From Mizuhopecten yessoensis (lineage: Eukaryota), in the NCBI RefSeq assembly GCF_002113885.1, contig NW_018404435.1:12422-76357 (forward strand): 63,936 bases of DNA, in the 5' to 3' direction. The translations under genes were made by a program, and so were the position numbers. The notes under the pieces are model-generated. The model saw only the letters and a list, made by a program, of their open reading frames with translations, did not search any database and was not told the origin of the DNA. This document shows positions 1-63,936 of this stretch, piece after piece. The first letter of the stretch is position 1, and every line of letters starts with the position of its first letter.

Positions 1-3000
1 TGTACGGCATAACGGAAACACCTATTTCCCAGTGGTTCGGAAGGGAAGAACGGAAATGAATAAATCTCTTGGTGGCAACATCTTGCATAGGATCAACCCT
101 TCGTATTCTTCAATGTTGTCAAAGTTTTTCGTGATGGTTTTAGGATGGCCCAGGGGAACTTTCCCGACCTTGTTATTATAAGGATAGAGGGATGTCACGT
201 CATAGTACTTAATCTGCTGGTCTTCGGAGGCTTCGGCATACATCATAAATGCTTCTGTTCTTCCTCCATAGAAAGCGTCTCTTGGTTCTAGAGGGTCTTC
301 GATGTCTAATGTGTTCAAAAATGACTTGAGTGGTTTATCAAGCTTACTTTGTCTTTCAAAGTCGCATTCCCACATGCATCTGTAGTTATATCCCAGATGT
401 TGTAGATAACGTTGTTTGTCCAACGTTCTCATGTGGGGATCGGCCATGGTACAATCGGTTACGGTGTTGATCGTGTTACGGGCATAACATTTCGTACAAC
501 CGTGCCAGAAACATCCGTGGAATTCCAAGATAGTGTCCTTTTCTCCTTCATTTGTGATATACCCATCGACTTTGTAAGACCCTATATGTTTCTCTCCGTC
601 ATTGGCGGCATGTTGGATTCTAAGACCTTCAGTACTTGCGATGAATTTCAACCATTTCATTACTTTGATCGATTGTTTATCCTCCGGTCTGTAGCCATGT
701 GGTGGAATGATACCAATGATTTCGGACTCTAAAAACATTGTTCTGTACACAAGATTGCAGGCGGATGCTATGGTGATGCAATTTTGAAATGGGTAGATTC
801 CGCCGCTGCCGTCTTTATTCGTCATTTGAATAAGAATTTCCCGAAACTTTAAGCAGCGCTTCCGGATAATGTCTACGTCTTCCTTGATTTTCTTTGCGAT
901 TAAATAAATGAGGAATGTACCCTTTGGATTCTTCTTCTATTCCAAATGATTCTGGCAAGTCCGCCAAAGCCATAGGTAAGAAGTTGATGCTGTCCATGAA
1001 TCGAATGTGGCATTCTGGTACGTCAATACTCAGGTAATTAGAACCACTGGTGACAACCTCTTGCAGTATCCCATTCTGGTATAGGTACCCGAGGATAGGG
1101 TAACTGTCATAACCTTTAAAATTATGACACAAGACCTTGGCATCGTAGTTCCCCTCCGAAAACAACCATTTGCAAAACGCATTTGTCGTCTCGGGACCTC
1201 TGAAAGTCTTTTCGTTTGGCCCACAGTTGTCACATGTACTTGAAGATGTTAGAGCATGGTTCATGCAGGCATCACACGTTTTATGGACCACACACAGATG
1301 AGGTTGATGTCTGAATGAACCACACCGGGACTTTTTACAGTTGATACATCGCTTGCCAGCTCCTGGTTTGTAGCCATTCTCGCAATCTATGATGTCGTCT
1401 TGAGTACATTCAAAGTCGAAAAGTATATACTTATTGAGTTGCTCGGTTCCATCATGTTGTTTTCGCAATGGTTCGTCTGCTACAACCGTCTGCATATAGC
1501 ATTTATGATCATCGGCAAAGTAATCCTTTCACGTCTTACAGTAGTGATCACCACAAACGTGTACCTTCTTATGCATATCAACGTTGATGGCTTGATCACA
1601 GGCCTTGCATCGATAGTACGAGCCGCAAGTTGTTTTTCCCGATATAGATGGCTTTTTGTGACTATCGAAACACAGAATATTCTTGAAATATCTGTTGCAT
1701 TCGGCGCAGTATTTCCAATCCTCTACATCCTCGGGGTGAATGTGATGGTAATAAACGCAGGGATCATTGCACTTGTGTTTTTCCTTGTGATCATATCCCC
1801 TTTTGCATTGAGTGCAATAATAGTTCTTATTAAATAAACNCTCTACATCCTCGGGGTGAATGTGATGGCAATAAACGCAGGGATCATTACACTTGTGTTT
1901 TTCCTTGTGATCATATCCCCTTTTGCATTGAGTGCAATAATAGTTCTTATTAAAAAAAGCTGGCATGCTTGTGACTACATCGTAATGGTCGTCATGATGG
2001 TACAGGTATAGTTGTTTTTCGCGTTCGGGTCCAGCAAACACGATGGCGTTAATATGTTCCTTGGAAAGAACAATCAACTGATATCAGTCCAAGACGTCTT
2101 GGAATAGTTTTATTTCTTCGACTCCACACTTCTGTAGCGGCACTCCTGCTTTTGTATGGAGCTCTCTGGCCAACGTTGCTTGTATCTTTCCACCATGTCG
2201 TATTCCTTCCCATTTTGGATGCTTCTCGTGTCGTGCTTTTGCGGTCACGAGAGCTCTAGCACAACACAGATGGTCGTTGTTCTGGATTCGAATGAAACAT
2301 CTTTTACTTTTCATCATTTTGTCCAAATCAACAAAATGACAGCGCTTCCCTACACCACCTTTTGGCAGATGTACATGAACCAATTCCACTTCGAAAGTTT
2401 GATCAAGGACGAATTGTTCATAGGATTGTAACACGCGCTCGATCTCTGATAGTAGCCTATCTGCGGTCAAAGCCGATACCTTCATAAAAGGTAGCGTGAT
2501 TGGAAAGTCAAGTTCGGGGCATTCGACGGATAATCGAACCGAATCGTTTTTCTCCATGAATTCCGTAACATTGTCGATGAGTGACTAAAAAAAAAAGTTC
2601 TTCAGTGCTTTTAAAATATCTGCAATACCGTGTACTTCCAAATCTTTAAAAGCTACCCTGTAGTGTGTGCCTGTTGTCTGGAATTTAGGTATGTTAGTCT
2701 CTTTAACGACACGAAATTCATAGAGTTCGTCTGTCTTCTTGGCTGTTTTCTTTGTTGGGGTTGGATCTAAATTTTCGGTATCAGCAGGTCGCTTAACACC
2801 TCCTCCAGACTGACTGTGTTTCTGTTCCTGGTGACGCTGTAGATTATCCCCTCTACTAAATAACATTCCACAATCACCACATTGAAGTAAAGAAGCATCG
2901 GCATGTCGTAAAATATGTCTGTCGTAGTTATCCTGACGTCCAAAGGATTTTCCACAGACTGTGCATTTAAATTGATCAACATGGCCTCTTTTGTGCTCTT

Positions 3001-3055
3001 GTAGTAAGCTGGATTTGGAAAACGATGCTCCACAATGCTTACAGTCATACCCCAT
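1..3055 (-). pseudogene. Protein-primed family B DNA polymerase with N-terminal C2H2 zinc fingers; fragmented
   Basis: Five consecutive minus-strand ORFs. 2585-3055: three C2H2 fingers. 2084-2557: IRIQNNDHLCCARALVTA. 1529-2077: LYLYHHDDHYDVVTS and Cys-rich region. 815-1495: exonuclease motifs LFDFECTQD, CHNFKGYD, FMDSINFLPMAL. 22-825: ITIASAC, Vsr-like insert VDGY..EFHGCFWHGC, FYGGRTE, motif A YYDVTSLYP. Broken by stops and frameshifts, with an apparent deletion near 830-880. Confidence 0.9.
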
Positions 3056-3235
3056 CTTACTGCCGGGATAGATTTTCTGGTACTGAGCGCCAATCCTGGA
3101 TCACCTTAAAATATTAAGATATCATAATTCCCACAATGCAATTGAAATTAACCACGATGCATTTTGTTTAACTTCATAAAATGTATTTACATTTAAAGAT
3201 CACATCATTATTACTCTGACTGTAGAAGTGTAAGG

Positions 3236-4191
3236 ATGTATGGTATTGCGTGCTCGAGGTGTCAGAAGGCATTTTGTAGTCAATACAACCTACACAGGCA
3301 TATAAAGAAATGTCCGAAGTTGAATTTATACAAGGAGTACCGTTAAACCTCGAGAATGATCAGTTTCTAGATCCAAACGTGAATACAACCTACACAGGCA
3401 TATAAAGAAATGTCACTCAGGGGCGTACAAAACACTGGGGGTACATGAAACTCCAGGAGCGTATGGAGCGCATGAACGAGCGCATGGAGTTCCGGAAAGA
3501 GCGCCATGCCATGAAGCACCGGGAGGAGCGCATGGAGCACAATGCGCGCCAGAAAGAGCGCATGGAGCGAATGCGCGCCAGAAAGAGCGAATGGAGCACC
3601 GGGAGGAGCGCATGAAATGCCGGAAGCTGAGACAGTGACGGACTGTAAAGGCATTGAAGAGTTCTGTTTTAAACATCCCTTTACGATGATTGTGTCGGGA
3701 CCGACCTCTTGTGGCAAGGCGTATTTCGTGACAAAACTATTACAAGACAACATCACTAACTGAGTCCACCGCCCGAAAGGATTGTATGGCTGTACAAAAG
3801 ATGGCAGCCTCTGTATGACGTCTTCAGAACGACCGTCAGACCCGAAGTTGAATTCATACAAGGAGTACCGTTAAACCTCGAGAATGATCAGTTTCTAAAT
3901 CCAAACGTGAATAACGTCATTGTTATGGACGAACCTATGTCCATTGCTGCAAAAGATCGGCGAATAAGCGACTTGTTTACGGAAGGAAGCCATCATCGGA
4001 ACTTGTCGGTTATCGCTATAAATCAAAACCTCTACTACAGTAGGGATCCAACACAAAGACGAAATTGTCATTATTTAACGGTATTTAAGAATCCCATAGA
4101 CAGACAACAAATCATGCCGCTGGCACGACAGATGTACCCCGATAAAGCTGAACTTTTTATGCGGCACTTCGAACAGGCTACGAGGATTTAA
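3236..4191 (+). pseudogene. Polinton packaging ATPase (A32/FtsK-like) with N-terminal C2H2 finger and a low-complexity linker; disrupted
   Basis: ATG at 3236 reads MYGIACSRCQKAFCSQYNLHRHIKKC(H). Downstream are HPFTMIVSGPTSCGKA (Walker A), VIVMDE (Walker B) and LFTEGSHHRNLSVIAINQN. In-frame stop at 3761-3763, a 100-bp insertion at 3315-3414, and a frameshift near 3570. Confidence 0.85.
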
Positions 4192-4427
4192 AACCTACAA
4201 CTTCGGAACATCTGCGCCTGCGCACTGACGTATTAAATGACAAGCCAAAAGTCACGACACAGTCAATAAGAGGGCGACAAGGAGCGACTAAACTTCATTT
4301 AGTTGAAAGCAATTCAACAGGACAGACGTGCCCCAAGGAGCTCCAGGAGAGTAAGAACCCTGAACAAATCGACCACGAAGAAACCGCATACAACAACACC
4401 GCTGCAACAGAAACAGAGCCCTTACAC

Positions 4428-5058
4428 ATGCATTCCTGTGACGATTGTGGTCTGATGTTTGAGAACATACATGATTTACCAAGGCACGGTAAGAAATGGT
4501 GCCCTGAGAACGGTACTCTTAAAAGAAATTTGGTTGACGATGAAGACGAAGTAAAATTTCAAGTCAAGAAACATAAGTCTTATATCTTTGATGATGATGA
4601 CTCCAACATTTTCGATACAAATGAGGAGGAGGAAGATTCAGAAGAGGACGAATACTTCAAAACAATATGCAACCGGGCTAAAGCCAAAAACGAAGATAAT
4701 TGGAATGAAAGGGTAGAAAAATACAAAGAAAACGGACTTTCGAAGAAAGAGGCTGAGAGTAAGGCAGATACAAAGATGAAAGAGGAAAATCTTATGGAAT
4801 TCCTTAATCAATATGGGCCGACACTCGTTTATCTCTTACAACTAAAAGGTAGGAAACTGCACACGATAATAGAATCTGTGAAAAAGTATAGACGAAATGG
4901 TTATGAAAACTGCTGTACGAATGTTTCTTTCGAAAAACAAACACCATTTTCAGGAGTGTATGTATAAAAAAGATGATGTATCAGATATTGATGATGATGA
5001 ATTCGAATCTGAGGAGGAAAGCGATACAGAAGACACAAATGAAAATGAGGACAATTAA
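4428..5058 (+). pseudogene. Zinc-finger plus acidic/coiled Polinton ORF, possibly the C-terminal extension of the ATPase gene
   Basis: SCDDCGLMFENIHDLPRHGKKWC finger followed by D/E-rich tracts. A frameshifted acidic tail ends at TAA 5056-5058. Confidence 0.55.
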
Positions 5059-5117
5059 AAGTAAGGCATGCCTACGAATTATGCCATAAGTGTAGAAACG
5101 TCCGAGCAGTACACATC

Positions 5118-6203
5118 ATGGCGGCCTGGGAAGAGTATTTAAATGGCATTTATTTCGATCCTGCAAAGCCAGCGAGTCTGTCAGGACTAGACAAACTGTA
5201 TCAATTTGTCACGAAAGAAGGAAAATATGACATTAGCAAATACAAGATCAGAAAATGGCTTCAGCGACAGGAAACTTACAGCTTACAACGACCAAACAGG
5301 AGACCAGTACACAGAACCCACATACACGTCGCAGGAATAGATGACCAGTGGTCGGCTGACCTCATGGACATGGTCAAATTTTCAAAATACAACGCCGGAT
5401 ATACCTACGTACTGGTTGTCATCGATGTATTCTAGAAGTTTCTGTGGCTGAGAAGTATAAAGGACAGGACAGGTAACTCTGTAGTCGCTGGATTTAGAAG
5501 TATAATGGCAGAGGGACGAACGCCAAACAGGATACGAACGGACAAAGGTCCAGAATTCAAAGCGAAGGTTGTCCAGTCTCTGTTTCGTGAATATAACATT
5601 AGGCATACGTATGCACAAAACGAGGTTAAAGCCAGTATCAGTGAACGCGTATTGAAGACTATAAAGACGAAGATGTACAGGTACTTTACTTACAAACAAT
5701 CATATCGTTACATTGACAAGTTACGGAGTTTCGCCGACGGTTACAACCAAACAATACATAGAACTATCGACATAGCCCTAATTGATGTGACTATATATAC
5801 AGCTGAGACAGTGCGTGTGGCTACATATTTGAGTAGGCATACGGAATATCAAAGACAGAACTGGAGATTCAAATTAAAAATCGGAGACCGAGTGCGTACC
5901 ACACATTTGAGGAACATATTTACACGCGAGTACGATGAAAATTGGACCGGTGAAATATTTACTGTTGCTTAAGGATTCTGGAGACAATCCGTGCCCGTTT
6001 ACTATAACGATGAGGAGATAAAGGGTACATTTTATCAATCCGAACTACAGAAAGTGGATATCAAAGACAATGATATGTTGAAAATTGAAAAGGTACTGAA
6101 AACAAGAGGCAAAAGACGAAATAAACAAATGTATGTGAAATGGCTCCACTGGCCAAACAGATTCTCCTCTTGGGTAAATGCAAATGATGTTACGGATTTG
6201 TAA
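5118..6203 (+). pseudogene. Retroviral-like (rve) integrase with C-terminal chromodomain; disrupted
   Basis: YFDPAKPASLSG, QWSADLMDM, VIDVF, RTDKGPEF, ISERVLKTIK (DDE core) and KIEKVLKTR..YVKWLHWPNRFSSWV (chromodomain). Stops at 5433-5435 and 5970-5972. AATAAA near 6250. Confidence 0.92.
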
Positions 6204-6398
6204 ATAGACTTTATTGTAATTGTATAGATTCATGACTCTTTATTTGTAAATAAAATCGCATTGTATATACACTTTGACTTTCCTTGTTTCCTTACAAAAC
6301 ATCTGAATATTTTATGGTTTTTAAATACAATTCAAAATAATGACATGTCTTACAATCTACACATAAAGAGCAATAGCCCATTCAATAGCGTCGCTGAT

Positions 6399-6513
6399 CC
6401 GTGACCTTAGTGTCCGTGACCTTAGTGACCTTAGTGACCTTAGTGACCTTAGTGTCCGTGACCTTAGTGTCCGTGACCTTAGTGTCGTGACCTTAGTGTC
6501 CGTGACCTTAGTG
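6399..6513. repeat. Short 9/15-bp tandem repeat (GTGACCTTA / GTGACCTTAGTGTCC) inside the Polinton
   Basis: About 9 GTGACCTTA cores, directly visible. Confidence 0.9.
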
Positions 6514-7389
6514 ATTTCGTTGTATACACGTAGGATATACGCCATGCGATACTTTATAATAACAGATTGTGTACATAGTACGCCGGGGTGATAATATAAA
6601 TATTAAAAGGATTGTTGGGTACTGTTTTTAACAGATGCCATTTTAACTAAAATGTATTGATCACTGAAAATGTACCTCGACATTTTTCTCCACAAAACCA
6701 TGTCCATACATGGGGGGTTTACCATACAAAACATGTCTGTTCTTGTACAACATTATATATCGAGAGATAATGGATACTTAAACATTTTCTATAGTATTTA
6801 ATATACATTTTATACTGGCACAAATGACCATGCATATATTATACATATGTTATATATACCACACGTATTATATAAAACAAAGTATTTACCTTGAATTTCG
6901 TTTTTTTCTGATGGATCTTCACTATATTTTCCGTGTGCTCACACATCAGCCGAGTCTTGTGTTATGGGACTAAACGCCAACATGCATTCAGATATCTTTT
7001 CATATTCTGAAATAACCCTTTGTTCTCAAATATTATTGGACAATGTCATTTGCAATGTTATGTCGCCCTGACAACACAGTATATCTTGCCAATCGAGAAT
7101 TGGTCATTATAATTTCTATTGGATCAAAGAATATACCTGTTACGTCGTTATGACTACGTGTTGAAATTGTCCTTTAAATGTTGTACAATGTCACAATAGA
7201 ACATCGAGCGTGTAAATAAAAGGATTTCAAAAGTCGATCACATACAACGTCGCCACAATTAATTCTTTTCAATACCGATGATATCAATCACCCGGAACAG
7301 GTGTGTTTTTTGATAATGGACCTTTGAATTACAAACAATCACACATCATTACAGTTGACCCATAATCAATATTGTCATATCAAAACCTA

Positions 7390-7481
7390 TTACTTCCGGT
7401 TTCCCTCCTCCCAAACAAAATGGCGGCCATACAAAGACTAAGAAGGAAAAAAAAATACCTATAGGTATGTCCTAGACTACT
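7390..7481. other. Probable Polinton terminal inverted repeat end
   Basis: ACTTCCGGT (ETS-like), AAAATGGCGGCC (YY1-like), 14-bp palindrome ATACCTATAGGTAT at 7455-7468, and terminal ACTACT at 7476-7481. Confidence 0.65.
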
Positions 7482-7570
7482 CCAGTCGATTATAAGAGGC
7501 TGGCTATGATGTTTTTCTGAAACAGACCTAGTATTTTGGTCGAAGTTCGATTGCTAGTATTATTTCAATT

Positions 7571-7805
7571 TTAAACGGAACAAGTGTCTTGTTCCTAGTA
7601 CCGTTTATGTTAAACGGAACTAGGGTCTGGTTCCCAGTTCCGTTAAGGTTAAACGGAACTGGGGCTTGGTTCCCAGTTCCGTTTATGTTAAACGGAGCTA
7701 GGGGCTGGTTCCTAGTTCCGTTTACCTTAAACGGAACTAGGGTATGGTTCCTAGTTCCGTTTATCTTAAACGGAACTAGGAACTAGGAACCAACTTCAGG
7801 CTCCC
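7571..7805. repeat. MITE family M end with ~5.5 tandem 39-bp hairpin units (AAACGGAACTAG-n10-CTAGTTCCGTTT)
   Basis: Self-complementary unit, ending in AACTTCAGGCTCCC. Related sequences at 16160, 21701 and 59312. Confidence 0.75.
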
Positions 7806-8824
7806 TTCTTGCTTCCACGAACTTAAGTTGTGTACCTCTTAAACGATGGCTGTTGGTTGTTGGCTGCTCCAAGGATTGCGAGTTCATCAACGATAATCGC
7901 GGAAAATTAGAATTATGAAAATAACAAAATCTCACTGGAAAGCATTGAGATAGGGAAAGGTAATCATCGCGCGTCTTTGATTTTGCTGTTGTCCAGTTGG
8001 ATTCAGACACACATCAATGGCAACTGTAGAAAAATCAATTGAATTAAAATCTGTCGGGAGAGAGTTATTCTACAAGGCAAGGAATGCTATATCTTACTCA
8101 CGGAGAGTGAGCATTGACTTTACTCTAAATAGATTATTGGAATTCTCTGCGGAAGGATACCGATATTCAGTGATTTGTCCACGTATTGCTATATATATAC
8201 CTAAACGTCGTGATAGATGTCGATGATCAGTCCATATACATGTTGTACAGCATGACGACTTAAGCCGCAAAAGGAATGTTGGAGATATGCAGAAGTATCC
8301 GATTTCCTTCTTTAACTTGTATGAACGTGTGCATTGGTGATATTATACAAATGTCTACGAACACTATCCGACAGTTTCCATGGAAACGATGAGAAAGGCT
8401 CGTTATTTGAAGTCCGGGATTAATAGTATATAATTACCAACTTTAATCAATCCATAATATCTAGCAGTCGTCCCTTTACAATCAGCGAAACACCACCTGG
8501 GCCCAGTTGTTCAAAAGATAATTAGCTTAATCACTGTTTAACGACATTTTTCAACCTTTCATAATGTCGTCAATACACAATGTGAAGGCTCCTAAATTTA
8601 CACATACATTGGAACGAACCCGATTTGTGACTGGCTTGTTTTTGGTATCATATAAGGCTGAGCGTATCAGGAATGGTAAAGAAAGAAAAGATACTCCTAG
8701 TTTAATTATTTCCTTAATACTTGAGAAATGCTGGTTGATGAAGACTATAAAAAATGTCATCTAGAAATATATTATTTCCTTTATGGGATAATATATTGTT
8801 TTGAGTGGCTATACTGGCGATTAG

Positions 8825-9571
8825 TATGGTGGCATATTTCTGCCATCCACTTGCGACTTACGAGTTATGTATGTCGACATAATTATTGAAAGATGTCGAC
8901 ATAATCTGAGAATATGTCGACATAATCTGAGAAGATGTCGACATAACTGTTAAATTATGTCGACATATTATCACATTTGCCGAGATAATTTTGCCGAGAT
9001 AATTATCTCGTAAGTGGGTAACTCGGCTTTTTATCGTGTTAATGCTCGGGTGTGACATCGACTTGCCACTTACGACTTGCCACTTACGACTTATTTATGT
9101 CGACATCCTAGTAGATTATTGCCGACTTACCAAAACGAGGCTTGTGCACGAGGACCGCGAAGGTGGGCTGATGGTGACTGAACAGTGGTGACTATACTGG
9201 TGAGTAACTTGGTAAAATCAATGTAAATATGGGAAATCAAAGATATGGATATTACAGTAGGTTACTATGATGTACAGAGTTTATCAATCAAAGAGGGATT
9301 TTACATAAATAAGTCGTAAGTGGCAAGTCGTAAGTCGATGTCACACCCGAGCATTAACACGATAAAAAGCCGAGTTACCCACTTACGAGATAATTATCTC
9401 GGCAAAATTATCTCGGCAAATGTGATAATATGTCGACATAATTTAAAAGTTATGTCGACATCTTCTCAGATTATGTCGACATATTCTCAGATTATGTCGA
9501 CATCTTTCAATAATTATGTCGACATACGTAACTCGTAAGTCGCAAGTGGATGGCAGAAATATGCCACCATA
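8825..9571. mobile_element. Non-autonomous DNA transposon (MITE), IS3EU-type
   Basis: About 270-bp near-perfect TIRs, TATGG...CCATA termini, internal ~21-bp ATGTCGACATAAT repeats, and a 6-bp TSD GATTAG (8819-8824 / 9572-9577). TAY..RTA termini with a 6-bp TSD is the described IS3EU signature. Confidence 0.8.
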
Positions 9572-9615
9572 GATTAGAACATGAAATTTGGTTTAAACTT
9601 TTTGACCTACCAATC

Positions 9616-10085
9616 TCGAGTTCAAACCAAGTTACATGTTCTAATCCCGAGTATAGTCACGAAAAACAATGTCGCATCCCCATTCTAACACGCCTTAACA
9701 AATATAATATAATATGTTTATACACATGTGTGTTTAACGTGCTACACGTAGGTAGTAAAGTACTCTGTTACCTTGGCTGGTGACTTGTCGTTCTGCAGCG
9801 GACTGACCAATCAGTCACATTTGACCACGCCCATACTGGCGCGTCCTGTTACCAAGGTTTATACGACACATTTGAATAACATTGACTAAATTCATACATT
9901 TCAATGTAAATATGCATGCCAATCTGTATGTATCGACAAACCGGTGATCCTTTATTAAGATGTGTGAAGAGTTTTGTGCAAAATTCAAAAGACACATGTT
10001 TAATATTTGATTTCGGGCCGAACTATAGATGCCTACACGCGAATGGAACGAACGCTTCAGTAACAAATGGAGGTATGAACAAGGA
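9616..10085 (-). repeat. Unclassified dispersed element X, copy 1
   Basis: Diverged reverse complement of 26817-27359, e.g. shared CTGCAGCGGACTGACCAATC, CGCCCATACTGGCG and ATCCCCATTCTAACAC. Confidence 0.8.
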
Positions 10086-10200
10086 AATTAACTATTTATC
10101 TTAAATTAGTCAACAAATAAATTGCATCGGTCCTTTCTATTCTGTTGCCTGCTAGCCGTATCAGCGTGCTAGAATGTGTGATATGCTAGTGTATGTTAGC

Positions 10201-13200
10201 TCTACCTCGGACTCCCTAGGAGGACGTGACAGTATTTGTTATATCTACCTCGGACCCACTAGGAGGACGTGACAGTATTTGTTACATCTACCTCGGACTC
10301 ACTAGTAGGACGTGACAGTATTTGTTATATCTGCCTCGGACCCACTAGTAGGACGTAACAGTATTTGTTATATCTACCTCGGACTCTCTAGGAGGACGTG
10401 ACAGTATTTGTTACATCTACCTCGGACTCACTAGTAGGACGTGACAGTATTTGTTATATCTACCTCGGACCCACTAGTGGGACGTGACAGTATNNNNNNN
10501 NNNNNNNNNNNNNNNNNNNNNNNNNNNNNNNNNNNNNNNNNNNNNNNNACCAAATGAACTGTTTCCCTCGGCCTGCGGCCTCGGGAAACAGTTCATCTGG
10601 AGGGTCCCAACTCCTCGGGAAAATAGTTTTGACTGTTGACTGATAAGGCATGAAACAACTGTTTTGTTACTTGAACAATGAACAACCAAAAAGTTCTATG
10701 TCGAATGTGATGTTTAGATCTACCGACAGACAACCGTCAACAATTCAGTACCAAAAACGCTTGGTCATCGGGGTGCTTGTAATAATAGGTGCGTTCGATT
10801 ACCAAACATGAGACCAGTCAACAGTTGCACGTGACCAGTCAACAGTTTCACGTGACCAGTCAACAGTTTTACGTGACCAGTCAACAGTTTTACGGTGACC
10901 AGTCAACAGTTTTACGGTAGCACACATTAGCTATAGTTCGTTTGGTGAATTGTCTGGGAAACAGTCGAAATTGATTAATATGCATTTATATAGCGAGTCA
11001 GGTAACAATATTTGTTATATCTACCTCGGACTCACTAGGAGTACGTGACAGTATTTGTTATATCTATCTCGAACTCGCTAGGATTACGTGACAGTATTTG
11101 TTATATCTACCTCGGACTCCCTAGGAGTACGTGACAGTATTTGTTATATCTACCTCGGACACCCTTGGAGGACGTGACAGTATTTGTTACATCTACCTCG
11201 GACTCACTAGGAGGACGTGACAGTATTTGTTATATCTACCTCGGACTCTCTAGGAGGACGTGACATTATTTGTTACATCTACCTCGGACTCACTAGTAGG
11301 ACGTGACAGTATTTGTTATATCTACCTCGGACTCGCTAGGAGTACGTGACAATATTTGTTAAATCTACCTCGGACTCCCTAGGGGGAGGTGACAGTTTTT
11401 GTTATCTCACCTCCGGAATCCCTAGGAGGACGTGGCAGTATTTGTTATCTCCACTCCGGACTCGCTAGGAGGACGTGACAGTATTTGTTATATCTACCTC
11501 GGACTCGCTAGGAGTACGTGACAATATTTGTTAAATCTACCTCGGACTCCCTAGGGGGAGGTGACAGTATTTGCTATCTCACCTCCGGAATCCCTAGGAG
11601 GACGTGGCAGTATTTGTTATCTCTACTCCAGACTCCCTAGGAGGATGTGACAGTATTTGTTATCTCCACTCCGGACTCCCAAGGAGGACGTGGCAGTATT
11701 TGTTATCTCTACTCCAGACTCCCTAGGAGGACGTGCAGTATTTGTTATCTCTACTCCGGACTCACTACGAGGACGTGCAGTATTTGTTATCGCTACTCCG
11801 GACTCGCTAGGAGGACGTGCAGTATTTGTTATCTCTACTCCAGACTCCCTAGGAGGATGTGACAGTATTTGTTATCTCTACTCCAGACTCCCTAGGAGGA
11901 CGTGCTGTATTTGTTAACTCTATTCCAGACTCCCAAGGAGGACGTGCTGTATTTGTTAACTCTACTCCAGACTCGCTAGGAGGACGTGACAGTATTTGTT
12001 ATATACCTCGGACTCGCTAGGAGGACATGACAGTATTTGTTACCTTTCCTCTGGACTCACAAGGATGACGTGACAGTATTTGTAACCTCTACTCCGGACT
12101 CACTAGGATGACGTGACAGTATTTGTTATATCTACCCCGGCCTCACTAGGAAGACGTGACAGTATTTGTTATATCTACCCTGGGCTCACTAGGAGTACCT
12201 GACAGTATTTGTTAACCCTACCTCGGACTCCCTAGGAGGACGTGACAGTATTTGTTATATCTACCCTGGGCTCACTAGGAGTACGTGACAGTATTTGTTT
12301 CCCCTACCTCGGACTCCCTAGGAGGACGTGACAGTATTTGTTATATCTACCTCGGACTCGCTAGGAGGACGTGACCGTATTTGTTACCTCTACCTCGAAC
12401 TCTCTAGGAGGACGTGAAAGTATTTGTTATATCTACCTCGGCATCGCTAGGAGGATATGACAATATTTGTTATATCTAATCGGGACTTCCTAGGGAGACG
12501 TGAGTGTATTTGTTATAAAATGTATCTACCCCGGGCTCACTAGGATGACGTGAGAGTATTTGTTACCCCTACTCCGGACTCGCTAGGTGGACGTGACAGT
12601 ATTTGTTATATCTACTCCGGACGCGCTAGGAGGACGTGACGGTATTTGTTATAAAATGTATCTACCCTGGGCTCACTAGGATGACGTGAGAGTATTTGTT
12701 ACCCCTACTCCGGACTCCCTATTAGGACGTGACAGTATTTGTTACCCCTACCTCAGACTCGTTAGAAGGACGTGACAGTATTTTATACCTCTACCCCGGA
12801 CTCCCTAGGAGTACGTGACATTATTTGTTATATCTACCCCGGACTCTCTAGGAGGACGTGACGGTATTTGTTACCTCTACCCCCGGACTCCCTAGGAGGA
12901 CGTGACAGTATTTGTTATATCTACTTCTTACTCGCTAGGAGTACGTGACAGTATTTGTTATATATACTTCTTACTCGCTAGGAGTACGTGACAGTATTTG
13001 TTATATTTACCTCGGACTCGCTAGGAGTACGTGACAGTATTTGTTACCTCTACCTCGGACTCCCTAGGAGGAATTTACAGTATTTGTTATATCTACTTCG
13101 GACTCGCTAGGAGGACGTGACAGTATTTGTTACCTCTACCTCGGACTCCCTAGGAGGACGTGACAGTATTTGTTATATCTACTTCTTACTCGCTAGGAGT

Positions 13201-14015
13201 ACGTGACAGTATTTGTTATATATACTTCTTACTCGCTAGGAGTACGTGACAGTATTTGTTATATTTACCTCGGACTCGCTAGGAGTACGTGACAGTATTT
13301 GTTACCTCTACCTCGGACTCCCTAGGAGGAATTTACAGTATTTGTTATATCTACTTCGGACTCGCTAGGAGGACGTGACAGTATTTGTTACCTCTACCTC
13401 GGACTCCCTAGGAGGACGTGACAGTATTTGTTATATCTACTTCTTACTCGCTAGGAGTACGTGACAGTATTTGTTATATATACTTCTTACTCGCTAGGAG
13501 TACGTGACAGTATTTGTTATATTTACCTCGGACTCCCTAGGAGGACGTGACAGTATATGTTATATCTACTTCTTACTCGCTAGGAGTATGTGACAGTATT
13601 TGTTACCTCTACCCCCGGACTCCCTAAGAGGACGTAACAGTATTTGTTACCTCTACCCCGGACTCGCTAGGAGAACGTGACAGTATTTGTTTTATCTACT
13701 CCGGACTCATTAGGAAAACGTGACAGTATTTGTTATATCTACTTCGGACTCGCTAAGAGAACGTGACAGTATTTGTTATGTCTACTCCGGACTCGCTAGG
13801 ATGATGTGACAGTATTTGTTATATCTACTCCGGACTCGCTAGGAGGACGTGACAGTAGTTGTTGTATCTACTCCGGACTCGCTATGAGGGCGTGACAGTA
13901 TTTGTTACCCCTACTCCAGACTCGCTAGGAGTACGTGACAGTATTTGTTATATCTACTCCGGACTCACTAGGAGGACCTGGCTGTATTTAATACCTCTAC
14001 CCCGGACTCCCTAGG
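10201..14015. repeat. 43-bp tandem array (TCTACCTCGGACTCCCTAGGAGGACGTGACAGTATTTGTTATA), interrupted by an N gap (10494-10548) and an insertion
   Basis: Period 43 (10201 to 10244). Higher-order duplicated blocks around 12890-13560. Confidence 0.95.
10549..11010. mobile_element. Short element inserted in the 43-bp array, with a GC hairpin and 21-bp internal repeats; possibly non-autonomous Crypton-like
   Basis: Hairpin ATGAACTGTTTCCC..GGGAAACAGTTCAT at 10554-10596, and five GACCAGTCAACAGTT units at 10812-10917. The array breaks at CAGTAT and resumes at TATTTGTT. Family assignment is tentative. Confidence 0.55.
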
Positions 14016-14688
14016 ATAGCAGGACCAAACGATACGATAGCAGGACCAAACGATACGATAGCAGGACCAAAAGATACGATAGCAGGACCAAACGATACAT
14101 TAGCAGGACCAAACGATACATATCAAACGATACAATAGCAGGACCAAACGATACGATAGCAGGACCAAATGATACGATAGCAGGACCAAACGATACGATA
14201 GCAGGACCAAACGATACATTAGCAGGACCAAACGATACGATAGCAGGACCAAACGATACGATAGCAGGACCAAACGATACGATAGCAGGACCAAACGATA
14301 CGATAGCAGGACCAAACGATACGATAGCAGGACCAAACGATACGATAGCAGGACCAAACGATACGATAGCAGGACCAAACGATACGATAGCAGGACCAAA
14401 CGATACGATAGCAGGACCAAACGATACGATAGCAGGACCAAACGATACGATAGCAGGACCAAACGATACGATAGCAGGACCAAACGATACGATAGCAGGA
14501 CCAAACGATACGATAGCAGGACCAAACGATACGATAGCAGGACCAAACGATACGATAGCAGGACCAAACGATACGATAGCAGGACCAAACGATACGATAG
14601 CAGGACCAAACGATACGATAGCAGGACCAAACGATACGATAGCAGGACCAAACGCGACGATAGTAGGACCAAACGATACGATAGCAGA
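14015..14688. repeat. Near-perfect 21-bp tandem array (GATAGCAGGACCAAACGATAC)
   Basis: About 32 copies, most identical. Confidence 0.97.
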
Positions 14689-14900
14689 ACCTATCTTCAA
14701 TTGAATAGAACCTATCTCCAATTGAATTGAACTCTATCTCCAATTGAATAGAGCATATTTCCAATTGAATTGAACCCTATCTCCAATTTGATTGAACCTA
14801 TCTCCAATTGAATTAAACCCTATCTCCAATTGAATAGAACCTATCCCCAATTGAATTAAACCCTATCTACAATTGAACTGAACCTATCTCGAATTAAATG
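14688..14900. repeat. Degenerate 21-bp array (AACCTATCTCCAATTGAATAG)
   Basis: About 10 copies, directly abutting the previous array. Confidence 0.9.
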
Positions 14901-14904
14901 AAAT

Positions 14905-15480
14905 CGCACCAATGTACACAAATCATTACCAAAACTAACATCAATGTTTACAACTCATTACCAAACTAATATCAATGTTTACAAATCATTACCAAAACTC
15001 ACACCAATGTACACAAATAATTACCAAAACTAACACCAATGCACACAAATTATTACCAAAGCTAACATCAATGTTTACAAATCATTACCAAAACTCACAC
15101 CAATGTACACAAATCATTACCAAACTAACATCAATGTACACAAATAATTACCAAAACTCACACCAATGTACACAACTCTTTACAAAAACTCACACCAATT
15201 TACACAACTCATTACCAAAACTCACACCAATGTACACAACTCTTTACAAAAACTCACACCAATGTACACAACTCATTACCAAAACTCATACCAATTTACA
15301 CAAATCATTACCAAAACTCGCACCAATTTACACAAATCATTACCAAAACTCACACCAATGTACACAATTCATTACCAAAACTCGCACCGATGTTTACAAC
15401 TCATTACCAAAACTCGCACCAATGTTTACAAATCATTACCAACACTCGCACCAATGTTTACAACTCATTACAAACACTCA
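14905..15480. repeat. 32-bp C/A-rich tandem array (CACACCAATGTACACAACTCATTACCAAAACT)
   Basis: Period 32 (15161, 15193, 15225). Confidence 0.93.
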
Positions 15481-16159
15481 CTACTTTGTGAACAACGATA
15501 TAAAATCGTCAGATGTCGATCATTACTGAATGTAAGTTATCCCTAACAGTTGGTTTTAGCATAGACAACACCCATAAGCCCACGGTGGATTTCCCCGTAG
15601 GCTTTAACACAACCTCTGCTTTATTAACGAACGGTCAGTAGTTATAAAAAAAAATGGGGGCAATCGTTGCAGATTGTATAAAACACATACATGTAATAAT
15701 TATTGAAAGTATATGTTGTATGTAGTATGTACCTACGGAGATTATATTAATAGTTTAAAGAGCGGTATGGTGCTATAATCAGAGTTTATACTGACAATGT
15801 CTGTATGATGATCGTTTATATGGATATTATACGCAGTTATGTGTTCTTAGAAGAGTTCATAAGTACAACGACGAAACGTGTGACACTATAACACTATTAG
15901 GTCGGGTGCCCACTATCGTGACGTCACAGATTGTGACAAGACAGACTTTGCAGCTCCAATAACTTCACAAATAGACGACTGGAAATAGAAAATAAACTAA
16001 AATAGGTGACGCAATACGAGTTGTGATACATGTACTTACACCGCCCTATGGTTAGGAGACCACTCTTGTGACACTGTAGAGCTGATTATTTACAAAATAC
16101 GCAGGATGTCTCGACAATGGGTTTCAAAAGGAGCAAATGTTCCGACAATGACTATGCTT

Positions 16160-16200
16160 TAAGATAAACGGAACTGGGAACTAGATCCTAGTTCCGTTAA
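16160..16200. repeat. MITE family M fragment
   Basis: TAAGATAAACGGAACTGGGAACTAGATCCTAGTTCCGTTAA matches the hairpin unit. Confidence 0.6.
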
Positions 16201-16490
16201 AATCTGAAAACAAAGTACTAAAAGTCCTCCAGACACATGCTTTCTTGATGTTGCAATATTTCCATAGTTATATACATGTACGTGTATATAACATTTTAGG
16301 AAAAACGAACACAATACAGTCAGTTGAGATGCAGGATAAACACCATTGAAATTTGCTGAAAATGTTTACTCTTATCTAATGTCTGTGTTGGCAATAGTCT
16401 GAAATATATTTTCCCTCCGAGGACCAACAACAAGTACTGCTTCAAGAAGCTTTGGCTCTGCTTTGCCATGGGTCATATGTCAGTATTATN

Positions 16491-18558
16491 AAAGAAAATA
16501 TGATAAAAACTGTTGAACATGGAAAAAGCATTACTAATAGAAATAACTGTTAAATATTATATAAAATAATAAACTTTGTAACAATAAAAACAACCAAAAC
16601 ATTAAATGATATATCCTTTCTTGTATTTAAGGCAGCACAGGAAGATTGGGAAGATGTGAATAAATCCGAAACCCACAAAGAGGCTGCAATTATCAAAAAC
16701 AACTAGATTGAAACTGAAGATATTATATTTGCAATAAAGATTTAACGCGTGATCATTAAATGAACTGCATGATTGCCAGACATCGTTTACATGCTGTGCA
16801 GTTGTGGCCCAATATGGATTCAAAAGTGTCCATCAAAGCCATTTTATCACATATACATTTTTTAGATACATTGAGAATACATGATCGCTCATCAAAACCT
16901 CAAAATGTTCCATGATGGAGAGATACCCTTCTAGTTGAGGCCATAGATCCCTCAAATATCCTCCCCTTTAGTCACTTTCCTCATTGGTTGGTGCATTTTG
17001 CAACAGTTCATGGGCCCCCTTCATGGGTATCGAGCTTCGTATTGGTATGTCCTGGAATCAGAACTTTATTTTAGGTTACAACCAATATTAAAAATCCAAA
17101 TATGTTAAAGTTGAAAATTGCCACCTATTTGAAGAAATATATCTATATATCTAAATGAGAACAGTTATGAAGGATGGGGGACTTTTCAATAAAAAATTAT
17201 GTGAGATGTATTTGCTGAGGAGAGCCCCCACCCCACCCTGGTCTTAACCGTCGAAGACCACTGGCATAACTGTTTGTGTATCAAATTGATAACTGAAGTT
17301 TGATGTGATTCATGTATTACAATATTTATGTACAGTGAGATTATTGTTTTATGACACAATGTTAATTAGTCCCCCAGCGGTTCCCGGATGGGATAAATTC
17401 ATTTAAGTTTCATGCTGTTACCATTAACATAATCATACGAAGAGGTGTATACTTAAGCATTAAACTGTTTTTGTATGGTATTTATGATCTATTTGAATGA
17501 CACAGCTTTGCAAGCAAACAACATGTGTTGTTTGCTTGCAAAGCTGTGTCATTCAAATAGATCATAAATACCATACAAAAACAGTTTAATGCTTAAGTAT
17601 ACACCTCTTCGTATGATTATGTTAATGGTAACAGCATGAAACTTAAATGAATTTATCCCATCCGGGAACCGCTGGGGGACTAATTAACATTGTGTCATAA
17701 AACAATAATCTCACTGTACATAAATATTGTAATACATGAATCACATCAAACTTCAGTTATCAATTTGATACACAAACAGTTATGCCAGTGGTCTTCGACG
17801 GTTAAGACCAGGGTGGGGTGGGGGCTCTCCTCAGCAAATACATCTCACATAATTTTTTATTGAAAAGTCCCCCATCCTTCATAACTGTTCTCATTTAGAT
17901 ATATAGATATATTTCTTCAAATAGGTGGCAATTTTCAACTTTAACATATTTGGATTTTTAATATTGGTTGTAACCTAAAATAAAGTTCTGATTCCAGGAC
18001 ATACCAATACGAAGCTCGATACCCATGAAGGGGGCCCATGAACTGTTGCAAAATGCACCAACCAATGAGGAAAGTGACTAAAGGGGAGGATATTTGAGGG
18101 ATCTATGGCCTCAACTAGAAGGGTATCTCTCCATCATGGAACATTTTGAGGTTTTGATGAGCGATCATGTATTCTCAATGTATCTAAAAAATGTATATGT
18201 GATAAAATGGCTTTGATGGACACTTTTGAATCCATATTGGGCCACAACTGCACAGCATGTAAACGATGTCTGGCAATCATGCAGTTCATTTAATGATCAC
18301 GCGTTAAATCTTTATTGCAAATATAATATCTTCAGTTTCAATCTAGTTGTTTTTGATAATTGCAGCCTCTTTGTGGGTTTCGGATTTATTCACATCTTCC
18401 CAATCTTCCTGTGCTGCCTTAAATACAAGAAAGGATATATCATTTAATGTTTTGGTTGTTTTTATTGTTACAAAGTTTATTATTTTATATAATATTTAAC
18501 AGTTATTTCTATTAGTAATGCTTTTTCCATGTTCAACAGTTTTTATCATATTTTCTTT
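16491..18558. repeat. Perfect long inverted repeat, 1033-bp arms with a 2-nt spacer (probable assembly artefact)
   Basis: 16491-17523 is the reverse complement of 17526-18558, with identical 73-aa ORFs on both arms. The left arm starts exactly after a single N at 16490. Confidence 0.9.
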
Positions 18559-19525
18559 AGAACTGACCAGGGGCTGATCCAGATTTTTTCGGACAGGTGT
18601 TACTATTCCAGTTTATTTGGCTACGCATGTAATCTGAACCATATAGTGTTGCACAAAATTAAGTTAGATACCTGTCTTGGCTAGCCACCTTGTACTTTCC
18701 CAGCTTTCATTTTTTAAAGTAAAATGCCAGAGTGGAATGAATCATGAATATATTACATTTATTTTTTTTGCATTTATTTACATGTATTTCAATGTTCACC
18801 CGAAAAAAAAACTGTTGATCCATCAGGCAAGAAAAAGATTCTCGATTAAAATCTTTAATTTGAACACTTGTGCCCCGTTACTGCTACGGACCACTGACCT
18901 TACATGGTTCGCTGACCAATTTAATTGATGCTTGGGAAGTATCAACAGTTCAACGCCGAGTTTATAGACATGTTAGAAGGGAGGGGACAGATATTGCGCG
19001 GGCAGATACACAATACACAAACAGTTACATAATCTTTACTCAAGAAATGAAAATATTAATATCGGATAAGCTTGCTTCGCTCGCAATGAACCCAAAACAT
19101 AATATAGTGACTTCAACATCAAGGTGACAGTGCGTCAGATACGTGGGCTATATATTGGCTTTATAAAAGCTTGGGGGTGATACATAATAACATTCTGGAG
19201 TTTCATTTATATTGCACAGTGTCTATGTCGGAACAGATTAACATGTTATTCACTGTTTCAGAGTACGTACCTTGCCACGCAATCTTTACAAAACATTCAG
19301 TTCACACGTCAAGATACTCGATGATGCAGTCGGCATAGTACTGTAATATGAGTGCCGATCGGCTATCGAAGGGAGGAGTGCTCAGGGATTTCAAGCCCCG
19401 ACAATTCAATAAACTTTTGCCCAAAATATTTCCTCTGTTAAAAACATATTATTACCTGACCACATGCAACATTTGCATTGCACCACAGGAGTCCGAAATT
19501 CTGTCAGAAATAAATAATAACAGCA

Positions 19526-20908
19526 CAGTGGAACAGGTTTATTATGATATTATATTTGCCAGAGAAAAATAATATAATAAACGATATATTACAAAAACAC
19601 GATTAAGCTGTTTTCGATCGTATTTAGGTTGTCCGAACCGGACGTGAGATGCCCTATAATCATCAGACATAGATTAATATGGAAACCTGATAAGATATTA
19701 ATACAAATTGATGAAGTAATAATTGACATCTTTTCTGAATTGTCATTAATATCAGCTTATTGAAAAAAATCGAGAAGATTTCATTTTGTCGTCGTAATGA
19801 TCAGTATGTAAATTCTACTTTCACTTTCAAATAATTTCGAGCAAGATCTAAGAAATATCTGTATACTTCATCCTAGCTAACAATATCGTTATGTAACAGT
19901 CAATAAGATGAAAGAAGTGACAAAAATAGTCATGATTTACCTATTTTGCACCGAAAAGTTGCGTCACTGTTTGGCCCATAAGCGTCATAATATGTCGCTA
20001 TGTAAATTACGATCACGTGACAAGCACATGCCTCGCAAGTCGTGCGGTGGAATCAAATTGCATAGAAACAATAACATCTAAAAAAAATCAAAGTATTGCT
20101 TTTTTTTAACAATAATCAAATATCCTTTTACAACGAAAATGGTGTATATTGTAAATAAAGCAATCGTCGTCAGATGTTTACCACAATAACTTTTACTTTG
20201 GATCGATTTCTGGTACAATTCTGTCAGGACGGCATGCCCTGATTTTGACACTTTTCAACGTAGACACAGGGAAATCAACTTGTAATGCAGTAAAGAATAG
20301 ATAAACCATTGCTTAAATGATTAAAAACACACGTCTTCCTTCTGGAGTAAAATTTACATTGAATCGGCATGATTTTCGCACATGCCCTGTCAAGGCAACC
20401 GTTAATATTAATGGAAGGCATGCTCGTTTTCTTATCAGAATTTGTGTCAGAAAATGTCGGTAGTTTAACGAAGCCATGTACGAGATGATTTAAATCAGAT
20501 TGGCCTAATCATTTCCATTTCATACACAGTCCTACAGTGGATTTTAGATAGCAATTGACTACTGCACATGTTTTGTTATGACTAGAAAGCGATGGTCGAT
20601 CTATTGTTTTCCACTGACGGGGGTGAAACGAGGTTTGAAAACTTTACCTGGAATGGACAGTTGATCACCTCGGGCGATGTACAGTTAACCCGACCTATTT
20701 GTTCAATTATCCTGGTGTCAAACACACACAACTTAACTGAGTGTTTACCTCATAAAATCTATTCACGGCAGAAAAAAATATTATAATAAGCGGGTCCAAC
20801 CTTTGACCATATCATAATAAACGGTTTGTTTTGCATAGTTAAAGGACAAAATCGGTACATAGGAAAATAATTATAATAAGCGATATCATAGTAAGAAGGT
20901 TTCACTCT
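19526..20908. mobile_element. Possible old Tc1/mariner-pogo-like non-autonomous element
   Basis: Degenerate inverted ends CAGTGGAACAGGTTTATTATGATAT and ATATCATAGTAAGAAGGTTTCACTC. No transposase seen. Confidence 0.3.
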
Positions 20909-21700
20909 AGTACAAAAAACTCTTATAATATAGCAAATTATAGTTTAACAACATAAAACAGTAAACAGAAACACTGCGTTATTAGATTGAATAAATGTGT
21001 AACAAGTTTGTAACAAACACCGCATAATGTTTCATTAGTACTGATAAAATATCTTGCGAAGTACATATTTGATAGAGAAAATATCGCACTCCAGAGAGTT
21101 TCTTAATTCTGCCGAAAAGAATAGTCATATTCAAGTGGCCAGTGGTATAATTTCAGGCTTATTTGCAGGTGTAACTTTTGTGATAAAAGCAAAACGTTAG
21201 TGATCATGACCCAAACATTGTGACAGGAACTGTGTACTGTAGTTAGGTAGGAACACTACAGTAAGTATGTCAGAGGAAAGCATTCGCTTCAGGGAAGAGT
21301 GCGGGAAGCACAATTTCAGCAAGCAGAGCTTCGATAGAAAATTAATCATAATACTTTTTATTAATTGTATACTTACAAAATTGTTGTATTTTTAACATAC
21401 ATATGGCTAGTTAAGCAAGTATCGAAGTGAATGCTTTCTCTGCCTATTAGTTGGCTAACCCCAAAATGGCGTCACTAAGGTATGAATGAAAATGCTAGGG
21501 GTCGCTGCCGAAAACATTTGCAGATGAATGAAAAGTAAACGAATGTTATCCATATAAGGAGATATCAGATCCCATATAAGGGCAGAGAGACCATATAAGG
21601 TCATAGATGGCGTAAGTGTCAAAGGTGCAATTCAACGTTAAGCAAACTTCGTAGTAAGTGCGATACCCTAGACACATGCGTTACCTAACGCATGTGTCAA

Positions 21701-21873
21701 AAACACTATCAATGGAACTTGGACCAACATGCTAGATCTGTTTCAAAATAACATCATAACCAGCCTGATATAATCTACTGGGAACTCAAGTTCCGTTTTT
21801 CTTAAACGGAACTAGGGTCTGGTTGCCAGTTCCGTTTTCCTTAAACGGAACTAGGAACTAACTTCAGGCTTCC
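21701..21873. repeat. MITE family M partial copy
   Basis: Internal CACTATCAATGGAACTTGGACCAACAT (shared with ~59364), hairpin units, and end AACTTCAGGCTTCC. Confidence 0.7.
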
Positions 21874-22027
21874 TTAAAATATCGACGGTCGCATAAGTTG
21901 ATATGAATTTTTTATCCTTTTTGCTATAGAGAAAAAATAACTGTATATTATTGAAATCATATTCATACACAAAGCAACTCAAATTTCAATGCTTCAAAAT
22001 CTACAATGACATTCCTGAACAGCTGTT

Positions 22028-25000
22028 CAATTTCAATAAATTTTATTGTCAAAGGACAAATGGATTGGGCAGCAGGCATAGCCTATTTAAGCCCTTTCCA
22101 AACATAGTAACAGACAGTGGTACAAGCATAGACATAGAACACATACAAACACATATAAACAAGTTGGTATTATCAAATTAATAATCAAATTAGGGGAAAC
22201 AACTACTAATACTCATTTTTATTATAATTGAATCTAATGGTTTGAATTCTAACCTTTTATTTTGATATTGAAAAGACATAAAATATATACCGGTATATAC
22301 ATATTATGAAGAGAAAAGAAAAATAGTTTGTTGATGGAGCTGCATGTATAAACATTTGATGGGATTAAATTACCGCACCCAACAGATACAGGCCAAAAAG
22401 TCCATTGTATCACACAAGGCCATCCACTGATGAGTTTGGAAATTCAATCCCACCAAATAGTTTAATTTATGCATATTAAACACAGGTTAGATATATAATT
22501 AACATGTTGTAAAGCTTTATATTCTTATTTATGTAGTTGTTTCCCAATATTTTTTAATAAAATAGTATAACTGGTCTTCTGAACCCCAGCCCCCCTCACT
22601 AACAATATTTAAAAATAAACAATGAAGACAAATAGGAAATATTAATATTAATATTCATGTACCATTTCTGGAAATCAGAAGAATTACATTGAGAAAAAAT
22701 AAAATGTAAATAAATAAAGTGTAAATAAATAAAATGTAAAATTTCATTCAAAATTGAAGTTAAATGTCCTGAATCTTCTAGAACTTAAAATGTAATTGGA
22801 TATAGATAGGAGAATATGTTTATTTTCATTTTCATCACATCTCTCACAACCATTTAGCATGACATCTAATGATAAATGGTTGTGAGTTTCATGGAATATA
22901 TTCTGAAAAAGTAGAATACGATCTTCAGTGTATTTGATACAATCATGGAAGTAATGAGATGCTGTTTCAAATCTAGAACCACAAGAACATGCAGAGGACT
23001 CAGTAAGATAATCTTTCTGACGGTCATTATTTAGGTTACTGGCCTCATTTCTCAACTGACAGAGAATAATATTAGTTTCCCTATTTCCTAAAAACTTAAA
23101 GACATCAGTTGTTCTTGTGTTTGAATTTGGAATAGGTGTTATTAACTTTTTGAACTGATAGGCGGAACGAATATTTTGAAGGTCTGAAGCGATATTATTT
23201 ATTTCATTAAACATGGATGGAAAAAAGCTATTAGAATAGTTAACAGTTCGACAAAGAGGAGGATCAAATATTCTAACTGATCTAAGGGGATATCTAGCTA
23301 GTGTGGGATCATGAAAATGTGACTCAGTGATTTCTTTCAGATAATATGGAGTTTCATTATTCATAATCTTGTACATCAGCATCATTTTATGTTGTTTTCT
23401 CCTACTTTCAAGAGGAACCCAGCCTAATTCTTTGTACAAGATATTGTGGGGGGTGCCTCTACGCAGTCCTGTAATTATTCTTGCAGCCTCTAGCTGGACT
23501 GACTCTAAGAGATTTTTTAGATTTTGAGAACAATTATCCCAAACAACATCTGCATATTCTAGTATAGGTCTAATATATGATGTATACATTGTGGTTAATG
23601 ACTGTCTGTCTAGTTTATGTTTCATCATCCTTAAAATATTAATTCTTTTGTATGCTTTTTGGTAAATATCATAAATGTGGTCATTCCACTTAGCATCATC
23701 ACTGAATGTCAAGCCAAGATGTTTATGTGTTCGGCTGACAGTAACAGGTTCATCATAAAAATATACATTTGGGTGATGAGTATTCAGTTTTTTAGAGAAT
23801 ATAACAGATTCTGTTTTATTTGGATTAAATTTAATATCCCATTTATTAGCCCAGAGTTGTATATTACTGAGATCATCTGTTAGGTTTTGTGCTAACTCGA
23901 TTGGATCATCGTCTGTTACAGCGTATAGAGAAGTGTCATCAGCAAACAGTTTAATTTCATGAGAAACACAGTCAACAATATCATTAATATAAAGTAAAAA
24001 CAAAAGTGGACCGAGAACCGAGCCCTGTGGTACCCCTGCATTTACAGGCCTGGATGTAGATATATATCCCTCAGTTAACACTCTTTGTTTTCTGTCATCT
24101 AAAAAATTTCTCAACCAACAAAGTAATTTCCCTTTGATGCCATATAATTGGAGTTTATGTACCAGTCCATCATGCCATACTCTATCGAACGCCTTGCTTA
24201 TGTCACAAAAAACAAATCTTAATTCTTTATACTGGTCAAGACATTGTACAATAGTATGATATACTGAAAGAAGTTGATTTATAGTAGAGTCCTTAGGCAT
24301 AAATCCAGATTGATGCATAGTAATAATTTCATGTGTAGTAAGATAATTCAACATGTACTTATATATAATTTTTTCTATAATCTTACTAAAACATGAAGTA
24401 ATAGAAATTGGTCTATAATTAGAAATTTCATTTGTTAAACCTTTTCCTTTATAAATGGCATTAATATTAGCAGTTTTCCAACTAAGGGGGATAACTCCTG
24501 TTTGTAGTGTCTTGTTGAAAAGCAATGTTAAAGGAAGAGAAATAGAATGTTCAAGTTGTTTTATTATTTTAGGTACCATGCCATCGGGTCCAGCTGGTTT
24601 ATTACTATTTAGGAGAAACAATTGGTCATGGACATCTTGATGTGTTATTGTTATGTTTTCCATAGAGTGGGGACAGTTAAATTCAATATCAGGAATAGGT
24701 TCAAGATTCTCAGAAGTGGTAGATATAGAGGTAAAATACTTATTAAGATATTCAGCTTTATCAAATGGATGTTGAATGAAACATTCATCACATTTAAGAG
24801 GGGGAATACAGTTACTTCTATTATTTGCATTTAAAACAGTTTTTGCAATTTTCCACCAGCTACTTGGAGAAATATTTGTATTAGCTAATGATTTTTGCAT
24901 ATTTTCAATATAATTATTCTTGGCCTCTCTTATTTTACTAATGACTTCATTCCTGATATGTCTGTAGTTTTCCCAATGACATGGTAAGTTACTTAACTTT

Positions 25001-26202
25001 GCTTTTCTATGTGCCCTATTTCTTTGTCTAATATTAAATCTAATTTCATTTGTCATCCACTTTTTATCTCTAGGCCTTACTGTAACATTTATACTAGGAA
25101 TACATTCGGATATTTGTTGATTAATAGCATTACAAAGAGTATTATTAAATTCATTACTATCTTGATTTTCAGAGATTGCAACCCAATCAATCATATTTAT
25201 GTTCCTATTCATTTTTTCATAATCTGCTTCCCGATAGAGTAATATTTTTTTCTGATAAGATTTTTGTTTAAAGACATCAAATGAGATACTGAATTGAATA
25301 AGAGAGTGGTCACTACATATGGGTGGAGAAACAGATACATTTTTAATTAAGTTTAAACTATTTGAGAAAACGATATCTAATGAGGTGGAAGATGTTTGAG
25401 TTATGCGTGTAGGTTCATCAACATAGTTTACAAGATTATATTTGGTCATTAGTCTACCAAGATGACTATAAGGTTGTAAGTTAATCATGTTTACATTAAT
25501 ATCACCTGTTATGACTATATTTAGATTAGTATTTATAGCTCTCTCAAATACAAAGTCTAGTGTTTCCCAATAAGTTACAGGCATTTCTGGTCTATAAATA
25601 CAACATAACAAGAATTTACGAGACCCAATACATACTTCAACCCAAATTAATTCTACATCATTATGTTCCAAGTCTGTTCGTCTTTTAGTAAAAATAGTGT
25701 TCTTGTGATAAATTAGTACTCCACCACCAGGGCCTGATCTTCGGTCTAGTCTGTCATGTGAGTAGGAATCTATGGTGATATCAGAATCTAATACTTCAGG
25801 AGAAAGATGAGTTTCTGTTAGACATATTATATCATTATTATTTAATTCAGCTTCTATAGTATCAATTTTATTTCGTAATGACCTAACATTTAGTTGAGCA
25901 ATATCAAGACTGCATAGAGGCCCCGGATTAAGTTCAATGTCATTAGAAATCAACAACAAAATATGAATTATAATATGAAAACATACATTTTTGAGGCTAA
26001 AAACATACTGGGAATTCAAAAAGACATATGAATGAAGAAGAAAAAAAAATACTTCCGATTTCCAATGTGTCCTATTATTAGATTGAAATTCTTTGTATCT
26101 ATCCATTATCAAATATCATGATTTGTAACAGTTGGGTGATGAGACACGTGGTACATACATGTATTAAGAAGTAATTTCCATTGCAAAGTTCAATCAAGGC
26201 AG
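22028..26202 (-). mobile_element. Young CR1-group (CR1/L2-like) non-LTR retrotransposon, single ORF
   Basis: Intact APE+RT ORF, ~715-bp 3' UTR ending AATAAA..TTGAAATTG, flanked by a perfect 13-bp direct repeat CTGAACAGCTGTT (22015-22027 / 26203-26215). Confidence 0.9.
22744..26112 (-). CDS. LINE ORF2 polyprotein: 2A-like peptide, AP endonuclease, reverse transcriptase, C-terminal Cys/His motif (first ATG at 26106)
   Basis: DIELNPGP; APE motifs LNVRSL, CLTETHL, GGGVLIY, TGDIN, PTRI, SDHSLI; RT motifs NYRPIS, DISKAFDRVWH, GVPQGSVLGP, LFADD, KHLG; C-terminal CSCG..ETASHYFHDC. 1122 aa uninterrupted. Confidence 0.97.
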   Translation of the reverse strand: MIMDRYKEFQSNNRTHWKSEVFFFLLHSYVFLNSQYVFSLKNVCFHIIIHILLLISNDIELNPGPLCSLDIAQLNVRSLRNKIDTIEAELNNNDIICLTETHLSPEVLDSDITIDSYSHDRLDRRSGPGGGVLIYHKNTIFTKRRTDLEHNDVELIWVEVCIGSRKFLLCCIYRPEMPVTYWETLDFVFERAINTNLNIVITGDINVNMINLQPYSHLGRLMTKYNLVNYVDEPTRITQTSSTSLDIVFSNSLNLIKNVSVSPPICSDHSLIQFSISFDVFKQKSYQKKILLYREADYEKMNRNINMIDWVAISENQDSNEFNNTLCNAINQQISECIPSINVTVRPRDKKWMTNEIRFNIRQRNRAHRKAKLSNLPCHWENYRHIRNEVISKIREAKNNYIENMQKSLANTNISPSSWWKIAKTVLNANNRSNCIPPLKCDECFIQHPFDKAEYLNKYFTSISTTSENLEPIPDIEFNCPHSMENITITHQDVHDQLFLLNSNKPAGPDGMVPKIIKQLEHSISLPLTLLFNKTLQTGVIPLSWKTANINAIYKGKGLTNEISNYRPISITSCFSKIIEKIIYKYMLNYLTTHEIITMHQSGFMPKDSTINQLLSVYHTIVQCLDQYKELRFVFCDISKAFDRVWHDGLVHKLQLYGIKGKLLCWLRNFLDDRKQRVLTEGYISTSRPVNAGVPQGSVLGPLLFLLYINDIVDCVSHEIKLFADDTSLYAVTDDDPIELAQNLTDDLSNIQLWANKWDIKFNPNKTESVIFSKKLNTHHPNVYFYDEPVTVSRTHKHLGLTFSDDAKWNDHIYDIYQKAYKRINILRMMKHKLDRQSLTTMYTSYIRPILEYADVVWDNCSQNLKNLLESVQLEAARIITGLRRGTPHNILYKELGWVPLESRRKQHKMMLMYKIMNNETPYYLKEITESHFHDPTLARYPLRSVRIFDPPLCRTVNYSNSFFPSMFNEINNIASDLQNIRSAYQFKKLITPIPNSNTRTTDVFKFLGNRETNIILCQLRNEASNLNNDRQKDYLTESSACSCGSRFETASHYFHDCIKYTEDRILLFQNIFHETHNHLSLDVMLNGCERCDENENKHILLSISNYILSSRRFRTFNFNFE

Positions 26203-26816
26203 CTGAACAGCTGTTGAAGGCTGACATCAAGTAACTAGCGTTACAGCCACAAACACGGCGTTGTCGTCTTAGGAGATGAAGGCAAGATGTGACTTCCTGT
26301 CTCGTCACCCGAAACTGTCAATTTTCATGGACACAATAGCCACACCAGCGCTGTAGACAGCGTCACTTACTAACATGACACTCTGATTCCTCTACACCCT
26401 ATAACCTCAGCTGGTATTTCCGATACAGGTCGTGGTGTTTTTTTGTCGGAAACCTCGAGCAGTGTATGACGTCATAACAAGGTAAAGCTCTGGTATGTAG
26501 GACATGAAACAGTCCACAAACACAGTCTGCCACGTCTCGGACACACGACTGCTAAAGTGTCAGAATGTGTTTAACGCTGCCGTCACACAAACGTCAGTTA
26601 TAGCTTTATTAGGAATTCTAACACGATTCGTTTGCAACGCGTGTTTGTATTGGATATGGACCATATTCTAATCTGCGATAGAATCATGATCAATCGTGTT
26701 AAGCTCCTCTCATCGCATCTTAGCGAAATCCCGCTTATAAGGCAAGTAGGCAACAGAACAGAAACGACCGATGAAATGCATTTGTTGAATGAATTAAAAA
26801 GTATAAAAGTACACAT

Positions 26817-27359
26817 TCCTTGTTCTTACCTCCATTTATTACTGAAACGTTCGTTCCGTCCGTGTAAAAGCATCTATTTAGATCCGAAATCGAATGAAAC
26901 ATTTCACATGTGTCGTATGCATTTACACAAAACTCTTCACAAATCTATACAAATATTCACCGATTTTGTCGATAAGCACAGATTGGTTTGCATACTGACA
27001 AGGAAATGTAAGAACTCAATATTAATCCAAATATGTCGTATAAACTTTTGTAACAGGACGTTCTCGAACAATCCAAATATTCCGCCTCGTCAACATACAG
27101 ATCAAGCTCTCGCCAGTATGGGCGGGGCCAAATGACCGACTTTTGAAAGCTTCTTTCCGATTGGTCAGTCCGCTGCAGAATGACACGTCGCCAGTTAGGG
27201 TCACAACATATTTTACTACGTATTTTTTGTACAGTGAAATACAATGTGTATAAACATATTATCGTAGTATATTTGTTAAGGTGTGTTAGAATGGGGATAG
27301 TACGTTGTTTTTCGTGTCTATACTGGCGATTAGAACATGAAAATTGGGTTTGAACTCGA
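26817..27359 (+). repeat. Unclassified dispersed element X, copy 2
   Basis: Homologous to 9616-10085. Contains the empty IS3EU target site CTATACTGGCGATTAGAACATG and directly abuts the 39-bp satellite. Confidence 0.8.
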
Positions 27360-30300
27360 CTGTGGGTACATAGATCACGGAAAATGTGTGGATGTCGGCT
27401 GTGGGTATAGAGACCCCGGGAAATGTGTAGATGTCGACTGTGGGAACAGAGACTACGGGACATGTGTAGATGTTCACTGTGGGTACAGAGACTACGGGAA
27501 ACGTTAAGATGTCGATTTTTGGTACAGAGACCTCGGGAAATGTGCAGATGTGGACTGTGGGTTCAAAGACCACGGGAAATGTGTGGATGTCGGCTGTGGG
27601 TATAGAGACCCCGGGAAATGCGTAGATGTCGACTGTGGGAACAGAGACTACGGGACATGTGTAGATGTTCACTGTGGGTACAGAGACTACGGGAAACGTT
27701 AAGATGTCGATTTTGATGTCTATTGTGGGTACAGAGACCACGGGAAATGTGTAGATGTCGAATGTGGGTACAGACACCACGGGAAATGTTTAGATGTCTA
27801 TTGTGGGTACAGACACCACGGGAAATGTTTAGATGTCGAATGTGGGTACAGAGACTACGGGAAATGTGTAGATGTCTATTGTGGGTACAGACACCACGGG
27901 AAATGTGTAGATGTCGACTGTGGATACAAACACCACGGGAAATGTATAGAAGTCGGCTGTGGGTACAGAGACCCAGGGAATTGTGTAAATATCGGCTGCG
28001 GGTACAGAGACCACGGGAATTTTTTGATGTCTATTGTGGGGTACAGAGACCACGGGAAATGTGTAGATGTCGACTGTGGGAACAGTGACTACGAGAAAAG
28101 TGTAGATGTCGACTGTGGGTACAGAGACCACGGGAAATGTGTAGATGTCAACTGTGGGAACAGTGACTACGAGAAAAGTGTAGATGTCGACTGTGGGTAC
28201 AGAGACCACGGGAAATGTGTGGATGTCGGCTGTGGGTAAAGAGACCCCGGAAAATTTGTAGATGTCGACTGTGGGAACAGAGACTACGGTAAATGTGTAG
28301 ATGTCGAATGCGGGTACAGAGACTACGGGAAATGTGTAGATGTCGACTGTGGGTACATAGACTACGGGATATGTGTAGATGTTCATCATGGGTACAGAGA
28401 CTACGGGAAACGTTAAGATGTCGATTTTGGGTACAGAGACCACGGGAAATGTGTAGATGTCGACTGTGGGAACAGTGACTACGAGAAATGTGTAGATGTC
28501 GACTGTGGGTACATAGACCACGGGAAATGTGTAGATGTCGACTGTGGATACAGACACCACGGGAAATGTATAGAAGTAGGCTGTGGGTACAGAGACCACG
28601 GGAAATGTGTAGGGGTTCAAAGACCACGGGAAATGTGTGGATGTCGACTGTGTGTGTAGATGTCGACTGTGGGAACTGACACCACGGGAAATGTGAAGAT
28701 GTCGACTGTGGGAACAGTGACTTCGAGAAATGTGTAGATGTCGACTGTGGGTACATAGACCACGGTAAATGTGTGTATGTCGGTGTGGGTACAGAGACCC
28801 CGGGAAATGAGTAGATGTCGACTGTGGATACAGACACCACGGGAAATGTATAGAAGTAGGCTGTGGGTACAGAGACCACGGGAATTGTGTAAATGTCGAC
28901 TGTGGGAACAGAGACTACGGGACATGTGTAGATGTTCACTGTGGGTACAGAGACTACGGGAAACGTTAAGATGTCGATTTTTGGTACAGAGACCTCGGGA
29001 AATGTGCATATGTGGACTGTGGGTTCAAAGACCACGGGAAATGTGTGGATGTCGGCTGTGGGTACAGAGACCCCGGGAAATGTGTAGATGTCGAATGTGG
29101 GTACAGACACCACGGGAAATGTGTAGCTGTCTATTGTGGGTACAGAGACCACGGGAAATGTGTAGATGTCGAATATGGGTACAGACACCACGGGAAATGT
29201 GTAGATGTCTATTGTGGGTACAGAGACCACGGGAAATGTGTAGATGTCATATGTGGGTACAGACACCACGGGAAATGTTTAGATGTCTATTGTGGGTACA
29301 GAGACCCCGGGAAATGTATAGATGTCTATTGTGGGTACAGAGACCAAGGGAAATGTGTAGATGTCATATGTGGGTACAGACACCACGGGAAATGTTTAGA
29401 TGTCTATTGTGGGTACAGAGACCCCGGGAAATGTATAGATGTCTATTGTGGGTACAGAGACCAAGGGAAATGTGTAGATGTCATATGTGGGCACAGACAC
29501 CACGGGAAATGTGTGGATGTCGACTGTGGGTACAAACACCGCGGGAAATGTATAGAAGTCGGCTGTGGGTACAGAGACCCAGGGAATTGTGCAAATATCG
29601 GCTGTGGGTACAGAGACCACGGGAATTGTGTAAATATCGACTGTGGGTACAGAGACCACGGGAAATGTGTAGATGTCGACTGTGGGTACAGAGACCAAGG
29701 GAAATGTGTAGATGTCAACTGTGGGTAAAGAGACCCCGGAAAATTTGTAGATGTCGACTGTAGGAACAGAGACTACGGTAAATGTGTAGATGTCGAATGC
29801 GGGTACAGAGACTACGGGAAATGTGTAGATGTCGACAGTGGGTACATAGACTACGGGATATGTGTAGATGTTCACTATGGGTACAGAGACTACGGGAAAC
29901 GTTAAGATGTCGATTTTGGGTACAGAGACCACGAGAAATGTGTAGATGTCGACTGTGGGAACAGTGACTACGAGAAATGTGTGGATGTCGACTGTGGGTA
30001 CATAGACCACGGGAAATGTGTAGATGTCGACTGTGGGTACATAGACCACGGGAAATGTGTGGATGTCGGCTGTGGGTACAGGGTACAGAGACTACGGGAA
30101 ACGCTAAGATGTCGATTTTGGGTACAGAGACCACGACAAATGTGTAGATGTCGACTGTGGGAACTGACACCACGGGAAATGTGTAGATGTCGACTGTGGG
30201 AACAGTGACTTCGAGAAATGTGTAGATGTCGACTGTGGGTACATAGACCACGGTAAATGTGTGTATATCGGTGTGGGTACAGAGACCCCAGGAAATGAGT

Positions 30301-33300
30301 AGATGTCGACTGTGGGTACAGAGACCACGTGAAATGTGTAGATGCCGACTGTGGGTACATAGACCACGGGACATGTGTGGAATTTCACTGTGGGTACAGA
30401 AACTACGGAAAACGTTAAGATGTCGATGTCGGGTACAGAGACCACGGGAAACGTGCAGATGTGGACTGTGGGTTCATAGACCACGGGAAATGTGTGGATG
30501 TCGACTGTGTGTACAGAGACCCCGAGAAATGTGTAGATGTAGATTGTTGGTACAGAGACCACGGGAAATGTGTAGATGTCGACTGTGGATACAGACACCA
30601 CGGGAAATGTATAGAAGTAGGCTGTGGGTACAGAGACCACGGGAATTGTGTAAATGTCGGCTGTGGGTACAGAGACCACGGGAAATGTGTAGAAGTCGGC
30701 TGTGGGTACAGAGACCACGGGAATTGTGTAAATGTCGGCTGTGGGTACAGAGACCTCGGGAAATGTGTAGATGTCGACTGTGGATACAGACACCAGGGGT
30801 AATGTATAGAAGTCGGCTGTGGGTACAGAGATCACGGGAATTGTGTAAATGTCGACTGTAGGTACAAAGACCACGGGAAATGTGTAGATGTCGATTGTGG
30901 GTACAGAGACTACTGGAAATGTGTAGATGAGTGGATATAGACACCACGGAAAATGTATAGAAGTCGACTGTGGGTACAGAGACCGCGGGAATTGTGTAAA
31001 TGTCGGTTGTGGGTACAGAGACCACGGGAATTGTGTAGAAGTCGGCTGTGTGTACAGAGACCACGGGAATTGTGTTAATGTCGGCTGTGGGTACAGAGAC
31101 CCCGGGAAATGTGTAGATGTCGACTGTGGGAACAGAGACTACAGGAATTGTGTATATGTTCATTGTAGGTACAGAGACCCCGGAAAACGTTAAGATGTCG
31201 ATTTTGGTTACTGAGACCATGGGAAATGTGCAGATGTGGACTGTGGATTCAAAGACCACGGGAAATGTGTGGATGTCGGCTGTGGGTACAGAAACCCCGG
31301 AAAATGTGTAGATGTCGATTGTGGTTACAGAGACCACGGGAAATGTGTAGATGTCTACTGTGGATACAGACAACACGGGAAATGTATAGAAGTCGGCTGT
31401 GGGTCCAGAGACCACGGGAATAGTGTAAATGTCGACTGTAGGTACAAAGACCAAGGGAAATGTGCAGATATCGAATGTGGGTACAGACACCACGGGAAAT
31501 GTGTAGATGTCGACTGTGGGTACATAGACCACGTGAAATGTGTAGATGTCGACTGTGGAAACAAAGACTACGGGAAATGTGTAGATGTCGACTGTGGGTA
31601 TAGAGACCACGGGAAATGTGTGAATGTCGGCTGTGGGTACAGAGACCCCGGGAAATGTGTAGATGTCGACTGTGGGTACAGAGACTACGGGAAACGTTAA
31701 GATGTCGATTTTGGATACAGAGACCACGGGAAATGTGCAGATGTGGACTGTGGGTTCAGATACCCCTGAAAATGTGTAGATGTCGATTGTGGGTACAGAG
31801 ACCACGGGAAATGTTCAGATGTCGATTGTGGGTACAGAGACCACAGGAAATGTGTTGATGTCGACTGTGGATACGGACACCACAGGAAATGTGTAGATGT
31901 CGACTGTGGGTCAGAGACCACGGGACATGTGTAGATGTTCAATGCGGGTACCGAGACTACGGGAAACGTTAAGATGTCGATTTTGGGTACAGAGTCCACG
32001 GGAAATGTGCAGATGTGGACTGTGGGTTCAAAGACCACGGGAAATGTGTGGATGTCGGTTGTGTGGGTATAGAGACCCAGGGAAATGTGTAGATGTCGAC
32101 TGTGGGAACAGAGACTACGGGAAATGTGTAGATGTTCACTGTGGGTACAGAGACCCCGGGAAACGTTAAGATGTCGATTTTGGGTACAGAGTCCACGGGA
32201 AATGTGCAGATGTGGACTGTGGGATCAAAGACCACGGGAAATATGTAGATGTCGAATGTGGGTACAGAGACCACGAGAAATGTATAAAAGTCGGCTGTGG
32301 GTACAGAGACCAGGGGAATTGTGTAAATGTCGACTGTAGGTACAAAGACCCCGGGAAATGTGTAGAATTCGACTGTAGGTACAAATACCACGGGAAATGT
32401 GTAGATGTCGACTGTAGATACATAGACCACGGGAATTGTGTAGATGTCGACTGTGGGAACAGAGACTACGGGAAATGTGTAGATGTCGACTGTGGGTACA
32501 TAGATCACAGGAAATGTGTGGATGTCGGCTCTGGGTACATAGATCACGGGAAATGTGTGGATGTCTGCTGTGGGTATAGAGACCCAGTGAAATGTGTAGA
32601 TGTCGACTGTGGGAACAGAGACCCCGGGAAATGTGTAGATGTCGACTGTGGGAACAGAGACTACGGGAAATCTGTAGATGTTCACTGTGGTTACATAGAC
32701 CACGGGACATGTGTAGATGTTCACTGTGGGTACAGAGACCCCGAGAAACGTTAAGATGTCGATTTTGGTTACTGAGACCACGGGAAATGTGCAGATGTGG
32801 ACTGTGGATTCAAAGACCACGGGAAATGTGTGGATGTCGGCTGTGGGTACAGAGACCCCGGAAAATGTGTAGATGTCGATTGTGGGTACAGAGACCCCGG
32901 GAACTGTGTAGATGTCGACTGTGGATACAGAGACTACGGGAAACGTTAAGATGTCGATTTTGGATAGAGAGACCACGGGGAATGTGCAGATGTGGACTGT
33001 GGGTTCATTTACCCCGGAAAATGTGTAGATGTCGATTGTGGGTACAGAGACCACGGGAAATTTTCAGATGTGGACTGTGCGTTCATAGACCACGGAAATG
33101 TGTGGATGTCGGCTGTGGGTACATAGACCGTAGATGTCTACTGTGGGTACATAGACGACGTGGGTACAGAGACCATGGGAAATGTGTAGATATCGAATGA
33201 GGGTACAGACACCACCAGATGTGGACTGTGCGTTCATAGACCACGGAAATTGGGTAGGTGTCGACTGTGGGAACAGAGAATACGGGAAATGTATAGATGT

Positions 33301-36300
33301 CGACTGTGGATACAGTCACCACGGGGAATGTATAGAAGTAGGCTGTGGGTACAGAAACCACGGGACATGTGTGGATGTCGGCTGTTGGTATAGAGACCCA
33401 GGAAAATGTGTAGATGTCCATCGTGGGTACAGAGACCATGGGAAATGTGCAGATCTGGACTGTGGGTTCAGAGACTACGGGAAACGATAAGATGTCGATT
33501 TTGGGTACAGAGGCCACGGGAAATGTGCAGATGTGGACTGTATGTCGACTGTGGATACAGTCACCACGGGGAATGTATAGAAGTAGGCTGTGGGTACAGA
33601 GACCCATAGACCACGGGAATTCTGAAGATGTCGACTGTGCGGACACAAACCACCGGACATGTGTAGATGTTCACAGTGGGTACAGAGACCCATAGACCAC
33701 GGGAAATGTAGATGTGGACTGTGGGTTCATGATGTCGACTGTGGGCACATAGATCACAGGAAATGTGTGGATGTCGGCTGTTGGTATAGAGACCCAGGGA
33801 AATGTGTAGAATTCGACTGTAGGTACAAAGGTGGGTACAGAGACCACAGGTAATGTGTTGATGTCGGTTGTGTGGGTATAGAGACCACGGGAAACGTTAA
33901 GATGGCGATTTTGGGTACAGAGACCACCACGGGAAATGTATAAAAGTCGGCTGTGGGTCCAGAGACCCCGGGAAACGTTAAGGGTACATAGATCACGAGA
34001 AATGTGTGGATGTCTGCTGTGGGTACATAGACCGTAGATGTCTACTGTGGGTACATACACCACGGGAAATGTTCAGATGTGGACTGTGGTTTCATTTACC
34101 CCGGACAATGTGTAGATGTCGCCTGTGGGAACAGAGAATACGGGAAATGTATAGATGTCGACTGTAATGTGTAGATGTTCACAGTGGGTACAGAGACCCA
34201 TAGACCACGGGAATTCTGAAGATGTCGACTGTGAGTACAGAAACCACGGGGATTGTGCAGATGTGGACTGTGGATTCATTTACCCCGGACAATGTGTAGA
34301 TGTCGCCTGTGGGAACAGAGACTACGGGAAAGGTACAGAGATCACGGGAATTGTGTAAATGTTGACTGTAGGTACAAAGGTGGGTACAGAGACCATGGGA
34401 AATGTGTAGATGTTGACTGTGGGTACATAGACCACGGTACATGCTTAGATGCTCACTGTGGGTACAGAAACCACGGGGATTGTGCAGATGTGGACTGTGG
34501 GAAATGTGTAGATATCGAATGAGGGTACAGACACCACCAGATGTGGACTGTGGGAAATGTGTAGATGTTGACTGTGGATACAGACAACACGGGAAATGTT
34601 TAGATGTCGAATGTGTGTACAGAGACCCCGAGAAACGTTAAGATGTAGATTTTGGATAGAGAGACCCAGGGAAATGTGTAGAAGTCGGCTGTGGGTACGT
34701 GGATGTCGGCTGTTGGTATAGAGACCCATGTAGATGTCGACTGTAGATACATAGACCACGGGACTGTGTAGTTGTAGACTGTGGATACAGAGACTACGGG
34801 AAAAGTTAAGATGTCGATTTTGGGTAAAGAGTCCGATGGGAAATGTGCAGATCTGGACTGTGGGTTCAGAGACTACGGGAAACGATAAGATGTCGATTTT
34901 GATTACTGAGACCAGGGAAATCCCACAGTCCACCTCTGCACATTTCCCGTGGTATTTGTCTGTACCCACATTCGACATCCACATATTTCCCGTGGTCTTT
35001 GTACCTACAGTCGAATTCTACACATTTCCCTTGGTCTCTGTACCCACAGCCATTTCCCGTGGTCTATGGGTCTCTGTACCCACAATCGACACCTACACAT
35101 TTTCCGGGGTTTCTGTACCCACAGCCGGCTTCTTCACATTTCCCGTGGTCTTTGAATCCACAATCTGCACATTTCCCGTAGTACCCACAGCCGACATTCA
35201 CACATTTCCCGTGATCTATGTGCCCACAGTCGACATCCACACAATTCCCGTGGTCTATGGGTCTCTGTACCCACAGCCGACTTTTATACATTTCCCGTGT
35301 TGTCTGTATCCACAATCGACATCTACTCATTTCCCGGGGTCTCTATACCCACAGCAGACATCCACACATTTCCGAGGTCTATGAACGCACAGTCCACATC
35401 TACATTTCCCGTGGTGTCCGTATCCTCTGCACATTCCCCGTGGACTCTCTATCCCAAATCGACATCTTAACCAGTCGACATCTACGCATTTCCCGGGGTC
35501 TCTGTTTCCACAGTCGACATCAACACATTTCCTGTGGACTCTGTACCCACAATAGACATCTAAACATTTCCCGTGGTCTTTGATCCCACTCGACTGTAGG
35601 AACAGAGACTACGGGACATGTGTAGATGTTCAATGCGGGTACACAGACTACGGGAAACGATAAGATGTCGATTTTGGGTAAAGAGTCCGATGGGAAATGT
35701 GCAGATCTGGACTGTGGGTTCAAAGACTACGGGAAATGTGCAGATCTGGACTGTGGGTTCAGATACCCCTGAGAATGTGTAGATGTCGCCTGTGGGAACA
35801 GAGATCCCGGGAAATGTGTATAGACCACGGAAATGTGTGGATGTCTGCTGTGGGTACATAGACAATGGGACATGTGTAGATGTTCAATGTGGGTACAGAG
35901 ACCCATAGACCACGGGAAATGGCTGTGGGTACAGAGGCCCCGGGAAACGTTAAGGTGTCGATTTTGGATAGGGAGACCACGGGGAATGAGCAGATGTGGA
36001 CTGTCTGTGGATACAGACAACACGGGAAATGTATAGATGTCGACTGTAATGTGTAGATGTTCACAGTGGGTACAGAGACCACCACGGGAAATGTGTAGAT
36101 GTCGACTGGGTACATAGATCACGGGAAATGTGTGGATGTCGGCTCTGGGTACATAGATCACGGGAAATGTGTGGATGTCGGCTGTGGGTACAGAGACCCC
36201 GGGAAATGTGTAGATGTTGACTGTGGGTACATAGACCACGGAAATTGGGTAGGTGTCGACTGTGGGAACAGAGCCCCCGGGAAATGTGTAGATGTTGACA

Positions 36301-39300
36301 GAGACTACGGGAAATGTGTAGATGTTCACTGTGGGTACATAGACAATGGGACATGTGTAGATGTTCACAGTGGGTACAGAGACCCCGAGAAACGTAAAGA
36401 TGTCGAATTTGGTTATTGAGACCACGGGAAATGTGCAGATGTGGACTATTGATTCAAAGACCTGGGAACAGAGCCCCCGGGAAATGTGTAGATGTTGACC
36501 CCCGGAAAATGTGTAGATGTCGATTGTGGGTACAGAGACCACGGGAAATGTGTAGATGTCGAATGTGGGTACAGAGACTACGGGAAATGTTTAGATGTCG
36601 ATTGTGGATACAGACAACACGGGAAATGTTTAGAAGTCGGCTGTTGGTACAGAGACCACGGGAATAGTGTAAATGTCGACTGTAGGTACAAAGACCACGG
36701 GAAATGTGTAGATGTCGACTGTGGGAACAGAGACTCCGGGAAATGTGTAGATGTCGACCGTGGGTTCAGAGACTACGGGAAATGTGCGGATGTGGACTGT
36801 GGGGTCAAAGACCACGGGACATGTGTGGATATTCACTGTGGGTACAGAGACCCCGGGAAATGTGTAGATCTCGACTGTGGGCACAGAGACCACGGGAAAT
36901 GTGTGAATGTCGTCTGTGGGTACAGAGACCCCGGGAAATGTGTAGATGTCGACTGTGGGTTCAGAGACTACGGGAAATGTGCAGATGTGGACTGTGGGTT
37001 CAAAGACCACGGGACATGTGTGGATATTCACTGTGGGTACAGAGACCCCGGGAAACGTTAAGATGTCGATTTTGGGTACAGGGTCCACGGGAAATGTGTG
37101 CATGTCGGCTGTGGGTACAGAAACCCCGGAAAATGTGAAGATGTCGACTGTGGGAGCAGAGACCCCGGGAAATGGGTAGATGTCCATTGTGAGTACAGAG
37201 ACCACGGGAATTTTGTAAATGTTGACAGACAGCACGGGAATTGTGTGGATGTCGCCTGTGGGAACAGAGATCCCGGGAAATGTGTATATGTCGACTGTGG
37301 GAATAGAGACCCAGGGTAATGTGTAGATGTCGAGTGTGGGAACAGAGAATACGGGAAATGTGTATATGTCGACTGTGGGAGCAGAGACTACGGGAATGTG
37401 TAGATGTCGCATGCCTGTACATAGAGCACGGGAAATGTGTGCATGTCGGCTGTGGGTATAGAGACCCAGGGAACTGTCTAGACGTCGACTGTGGGAACAT
37501 AGACTACGGCAAATGTGTAGATGTCGCCTGTGGAAACAGAGACCCCGGGAAATGCGTAGATGTCGACTGTTGGAACAGAGACCCCGGTAAATGTGTAGAT
37601 GTCCATTGTGGGGACAGAGACCACGGGAATTTTGTAAATGTTGACTGTAGGTACCAGGACCCCGGGAAATGTATAGAAGTAATGTGTGGATGTCGAATCT
37701 GGGTACAGAGACCACTGGAAATGTTCAGATGTGGACTGTGCGTTCATAGACTACGGAAATGTGCAGATGTGGACTATGGATTCAAAGACCACGGGAAATG
37801 TGTGGATGTCGGCTGTGGGTACAGAGACCCCGGAAAATGTGTAGATGTCGATTGTGGGTACAGAGACCACGGGAAATGTGTAGATGTCGAATGTGGGTAC
37901 AGAGACTACGGGAAATGTTTAGATGTCGATTGTGGATACAGACAACACGGGATATGTTTAGAAGTCGGCTGTGGGTACAGAGACCACGGAAATAGTGTAA
38001 ATGTCGACTGTAGGTACAAAGACCACGGGAAATGTGTAGATATCGAATGAGGGTACAGACACCACGGGAATCGTGTGGATGTCGACTGTGGGTACATAGA
38101 CCACGTGAAATGTGTAGATGTCGACTGTGGAAACAAAGACTACGGGAAATGTGTAGATGTCGACTGTGGGTATAGAGACCACGGGAAATGTGTGAATGTC
38201 GGCTGTGGGTACAGAGACCCGGGAAATGTGTAGATGACGACTGTGGGTTCAGAGACTACGGGAAATGTGAAGATGTGGACTGTGGGTTCAAAGACCACGG
38301 GACATGTGCGGATGTTCACTGTGGGTACAGAAACCCCGGGAAACGGTAAGATGTCGATTTTGGGTACAGAGTCCGATGGGAAATGTGCAGATGTGGACTG
38401 TGGGTTCAAAGACCACGGGACATGTGCGGATGTTCACTGTGGGTACAGAAACCCCGGGAAACGGTAAGATGTCGATTGTGGGTACAGAGACCACGGGAAA
38501 TGTTCAGATGTGGACTGTGCGTTCATAGACTACTGAAATGTGTGGATGTCGGCTGTGGGTACAGAGACCCCGGGAAATGTGTAGATGTCGATTTTGGGTA
38601 AAGAGACCACGGGGAATGTGCAGATGTGGACTGTGGGTTCAGTTACCCCGGAAAATGTGTAGATGTCCATTGTGGGTACAGAGACCACGCGAAATGTTCA
38701 GATGTGGACTGTGCGTTCATAGACTACTGAAATGTGTGGATGTCGGCTGTGGGTACAGAGACCCCGGGAAATGTGTAGATGTTGATTGTGGGTACAGAGA
38801 CCACGGGAAATGTGTTGATGTCGACTGTGGATACGGACACCACGGGAAATGTGTAGATGTCGACTGTGGGTACAGAGACCACGGGACATGTGTAGATGTT
38901 CAATGTGGGTACAGAGACTACGGGAAACGTTAAGATGTCGATTTTGGGTACAGAGTCCACGGGAAATGTGCAGATGTGGACTGTGGTTTCAAAGACCACG
39001 GGAAATGTGTGGATGTCGGCTGTGGGTATAGAGACCCAGGGAAATGTGTAGATGTCGGCTGTGGGAACAGAGACCCCGGGAAATGTGTAGATGTCGACTG
39101 TGGGAACAGAGACTACGGGTAATGTGTAGATGTTCACTGTGGGTATATAGACCACGGGATATGTGTAAATGTTCACTGTGGGTACAGAGACCCCGGGAAA
39201 CGTTAAGATGTCGATTTTGGGTACAGAGTCCACGGGAAATGTGCAGATGTGGACTGTGGGTTCAAAGACCACGGGAAATATGTAGATGTCGATTGTGGGT

Positions 39301-42300
39301 ACAGAGACCACGGGAAATGTATAAAAGTCGGCTGTGGGTACAGAGACCACGGGAATTTTGTAAATGTTGACTGTAGGTACAAGGACCCCGGGAAATGTGT
39401 AGAATTCGACTGTAGGTACAAAGACCACGGGAAATGTGTAGATGTCTACTGTGGGTACATAGACCACGGGAATTCTGAAGATGTCGACTGTGGGAACAGA
39501 GACTACGGGAAATGTGTAGATGTCGAATGTCGGTACATAGATCACGGGAAATGTGTGGATGTCGGCTGTGGGTATAGAGACCCAGGGAAATGTGTAGACG
39601 TCGACTGTGGGAACAGAGATCCCGGGAAATGTGTAGATGTCGACTGTGGGAACAGAGACTACGGGAAATGTGTAGATGTTCACTGTGGGTACATAGACGA
39701 CGGGACATGTGTAGATGTTCACTGTGGGTACAGAGAACCCGGGAAACGTTAAGATGTCGATTTTGATTACTGAGACCACGGGAAATGTGCAGATGTGGAC
39801 TGTGGATTCAAAGACCACGGGAAATGTGTGGATGTCGGCTGTGGGTACAGAAACCCCGGAAAATGTGTAGATGTCGATTGTGGGTACAGAGACCACGGGA
39901 AATGTGTAGATGTCGAATGTGGGTACAGAGACCACGGAAAATGTTTAGATGTCCACTGTGGATACAGACAACACGGGAAATGTATAGAAGTCGGCTGTGG
40001 GTACAGAGACCACGGGAATAGTGCAAATGTCGACTGTAGGTACAAAGACCACGGAAAATGTGTAGATATCGAATGTGGGTACAGACACCACGGGAATTGT
40101 GTGGATGTCGACTGTGGGTACATAGAACACGTGAAATGTGTAGATGTCGACTGTGGGAACAGAGACTACGGGAAATGTGTAGATGTCGACTTTGGGTACA
40201 GAGACCACGGGAAATGTGTGAATGTCGGCTGTGGGTATAGAATGTGTGAATGTCGGCTGTGGGTACATAGACCACGGGAAATGTGTAGATGTCGACTGTG
40301 GGTACAGAGACTACGGGAAACGTTAAGATGTCGATTTTGGATACAGAGACCACGGGGAATGTGCAGATGTGGACTGTGCGTTCATAGACCACGGAAATGT
40401 GTGAATGTCGGCTGTGAGTACAGAGACCCAGGGAAATGTGTAGATGTCGATTGTGGGTACAAAGACCACGGGAAATGTGTTGATGTCGACTGTGGATACG
40501 GACACTACGGGAAATGTGTAGATGTCGACTGTGGGTACAGAGACCACGGGACATGTGTTGATGTTCAATGTGGGTACAGAGACTACGGGAAACGTTAAGA
40601 TGTCGATTTTGGGTACAGAGTCCACGGGAAATGTGCAGATGTGGACTGTGGGTTCAAAGACCACGGAAAATGTGTGGATGTCGGCTGTGGGAATAGAGAC
40701 CCAGCGTAATGTGTAGATGTCGGCTGTGGGAACAGAGACCCCGGGAAATTTGTAGATGTCGACTGTGGGAACAGAGACTACGGGAAATGTGTAGATGTTC
40801 ACTGTGGGTACATAGACCACGGGACATGTGTAGATGTTCACTGTGGGTACGGAGACCCCGGGAAACGTTAAGATGTCGATTTTGGGTACAGAGTCCACGG
40901 GAAATGTGCAGATGTGGACTGTTGGTTCAAAGACCACGGGAAATGTGTGGATGTCGGCTATGGCTACAGAGACCCCGGGAAATGTGTAGATGTCGAATGT
41001 GGGTACAGACACCACGAGAAATGTATAGAAGTCGGCTGTTGGTACAGAGACCACGGGAATTGTGTAATTGTCGACTGTGAGTACAGAGACCACGGGAAAT
41101 ATGTAGAAGTCGACTGTATGTACAAAGACCCCGTGAAATGTGTAGATGCCGACTGTAGGTACAAAGATCCCGGGAAATGTGTAGATGTCGATTGTGGGTA
41201 CAGAGACCACGGGAATTGTGTAAATGTTGACTGTAGGTACCAGGACCCCGGGAAATGTGTAGAATTCGACTGTAGGTACAAAGACCACGTGAAATGTGTA
41301 GATGTCGACTGTGGGAACATAGACCACGGGAATTGTGAAGATGTCGACTGTGGGAACAGAGACTACGGGAAATGTGTAGATGTTCACTGTGGGTACAGAA
41401 ACCCCGGAAAATGTGTAGATGTCGATTGTGGGTACAGAGACCACGGGAAATGTTTAGATGTCCACTGTGGATATGAAGATGTCGACTGTGGGAACAGAGA
41501 TGTCGACTGTGGGAACAGAGACCCCGGGAAATGTGTAGATGTCGATGTGGGTACAGAGACCACGGGAAATGTTTAGATGTCCACTGTGGATATGAAGATG
41601 TCGACTGTGGGAACAGAGACTACGGGTGTAGATGTCGACTGTGGGTACATAGACCACGTGAAATATGTAGATGCGACTGTGGGAACAGAGATCCCGGGAA
41701 ATGTGTAGATGTCGACTGTGGGTACAGAAACCCCGGAAAATGTGTAGATGTCGATTATGGGTACAGAGACAACGGGAAATGTGTAGATGTCGAATGTGGG
41801 TACAGAGACCACGGGAAATGTTTAGATGTCCACTGTGGATACAGACAACAAGGAAAATGTATAGAAGTCGGCTGTGGGTACAGAGACCACGGGAATAGTG
41901 TAAATGTCGACTGTAGGTACAAAGACCACGGGAAATGTGTAGATATCGAATGTGGGTACAGACACCACGGGAATTGTGTGGATGTCGACTGTGGGTACAT
42001 AGACCACGTGAAATATGTAGATGTCGACGGTGGGAAAGGAGACTACGGGAAATGTGTAGATGTCGACTTTGGGTACAGAGACCACGGGAAATGTGTGAAT
42101 GTCGGCTGTGGGTACAGAGACCCCGGGGAATGTGTAGATGTCGACTGTGGGTACAGAGACTACGGGAAACGTTAAGATGTCGATTTTGGATACAGAGACC
42201 ACGTGGAATGTGCAGATGTGGACTGTGGGTACAGATACCCCGGAAAATGATTAGATGTCGATTTTGGGTACAGAGACCACGGGAAATGTTCAGATGTGGA

Positions 42301-45300
42301 CTGGGCGTTCATAGACCACGGAAATGTGTGGATGTCGGCTGTGGGTACAGAGACCCCGGGAAATGTGTAGATGTCGATTGTGGGTACAGAGACCACGGGA
42401 AATGTGTTGATGTCGACTGTGGATACGGACACTACGGGAAATGTGTAAATGTCGACTGTGGGTACAGAGACCGCGGGACATGTGTTGATGTTCAATGTGG
42501 GTACAGAGACTACGGGAAACGTTAAGATGTCGATTTTGGGTACAGAGTCCACGGGAAATGTGCAGATGTGGACTGTGGGTTCAAAGACCACGGGAAATGT
42601 GTGGATGTCGGCTGTGGGAATAGAGACCCAGGGTAATGTGTAGATGTCGGCTGTGGGAACAGAGACCCCGGGAAATGTGTAGATGTCGACTGTGGGAACA
42701 GAGACTACGGGAAATGTGTAGATGTTCACTGTGGGTACATAGACCACGGGACATGTGTAGATGTTCACTGTGGGTACAGAGACCCCGGGAAACGTTAAGA
42801 TGTCGGTTTTGGGTACAGAGTCCACGGGAAATGTGCAGATGTGGACTGTTGGTTCAAAGACCACGGGAAATGTGTGGATGTCGGCTATGGCTACTGAGAC
42901 CCCGGGAAATGTGTAGATGTCGAATGTGGGTACAGACACCACGAGAAATGTATAGAAGTCGGCTGTGGGTACAGAGACCACGGGATTGTGTAATTGTCGA
43001 CTGTGAGTACAGAGACCACGGGAAATATGTAGAAGTCGACTGTATGTACAAAGACCCCGGGAAATGTGTAGATGCCGACTGTAGGTACAAAGATCCCGGG
43101 AAATGTGTAGATGTCGATTGTGGGTACAGAGACCACGGGAAATGTGTAGATGTCGAATGTAGATTCAAACACCACGGGAAATGTGTAGATATCGAATGTG
43201 GATACAGACAACACAGGAAATGTGTAGATATCGAATGTGAATTCAAACACCACGGGAAATGTATAGAAGTCGAATGTGGGTACAGTGACCACGGGAAATG
43301 CGTAAATGTCGGCTTTGGGATACATAGACCACGAGAAATGTGTAAATGTCGGCTGTGGGTACAGACACCACAGAAAATGTGTAGATGTCGACTGTGGGAA
43401 CAGAGACTACGGGAAATGTATAGATGTCGACTGTGGGTACATAGATCACGGGAAATGTGTGAATGTCGGCTCTGGGTACATAGATCACGGGAAATGTGTG
43501 GATGTCGGCTGTTGGTATAGAGACCCAGGGAAATGTGTAGATGTCGACTGTGGGTATAGAGACCCCGGGAAATGTGTAGATGTCGACTGTGGGAACAGAG
43601 ACTACGGGAAATGTGTAGATGTTCACTGTGAGTACGGGAAATGTGTAGAAGTCGACTGTATGTACAAAGACCCCGGGAAATGTGTAGATGCTGACTGTAG
43701 GTACAAAGACCCCGGGAAATGTGTAGATGTCGATGTGGGTACAGAGACCACGGGAAATGTGTAGATTTCGAATGTGGATTCAAACACCATGGGAAATGTA
43801 TAGAAGTCGGCTGTAGGTACAAAGACCCCGGGAAATGTGTAGATGTCGATTGTGGGTAAAGAGACCACGGGAAATGTGTAGATATCGAATGTGGGTACAG
43901 ACACCACGGGAAATGTGTAGATGTCGACTGTGGGTACAGAGACTACGGGAAATTTGTAGATGTCGACTGTGGGTACATAGACCACTGGAAATGTGTAGAT
44001 GTCGACTGTGGGTACAGAGACTACGGGAAATTTGTAGATGTCGACTGTGGGTACATAGACCACTGGAAATGTGTAGATGTCGACTGTGGGTACAGACACC
44101 ACGGGAAATGTATAGAAGCCGGCTGTGGGTACAGAGACCACGGGAATTGTGTAAATGTCGACTGTAGGTACAAAGACCACGGGAAATGTGTAGATATCGA
44201 ATTAGGGTACAGACACCACGGGAAACGATAGATGTCAACTGTGGGTACATAGACCACTGGAAATGTGTAGATGTCGACTGTGGGAACAGAGACTACGGGA
44301 AATGTGTAGATGTCGACTGTGGGTACATAGACCACGGGAAATGTGTGAATGTCGGCTGTGGGTATAGAGACCCCGGGAAATGTGTAGATGTCGACTGTGG
44401 GTACAGAGACTACGGGAAACGTTAAGATGTCGATTTTGGGTACAAAGACCACGGGAAATGTGTAGATGTCGACTGTCGGTACAGAGACCACGAAAATTGT
44501 GTAAATGTCGGCTGTGGGTACAGAGACCATGGGAATTGTGTTAATATCGGCTGTTGGTACAAAGACCACGGGAAATGTGTAGATGTCGACTGTCGGTACA
44601 GAGACAACGGGAAATGTGTAGATGTCGAATGTGGGTACAGAGACCACCGGAAATGTGTAGATGTCGACTGTGAGTACAGAGACCACGGGAAATGTGTAGA
44701 AGTCGACTGTATGTACAAAGACCCCGGGAAATGTGTAGATGCTGACTGTAGGTACAAAGACCCCGGGAAATGTGTAGATGTCGATGTGGGCACAGAGACC
44801 ACGGGAAATGTGTAGATTTCGAATGTGGATTCAAACACCACGGGAAATGTATAGAAGTCGGCTGTGGGTACAGAGACCACGGGAATAGTGCAAATGTCGA
44901 CTGTAGGTACAAAGACCACGGAAAATGTGTAGATATCGAATGTGGGTACAGACACCACGGGAATTGTGTGGATGTCGACTGTGGGTACATAGAACACGTG
45001 AAATGTGTAGATGTCGACTGTGGGAACAGAGACTACGGGAAATGTGTAGACGTCGACTGTGGGTACATACACCAGGGGAAATGTGTGGATGTCGGCTGTG
45101 GGTAAAGTGACCACGGGAAATGTGTAAATGTCGGCTGTGGGTACAGAGACCATGGGAATTGTGTTAATATTGGCTGTGGGTACAAAGACCACTGGAAATG
45201 TGTAGATATCGAATGTGGGTACAGACACCACGGGAAATGTGTAGACGTCGACTGTGGGTACATAGACCATGGGAAATGTGTAGTATGTACAAAGACCCCG

Positions 45301-46315
45301 GGAAATGTGTAGATGCTGATAGATGTCGACTGTGGGTACATACACCAGGGGAAATGTGTGGATGTCGGCTGTGGGTATAGAGACCACGGGAAATGTGTAA
45401 ATGTCGGCTGTGGGTACAGAGACCATGGGAATTGTGTTAATATTGGCTGTGGGTACAAAGACCACGGGAAATGTGTAGATGTCGACTGTCGGTACAGAGA
45501 CCACCGGAAATGTGTAGATGTCGATTGTAGTTACAGACATCACGGGAAATGTATAGAAGTCGGCTGTGGGTACAGAGACCACGGGAATTGTGTAATTGTC
45601 GACTGTGAGTACAGAGACCACGGGAAATGTGTAGAAGTCGAATGTATGTACAAAGACCCCGGGAAATGTGTAGATGCTGACTGTAGGTACAAAGACCCCG
45701 GGAAATGTGTAGATGTCGATGTGGGTACAGAGACCACGGGAAATGTGTAGATTTCGAATGTGGATTCAAACACCATGGGAAATGTATAAAAGTCGGCTGT
45801 AGGTACAAAGACCCCGGGAAATGTGTAGATGTCGATTGTGGGTACAGAGACCACGGGAAATGTGTAGATATCGAATGTGGGTACAGACACCACGGGAAAT
45901 GTGTAGATGTCGACTGTGGGAACAGAGACTGCGGGAAATGTGTAGATGTCGACTGTGGGTACATACACCAGGGGAAATGTGTGGATGTCGGCTGTGGGTA
46001 TAGAGAACCCGGGAAATGTGTAAATGTCAACTGTTGGTACAGAGACTACGGGAAACGTTATGATGTCGATTTTGGTTACAGAGACCACGGGAAATGTGCA
46101 GATGTGGACTGTGGGTTACATAGACCACGATAAATGTGTAGGTGTCGGCTGTGGGTACAGTAACCACGGGAAATGCGTAAATGTCGGCTGTGGGTTACAT
46201 AGACCACGAGAAATGTGTAGGTGTCGGCTGTGGGTACAGAGACCACGGGAATTGTATAAATGTCGGCTGTGGGTACAGTGACCACGGGAAATGTGTAGAT
46301 TTCGACTGTTGGTAA
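27358..46315. repeat. ~19-kb 39-bp satellite (TGTGGGTACAGAGACCACGGGAAATGTGTAGATGTCGAC) with irregular higher-order structure and an internal inversion
   Basis: Roughly 480 monomers by length. Recurrent variant monomers. Reverse-oriented block at ~34921-35589. Confidence 0.98.
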
Positions 46316-47084
46316 AGATACCTCACAACGGTGTGTGAGATTAATACATCAGCTAGTGATGTAGGTCGAGAGGAAGCTCTACAAACTTCTGAGACAAAAA
46401 CAGTTTTCATCAAACTGAAGAGACCGGATTTAGGGTCACTGCAAAACACTGTTTATGTGTATAGGGATATAAATCAATATAATAGCAACTGACTCACACT
46501 TTGTACAGAGGTACTTTATATGGGATTTGTGTGTAAGGAGATGCAAGAGCAAGGACGACGTCCGAAACGTCACAGAGTAAATAACACCAGGCGATCGGCG
46601 GTTATAACATGCCGCAGTCCTATCGTGTCGATAAAAATAGCATTCCACGTCTTCCACACCCGCTGTATGTCATATTGTCATGGTATGTACTGTTGACGGA
46701 AATAACTGAGCGTCGCCTGCACATTATGATATACACTGTTACAGCGCGGACACCGATTCACAGGTAAGAGAGAGAGAGAAAGAAGATAATAGCGCCAAGG
46801 GATGGAATAGAGTGTAAAATGAAATGGGAAAAAAAAGATGGAAAACGTAAAGTGAATACAGAATAAAGAAGAGATGGAACGAAAATTAGAAATGAAGTAA
46901 AGCAGGAATACAGGGGAGATAATTAGAGACTAGAGATCGACATAGGAAATAGATAGTAAAGAGAAAAAGGTAACAGGATAGACAGAGAGACGTTACATAA
47001 TAAATGTAATAAAACATCGGAACAGGAAGGAATACAGATAACATAGCAGATAGGGAGTAAAAGATTAATATTATGTAAAGGGAA

Positions 47085-50000
47085 AATCCAGAGTAAGGAA
47101 GGAAAGAGGAAAAGAGGGAAAAGCAATAACAGAGGGAATCCAGAGTAAAACTTAAAAGGGGTAAAGAGGTAATAGCGATAACAGAGGGAATCTAGAGTAA
47201 AGAGGCAATAGCAATAACAAAGAAAATCTAGAGTGAAGGAGGATAGGGGTTAAGAGGGGATAGCAATAACAGAGGAAATCTAGAGTAAAGAGGGAAGGAG
47301 ATAAAGAGGGAATAGCAATAACAGAGGAAATCCAGAGTAAAGAATGATGGGGGTAAAGAGGGAATTTAGAGTAAAGAGGGAATAGCGATAACAGAGGGAA
47401 TCTAGAGTAAAGAAGAATAGGGGTAAAGATGGAATAGCAAAAACAGAGGGAATCTAGAGTAAAGAGGGAAAAGGGTAAAGACAGAATAGCGATAACAGAG
47501 GGAATCTAGAGTAAAAGAGGAATCTAGAGTAAAGAGGGAATAGCGATAACAGAGGGAATCTAGAGTAAATAAGGAATAGCGATAACAGAGGGAATCTAGA
47601 GTAAAGAGGGAATAGCGATAACAGAGGGAATCCAAAGTAAAGAGGGATTAGCGATAACAGAGGGAATCCAAAGTAAAGAGGGAATAGCGATAACAGAGGG
47701 AATCTTGAGTAAAGAGGGAATAACGATAAAAGAGGGAATATAGAGTAAAGAGGGAATAGCGATAGCAGAGAGAATCTTGAGTAAAGATGGAATAGCGAAA
47801 ACAGAGGGAATCTAGAGTAAAGAACGAAAAGGGTAAAGAGGGAATAGCAATTACAGAGGGAATCTAGAGTAAAGATGGAATAGCGATAACAGAGGGAATC
47901 TAGAGTAAAGAAGAATAGGGGTAAAGATGGAATAGCAAAAACAGATGGAATCTAGAGTAAAGAAGGAAAAGGGTAAAGACAGAATAGCGATAACAGAGGG
48001 AATCTAGAGTAAAAGAGGAATCTAGAGTAAAGAGGGAATACCGATAACAGAGGGAATATAGAGTAAATAAGGAATAGCGATAACAGAGGGAATCCAAAGT
48101 AAAGAGGGAATAGCGATAACAGAGGGAATCTAGAGTAAAGAAGAATAGGGGTAAAGATGGAATAGCAAAAACAGATGGAATCTAGAATAAAGAAGGAAAA
48201 GGGTAAAGACAGAATAGCGATAACAGAGGGAATCTTGAGTAAAGAGGGAATAGCGATAACAGAGGGAATCTTGAGTAAAGAGGGAATAGCGATAAAAGAG
48301 GGAATATAGAGTAAAGAGGAAATAGCGATAGCAGAGGGAATCTTGAGTAAAGACGGAATAGCGAAAACAGAGGGAATCTAGAGTAGAGAAGGAAAAGGGT
48401 AAAGAGGGAATAGCAATTACAGAGGGAATCTAGAGTAAAGATGGAATAGCGATAACAGAGGGAATTCAGAGTAAAGAGGGAGTAGCAATAACGGAGGGAA
48501 TCTAGAGTAAAGACGGAATAGCGATAACAGAGGGAATCCAAAGTAAAGAGGGAATAGCGATAACAGAGGGAGTCTAGAGTAAAGAGGGAATAGCGATAAC
48601 AGAGGGAATATAGAGTAAAGAATGAAAAGGGTAAAGAGGGAATAGCAATAACAGAGGGAATCTAGGGTAAAGACGGATTAGCAATAACAGAGGGAATCTT
48701 GAGTAAAGAGGAAATAGCGAAAACAGAGGGAATCTAGAGTAAAGAGGGAATAGCGATAACAGAGGGAATCTTGAGTCAAGAAGGAAAAGGGTAAAGAGGG
48801 ATTAGCAATAACAGAGGGAATCTAGAGTAAAGACGGATTAGCAATAACAGAGGGAATCTTGAGTAAAGAGGAAATAGCGAAAACAGAGGGAATCTTGAGT
48901 AAAGAGGGAATAACGATAACAGAGGGAATCTTGAGTCAAGAAGGAAAAGGGTAAAGAGGGAATAGCAATAACAGAGGGAATCTAGNNNNNNNNNNNNNNN
49001 NNNNNNNNNNNNNNNNNNNNNNNNNNNNNNNNNNNNNNNNNNNNNNNNNNNNNNNNNNNNNNNNNNNNNNNNNNNNNNNNNNNNNNNNNNNNNNNNNNNN
49101 NNNNNNNNNNNNNNNNNNNNNNNNNNNNNNNNNNNNNNNNNNNNNNNNNNNNNNNNNNNNNNNNNNNNNNNNNNNNNNNNNNNNNNNNNNNNNNNNNNNN
49201 NNNNNNNNNNNNNNNNNNNNNNNNNNNNNNNNNNNNNNNNNNNNNNNNNNNNNNNNNNNNNNNNNNNNNNNNNNNNNNNNNNNNNNNNNNNNNNNNNNNN
49301 NNNNNNNNNNNNNNNNNNNNNNNNNNNNNNNNNNNNNNNNNNNNNNNNNNNNNNNNNNNNNNNNNNNNNNNNNNNNNNNNNNNNNNNNNNNNNNNNNNNN
49401 NNNNNNNNNNNNNNNNNNNNNNNNNNNNNNNNNNNNNNNNNNNNNNNNNNNNNNNNNNNNNNNNNNNNNNNNNNNNNNNNNNNNNNNNNNNNNNNNNNNN
49501 NNNNNNNNNNNNNNNNNNNNNNNNNNNNNNNNNNNNNNNNNNNNNNNNNNNNNNNNNNNNNNNNNNNNNNNNNNNNNNNNNNNNNNNNNNNNNNNNNNNN
49601 NNNNNNNNNNNNNNNNNNNNNNNNNNNNNNNNNNNNNNNNNNNNNNNNNNNNNNNNNNNNNNNNNNNNNNNNNNNNNNNNNNNNNNNNNNNNNNNNNAGT
49701 AAAGAAGGAATAGCGATAACAGAGGGAATCTTGAGTAAAGAGGGAATAGCCAAAACAGAGGGAATCTAGAGTAAAGAAGGAATAGCAATAACAGAGGGAA
49801 TCTTGAGTAAAGAGGGAATAGCGAAAACAGAGGGAATCTAGAATAAAGAAGGAATAGCAATAACTGAGGGAATCCAAAGTAAAGAAGGAATAGCGATAAC
49901 AGAGGGAATCTTGAGTAAAGAGGGAATAGCCAAAACAGAGGGAATCTAGAGTAAAGAAGGAATAGCAATAACAGAGGGAATCTTGAGTAAAGAGGGAATA

Positions 50001-50476
50001 GCGAAAACAGAGGGAATCTAGAATAAAGAAGGAATAGCAATAACTGAGGGAATCCAAAGTAAAGAGGGAATAGCGATAACAGAGGGAATCTAGAGTAAAG
50101 AAGGAATAGCAATAACAGAGGGAATTCTGAGTAAATAGGGAATAGCAATTACAGAGGGAATCTAGGATAAAGATGGAATAGCGATAACAGAGGGAATCTA
50201 GAGTAAAGATGGAATAGCGAAAACAGAGGGAATCTAGAGTAAAGAAGGAAAAGGGTGAAGAGGGAATAGCGATAACAGAGGGAATTCAGAGTAAAGAGGG
50301 AATAGCGATAACAGAGGGTATATAGAGTACAGAGGGAATAGCGATAACAGATGGAATCTAGAGTAAAGAGGGAATAGCGATTAAAGAGGGAATCTAGAAT
50401 AAAGAGGGAATAGCGATTAAAGAGGGAATCTAGAGTAAAGAGGGAATAGCAATAACAGAAAGAATATAGAGTAAAG
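47085..50476. repeat. 36-bp purine-rich tandem array (GAGGGAATAGCGATAACAGAGGGAATCTAGAGTAAA), spanning N gap 48986-49697
   Basis: 12-codon periodicity in the minus-strand pseudo-ORFs. Grades into GA-rich low-complexity flanks (46765-47085 and 50476-50760). Confidence 0.95.
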
Positions 50477-50860
50477 ACGATATTAAGTGGGGATTGAATA
50501 AGAAAGGTGCAAAACGAGACGGAATACAGTTAAGAGGGGATATACAGCAAAGGAATAAATTATGAAATGAGGGTTCCAAGCTAAGAGAGTATCGCCGGTA
50601 AAGAAATAATAACGAGTGGTCAGACAGGATTGAGGGAATAGAGTAAAGAGAAATTAAGTAAAGAGAGAGCAGGGCAAAAGGGGAAACAGGATATGGGTAT
50701 AGAAATAATTTCAGTTCAGTAGGAATGTATAATAAAAACTGAAGACGTAGTAAATTAGAAATAAAGTACACATCTGGACCAAATGTAACGTATATGTTAT
50801 TGTATAACACAAAGACTTTTAGTTTGAGGAAGGTATTGATGCCGTCAATTGTACCTTCCT

Positions 50861-50920
50861 GAACTTGAAACTTGAAACTTAGGACAGTGCGGACCGTCTT
50901 ACCTTAGCGGCATCCCTCAT
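50861..50920 (-). mobile_element. Possible extreme 3' stub of a LINE (RTE-like) with short (TTTCAAG)n tail
   Basis: Minus strand reads MRDAAKVRRSALS* followed immediately by GTTTCAAGTTTCAAGTTC. Recognised from memory only. Confidence 0.35.
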
Positions 50921-53900
50921 GGTGATGACCTTAATTTCCCGATCGTCAACTTTCCCTTTCTTGAGTGTAATACCAAACCTTAAGTGTTTACATTTCACAA
51001 ATGAATCGCGTTTCAAGTGCTTGCTCAAGACATCCTGATTTCCATGAGATGTAGACAACCAACAGACAAACGTACGAGGTTCTAGGACCTCCTGATTTCC
51101 ATGAGATGTAGACAACCGACACACAAACGTACGAGGTTCTAGGACATCCTGATTTCCATGAGATGTAGACAACCAACAGACAAACGAACGAGGTTCTAGG
51201 ACCTCCTGATTTCCATGAGATGTAGACAACCAACAGACAAACGTACGAGGTTCTAGGACCTCCTGATTTCCATGAGAGGTAGACAACCGACAGACAAACG
51301 TACGATGTTCTACGACATCCTGATTTCTATGAGATGTAGACAACAGACATACAAACTTACGAGGTTCTAGGACATCCTAATTTCCATGAGATGTAGACAA
51401 CTTACAGACAAACTTACGAGGTTCTAGGACATCCTGATTTCCATGAGATGTAGACAACTGACAGACAAACTTACGGGGTTCTACGACATCCTGATTTCTA
51501 TGAGATGTAGACAACCGACAGAAAAACGTACGAGGTTATAGGACATCTTGATTTCCATGAGATGTAGACAACCTACAGACAAACTAAGAGGTTCTAGGAT
51601 ATCATGATTTCCATGAGATGTAGACAACAGACAGACAAACGTGCGAGGTTCTAGGACATCCTGATTTCCATGAGAGATGTAGACAACCGACAGACAAACT
51701 TACAAGGTTCTAGGACATCCTGATTTCTATGAGATATAGACAACCTACAGACAAACGTACGAGGTTCTAGGACATCCTGATTTCTATGAGATGTAGACAA
51801 CTAACAGACAAACGTACAAGGGTCTACGACATCCTGATTTCCATGAGATGTAGACAACTTACAGACAAACTTACGAGGTTCTAGGACCTCCTAATTTCCA
51901 TGAGATGTAGACAACCGACAGACAAACTTACAAGGTTCTAGGATATTATGATTTCCATGAGATGTAGACAACCTACAGACAAACGTACGAGGTTCTAGGA
52001 CATCCTGATTTCCATGAGAGGTAGACAACCGACAGACAAACGTACGAGGTTCTAGGACATCCTGATTTCCATGAGATGTAGACAACTGACAGACAAACGT
52101 ACGAGGTTATAGGACATCCTGATTTCCATCAGATGTAGACAACCGACAGACAAACTTACGAGGTTCTAGGACATCCTGATATCCATCAGATGTAGACAAC
52201 TGACAGACAAACTACGATGTTCTACGACATGCTGATTTCCATGAGATGCAGACAACCGACAGACAATCTTACAAGGTTCTAGGGCATCCTGATTTGCATG
52301 TGATGTAATAAACCGATAGACAAACTTACGAGGTTATAGGACATGCTGATTTCCATGAGATGTAGAGAACTGACAGACAAACGTACGAGGTTATAGGACA
52401 TCTTGATTTCCATGAGATGTAGACAACTCACAGACAAACTTACGAGGTTCTAGGATATCATGATTTCCATGAGATGTAGACAACAGACAGACAAACGTGC
52501 GAGGTTCTAGGACATCCTGATTTCCATGAGAGATGTAGACAACCGACAGACAAACTTACAAGGTTCTAGGAAATCCTGATTTCTATGAGATGTAGACAAC
52601 TAACAGACAAACGTACAAGGGTCTACGACATCCTGATTTCTATGAGATGTAGACAACTGACAGACAAACGTACGAGGTTATAGGACATCCTGATTTCCAT
52701 GAGATGTAGACAACCGACAGACAAACTAAGAGGTTCTAGGACATCCGGATAGCAATCAGATGTAGACAACTGACAGACAAACTACGATGTTCTACGACAT
52801 GCTGATTTCCATGAGATGCAGACAACCGACAGACAATCTTACAAGGTTCTAGGGCATCCTGATTTGCATGTGAGGTAATAAACCGATAGACAAACTTACG
52901 AGGTTAAAGGACATGCTGATTTCCATGAGATGTAGACAACTGACAGACAAACTTACGAGGTTCTACGACATGCTGATTTCCATGAGATGTAGACAACCGA
53001 CAGACAAACTTAGAAGGTTCTAGGGCATCCTGATTTCCATGAGATGTAGACAACCGACAGACAAACTAACAAGGTTCTAGGGCATCCTGATTGTTATGAG
53101 ATGTAGACAACCGACAGACAAACTTACGAGGTTCTAGGACATCCTGATTTCCATGAGATGTAGACAACCGACAGACAAACACAACAGGTTATAGGACATC
53201 CTGAATTCCAAGAAATGTAGACAACCGACAGACAAACTTACAAGGTTCTAGGACATCCTGATTTCTATGAGATGTAGACAACTAACAGACAAACGTACAA
53301 GGGTCTACGATGAGATGTAGACAACCTACAGACAAACTAAGAGGTTCTAGGACATCCTGATAACCATGAGATGTAGACAACTGACAGACAAACTAAGAGG
53401 TTCGATGTAGACAACAGACAGACAAACGTGCGAGGTTCTAGGACATCCTGATTTCCATGAGAAATGTAGACAACCGACAGACAAACTTACAAGGTTCTAG
53501 GACATCCGGATTTCTATGAGATATAGACAACCTACAGACAAACGTACGAGGTTCCAGGACATCCTGATATCAATGAGATGTAGACAACTGACAGACAAAC
53601 TAAGAGGTTCGATGTAGACAACAGACAGACAAACGTGCGAGGTTCTAGGCCATCCTGATTTCCATGAGAGATGTAGACAACCGACAGACAAACCTGACAA
53701 GGTTCTAGGATATTATGATTTCCATGAGATGTAGACAACCTACAGACAAACTAAGAGGTTCTAGGACATCCTGATAACCATGATATGTATACAACTGACA
53801 GACAAACTAAGAGGTTCTAGGACATCCTGATAACCATGATATGTATACAACTGACAGACAAACTAAGAGGTTCTAGGACATCCTGATAACCATGATATGT

Positions 53901-55178
53901 ATACAACTGACAGACAAACTAAGAGGTTCTAGGACATCCTGATAACCATGATATGTATACAACTGACAGACAAACTAAGAGGTTCTAGGACATCCTGATA
54001 TCCAAGGTTCTAGGACATCCTGATTTCTATGAGATATAGACAACCTACAGACAAACGTACGAGGTTCTAGGACATCCTGATTTCTATAAGATGTAGACAA
54101 CTAACAGACAAACGTACAAGGGTCTACGACATCCTGATTTCCATGAGATGTAGAGAACTGACAGACAAACGTACGAGGTTCTAGGACATCCTGATTTCTA
54201 TAAGATGTAGACAACTAACAGACAAACGTACAAGGGTCTACGACATCCTGATTTCCATGAGATGTAGAGAACTGACAGACAAACTACGATGTTCTACGAC
54301 ATGCTGACTTCCATGAGATGTAGACAACCGACAGACAATCTTACAAGGCTCTAGGGCATCCTGATATCCATCAGATGTAATAAACCGATAGACAAACTTA
54401 CGAGGTCATAGGACATGCTGATTTCCATGAGATGTAGACAACTGACAGACAAACTACGATGTTCTACGACATGCTGATTTCCATGTGATGTAGACAACCG
54501 ACAGACAATCTTACAAGGTTCTAGGGCATCCGACAGACAAACTTACAAGGTTCTAGGACATCCGGATTTCTATGAGATATAGACAACCTACAGACAAACT
54601 AAGGGGTTCTAGGACATCCTGATATCCATGAGATGTAGACAACTGACAGAGAAACTACGATGTTCTACGACATGCTGATTTCCATGAGATGCAGACAACC
54701 GACAGACAATCTTACAAGGTTCTAGGGCATCCTGATATCCATCAGATGTAATAAACCGATAGACAAACTTACGAGGTTATAGGACATGCTGATTTCCATG
54801 AGATGTAGACAACTGACAGACAAACGCACGAGGTTCTAGGACATCCTCATTTCCATGAAATGTAGACAACTGACAGACGAACGCACGAGGTTCTAGGACA
54901 TCCTGATTTCCATGAAATGTAGACAACCGACAGACAAACTAAGAGGTTCTAGGATATCATGATTTCCATGAGATGTAGACAACAGACAGACAAACGTGCG
55001 AGGTGCTAGGACATCCTGATTTCTTTGAGATGTAGAGAACTGACAGAGAAACTTATGAGGTTCTAGGACATCCTGATTTCCATGAGATGTAGACAACCAA
55101 CAGACAAAAGTACGAGGTTCTAGGGAATCAAATTGAAGAGTTGTATGGTTGCAATCATGAAACATCGAGAAAAATGAT
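50921..55178 (+). pseudogene. Fossil Penelope-like element RT C-terminal fragment, split by the 57-bp array
   Basis: 50924-51027 translates DDLNFPIVNFPFLECN / VYISQMNRVSSACS. After the array, IKLKS / LYGCNHE. Collinear with the recalled invertebrate PLE motif DDFNFPIVNFPF..NIP..YGVYISQLIRYSRAC...KLKSSLRKFYGRHH. Confidence 0.8.
51029..55123. repeat. 57-bp tandem array (GGACATCCTGATTTCCATGAGATGTAGACAACCGACAGACAAACGTACGAGGTTCTA), ~72 copies
   Basis: Direct periodicity, with 56-59-bp variants. Confidence 0.97.
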
Positions 55179-55695
55179 TTTTCTTCGTTTGACAGGAACG
55201 TCGATGTTTGGGAAGCAAAACACGCTCTCCTTCCAGGAGCACCAGGAGCACCAGGGTGATATGATTATTGTTACCCGTAACCAAAACAACATAAGCATGC
55301 TCAAGCATAGATTATTGCTCCAGACAACTTTCTGGTAACTCACTTAAAACACGTAAAACGATCAAAACATCTAATCTAAACAGTGAAAACAGTAGTTTGC
55401 TTTAAGTCTCTTCAATGTTTTTCCAAAGCTTTGACGAAATAACATTTTATTATTAATTAATAAACGAAAAAATAGACTTGAGCACAAAATCCATGTTGTA
55501 CAATGTATATACGTTTGTATAATGTTTTGCGTATTGTAACTAATGCATTCAATTACCGATCGTTGGGTAGAAAGTATATGTTAATTAGCAGGATATTTGC
55601 TCACCGGTTATCAAATTACTGTCTGGTTTCTGTCATAGCTTTCTTTTATTACTATCAGAAACAGCTGAAGTTGTCCTGGCATTTCCAGCACACTT

Positions 55696-56230
55696 TGGTC
55701 TGGATGTTGTGCTATTTCGGTACATGCTCACCATAGTTTGGATGTTGTCCTATTTCGGTACATGTCACCATAGTTTGGATGTTGTGCTATTTCGGTACAT
55801 GTTCACCATAGTTTGGATGTTGTGCTATTTCGGTACATGTCACCATAGTTTGGATGTTGTCCTATTTCGGTACATGTCACCATAGTTTGGATGTTGTGCT
55901 ATTTCGGTACATGTCACCATAGTTTGGATGTTGTCCTATTTCGGTACATGTTCACCCTAGTCTGGATGTTGTGCTATTTCGGTACATGTTCACCATAGTT
56001 TGGATGGTGTGCTATTTCGGTACATCTCACCATAGTTTGGATGTTTTCCTATTTCGGTACATGGTCACCCTAGTCTGGATGTTGTCCTATTTCGGTACGT
56101 GTTACCATAGTTTGGATGTTTTGCTATTTCGGTACATGACACCATAGGTTTGATAATGTGCTATTTCGGTACATGTTCACCCTAGTCTGGATGTTGTGCT
56201 ATTTCGGTACATGTTCACCATAGTTTGGAT
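55696..56230. repeat. 37/38-bp tandem array (TTTGGATGTTGTGCTATTTCGGTACATGTTCACCATAG)
   Basis: About 14 copies. Confidence 0.95.
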
Positions 56231-56726
56231 CGCTATGAAGGATTGAATACAAAAGAACGTCGCTATGACGAAAAAATTCGTCAGTCGTGGATCACACCCT
56301 GTCCTTGTCATTCTCTATCTTTTCTCCTCGCTCACATAACAACAATGGCGGGAGGCTTCCGAGTGCAATACTACCATAGGTAAGGTTTTCGACTGGCACC
56401 TGTCATTATGTGCCTTGTTGATAATTCCCAAGATGGGGTCGTCTCAATAAGTATTTGTTATTATAGGTGTTGGATTGTCATTTCGTTTTTCCCGTCTGTC
56501 TTCGTGGTTTGTATTGTATTCTAATTGCAAATATTTTATATTTATTGTAAATAAATATATCCAAGTGTTTGGCCCTTGTGTCTGTCGTCAGTTTAACTAT
56601 AGTACACAATGATATCTCCATTGGAACCAGGGTTGGTCTTTACACGGACTATACGGCTGGGAGCTTGAGGTTAAATATGAATTCACCATATCCCTTTACA
56701 ACTGTAATACACATCACTCTATTCAA

Positions 56727-56965
56727 GGTTGGTCTGGTGGCGCAGTGGGTAGCGCACTTTCCTTTCACCAAGGCGGCCGGGGTTCAATTCCCCGATTGGA
56801 CGTGAAAAGGTATTGGGTCACCTGCCCGACCACGTGAGTCACATGGTACTCCGGTTTTCTCTCACAGGAAGACCCCCGCGAGCTAACATCCGGGCCAACA
56901 AGAGTGATTAGCATAAGTTGTAAAAAAAAAACGTGTTTCATAATTCTTCAAAAATAAATAAAGTT
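56727..56965 (+). mobile_element. tRNA-derived SINE, V-domain-like
   Basis: A box TGGCGCAGTGG (56738-56748), B box GGTTCAATTCC (56781-56791), central GGTACTCCGGTTTTCTCTCACA resembling the V-SINE core, and an A-rich tail at 56922-56962. Confidence 0.8.
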
Positions 56966-57392
56966 GATATTTCATATTTAAGGTTAGAAATACATCATTT
57001 GTAACACTAAGGGGGTAAACAACACTGATCCGTTTATTTATTTCATGGTGTGCGGTATTATGATGAAATAAATTATAATTGTTGAAATGGTGCATTTAAT
57101 TATTATATTCACGTTCAAAACAACAATATGATAATTGATTAAACTACAGTTTACGGTTTCTGTTACGACACGTACATCTATAACAAATTATAATCACCAA
57201 ACATTGGAACCGCCGCTTTGTGTGAACAAGGATAGTTGTTTTCTATCGTTACCATTCCCGATAGGTGATAAACACAGTGAGCACCATCCGTCACAGTGTG
57301 AATTTGATGTCACGTTAGGATTGGTCCCCGAGTAGTCAAACAGTTTATAACGGCTTTGTGTTCGGTACTTGTTGTACAACAGAAAGGCAAGT

Positions 57393-57840
57393 TTTAATGT
57401 ATAACACACGTGTAGGTTTAATGTATAATACACGTGTAGGTTTAATGTATAATACACGTGTAGGTGTAATGTATAACATACGTGTATGTTTAGTATAACA
57501 CACGTGTAGGTTTAATGTATAATACACGTGTAGGTGTAATGTATAACATACGTGTAGGTTTAGTATAACACACGTGTAGGTTTAATGTATAACATACGTG
57601 TAGGTTTAATGTATAATACACGTGTAGGTGTAATGTATAACACACGTGTAGGTTTAATGTATAATACACGTGTAGGTTTAATGTATAACACACGTGTAGG
57701 TTTAATGTATAACACACGTGTAGGTTTAATGTATAACACACGTGTAGGTTTAATGTATAATACACGTGTAGGTGTAATGTATAACACACGTGTATGTTTA
57801 GTATAACACATGTGTAGGTTTAAAGTATAACAAACGTGTT
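57393..57840. repeat. 24-bp tandem array (TGTATAACACACGTGTAGGTTTAA)
   Basis: About 18 copies; units carry CACGTG or TACGTG. Confidence 0.95.
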
Positions 57841-59311
57841 TGTTTAATATAAGTTAAATCACTGCGCCAAATTGGTATTGTATATATATATTGGTTTGTT
57901 TGCCTGCGTACTGCTTATGTAGAGGATGTGGGTATGTCCCAAAGCGGAAGTATAACAGAATTGAACCAGGATTGCTACCATCCCCGGGCCCTTTAACAGT
58001 GCACATTTCCCAATCAGAACCAGGCATCCCACGGAACGATATTGCTGCGCATCTATCCGCCTTATCCACGGAGAGTCCGCGTTATACAGGCGACAGCAGA
58101 AGCACGGGGTTTAGCGCTGGATTCTAGGCGACATTAGCCTCTTACGTTTCCGAATACTTGGACCTGCTGTACATCAGCTGTAAGCCTATTGCTGGCTTTC
58201 GACGATTCCAGAAGCAGCAGCAGTAGTAACCGTTGTTGAGTCCGAGCCGATGATTGGCTCTCGTGTAATTGGTTCGTTTCTGACAATATGTCTTGACGAA
58301 GTTTCACAAACAGCGCTGCCGAGACAGGAGTGACTGCTGCTGCTGCGTTCAGGCGGCTAGTTGTAACAAGTGTGAGCCACTGCGGCACCGCCTCCTCTCT
58401 CCTCCTCCTGTTCGTACTGCTACCTTATTCAAACTGTTATCTTCCACCTGGCTGTTTGGTGTTCTGCTACATTATTGTGTTCATCATATATAATTTCTTT
58501 CTTGTGATAAAGAAGTTTGGTCCAGTTAAATAGATTACCAAGAACGTTATGTGATGTGTATGAGTTGTTGAACTTTGAGTGTTATATGTTTTGCGATCAC
58601 TTACCTGTGCGTGTCAACACTTGTATGACGTCATATTTACCCGTACAGGGACTAACTTGGAGTATCAATGTGCGCTACTACTTAATAACACAAAAACAAG
58701 TTTGAAAGTTTGTACCCGGATGTTGTGAGTGGTGGCTATCCAGAAAGCCTTTTCCGTGTCCAGCGCTCCTGTACGGAAGGGGTAAAAGTATTAAGGGGAT
58801 ACCCCATGTGAAAGCTGTCCAGGTAAGTCCGTGGTTTCTTTACATGATAACGGGTTACATTTCATTAGTTTTTTTTATTGTATTATACAATGGAATCTTG
58901 TAAGTTGAAAGTCGTTATATGAAATATGTTGTTTTTCTGGAATTCCTGTGTTTCGATAACCGTGCGAAAAAAAATCTATGACGAGATGGGTCCTGTTGGA
59001 AAACGATTTTGTAAAGAGCAAACTATTTTGTCAAACAATGGTAACGCTTTGTATGAGCGGTGATAGTGTTTACCACTGTCACTCCAGGGGCAGGCAGCAT
59101 TGCAATGGGGTTTCCAATGTATCAACTTCACTTAAAGTAATAACTAAGTTAATACAATGTATCATACTTGGTAATTATTTTCAAACAATTGAGAGAGAGA
59201 GAGGTCTTAATTCTCAAAATACACATGAACATATCTATAATGTATTGTATATGTGACTTGCTCTATGACCGAATTCAAACGTAAACGTGACCCTTATTTG
59301 CTAAATTATCT

Positions 59312-59580
59312 GGGAACCTGAGGTCGGCTCCGTTTAAGATAAACGGAATTGGTAACCAGACCACACTATCAGTGGCACTTGGACCAACATATTAGTTCGC
59401 ATAGAAGTATTATAATCCACATCTTTAGTCGCTTTTTTCATACCTAGAGTTAAAATGAGATCTGAAACTTACTTGTGAAACTTTCCAATTGAGCTTTACC
59501 ACGTTTATTTATCCTACGTGTACCGACTCTATTTTTTTTATCAAACGGAACTAGGAACAAGTCATCAACTTCAACCTCCC
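59312..59580. mobile_element. MITE family M, copy retaining both inverted ends
   Basis: Left end GGGAACCTGAGGTCGG..TAAACGGAA and right end AAACGGAACTAGGAAC..AACTTCAACCTCCC (GGG..CCC termini). No clear TSD. Confidence 0.6.
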
Positions 59581-62500
59581 AAAATATCTCCGGAATAAGG
59601 ATGTGAACCGACTTCAGTAAAATAACTCCGTAAAGATCTAAACGTAAACCGGTTCTTAAAATATCTCCGAGATTTAAAAATATACTGAATCTGGTAAAAT
59701 ATCACCGGAATATAAATGAAATGAATCTGGTTTAATATATCCGAAATATAAATTGAACTGAATCTGATAACGTATCTGCAGAAAATACAGAATTGAATCA
59801 GGTAAAGTACCTCCGGATTATATTAAAATGAACTGAATCAGGTAAAGTATCTCCGGATTATATAATGAACTGAATCTGGTAAAGTATATCCGAAATATAA
59901 ATTGAACTGAATTTGTTAAGTATCTCCGGAATATATAATGAACTGAATCAGGTAAAGTATCTCCGGAATACCAATTGAATTGAATTTGGTAAAGTATCTC
60001 GTGAATATACAATGAACTGAATCTGTTAAAGTATCTCCAGAATATAAACATTAACGGAATCTGGTAAAGAATCTCCGGAATATAAACATTAACGGAATCT
60101 GGTATCTCCCGAATATAAACATTACCTGAATCCGGTAAAGTATCTCCGGAATATAAACATTACCTGAATTTGGTAAAGTATCTCCGGAATATGAAATTAA
60201 TTGGATCTGGTAAAGTATCTCGTGAATATACAATGAACTGAATCTGGTAAAGTATCTCCGGAATATGTTATAAACTGAATCTGGCAAAGTATCTCCAGAA
60301 TATAAACATTAACGGAATCTGGTAAAGAATCTCCGGAATATATAATAAACTGAATCAAGTAAAGCATCTCCGGAATATAAACATTAACGGAATTTGGTAA
60401 GTATCTCCGGAACATAAACATTACTTGAATCCGGTAAAGTATCTCCGGAATATAAACATTAACGAAATTAGGTAAAGAATCTCCGAAAATATAAAATGAA
60501 CTGAATCAAGTTAAGCATCTCCGGGATATATAATGAACTGAATCTGGTAAAGTATCTCCAAAACATAAACATTAACGGAATCTGGTAAAGAAACTCCGGA
60601 ACATAAAATTAACTGAATCTGGTCAAGTATCTCCGGAATATAAACATAACCAGAATCTGGTAAAGTATTTCCGGAATATGAAATGAACTGAATCTGGTAA
60701 AGTGTCTCGTGAATATACAATGAACTGAATCTGGTAAAGTATCTCCGGAATATTAAATAAATTGGATCTGGTAAAGTTTCTCGTGAATATACAATAAACT
60801 GAATCTGGTAAAGTATCTCCGAGACATAAAATGAATTGAATCTGGTAAAGTGTCTCCGGATTATAAAATGAATTGAATTTGGTAAAGTATCTCCGGAATA
60901 TGAAATGAATTGGATCTGATAAAGTATCTCCGGAATATAAAATGAACTGAATCCGGTACAGTATCTACAATTAACTGAATCAGGTAAGGTGTCTCCAGGA
61001 TACAAATTGAACTGAATTTGGTAAAGTATATACGGAATATACACATTAACGGTATCTGGTAAAGTATCTCCGGAATATGTAATAAACTGAATCAAGTAAA
61101 GAATCTCCGGAATATATAATGAACTGAATCTGGTAAAGTATCTCCAAAATATAAACATTAACGGAATCTGGTAAAGAAACTCCGGAATATAAAATTAACT
61201 GAATCTGGTCAAGTATCTCCGAAACATAAACATTAACAGAATCTGGTAAAGAAACTCCGGAATATAAAATGAACTGAATCAAGTAAAGAATCTCCGGAAT
61301 ATATAATGAACTGAATCTGGTAAAGTATCTCCGGAATATGTAATAAACTGAATCAAGTAAAGTATCTCCGGAATATATTATGAAATGAATTGGATCTGAT
61401 AAAGTATCTCCGGAATATAAACATTACCTGCATCTGGTAAAGTATCTCCGGAATATGAAATTAATTGGATCTGGTAAAGTATCTCGTGAATATACAATAA
61501 ACTGAATCTGGTAAAGTATCCCCAAAACATAAACATTAACGGAATCTGGTAAGGAAACTCCGGAATATAAAATTAACTGAATCTGGTCGAGTATCTCCGA
61601 AACATAAACATTACCAGAATCTGGTAAAGAAACTCCGGAATATAAAATGAACCGAATCAAGTAAAGAATCTCCGGAATATATAATGAACTGAATCTGGTA
61701 AAGTGTCTCGTGAATATACAATGAACTGAATCTGGGAAAGTATCTCCAAAATATAAACATTAACGGAATCTGGTAAGGAAACTCCGGAATATAAAATTAA
61801 CTGAATCTGGTAAAGTATCTCCGGGACATAAAATGACATGAATCTGGTAAAGTGTCTCCGGATTATAAAATGAATTGAATTTGGTAAAGTATCTCCGGAA
61901 TATGTAATAAACTGAATCAAGTAAAGAATCTCCGGAACATAAAATGAACGGATTCTGGTCAAGTATCTCCGGAATATAAACATAACCAGAATCTGGAAAA
62001 GTATTTCCGGAATATGAAATGAACTGAATCTGGTAAAGTGTCTCCGGATTATAAAATGAATTGAATTTGGTAAAGTATCTCCGGAATATGTAATAAACTG
62101 AATCAAGTAAAGGATGTCCGGAATATATAATAAACTGAATCTGGTAAAGTATCTCCGGGACATAAAATGACATGAATCTGGTAAAGTGTCTCCGGATTAT
62201 AAAATGAATTGAATTTGGTAAAGTACCTCCGGAATATGAAATGAATTAGATCTGGTAAAGTATCTCCGGAATATATTATGAAATGAATTGGATCTGATAA
62301 AGTATCTCCGGAATATAAACATTACCTGAATCTGGTAAAGTATCTCCGGGACATAAAATGACATGAATCTGGTAAAGTGTCTCCGGAATATAAAATGAAT
62401 TGAATTTGGTAAAGTATCTCCGGAATATGTAATAAACTGAATCAAGTAAAGTATCTCCGGAATATATAATAAACTGAATCAAGTAAAGCATCTCCGGAAT

Positions 62501-63936
62501 ATATAATAAACTGAATCTGGTAAAGTATATCCGGAATATATAATAAACTGAATCAAGTAAAGGATGTCCGGAATATATAATAAACTGAATCAAGTAAAGA
62601 ATCTCCGGAAGATAAAATGAACGGATTCTGGTCAAGTATCTCCGGAATATAAACATTACCTGAATCTGGTAAAGTATCTCCGGGACATAAAATGACATGA
62701 ATCTGGTAAAGTGTCTCCGGAATATAAAATGAATTGAATTTGGTAAAGTACCTCCGGAATATGAAATGAATTGGATCTGATAAAGTATCTCCGGAATATA
62801 AAATGAACTGAATCCGGTACAGTATCTACAATTAACCGAATCAGGTGAGGTGTCTCCAGGATACAAACTGAACTGAATTTGGTAAAGTATATACGGAATA
62901 TACACATTAACGGTATCTGGTAAAGTATCTCCGGAATATGTAATAAACTGAATCAAGTAAAGCATCTCCGGAATATTTAATAAACTGAATCTGGTAAAGT
63001 ATCTCCGGAATATAAACATTACCTGAATCTGGTAAAGTATCTCCGGAATATAGAATAAACTGAATCTGGTAAAGTATCTCCGGAATATATAATAAACTGA
63101 ATCAAGTAAAGTATCTCCGGAATATATAATAAACTGAATCTGGTAAAGTATCTCCGGAATATATAATAAACTGAATCTGGTAAAGCATATCCGGAATATA
63201 TGATAAACTGAATCAAGTAAAGCATCTCCGGAATATATAATAAACTGAATCTGGGAAAGTATCTCCGGAATATATAATAAACTGAATCTGGTAAAGTATA
63301 TCCGGATTATATAATAAACTGAATCAAGTTAAGCATATCCAGAATATATAATAAACTGAATCTGGTAAAGTATATCCGGAATATATACATTAACGGAATC
63401 TGGTAAAGAATCTCCGGAGTATAAAATAAACTGAATCTGGTAAAGTATCTCCGAAACATAAACATTAACGGAATCTGGTAAAGAAACTCCGGAATATAAA
63501 ATGAACTGAATCAAGTAAAGAATCTCCGGAATATAAAATGAACGGATTCTGGTCAAGTATCTCCGGAATATAAACATAACCAGAATCTGGTAAAGTATTT
63601 CCGGAATATGAAATGAACTGAATGTTGTAAAGTGTCTCGTGAATATACAATGAACTGAATCTGGTAAAGTATCTCCGGAATATTAAATAAATTGGATCTG
63701 GTAAAGTATCTCGTGAATATACAATAAACTGAATCTGGTAAAGTATCTCCGGGACATAAAATGAACTGAATCTGGTAAAGTGTCTCCGGAATATAAAATG
63801 AATTGAATTTGGTAAAGTATCTCCGGAATATGAAATGAATTAGATCTGGTAAAGTATCTCCGGAATATAAAATGAACTGAATCCGGTACAGTATCTACAA
63901 TTAACTGAATCAGGTGAGGTGTCTCCAGGATACAAA
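59581..63936. repeat. 37/38-bp satellite (GAACTGAATCTGGTAAAGTATCTCCGGAATATATAAT); runs off the window
   Basis: Degenerate units from 59581, regular from ~59680. Long duplicated blocks (e.g. 60620-61020 vs 63545-63936). Confidence 0.96.

What the first reader, a model, noticed from the sequence alone, without database searches (positions are those of the whole stretch)
50921..55178. A satellite apparently born in situ from Penelope-like reverse-transcriptase coding sequence
Seen: the left flank translates DDLNFPIVNFPFL../VYISQMNRVSSACS and runs in frame into the first monomer (RHPDFHE). Variant monomers carrying 2 extra nt (GAGAGATGT, e.g. ~51663, ~52520, ~53660) read DFHERCRQPTDK, and many monomers have CTG (L) in place of CCG (P). 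The right flank resumes IKLKS/LYGCNHE. Recalled knowledge: invertebrate PLE RTs read approximately AC-GSYQ-DFLDRGLLLTRKLLNQGF..VKLKSSLRKFYGRHH here. The monomer aligns without gaps to exactly the segment missing between the flanks (DF, E/D-R, LT, KL). Inference: the ~72-copy array is not an insertion but an amplification of ~57-59 nt of the dead RT gene, with the 59-nt variant possibly ancestral. This preserves a satellite's point of origin with both parental flanks.
Basis: partly seen in the sequence, partly recalled or inferred. Interest (0 to 1): 0.8.

Follow-up and report, generated by a model that had tools for sequence, protein, structure and literature searches.

The report
Minisatellite born inside dead Naiad retrotransposon
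A 4.1-kb array of 57-base repeats in a scallop genome grew in place from a short piece of a dead Penelope-like (Naiad) reverse-transcriptase gene whose remains still flank it; this is a clean but ordinary case of a known route by which tandem repeats arise.

Summary

The left flank (50921-51028) is a 5'-truncated, frameshifted fragment of the C-terminal part of a Naiad-clade Penelope-like RT (DNA profile E = 4e-10). That match runs in register about 21-25 nt into every unit (p about 0.001-0.007). The right flank (55127-55209) matches the next downstream part of the same gene, on the same strand and in the same order (p < 0.001 with colinearity imposed, 0.005-0.04 without). Reads from four independent studies of one species carry both junctions unchanged. 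They give no sign of other loci.

In-place amplification of a piece of the dead gene is therefore the best explanation, at about 0.8.

Three sub-claims fail or stay open:
- The last 35 nt of the unit cannot be shown to be RT-derived.
- The alignment needs gaps of 2 nt and about 6 nt, plus 13-19 nt missing at the right junction.
- The 59-nt variant is probably derived. All four copies sit in one internal higher-order repeat, while the two edge units are 57 nt and 98% alike.

This is a single-locus minisatellite, not a genome-wide satellite. Tandem repeats derived from transposable elements, Penelope elements included, are already reviewed. Novelty: new member of a known kind. Interest is low to moderate.

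The parts
50921..51028 (+). Left flank. This is a dead, 5'-truncated fragment of a Naiad-clade Penelope-like RT, C-terminal region (family profile columns 59-96: DDLNFPIVNFPFL.., VYISQMNRVSSACS). It carries one frameshift and two 2-codon deletions.
   Evidence: hmmsearch against a family profile gives E = 1.2e-5 and 3.6e-4 for the two frames. The frameshift-aware alignment scores 44.8 bits. nhmmer over the whole window gives 50922-51049 at E = 4e-10. DNA identity to natural copies from other organisms is 64% at the median and 72% at best.
51029..55123 (+). Minisatellite of 74 head-to-tail units (49x57, 16x56, 3x59, 1x60, 5 truncated), with internal higher-order duplications.
   Evidence: TRF. 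Unit table and alignment. Segmental duplications m19-23~m29-33, m13-15~m55-57, m42-44~m46-48, m59-61~m66-68 and four identical units m50-53.
51029..51053 (+). Head of the unit (first 22-25 nt, GACATCCTGATTTCCATGAGA; reads RHPDFHE in the left flank's frame). It is homologous to the RT segment ..SYxDFLD.. that directly follows the left flank. The same head is present in every unit.
   Evidence: The forced in-register protein extension scores 4.1 bits, p = 0.006-0.008. In the DNA profile, flank+unit+flank scores 36.8 bits against 26.3 +/- 1.3 for shuffled or unrelated 57-mers, p about 0.001. The alignment is shown.
51054..51085 (+). Tail of the unit (GACAACC..GGTTCTAG; about 32-35 nt depending on where the head is cut). 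Its origin is unresolved. It sits where about 37-42 nt of RT should lie and ends in GGTTCTAG, which resembles the family's ..gggttcct.., but it is not significantly RT-like.
   Evidence: Tail-shuffle tests give p = 0.18 (m01), 0.67 (m74), 0.06 (m15), 0.012 (m08) and 0.007 (m12). The global banded test gives p = 0.27-0.66.
55067..55123 (+). Last unit (m74). It is 98% identical to the first unit (m01), and both are 57 nt with the CCAACAG variant.
   Evidence: Pairwise identities. The overall mean is 86%.
51655..51713 (+). 59-nt variant unit (GA added in GAGA). Sister copies start at 52511, 53442 and 53649. All follow the same GATATCATG..GTGCG-type unit, so they form one higher-order-repeat lineage.
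   Evidence: They score about 10 bits better against the RT profile. Taken alone, they hit profile nodes 122-178 at E about 1.
55127..55209 (+). Right flank. This is a remnant of the downstream RT coding sequence (..(K)FYGRHHDLVDRYGISVSQMTTDMF part; the window reads ..LYGCNHETSRKMIFLRLTGTSMF). It is on the same strand and colinear with the left flank.
   Evidence: DNA profile alignment to nodes 201-283 with 47/81 top-base matches, 26.6 bits. With a +/-20-nt colinearity band, p = 0/1500 shuffles and 1/1500 natural sequences. Unconstrained, p = 0.005-0.04. The control spacer 50700-50860 shows no signal.

Best explanation
A Naiad-clade Penelope-like retrotransposon inserted here as a 5'-truncated copy holding roughly the last 97 codons of its RT reading frame, then decayed.

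Inside that dead coding sequence, a stretch of about 57 bp was duplicated in tandem. The stretch began in the codons for ..S-Y-x-D-F-L-D.. just after the conserved ..YISQLIRYSRAC.. motif. The duplication was probably caused by replication slippage or unequal sister-chromatid exchange.

The array then grew to 74 units (4.1 kb) by further unequal exchange, including duplications of blocks of several units. The two edge units kept the founding 57-nt form. One internal unit later gained GA by slippage in GAGA and was copied three more times. About 13-19 nt of RT sequence were lost at or just beyond the right junction.

The array has no evident function; it is a neutral, locus-specific minisatellite.

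Shown: the array, the RT identity and colinearity of both flanks, the continuation of RT homology into the head of the unit, the unique junctions, and the higher-order structure. Inferred: the slippage or unequal-exchange mechanism, the order of events, and the RT origin of the unit's last 35 nt.
For: Family identity. The motif family is real and very large. 53 family-like copies came from a metagenome scan, and at least 7963 proteins were found in one capped search. Full-length relatives have an N-terminal GIY-YIG, a CxC motif and a C-terminal RT. That is the Naiad architecture described in PMC8557442.

Left flank. E = 4e-10.

Homology runs into the unit. p = 0.006-0.008 at protein level, forced and in register. 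p about 0.001 at DNA level against shuffled, dinucleotide-shuffled and natural 57-mers. Only 2 of 56 cyclic phases of the unit do as well.

Unanchored check. In a search of both strands of the whole 64-kb window, the best hits after the flank are array units aligned to exactly the predicted profile nodes 122-178.

Right flank. RT-derived and colinear.

Edges. The edge units are each other's closest relatives, at 98%.

Reads. Contigs from four runs of four studies of one species carry both junctions (50478-51058 and 55079-55700) with 0-2 differences. No variant junction appears, and array depth is only a few times the unique depth.
Against: The last 35 nt of the unit are not distinguishable from shuffled sequence for the edge-type units. 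The protein-level anchored test of flank-unit-flank was not significant (p 0.11-0.15).

The right flank gives no hit in nhmmer on its own. It becomes significant only in my own profile alignment.

The alignment needs several indels. No parent copy from the same genome could be obtained, so all comparisons are with Naiad copies from other organisms (49-64% DNA identity). No pre-expansion allele was seen.
Confidence: 0.78

Rival explanations
1. The first duplications arose during retrotransposition itself, through template slippage or jumping by the PLE reverse transcriptase while copying its own 3' coding region. On this view the copy was born with a short array, which later grew by unequal exchange.
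For: PLE insertions are known for complex tandem and partial-tandem structures (PMC8557442). The array lies wholly inside one element copy, with colinear flanks.
Against: Known PLE tandems are whole or partial element copies (pseudo-LTRs), not 57-bp internal units. Among 53 family-like copies from other organisms only one has a small tandem repeat, and it lies elsewhere. The higher-order duplications show growth after insertion in any case.
Confidence: 0.08
2. The array is unrelated to the RT. It expanded from, or was inserted with, foreign sequence in the middle of the dead RT fragment and replaced about 60-85 nt of it. The resemblance of the unit head to the RT would then be chance.
For: The unit tail is not RT-like beyond chance. 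The protein-level anchored test is not significant.
Against: The head matches in register with no freedom of placement (p 0.006-0.008; p about 0.001). Units taken alone find the predicted profile nodes. The unit is about as long as the missing RT stretch. The monomer is absent from the rest of the window.
Confidence: 0.08
3. The 57-bp repeat was born from another Naiad copy elsewhere, or belongs to a non-autonomous Naiad derivative that carries an internal array. It reached this locus by transposition or by homologous exchange between Naiad copies, so this is not the point of origin.
For: An unchecked first-reader note on another window of this genome (s1-554993) claims several minisatellites derived from a Naiad RT segment. 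Naiads are very abundant in bivalves.
Against: The junction contigs are unique and identical across four studies. No alternative letters are listed between 50789 and 55227, and array depth is about 3x the unique depth, against about 100x for a nearby dispersed repeat. All 18 runs that hold the stretch belong to one species.
Confidence: 0.06

Closest known systems
Tandem repeats and satellite DNAs derived from transposable elements. Examples are retrotransposon-derived arrays in plants (PMC7004042) and satDNAs from Helitrons, MITEs, SINEs, LINEs, LTR elements and Penelope elements, as reviewed in PMC12692304.
   Same: A short internal piece of a mobile element is tandemly amplified into an array, and the element's sequence is still recognisable next to it.
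   Different: The source here is protein-coding sequence near the C-terminal end of the RT frame of a Naiad-clade PLE, not a UTR, LTR, TIR or pre-existing internal repeat. The array stayed at a single 4.1-kb locus, with both parental flanks still in place.
Non-LTR retrozymes. These are tandem PLE-derived units carrying type I hammerhead ribozymes (bioRxiv 10.64898/2026.07.22.740005).
   Same: PLE-derived sequence organised in tandem.
   Different: There is no hammerhead in or near the array. Naiads lack canonical hammerheads. The unit is 57 bp of coding sequence rather than a pseudo-LTR or terminal sequence. There is no evidence of mobility.
Classical locus-specific minisatellites that grow by replication slippage or unequal exchange (established knowledge, including minisatellites that arose inside retroposons such as Alu).
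   Same: The unit is tens of bp, the array is a few kb at a single locus, variants are interspersed, blocks of units are duplicated, and the array edges are sharp.
   Different: The founding sequence can be named and both flanks of the parent are readable.

Membership tests
Naiad-clade Penelope-like element (flanking fragment) | Sequence homology to the RT-side C-terminal region of Naiad ORFs | tested here: met
   Left flank: E = 4e-10 by DNA profile and 1.2e-5 / 3.6e-4 by protein profile. Right flank: 26.6 bits, p < 0.001 when colinear.
Naiad-clade Penelope-like element (flanking fragment) | Permuted order: N-terminal GIY-YIG endonuclease, CxC linker, C-terminal RT (PMC8557442) | tested here: inconclusive
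   Met in full-length relatives. P0032 has GIY-YIG at residues 129-219 (26.4 bits, above the cut-off) and RVT_1 at 741-845. L068 has GIY-YIG at E = 0.009 and RVT_1, and its translation contains ..DCTC... The window's copy is 5'-truncated, so its own N-terminal part cannot be seen.
Naiad-clade Penelope-like element (flanking fragment) | No canonical hammerhead ribozyme; frequent 5' truncation | tested here: met
   No Rfam hammerhead at the gathering threshold in the whole window, or at E <= 5 in 50400-57000. The homology starts at profile column 59 with nothing upstream.
TE-derived tandem repeat born in place | Both flanks of the array are colinear, same-strand parts of one element copy | tested here: met
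   Left flank matches profile nodes 2-116 and right flank matches nodes 201-283 of the same DNA profile.
TE-derived tandem repeat born in place | The repeat unit is homologous to the element segment between the flanks | tested here: inconclusive
   The head (22-25 nt) meets this, at p about 0.001-0.007. The tail (35 nt) is not separable from shuffles for the edge-type units.
TE-derived tandem repeat born in place | The array and its junctions are unique to this locus | tested here: met
   Within the limits of contig data: identical junction contigs in 4 studies, no variant junctions, modest array depth, one species only. A whole-assembly search was not possible.
Satellite DNA in the strict sense (abundant, long arrays, often many loci) | High genomic abundance | tested here: not met
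   The array is 4.1 kb. Its summed contig depth is about 47, against 16 for unique flank and about 2000 for a neighbouring dispersed repeat.
Non-LTR retrozyme | A type I hammerhead ribozyme in each tandem unit | tested here: not met
   No hammerhead match. The 57-nt unit lacks the motif.

The most novel reading that the evidence does not exclude
The C-terminal RT coding segment of Naiad elements may be a recurrent birthplace of minisatellites in this scallop genome. An unchecked note on another window suggests this. A possible cause is a 7-8-nt direct repeat (GGTTCCT) that lies about 61 nt apart in many family copies, close to the two ends of the unit. If so, an abundant retroelement would be seeding much of the genome's striking minisatellite load.
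Probability: 0.1. Interest if true: 0.55.

Novelty: new member of a known kind. Interest (0 to 1): 0.3.

Why it matters
This is a tidy natural example of how a tandem array starts. The founding sequence, a dead reverse-transcriptase gene, is still legible on both sides and inside each unit. The edge units preserve the founding form while the interior has diversified and duplicated in blocks. That makes the locus useful for teaching and for calibrating models of minisatellite growth in bivalves, whose genomes are rich in both Naiad elements and tandem repeats. It does not reveal a new kind of element or mechanism.

Tried and rejected
- Pfam on the short flank peptides gave nothing.
- The ESM Atlas search with the 35-aa left piece gave only sub-threshold noise.
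- The word-indexed protein search with an X-joined flank reading found no candidate in the allowed length range.
- The viral-contig scan with the degenerate FPIVNFPF pattern returned one chance match in a phage.
- blastn of the flanks against the metagenome loci matched only the selected motif itself; those copies are too distant.
- The protein-profile, frameshift-aware alignment of flank-unit-flank reached only to ..DF and did not beat shuffles overall. It also missed the right flank. DNA profiles had more power.
- Replacing the unit tail by N to isolate the right flank was uninformative, because nhmmer would not bridge the N run.
- The flanks are not decayed monomers, and the spacers are not repeated elsewhere in the window.
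- I tried to obtain Naiad copies from the same species. Three contig look-ups gave unnamed ENA assemblies. A third protein search gave at least 7963 relatives but no species names. No same-genome parent was therefore compared.
- The direct-repeat (GGTTCCT) slippage idea: the repeat exists in other organisms' copies, but the window's own junctions keep only 1-2 nt of microhomology. It stays a speculation.
- A recurrent hotspot is not seen in 53 copies from other organisms. The other arrays of this window show no Naiad similarity.
I re-ran it reading the sequence from file.
- I printed no consensus of the element.
Full report
**The array.** TRF reports a 57-bp array from 51029 to about 55124. 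Splitting it at the conserved unit end gives 74 units at 51029-55123: 49 of 57 nt, 16 of 56, 3 of 59, 1 of 60 and 5 truncated. Mean pairwise identity is 86%. The window as a whole is unusually rich in unrelated minisatellites with periods of 43, 21, 32, 39 (19 kb), 36, 57, 37, 24 and 37 bp. Earlier notes of this scan say the genome is a scallop. The 2-nt-longer variants are at 51672, 52528, 53666 and 53459. The C-to-T variant of the CCG site is in 28 of 74 units.

**What the flanks belong to.** Pfam, the Atlas and a word-indexed protein search could not place the short peptides. A degenerate DNA pattern for FPIVNFPF scanned against metagenome contigs returned 120 loci. About half of them carry the same conserved C-terminal domain..YDKRDDFxFPIVNFPF..YGVYISQLIRYSRAC..DFLDRG..LT.KLL.QG..KLKSSLRKFYGRHH..DMF.

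One locus, L068, holds a 1000-codon ORF with this domain at its very end. That ORF has an RT domain in its C-terminal half and a GIY-YIG-like segment near the N-terminus. A 999-aa relative, P0032, has GIY-YIG above Pfam's cut-off at residues 129-219 and RVT_1 at 741-845. This permuted order, with a CxC linker, no hammerhead, frequent 5' truncation and dominance in bivalves, defines the Naiad clade of Penelope-like elements (PMC8557442). The family is enormous: a capped search returned at least 7963 relatives.

**Left flank.** A protein profile of 121 natural C-termini matches the two left-flank frames at E = 1.2e-5 and 3.6e-4. A frameshift-aware alignment gives 44.8 bits over profile columns 59-96, with one frameshift and two 2-codon deletions. 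A DNA profile was built from 31 natural copies, all from other organisms. In a search of both strands of the whole window it finds 50922-51049 at E = 4e-10. Nothing upstream matches, so the copy is 5'-truncated at about 50921.

**Is the unit RT-derived?** The left-flank frame runs into unit 1 as RHPDFHE, opposite the family's S-Y-x-D-F-[ILV]-x.
- Scoring this forced, in-register extension gives 4.1 bits, p = 0.006-0.008 against unrelated window DNA or shuffled units. No other cyclic phase of the unit does as well.
- At DNA level, left flank + unit 1 + right flank scores 36.8 bits. Replacing the unit with mononucleotide shuffles, dinucleotide shuffles or natural 57-mers gives 26.3 +/- 1.3 bits, p about 0.001.
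- The alignment shows ATCCTGATTTCCATGAGA against the profile's atcatgAttTccttgataga, followed by a 2-nt gap.
- In the unanchored whole-window search, the three best hits after the flank are the 59/60-nt units. They align to profile nodes 122-178, which is the predicted segment. Each has E about 1 and is not significant alone.

The signal sits in the first 22-25 nt. With the head held fixed and the last 35 nt shuffled, p is 0.18 for unit 1, 0.67 for the last unit, 0.06 for m15, 0.012 for m08 and 0.007 for m12. A global banded test of the tail gives p = 0.27-0.66. This part of the gene is poorly conserved even between family members: median DNA identity over the unit segment (nodes 117-178) is 56%, against 49-53% for the window's unit. 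Power is therefore low. The tail may be a diverged RT remnant or something else.

**Right flank.** nhmmer alone does not report it. A profile alignment of its first 100 nt restricted to a +/-20-nt colinear band gives 26.6 bits, against 12.8 +/- 2.6 for shuffles: 0 of 1500 shuffles and 1 of 1500 natural sequences reach it. It covers 55127-55209 against nodes 201-283, with 47 of 81 top-base matches. Without any positional constraint the same alignment is still the best, at p = 0.005-0.04. A control spacer upstream of the element shows nothing.

This corresponds to ..FYGRHHDLVDRYGISVSQMTTDMF; the window reads ..LYGCNHETSRKMIFLRLTGTSMF in the 55126 frame. IKLKS is ambiguous. nhmmer pairs AAATTGAAG with the family's KLK codons and then needs a 13-nt deletion. 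My alignment instead starts the flank in the SSLRK codons, which leaves about 19 nt missing at the junction.

**History of the array.** The first and last units are each other's closest relatives, at 98%. Both are 57 nt with the CCAACAG variant, while the interior averages 86% identity. The interior contains duplicated blocks: m19-23~m29-33, m13-15~m55-57, m42-44~m46-48 and m59-61~m66-68. It also has four identical units, m50-53.

All four 59/60-nt units follow the same distinctive GATATCATG..GTGCG unit. They therefore go back to one GA gain in the slippage-prone GAGA, copied by block duplication. They do fit the RT spacing better, by about 10 bits. This leaves a small chance that they preserve the original spacing. 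Even so, their internal, single-lineage distribution and the 57-nt edges make 'derived' the more economical reading. The dead copy has other frameshifts, so it can simply have lost 2 nt before amplification. CCG to CTG is ordinary CpG decay and says nothing about ancestry.

**Independent data.** All 18 public runs that hold the stretch are of one species, from six studies. Contigs of four runs from four studies were laid at 80% likeness. They cover both junctions (50478-51058 and 55079-55700) with 0-2 differences and list no alternative letters between 50789 and 55227. Summed depth on the array is about three times that of the unique flank, compared with about 100 times for a dispersed repeat at 55286-55497. 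No contig joins the two flanks, so no pre-expansion allele was seen. The few joints listed have 21-nt sides and are unreliable by the tool's own warning. This fits a single, fixed locus.

**Mechanism and rivals.** The best reading, at about 0.78, has three steps. A 5'-truncated Naiad copy decayed. A 57-bp stretch of it was then duplicated by slippage or unequal exchange. The array grew by further unequal exchange, with a small loss at the right junction.

The rivals are as follows:
- The first duplication arose during reverse transcription (about 0.08).
- The array is unrelated and the head match is chance (about 0.08).
- The repeat was born at another Naiad copy and moved here (about 0.06).

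Many family copies from other organisms carry GGTTCCT twice, about 61 nt apart, close to the positions of the unit's two ends. This would be a natural slippage substrate. The window's own junctions keep only 1-2 nt of microhomology, so it remains speculation. No recurrent array at this position is seen in 53 copies from other organisms. The window's other arrays have no Naiad similarity.

**Comparison with what is known.** That tandem repeats arise from pieces of mobile elements, Penelope elements included, is reviewed knowledge (PMC12692304; bioRxiv 10.64898/2026.07.22.740005; PMC7004042). This case differs in three ways: the source is coding sequence of a Naiad RT, the array is a single-locus minisatellite, and both parental flanks survive. 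It is not a retrozyme, because it has no hammerhead. It is not a satellite in the abundance sense.

**Limits.** No Naiad copy from the same genome could be fetched. All homology tests therefore use distant copies.

Noticed in passing
window 55286-55497: A very high-copy dispersed repeat sits in the right flank. Summed contig depth is about 2000 against 16-22 for unique DNA, with dozens of variant contigs at 80-85% likeness. The ends of the family's contigs form an inverted pair (..CATGGATTCTGTGCTCAA.. / ..TTGAGCACAAAATCCATG), which suggests a MITE of about 200 bp inserted 160 nt beyond the array.
   Followed up: partly
window 56732-56802 (+): A tRNA-Glu(TTC) is called by both Rfam (37.8 bits) and ARAGORN. 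It lies between the 37-bp and 24-bp arrays and could be a gene or the head of a tRNA-derived SINE.
   Followed up: no
window 22744-26112 (-): An intact 1122-codon ORF of a non-LTR retrotransposon (Exo_endo_phos plus RVT_1), unrelated to the Naiad fragment.
   Followed up: partly
window 10194-15481, 27356-50477, 55701-56230, 57393-57848, 59657-63896: At least eight further, mutually unrelated minisatellite arrays lie in the window, with periods of 43, 21, 32, 39 (19 kb, strong GC skew), 36, 37, 24 and 37 bp. None shows similarity to the Naiad profile. An assembly gap (N run, 48986-49697) lies inside the 36-bp array.
   Followed up: partly
window 51029-51256 and 55067-55123: The edge units m01, m03, m04 and m74 are 96-98% alike across 4 kb, while interior units average 86%. 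The interior seems to mutate or turn over much faster than the edges. I have no tested explanation for the size of this contrast.
   Followed up: partly
L002-L121 (JYMV01... contigs): One 'metagenome' project (JYMV01) supplied dozens of decayed Naiad copies. It evidently contains much invertebrate host DNA, probably from a bivalve.
   Followed up: no
L037:571-661: This is the only other tandem repeat found near the C-terminal RT region among 53 family-like copies. It is 31 bp x 2.9, about 190 nt downstream of the FPIVNFPF motif, at a different position from the window's array.
   Followed up: no
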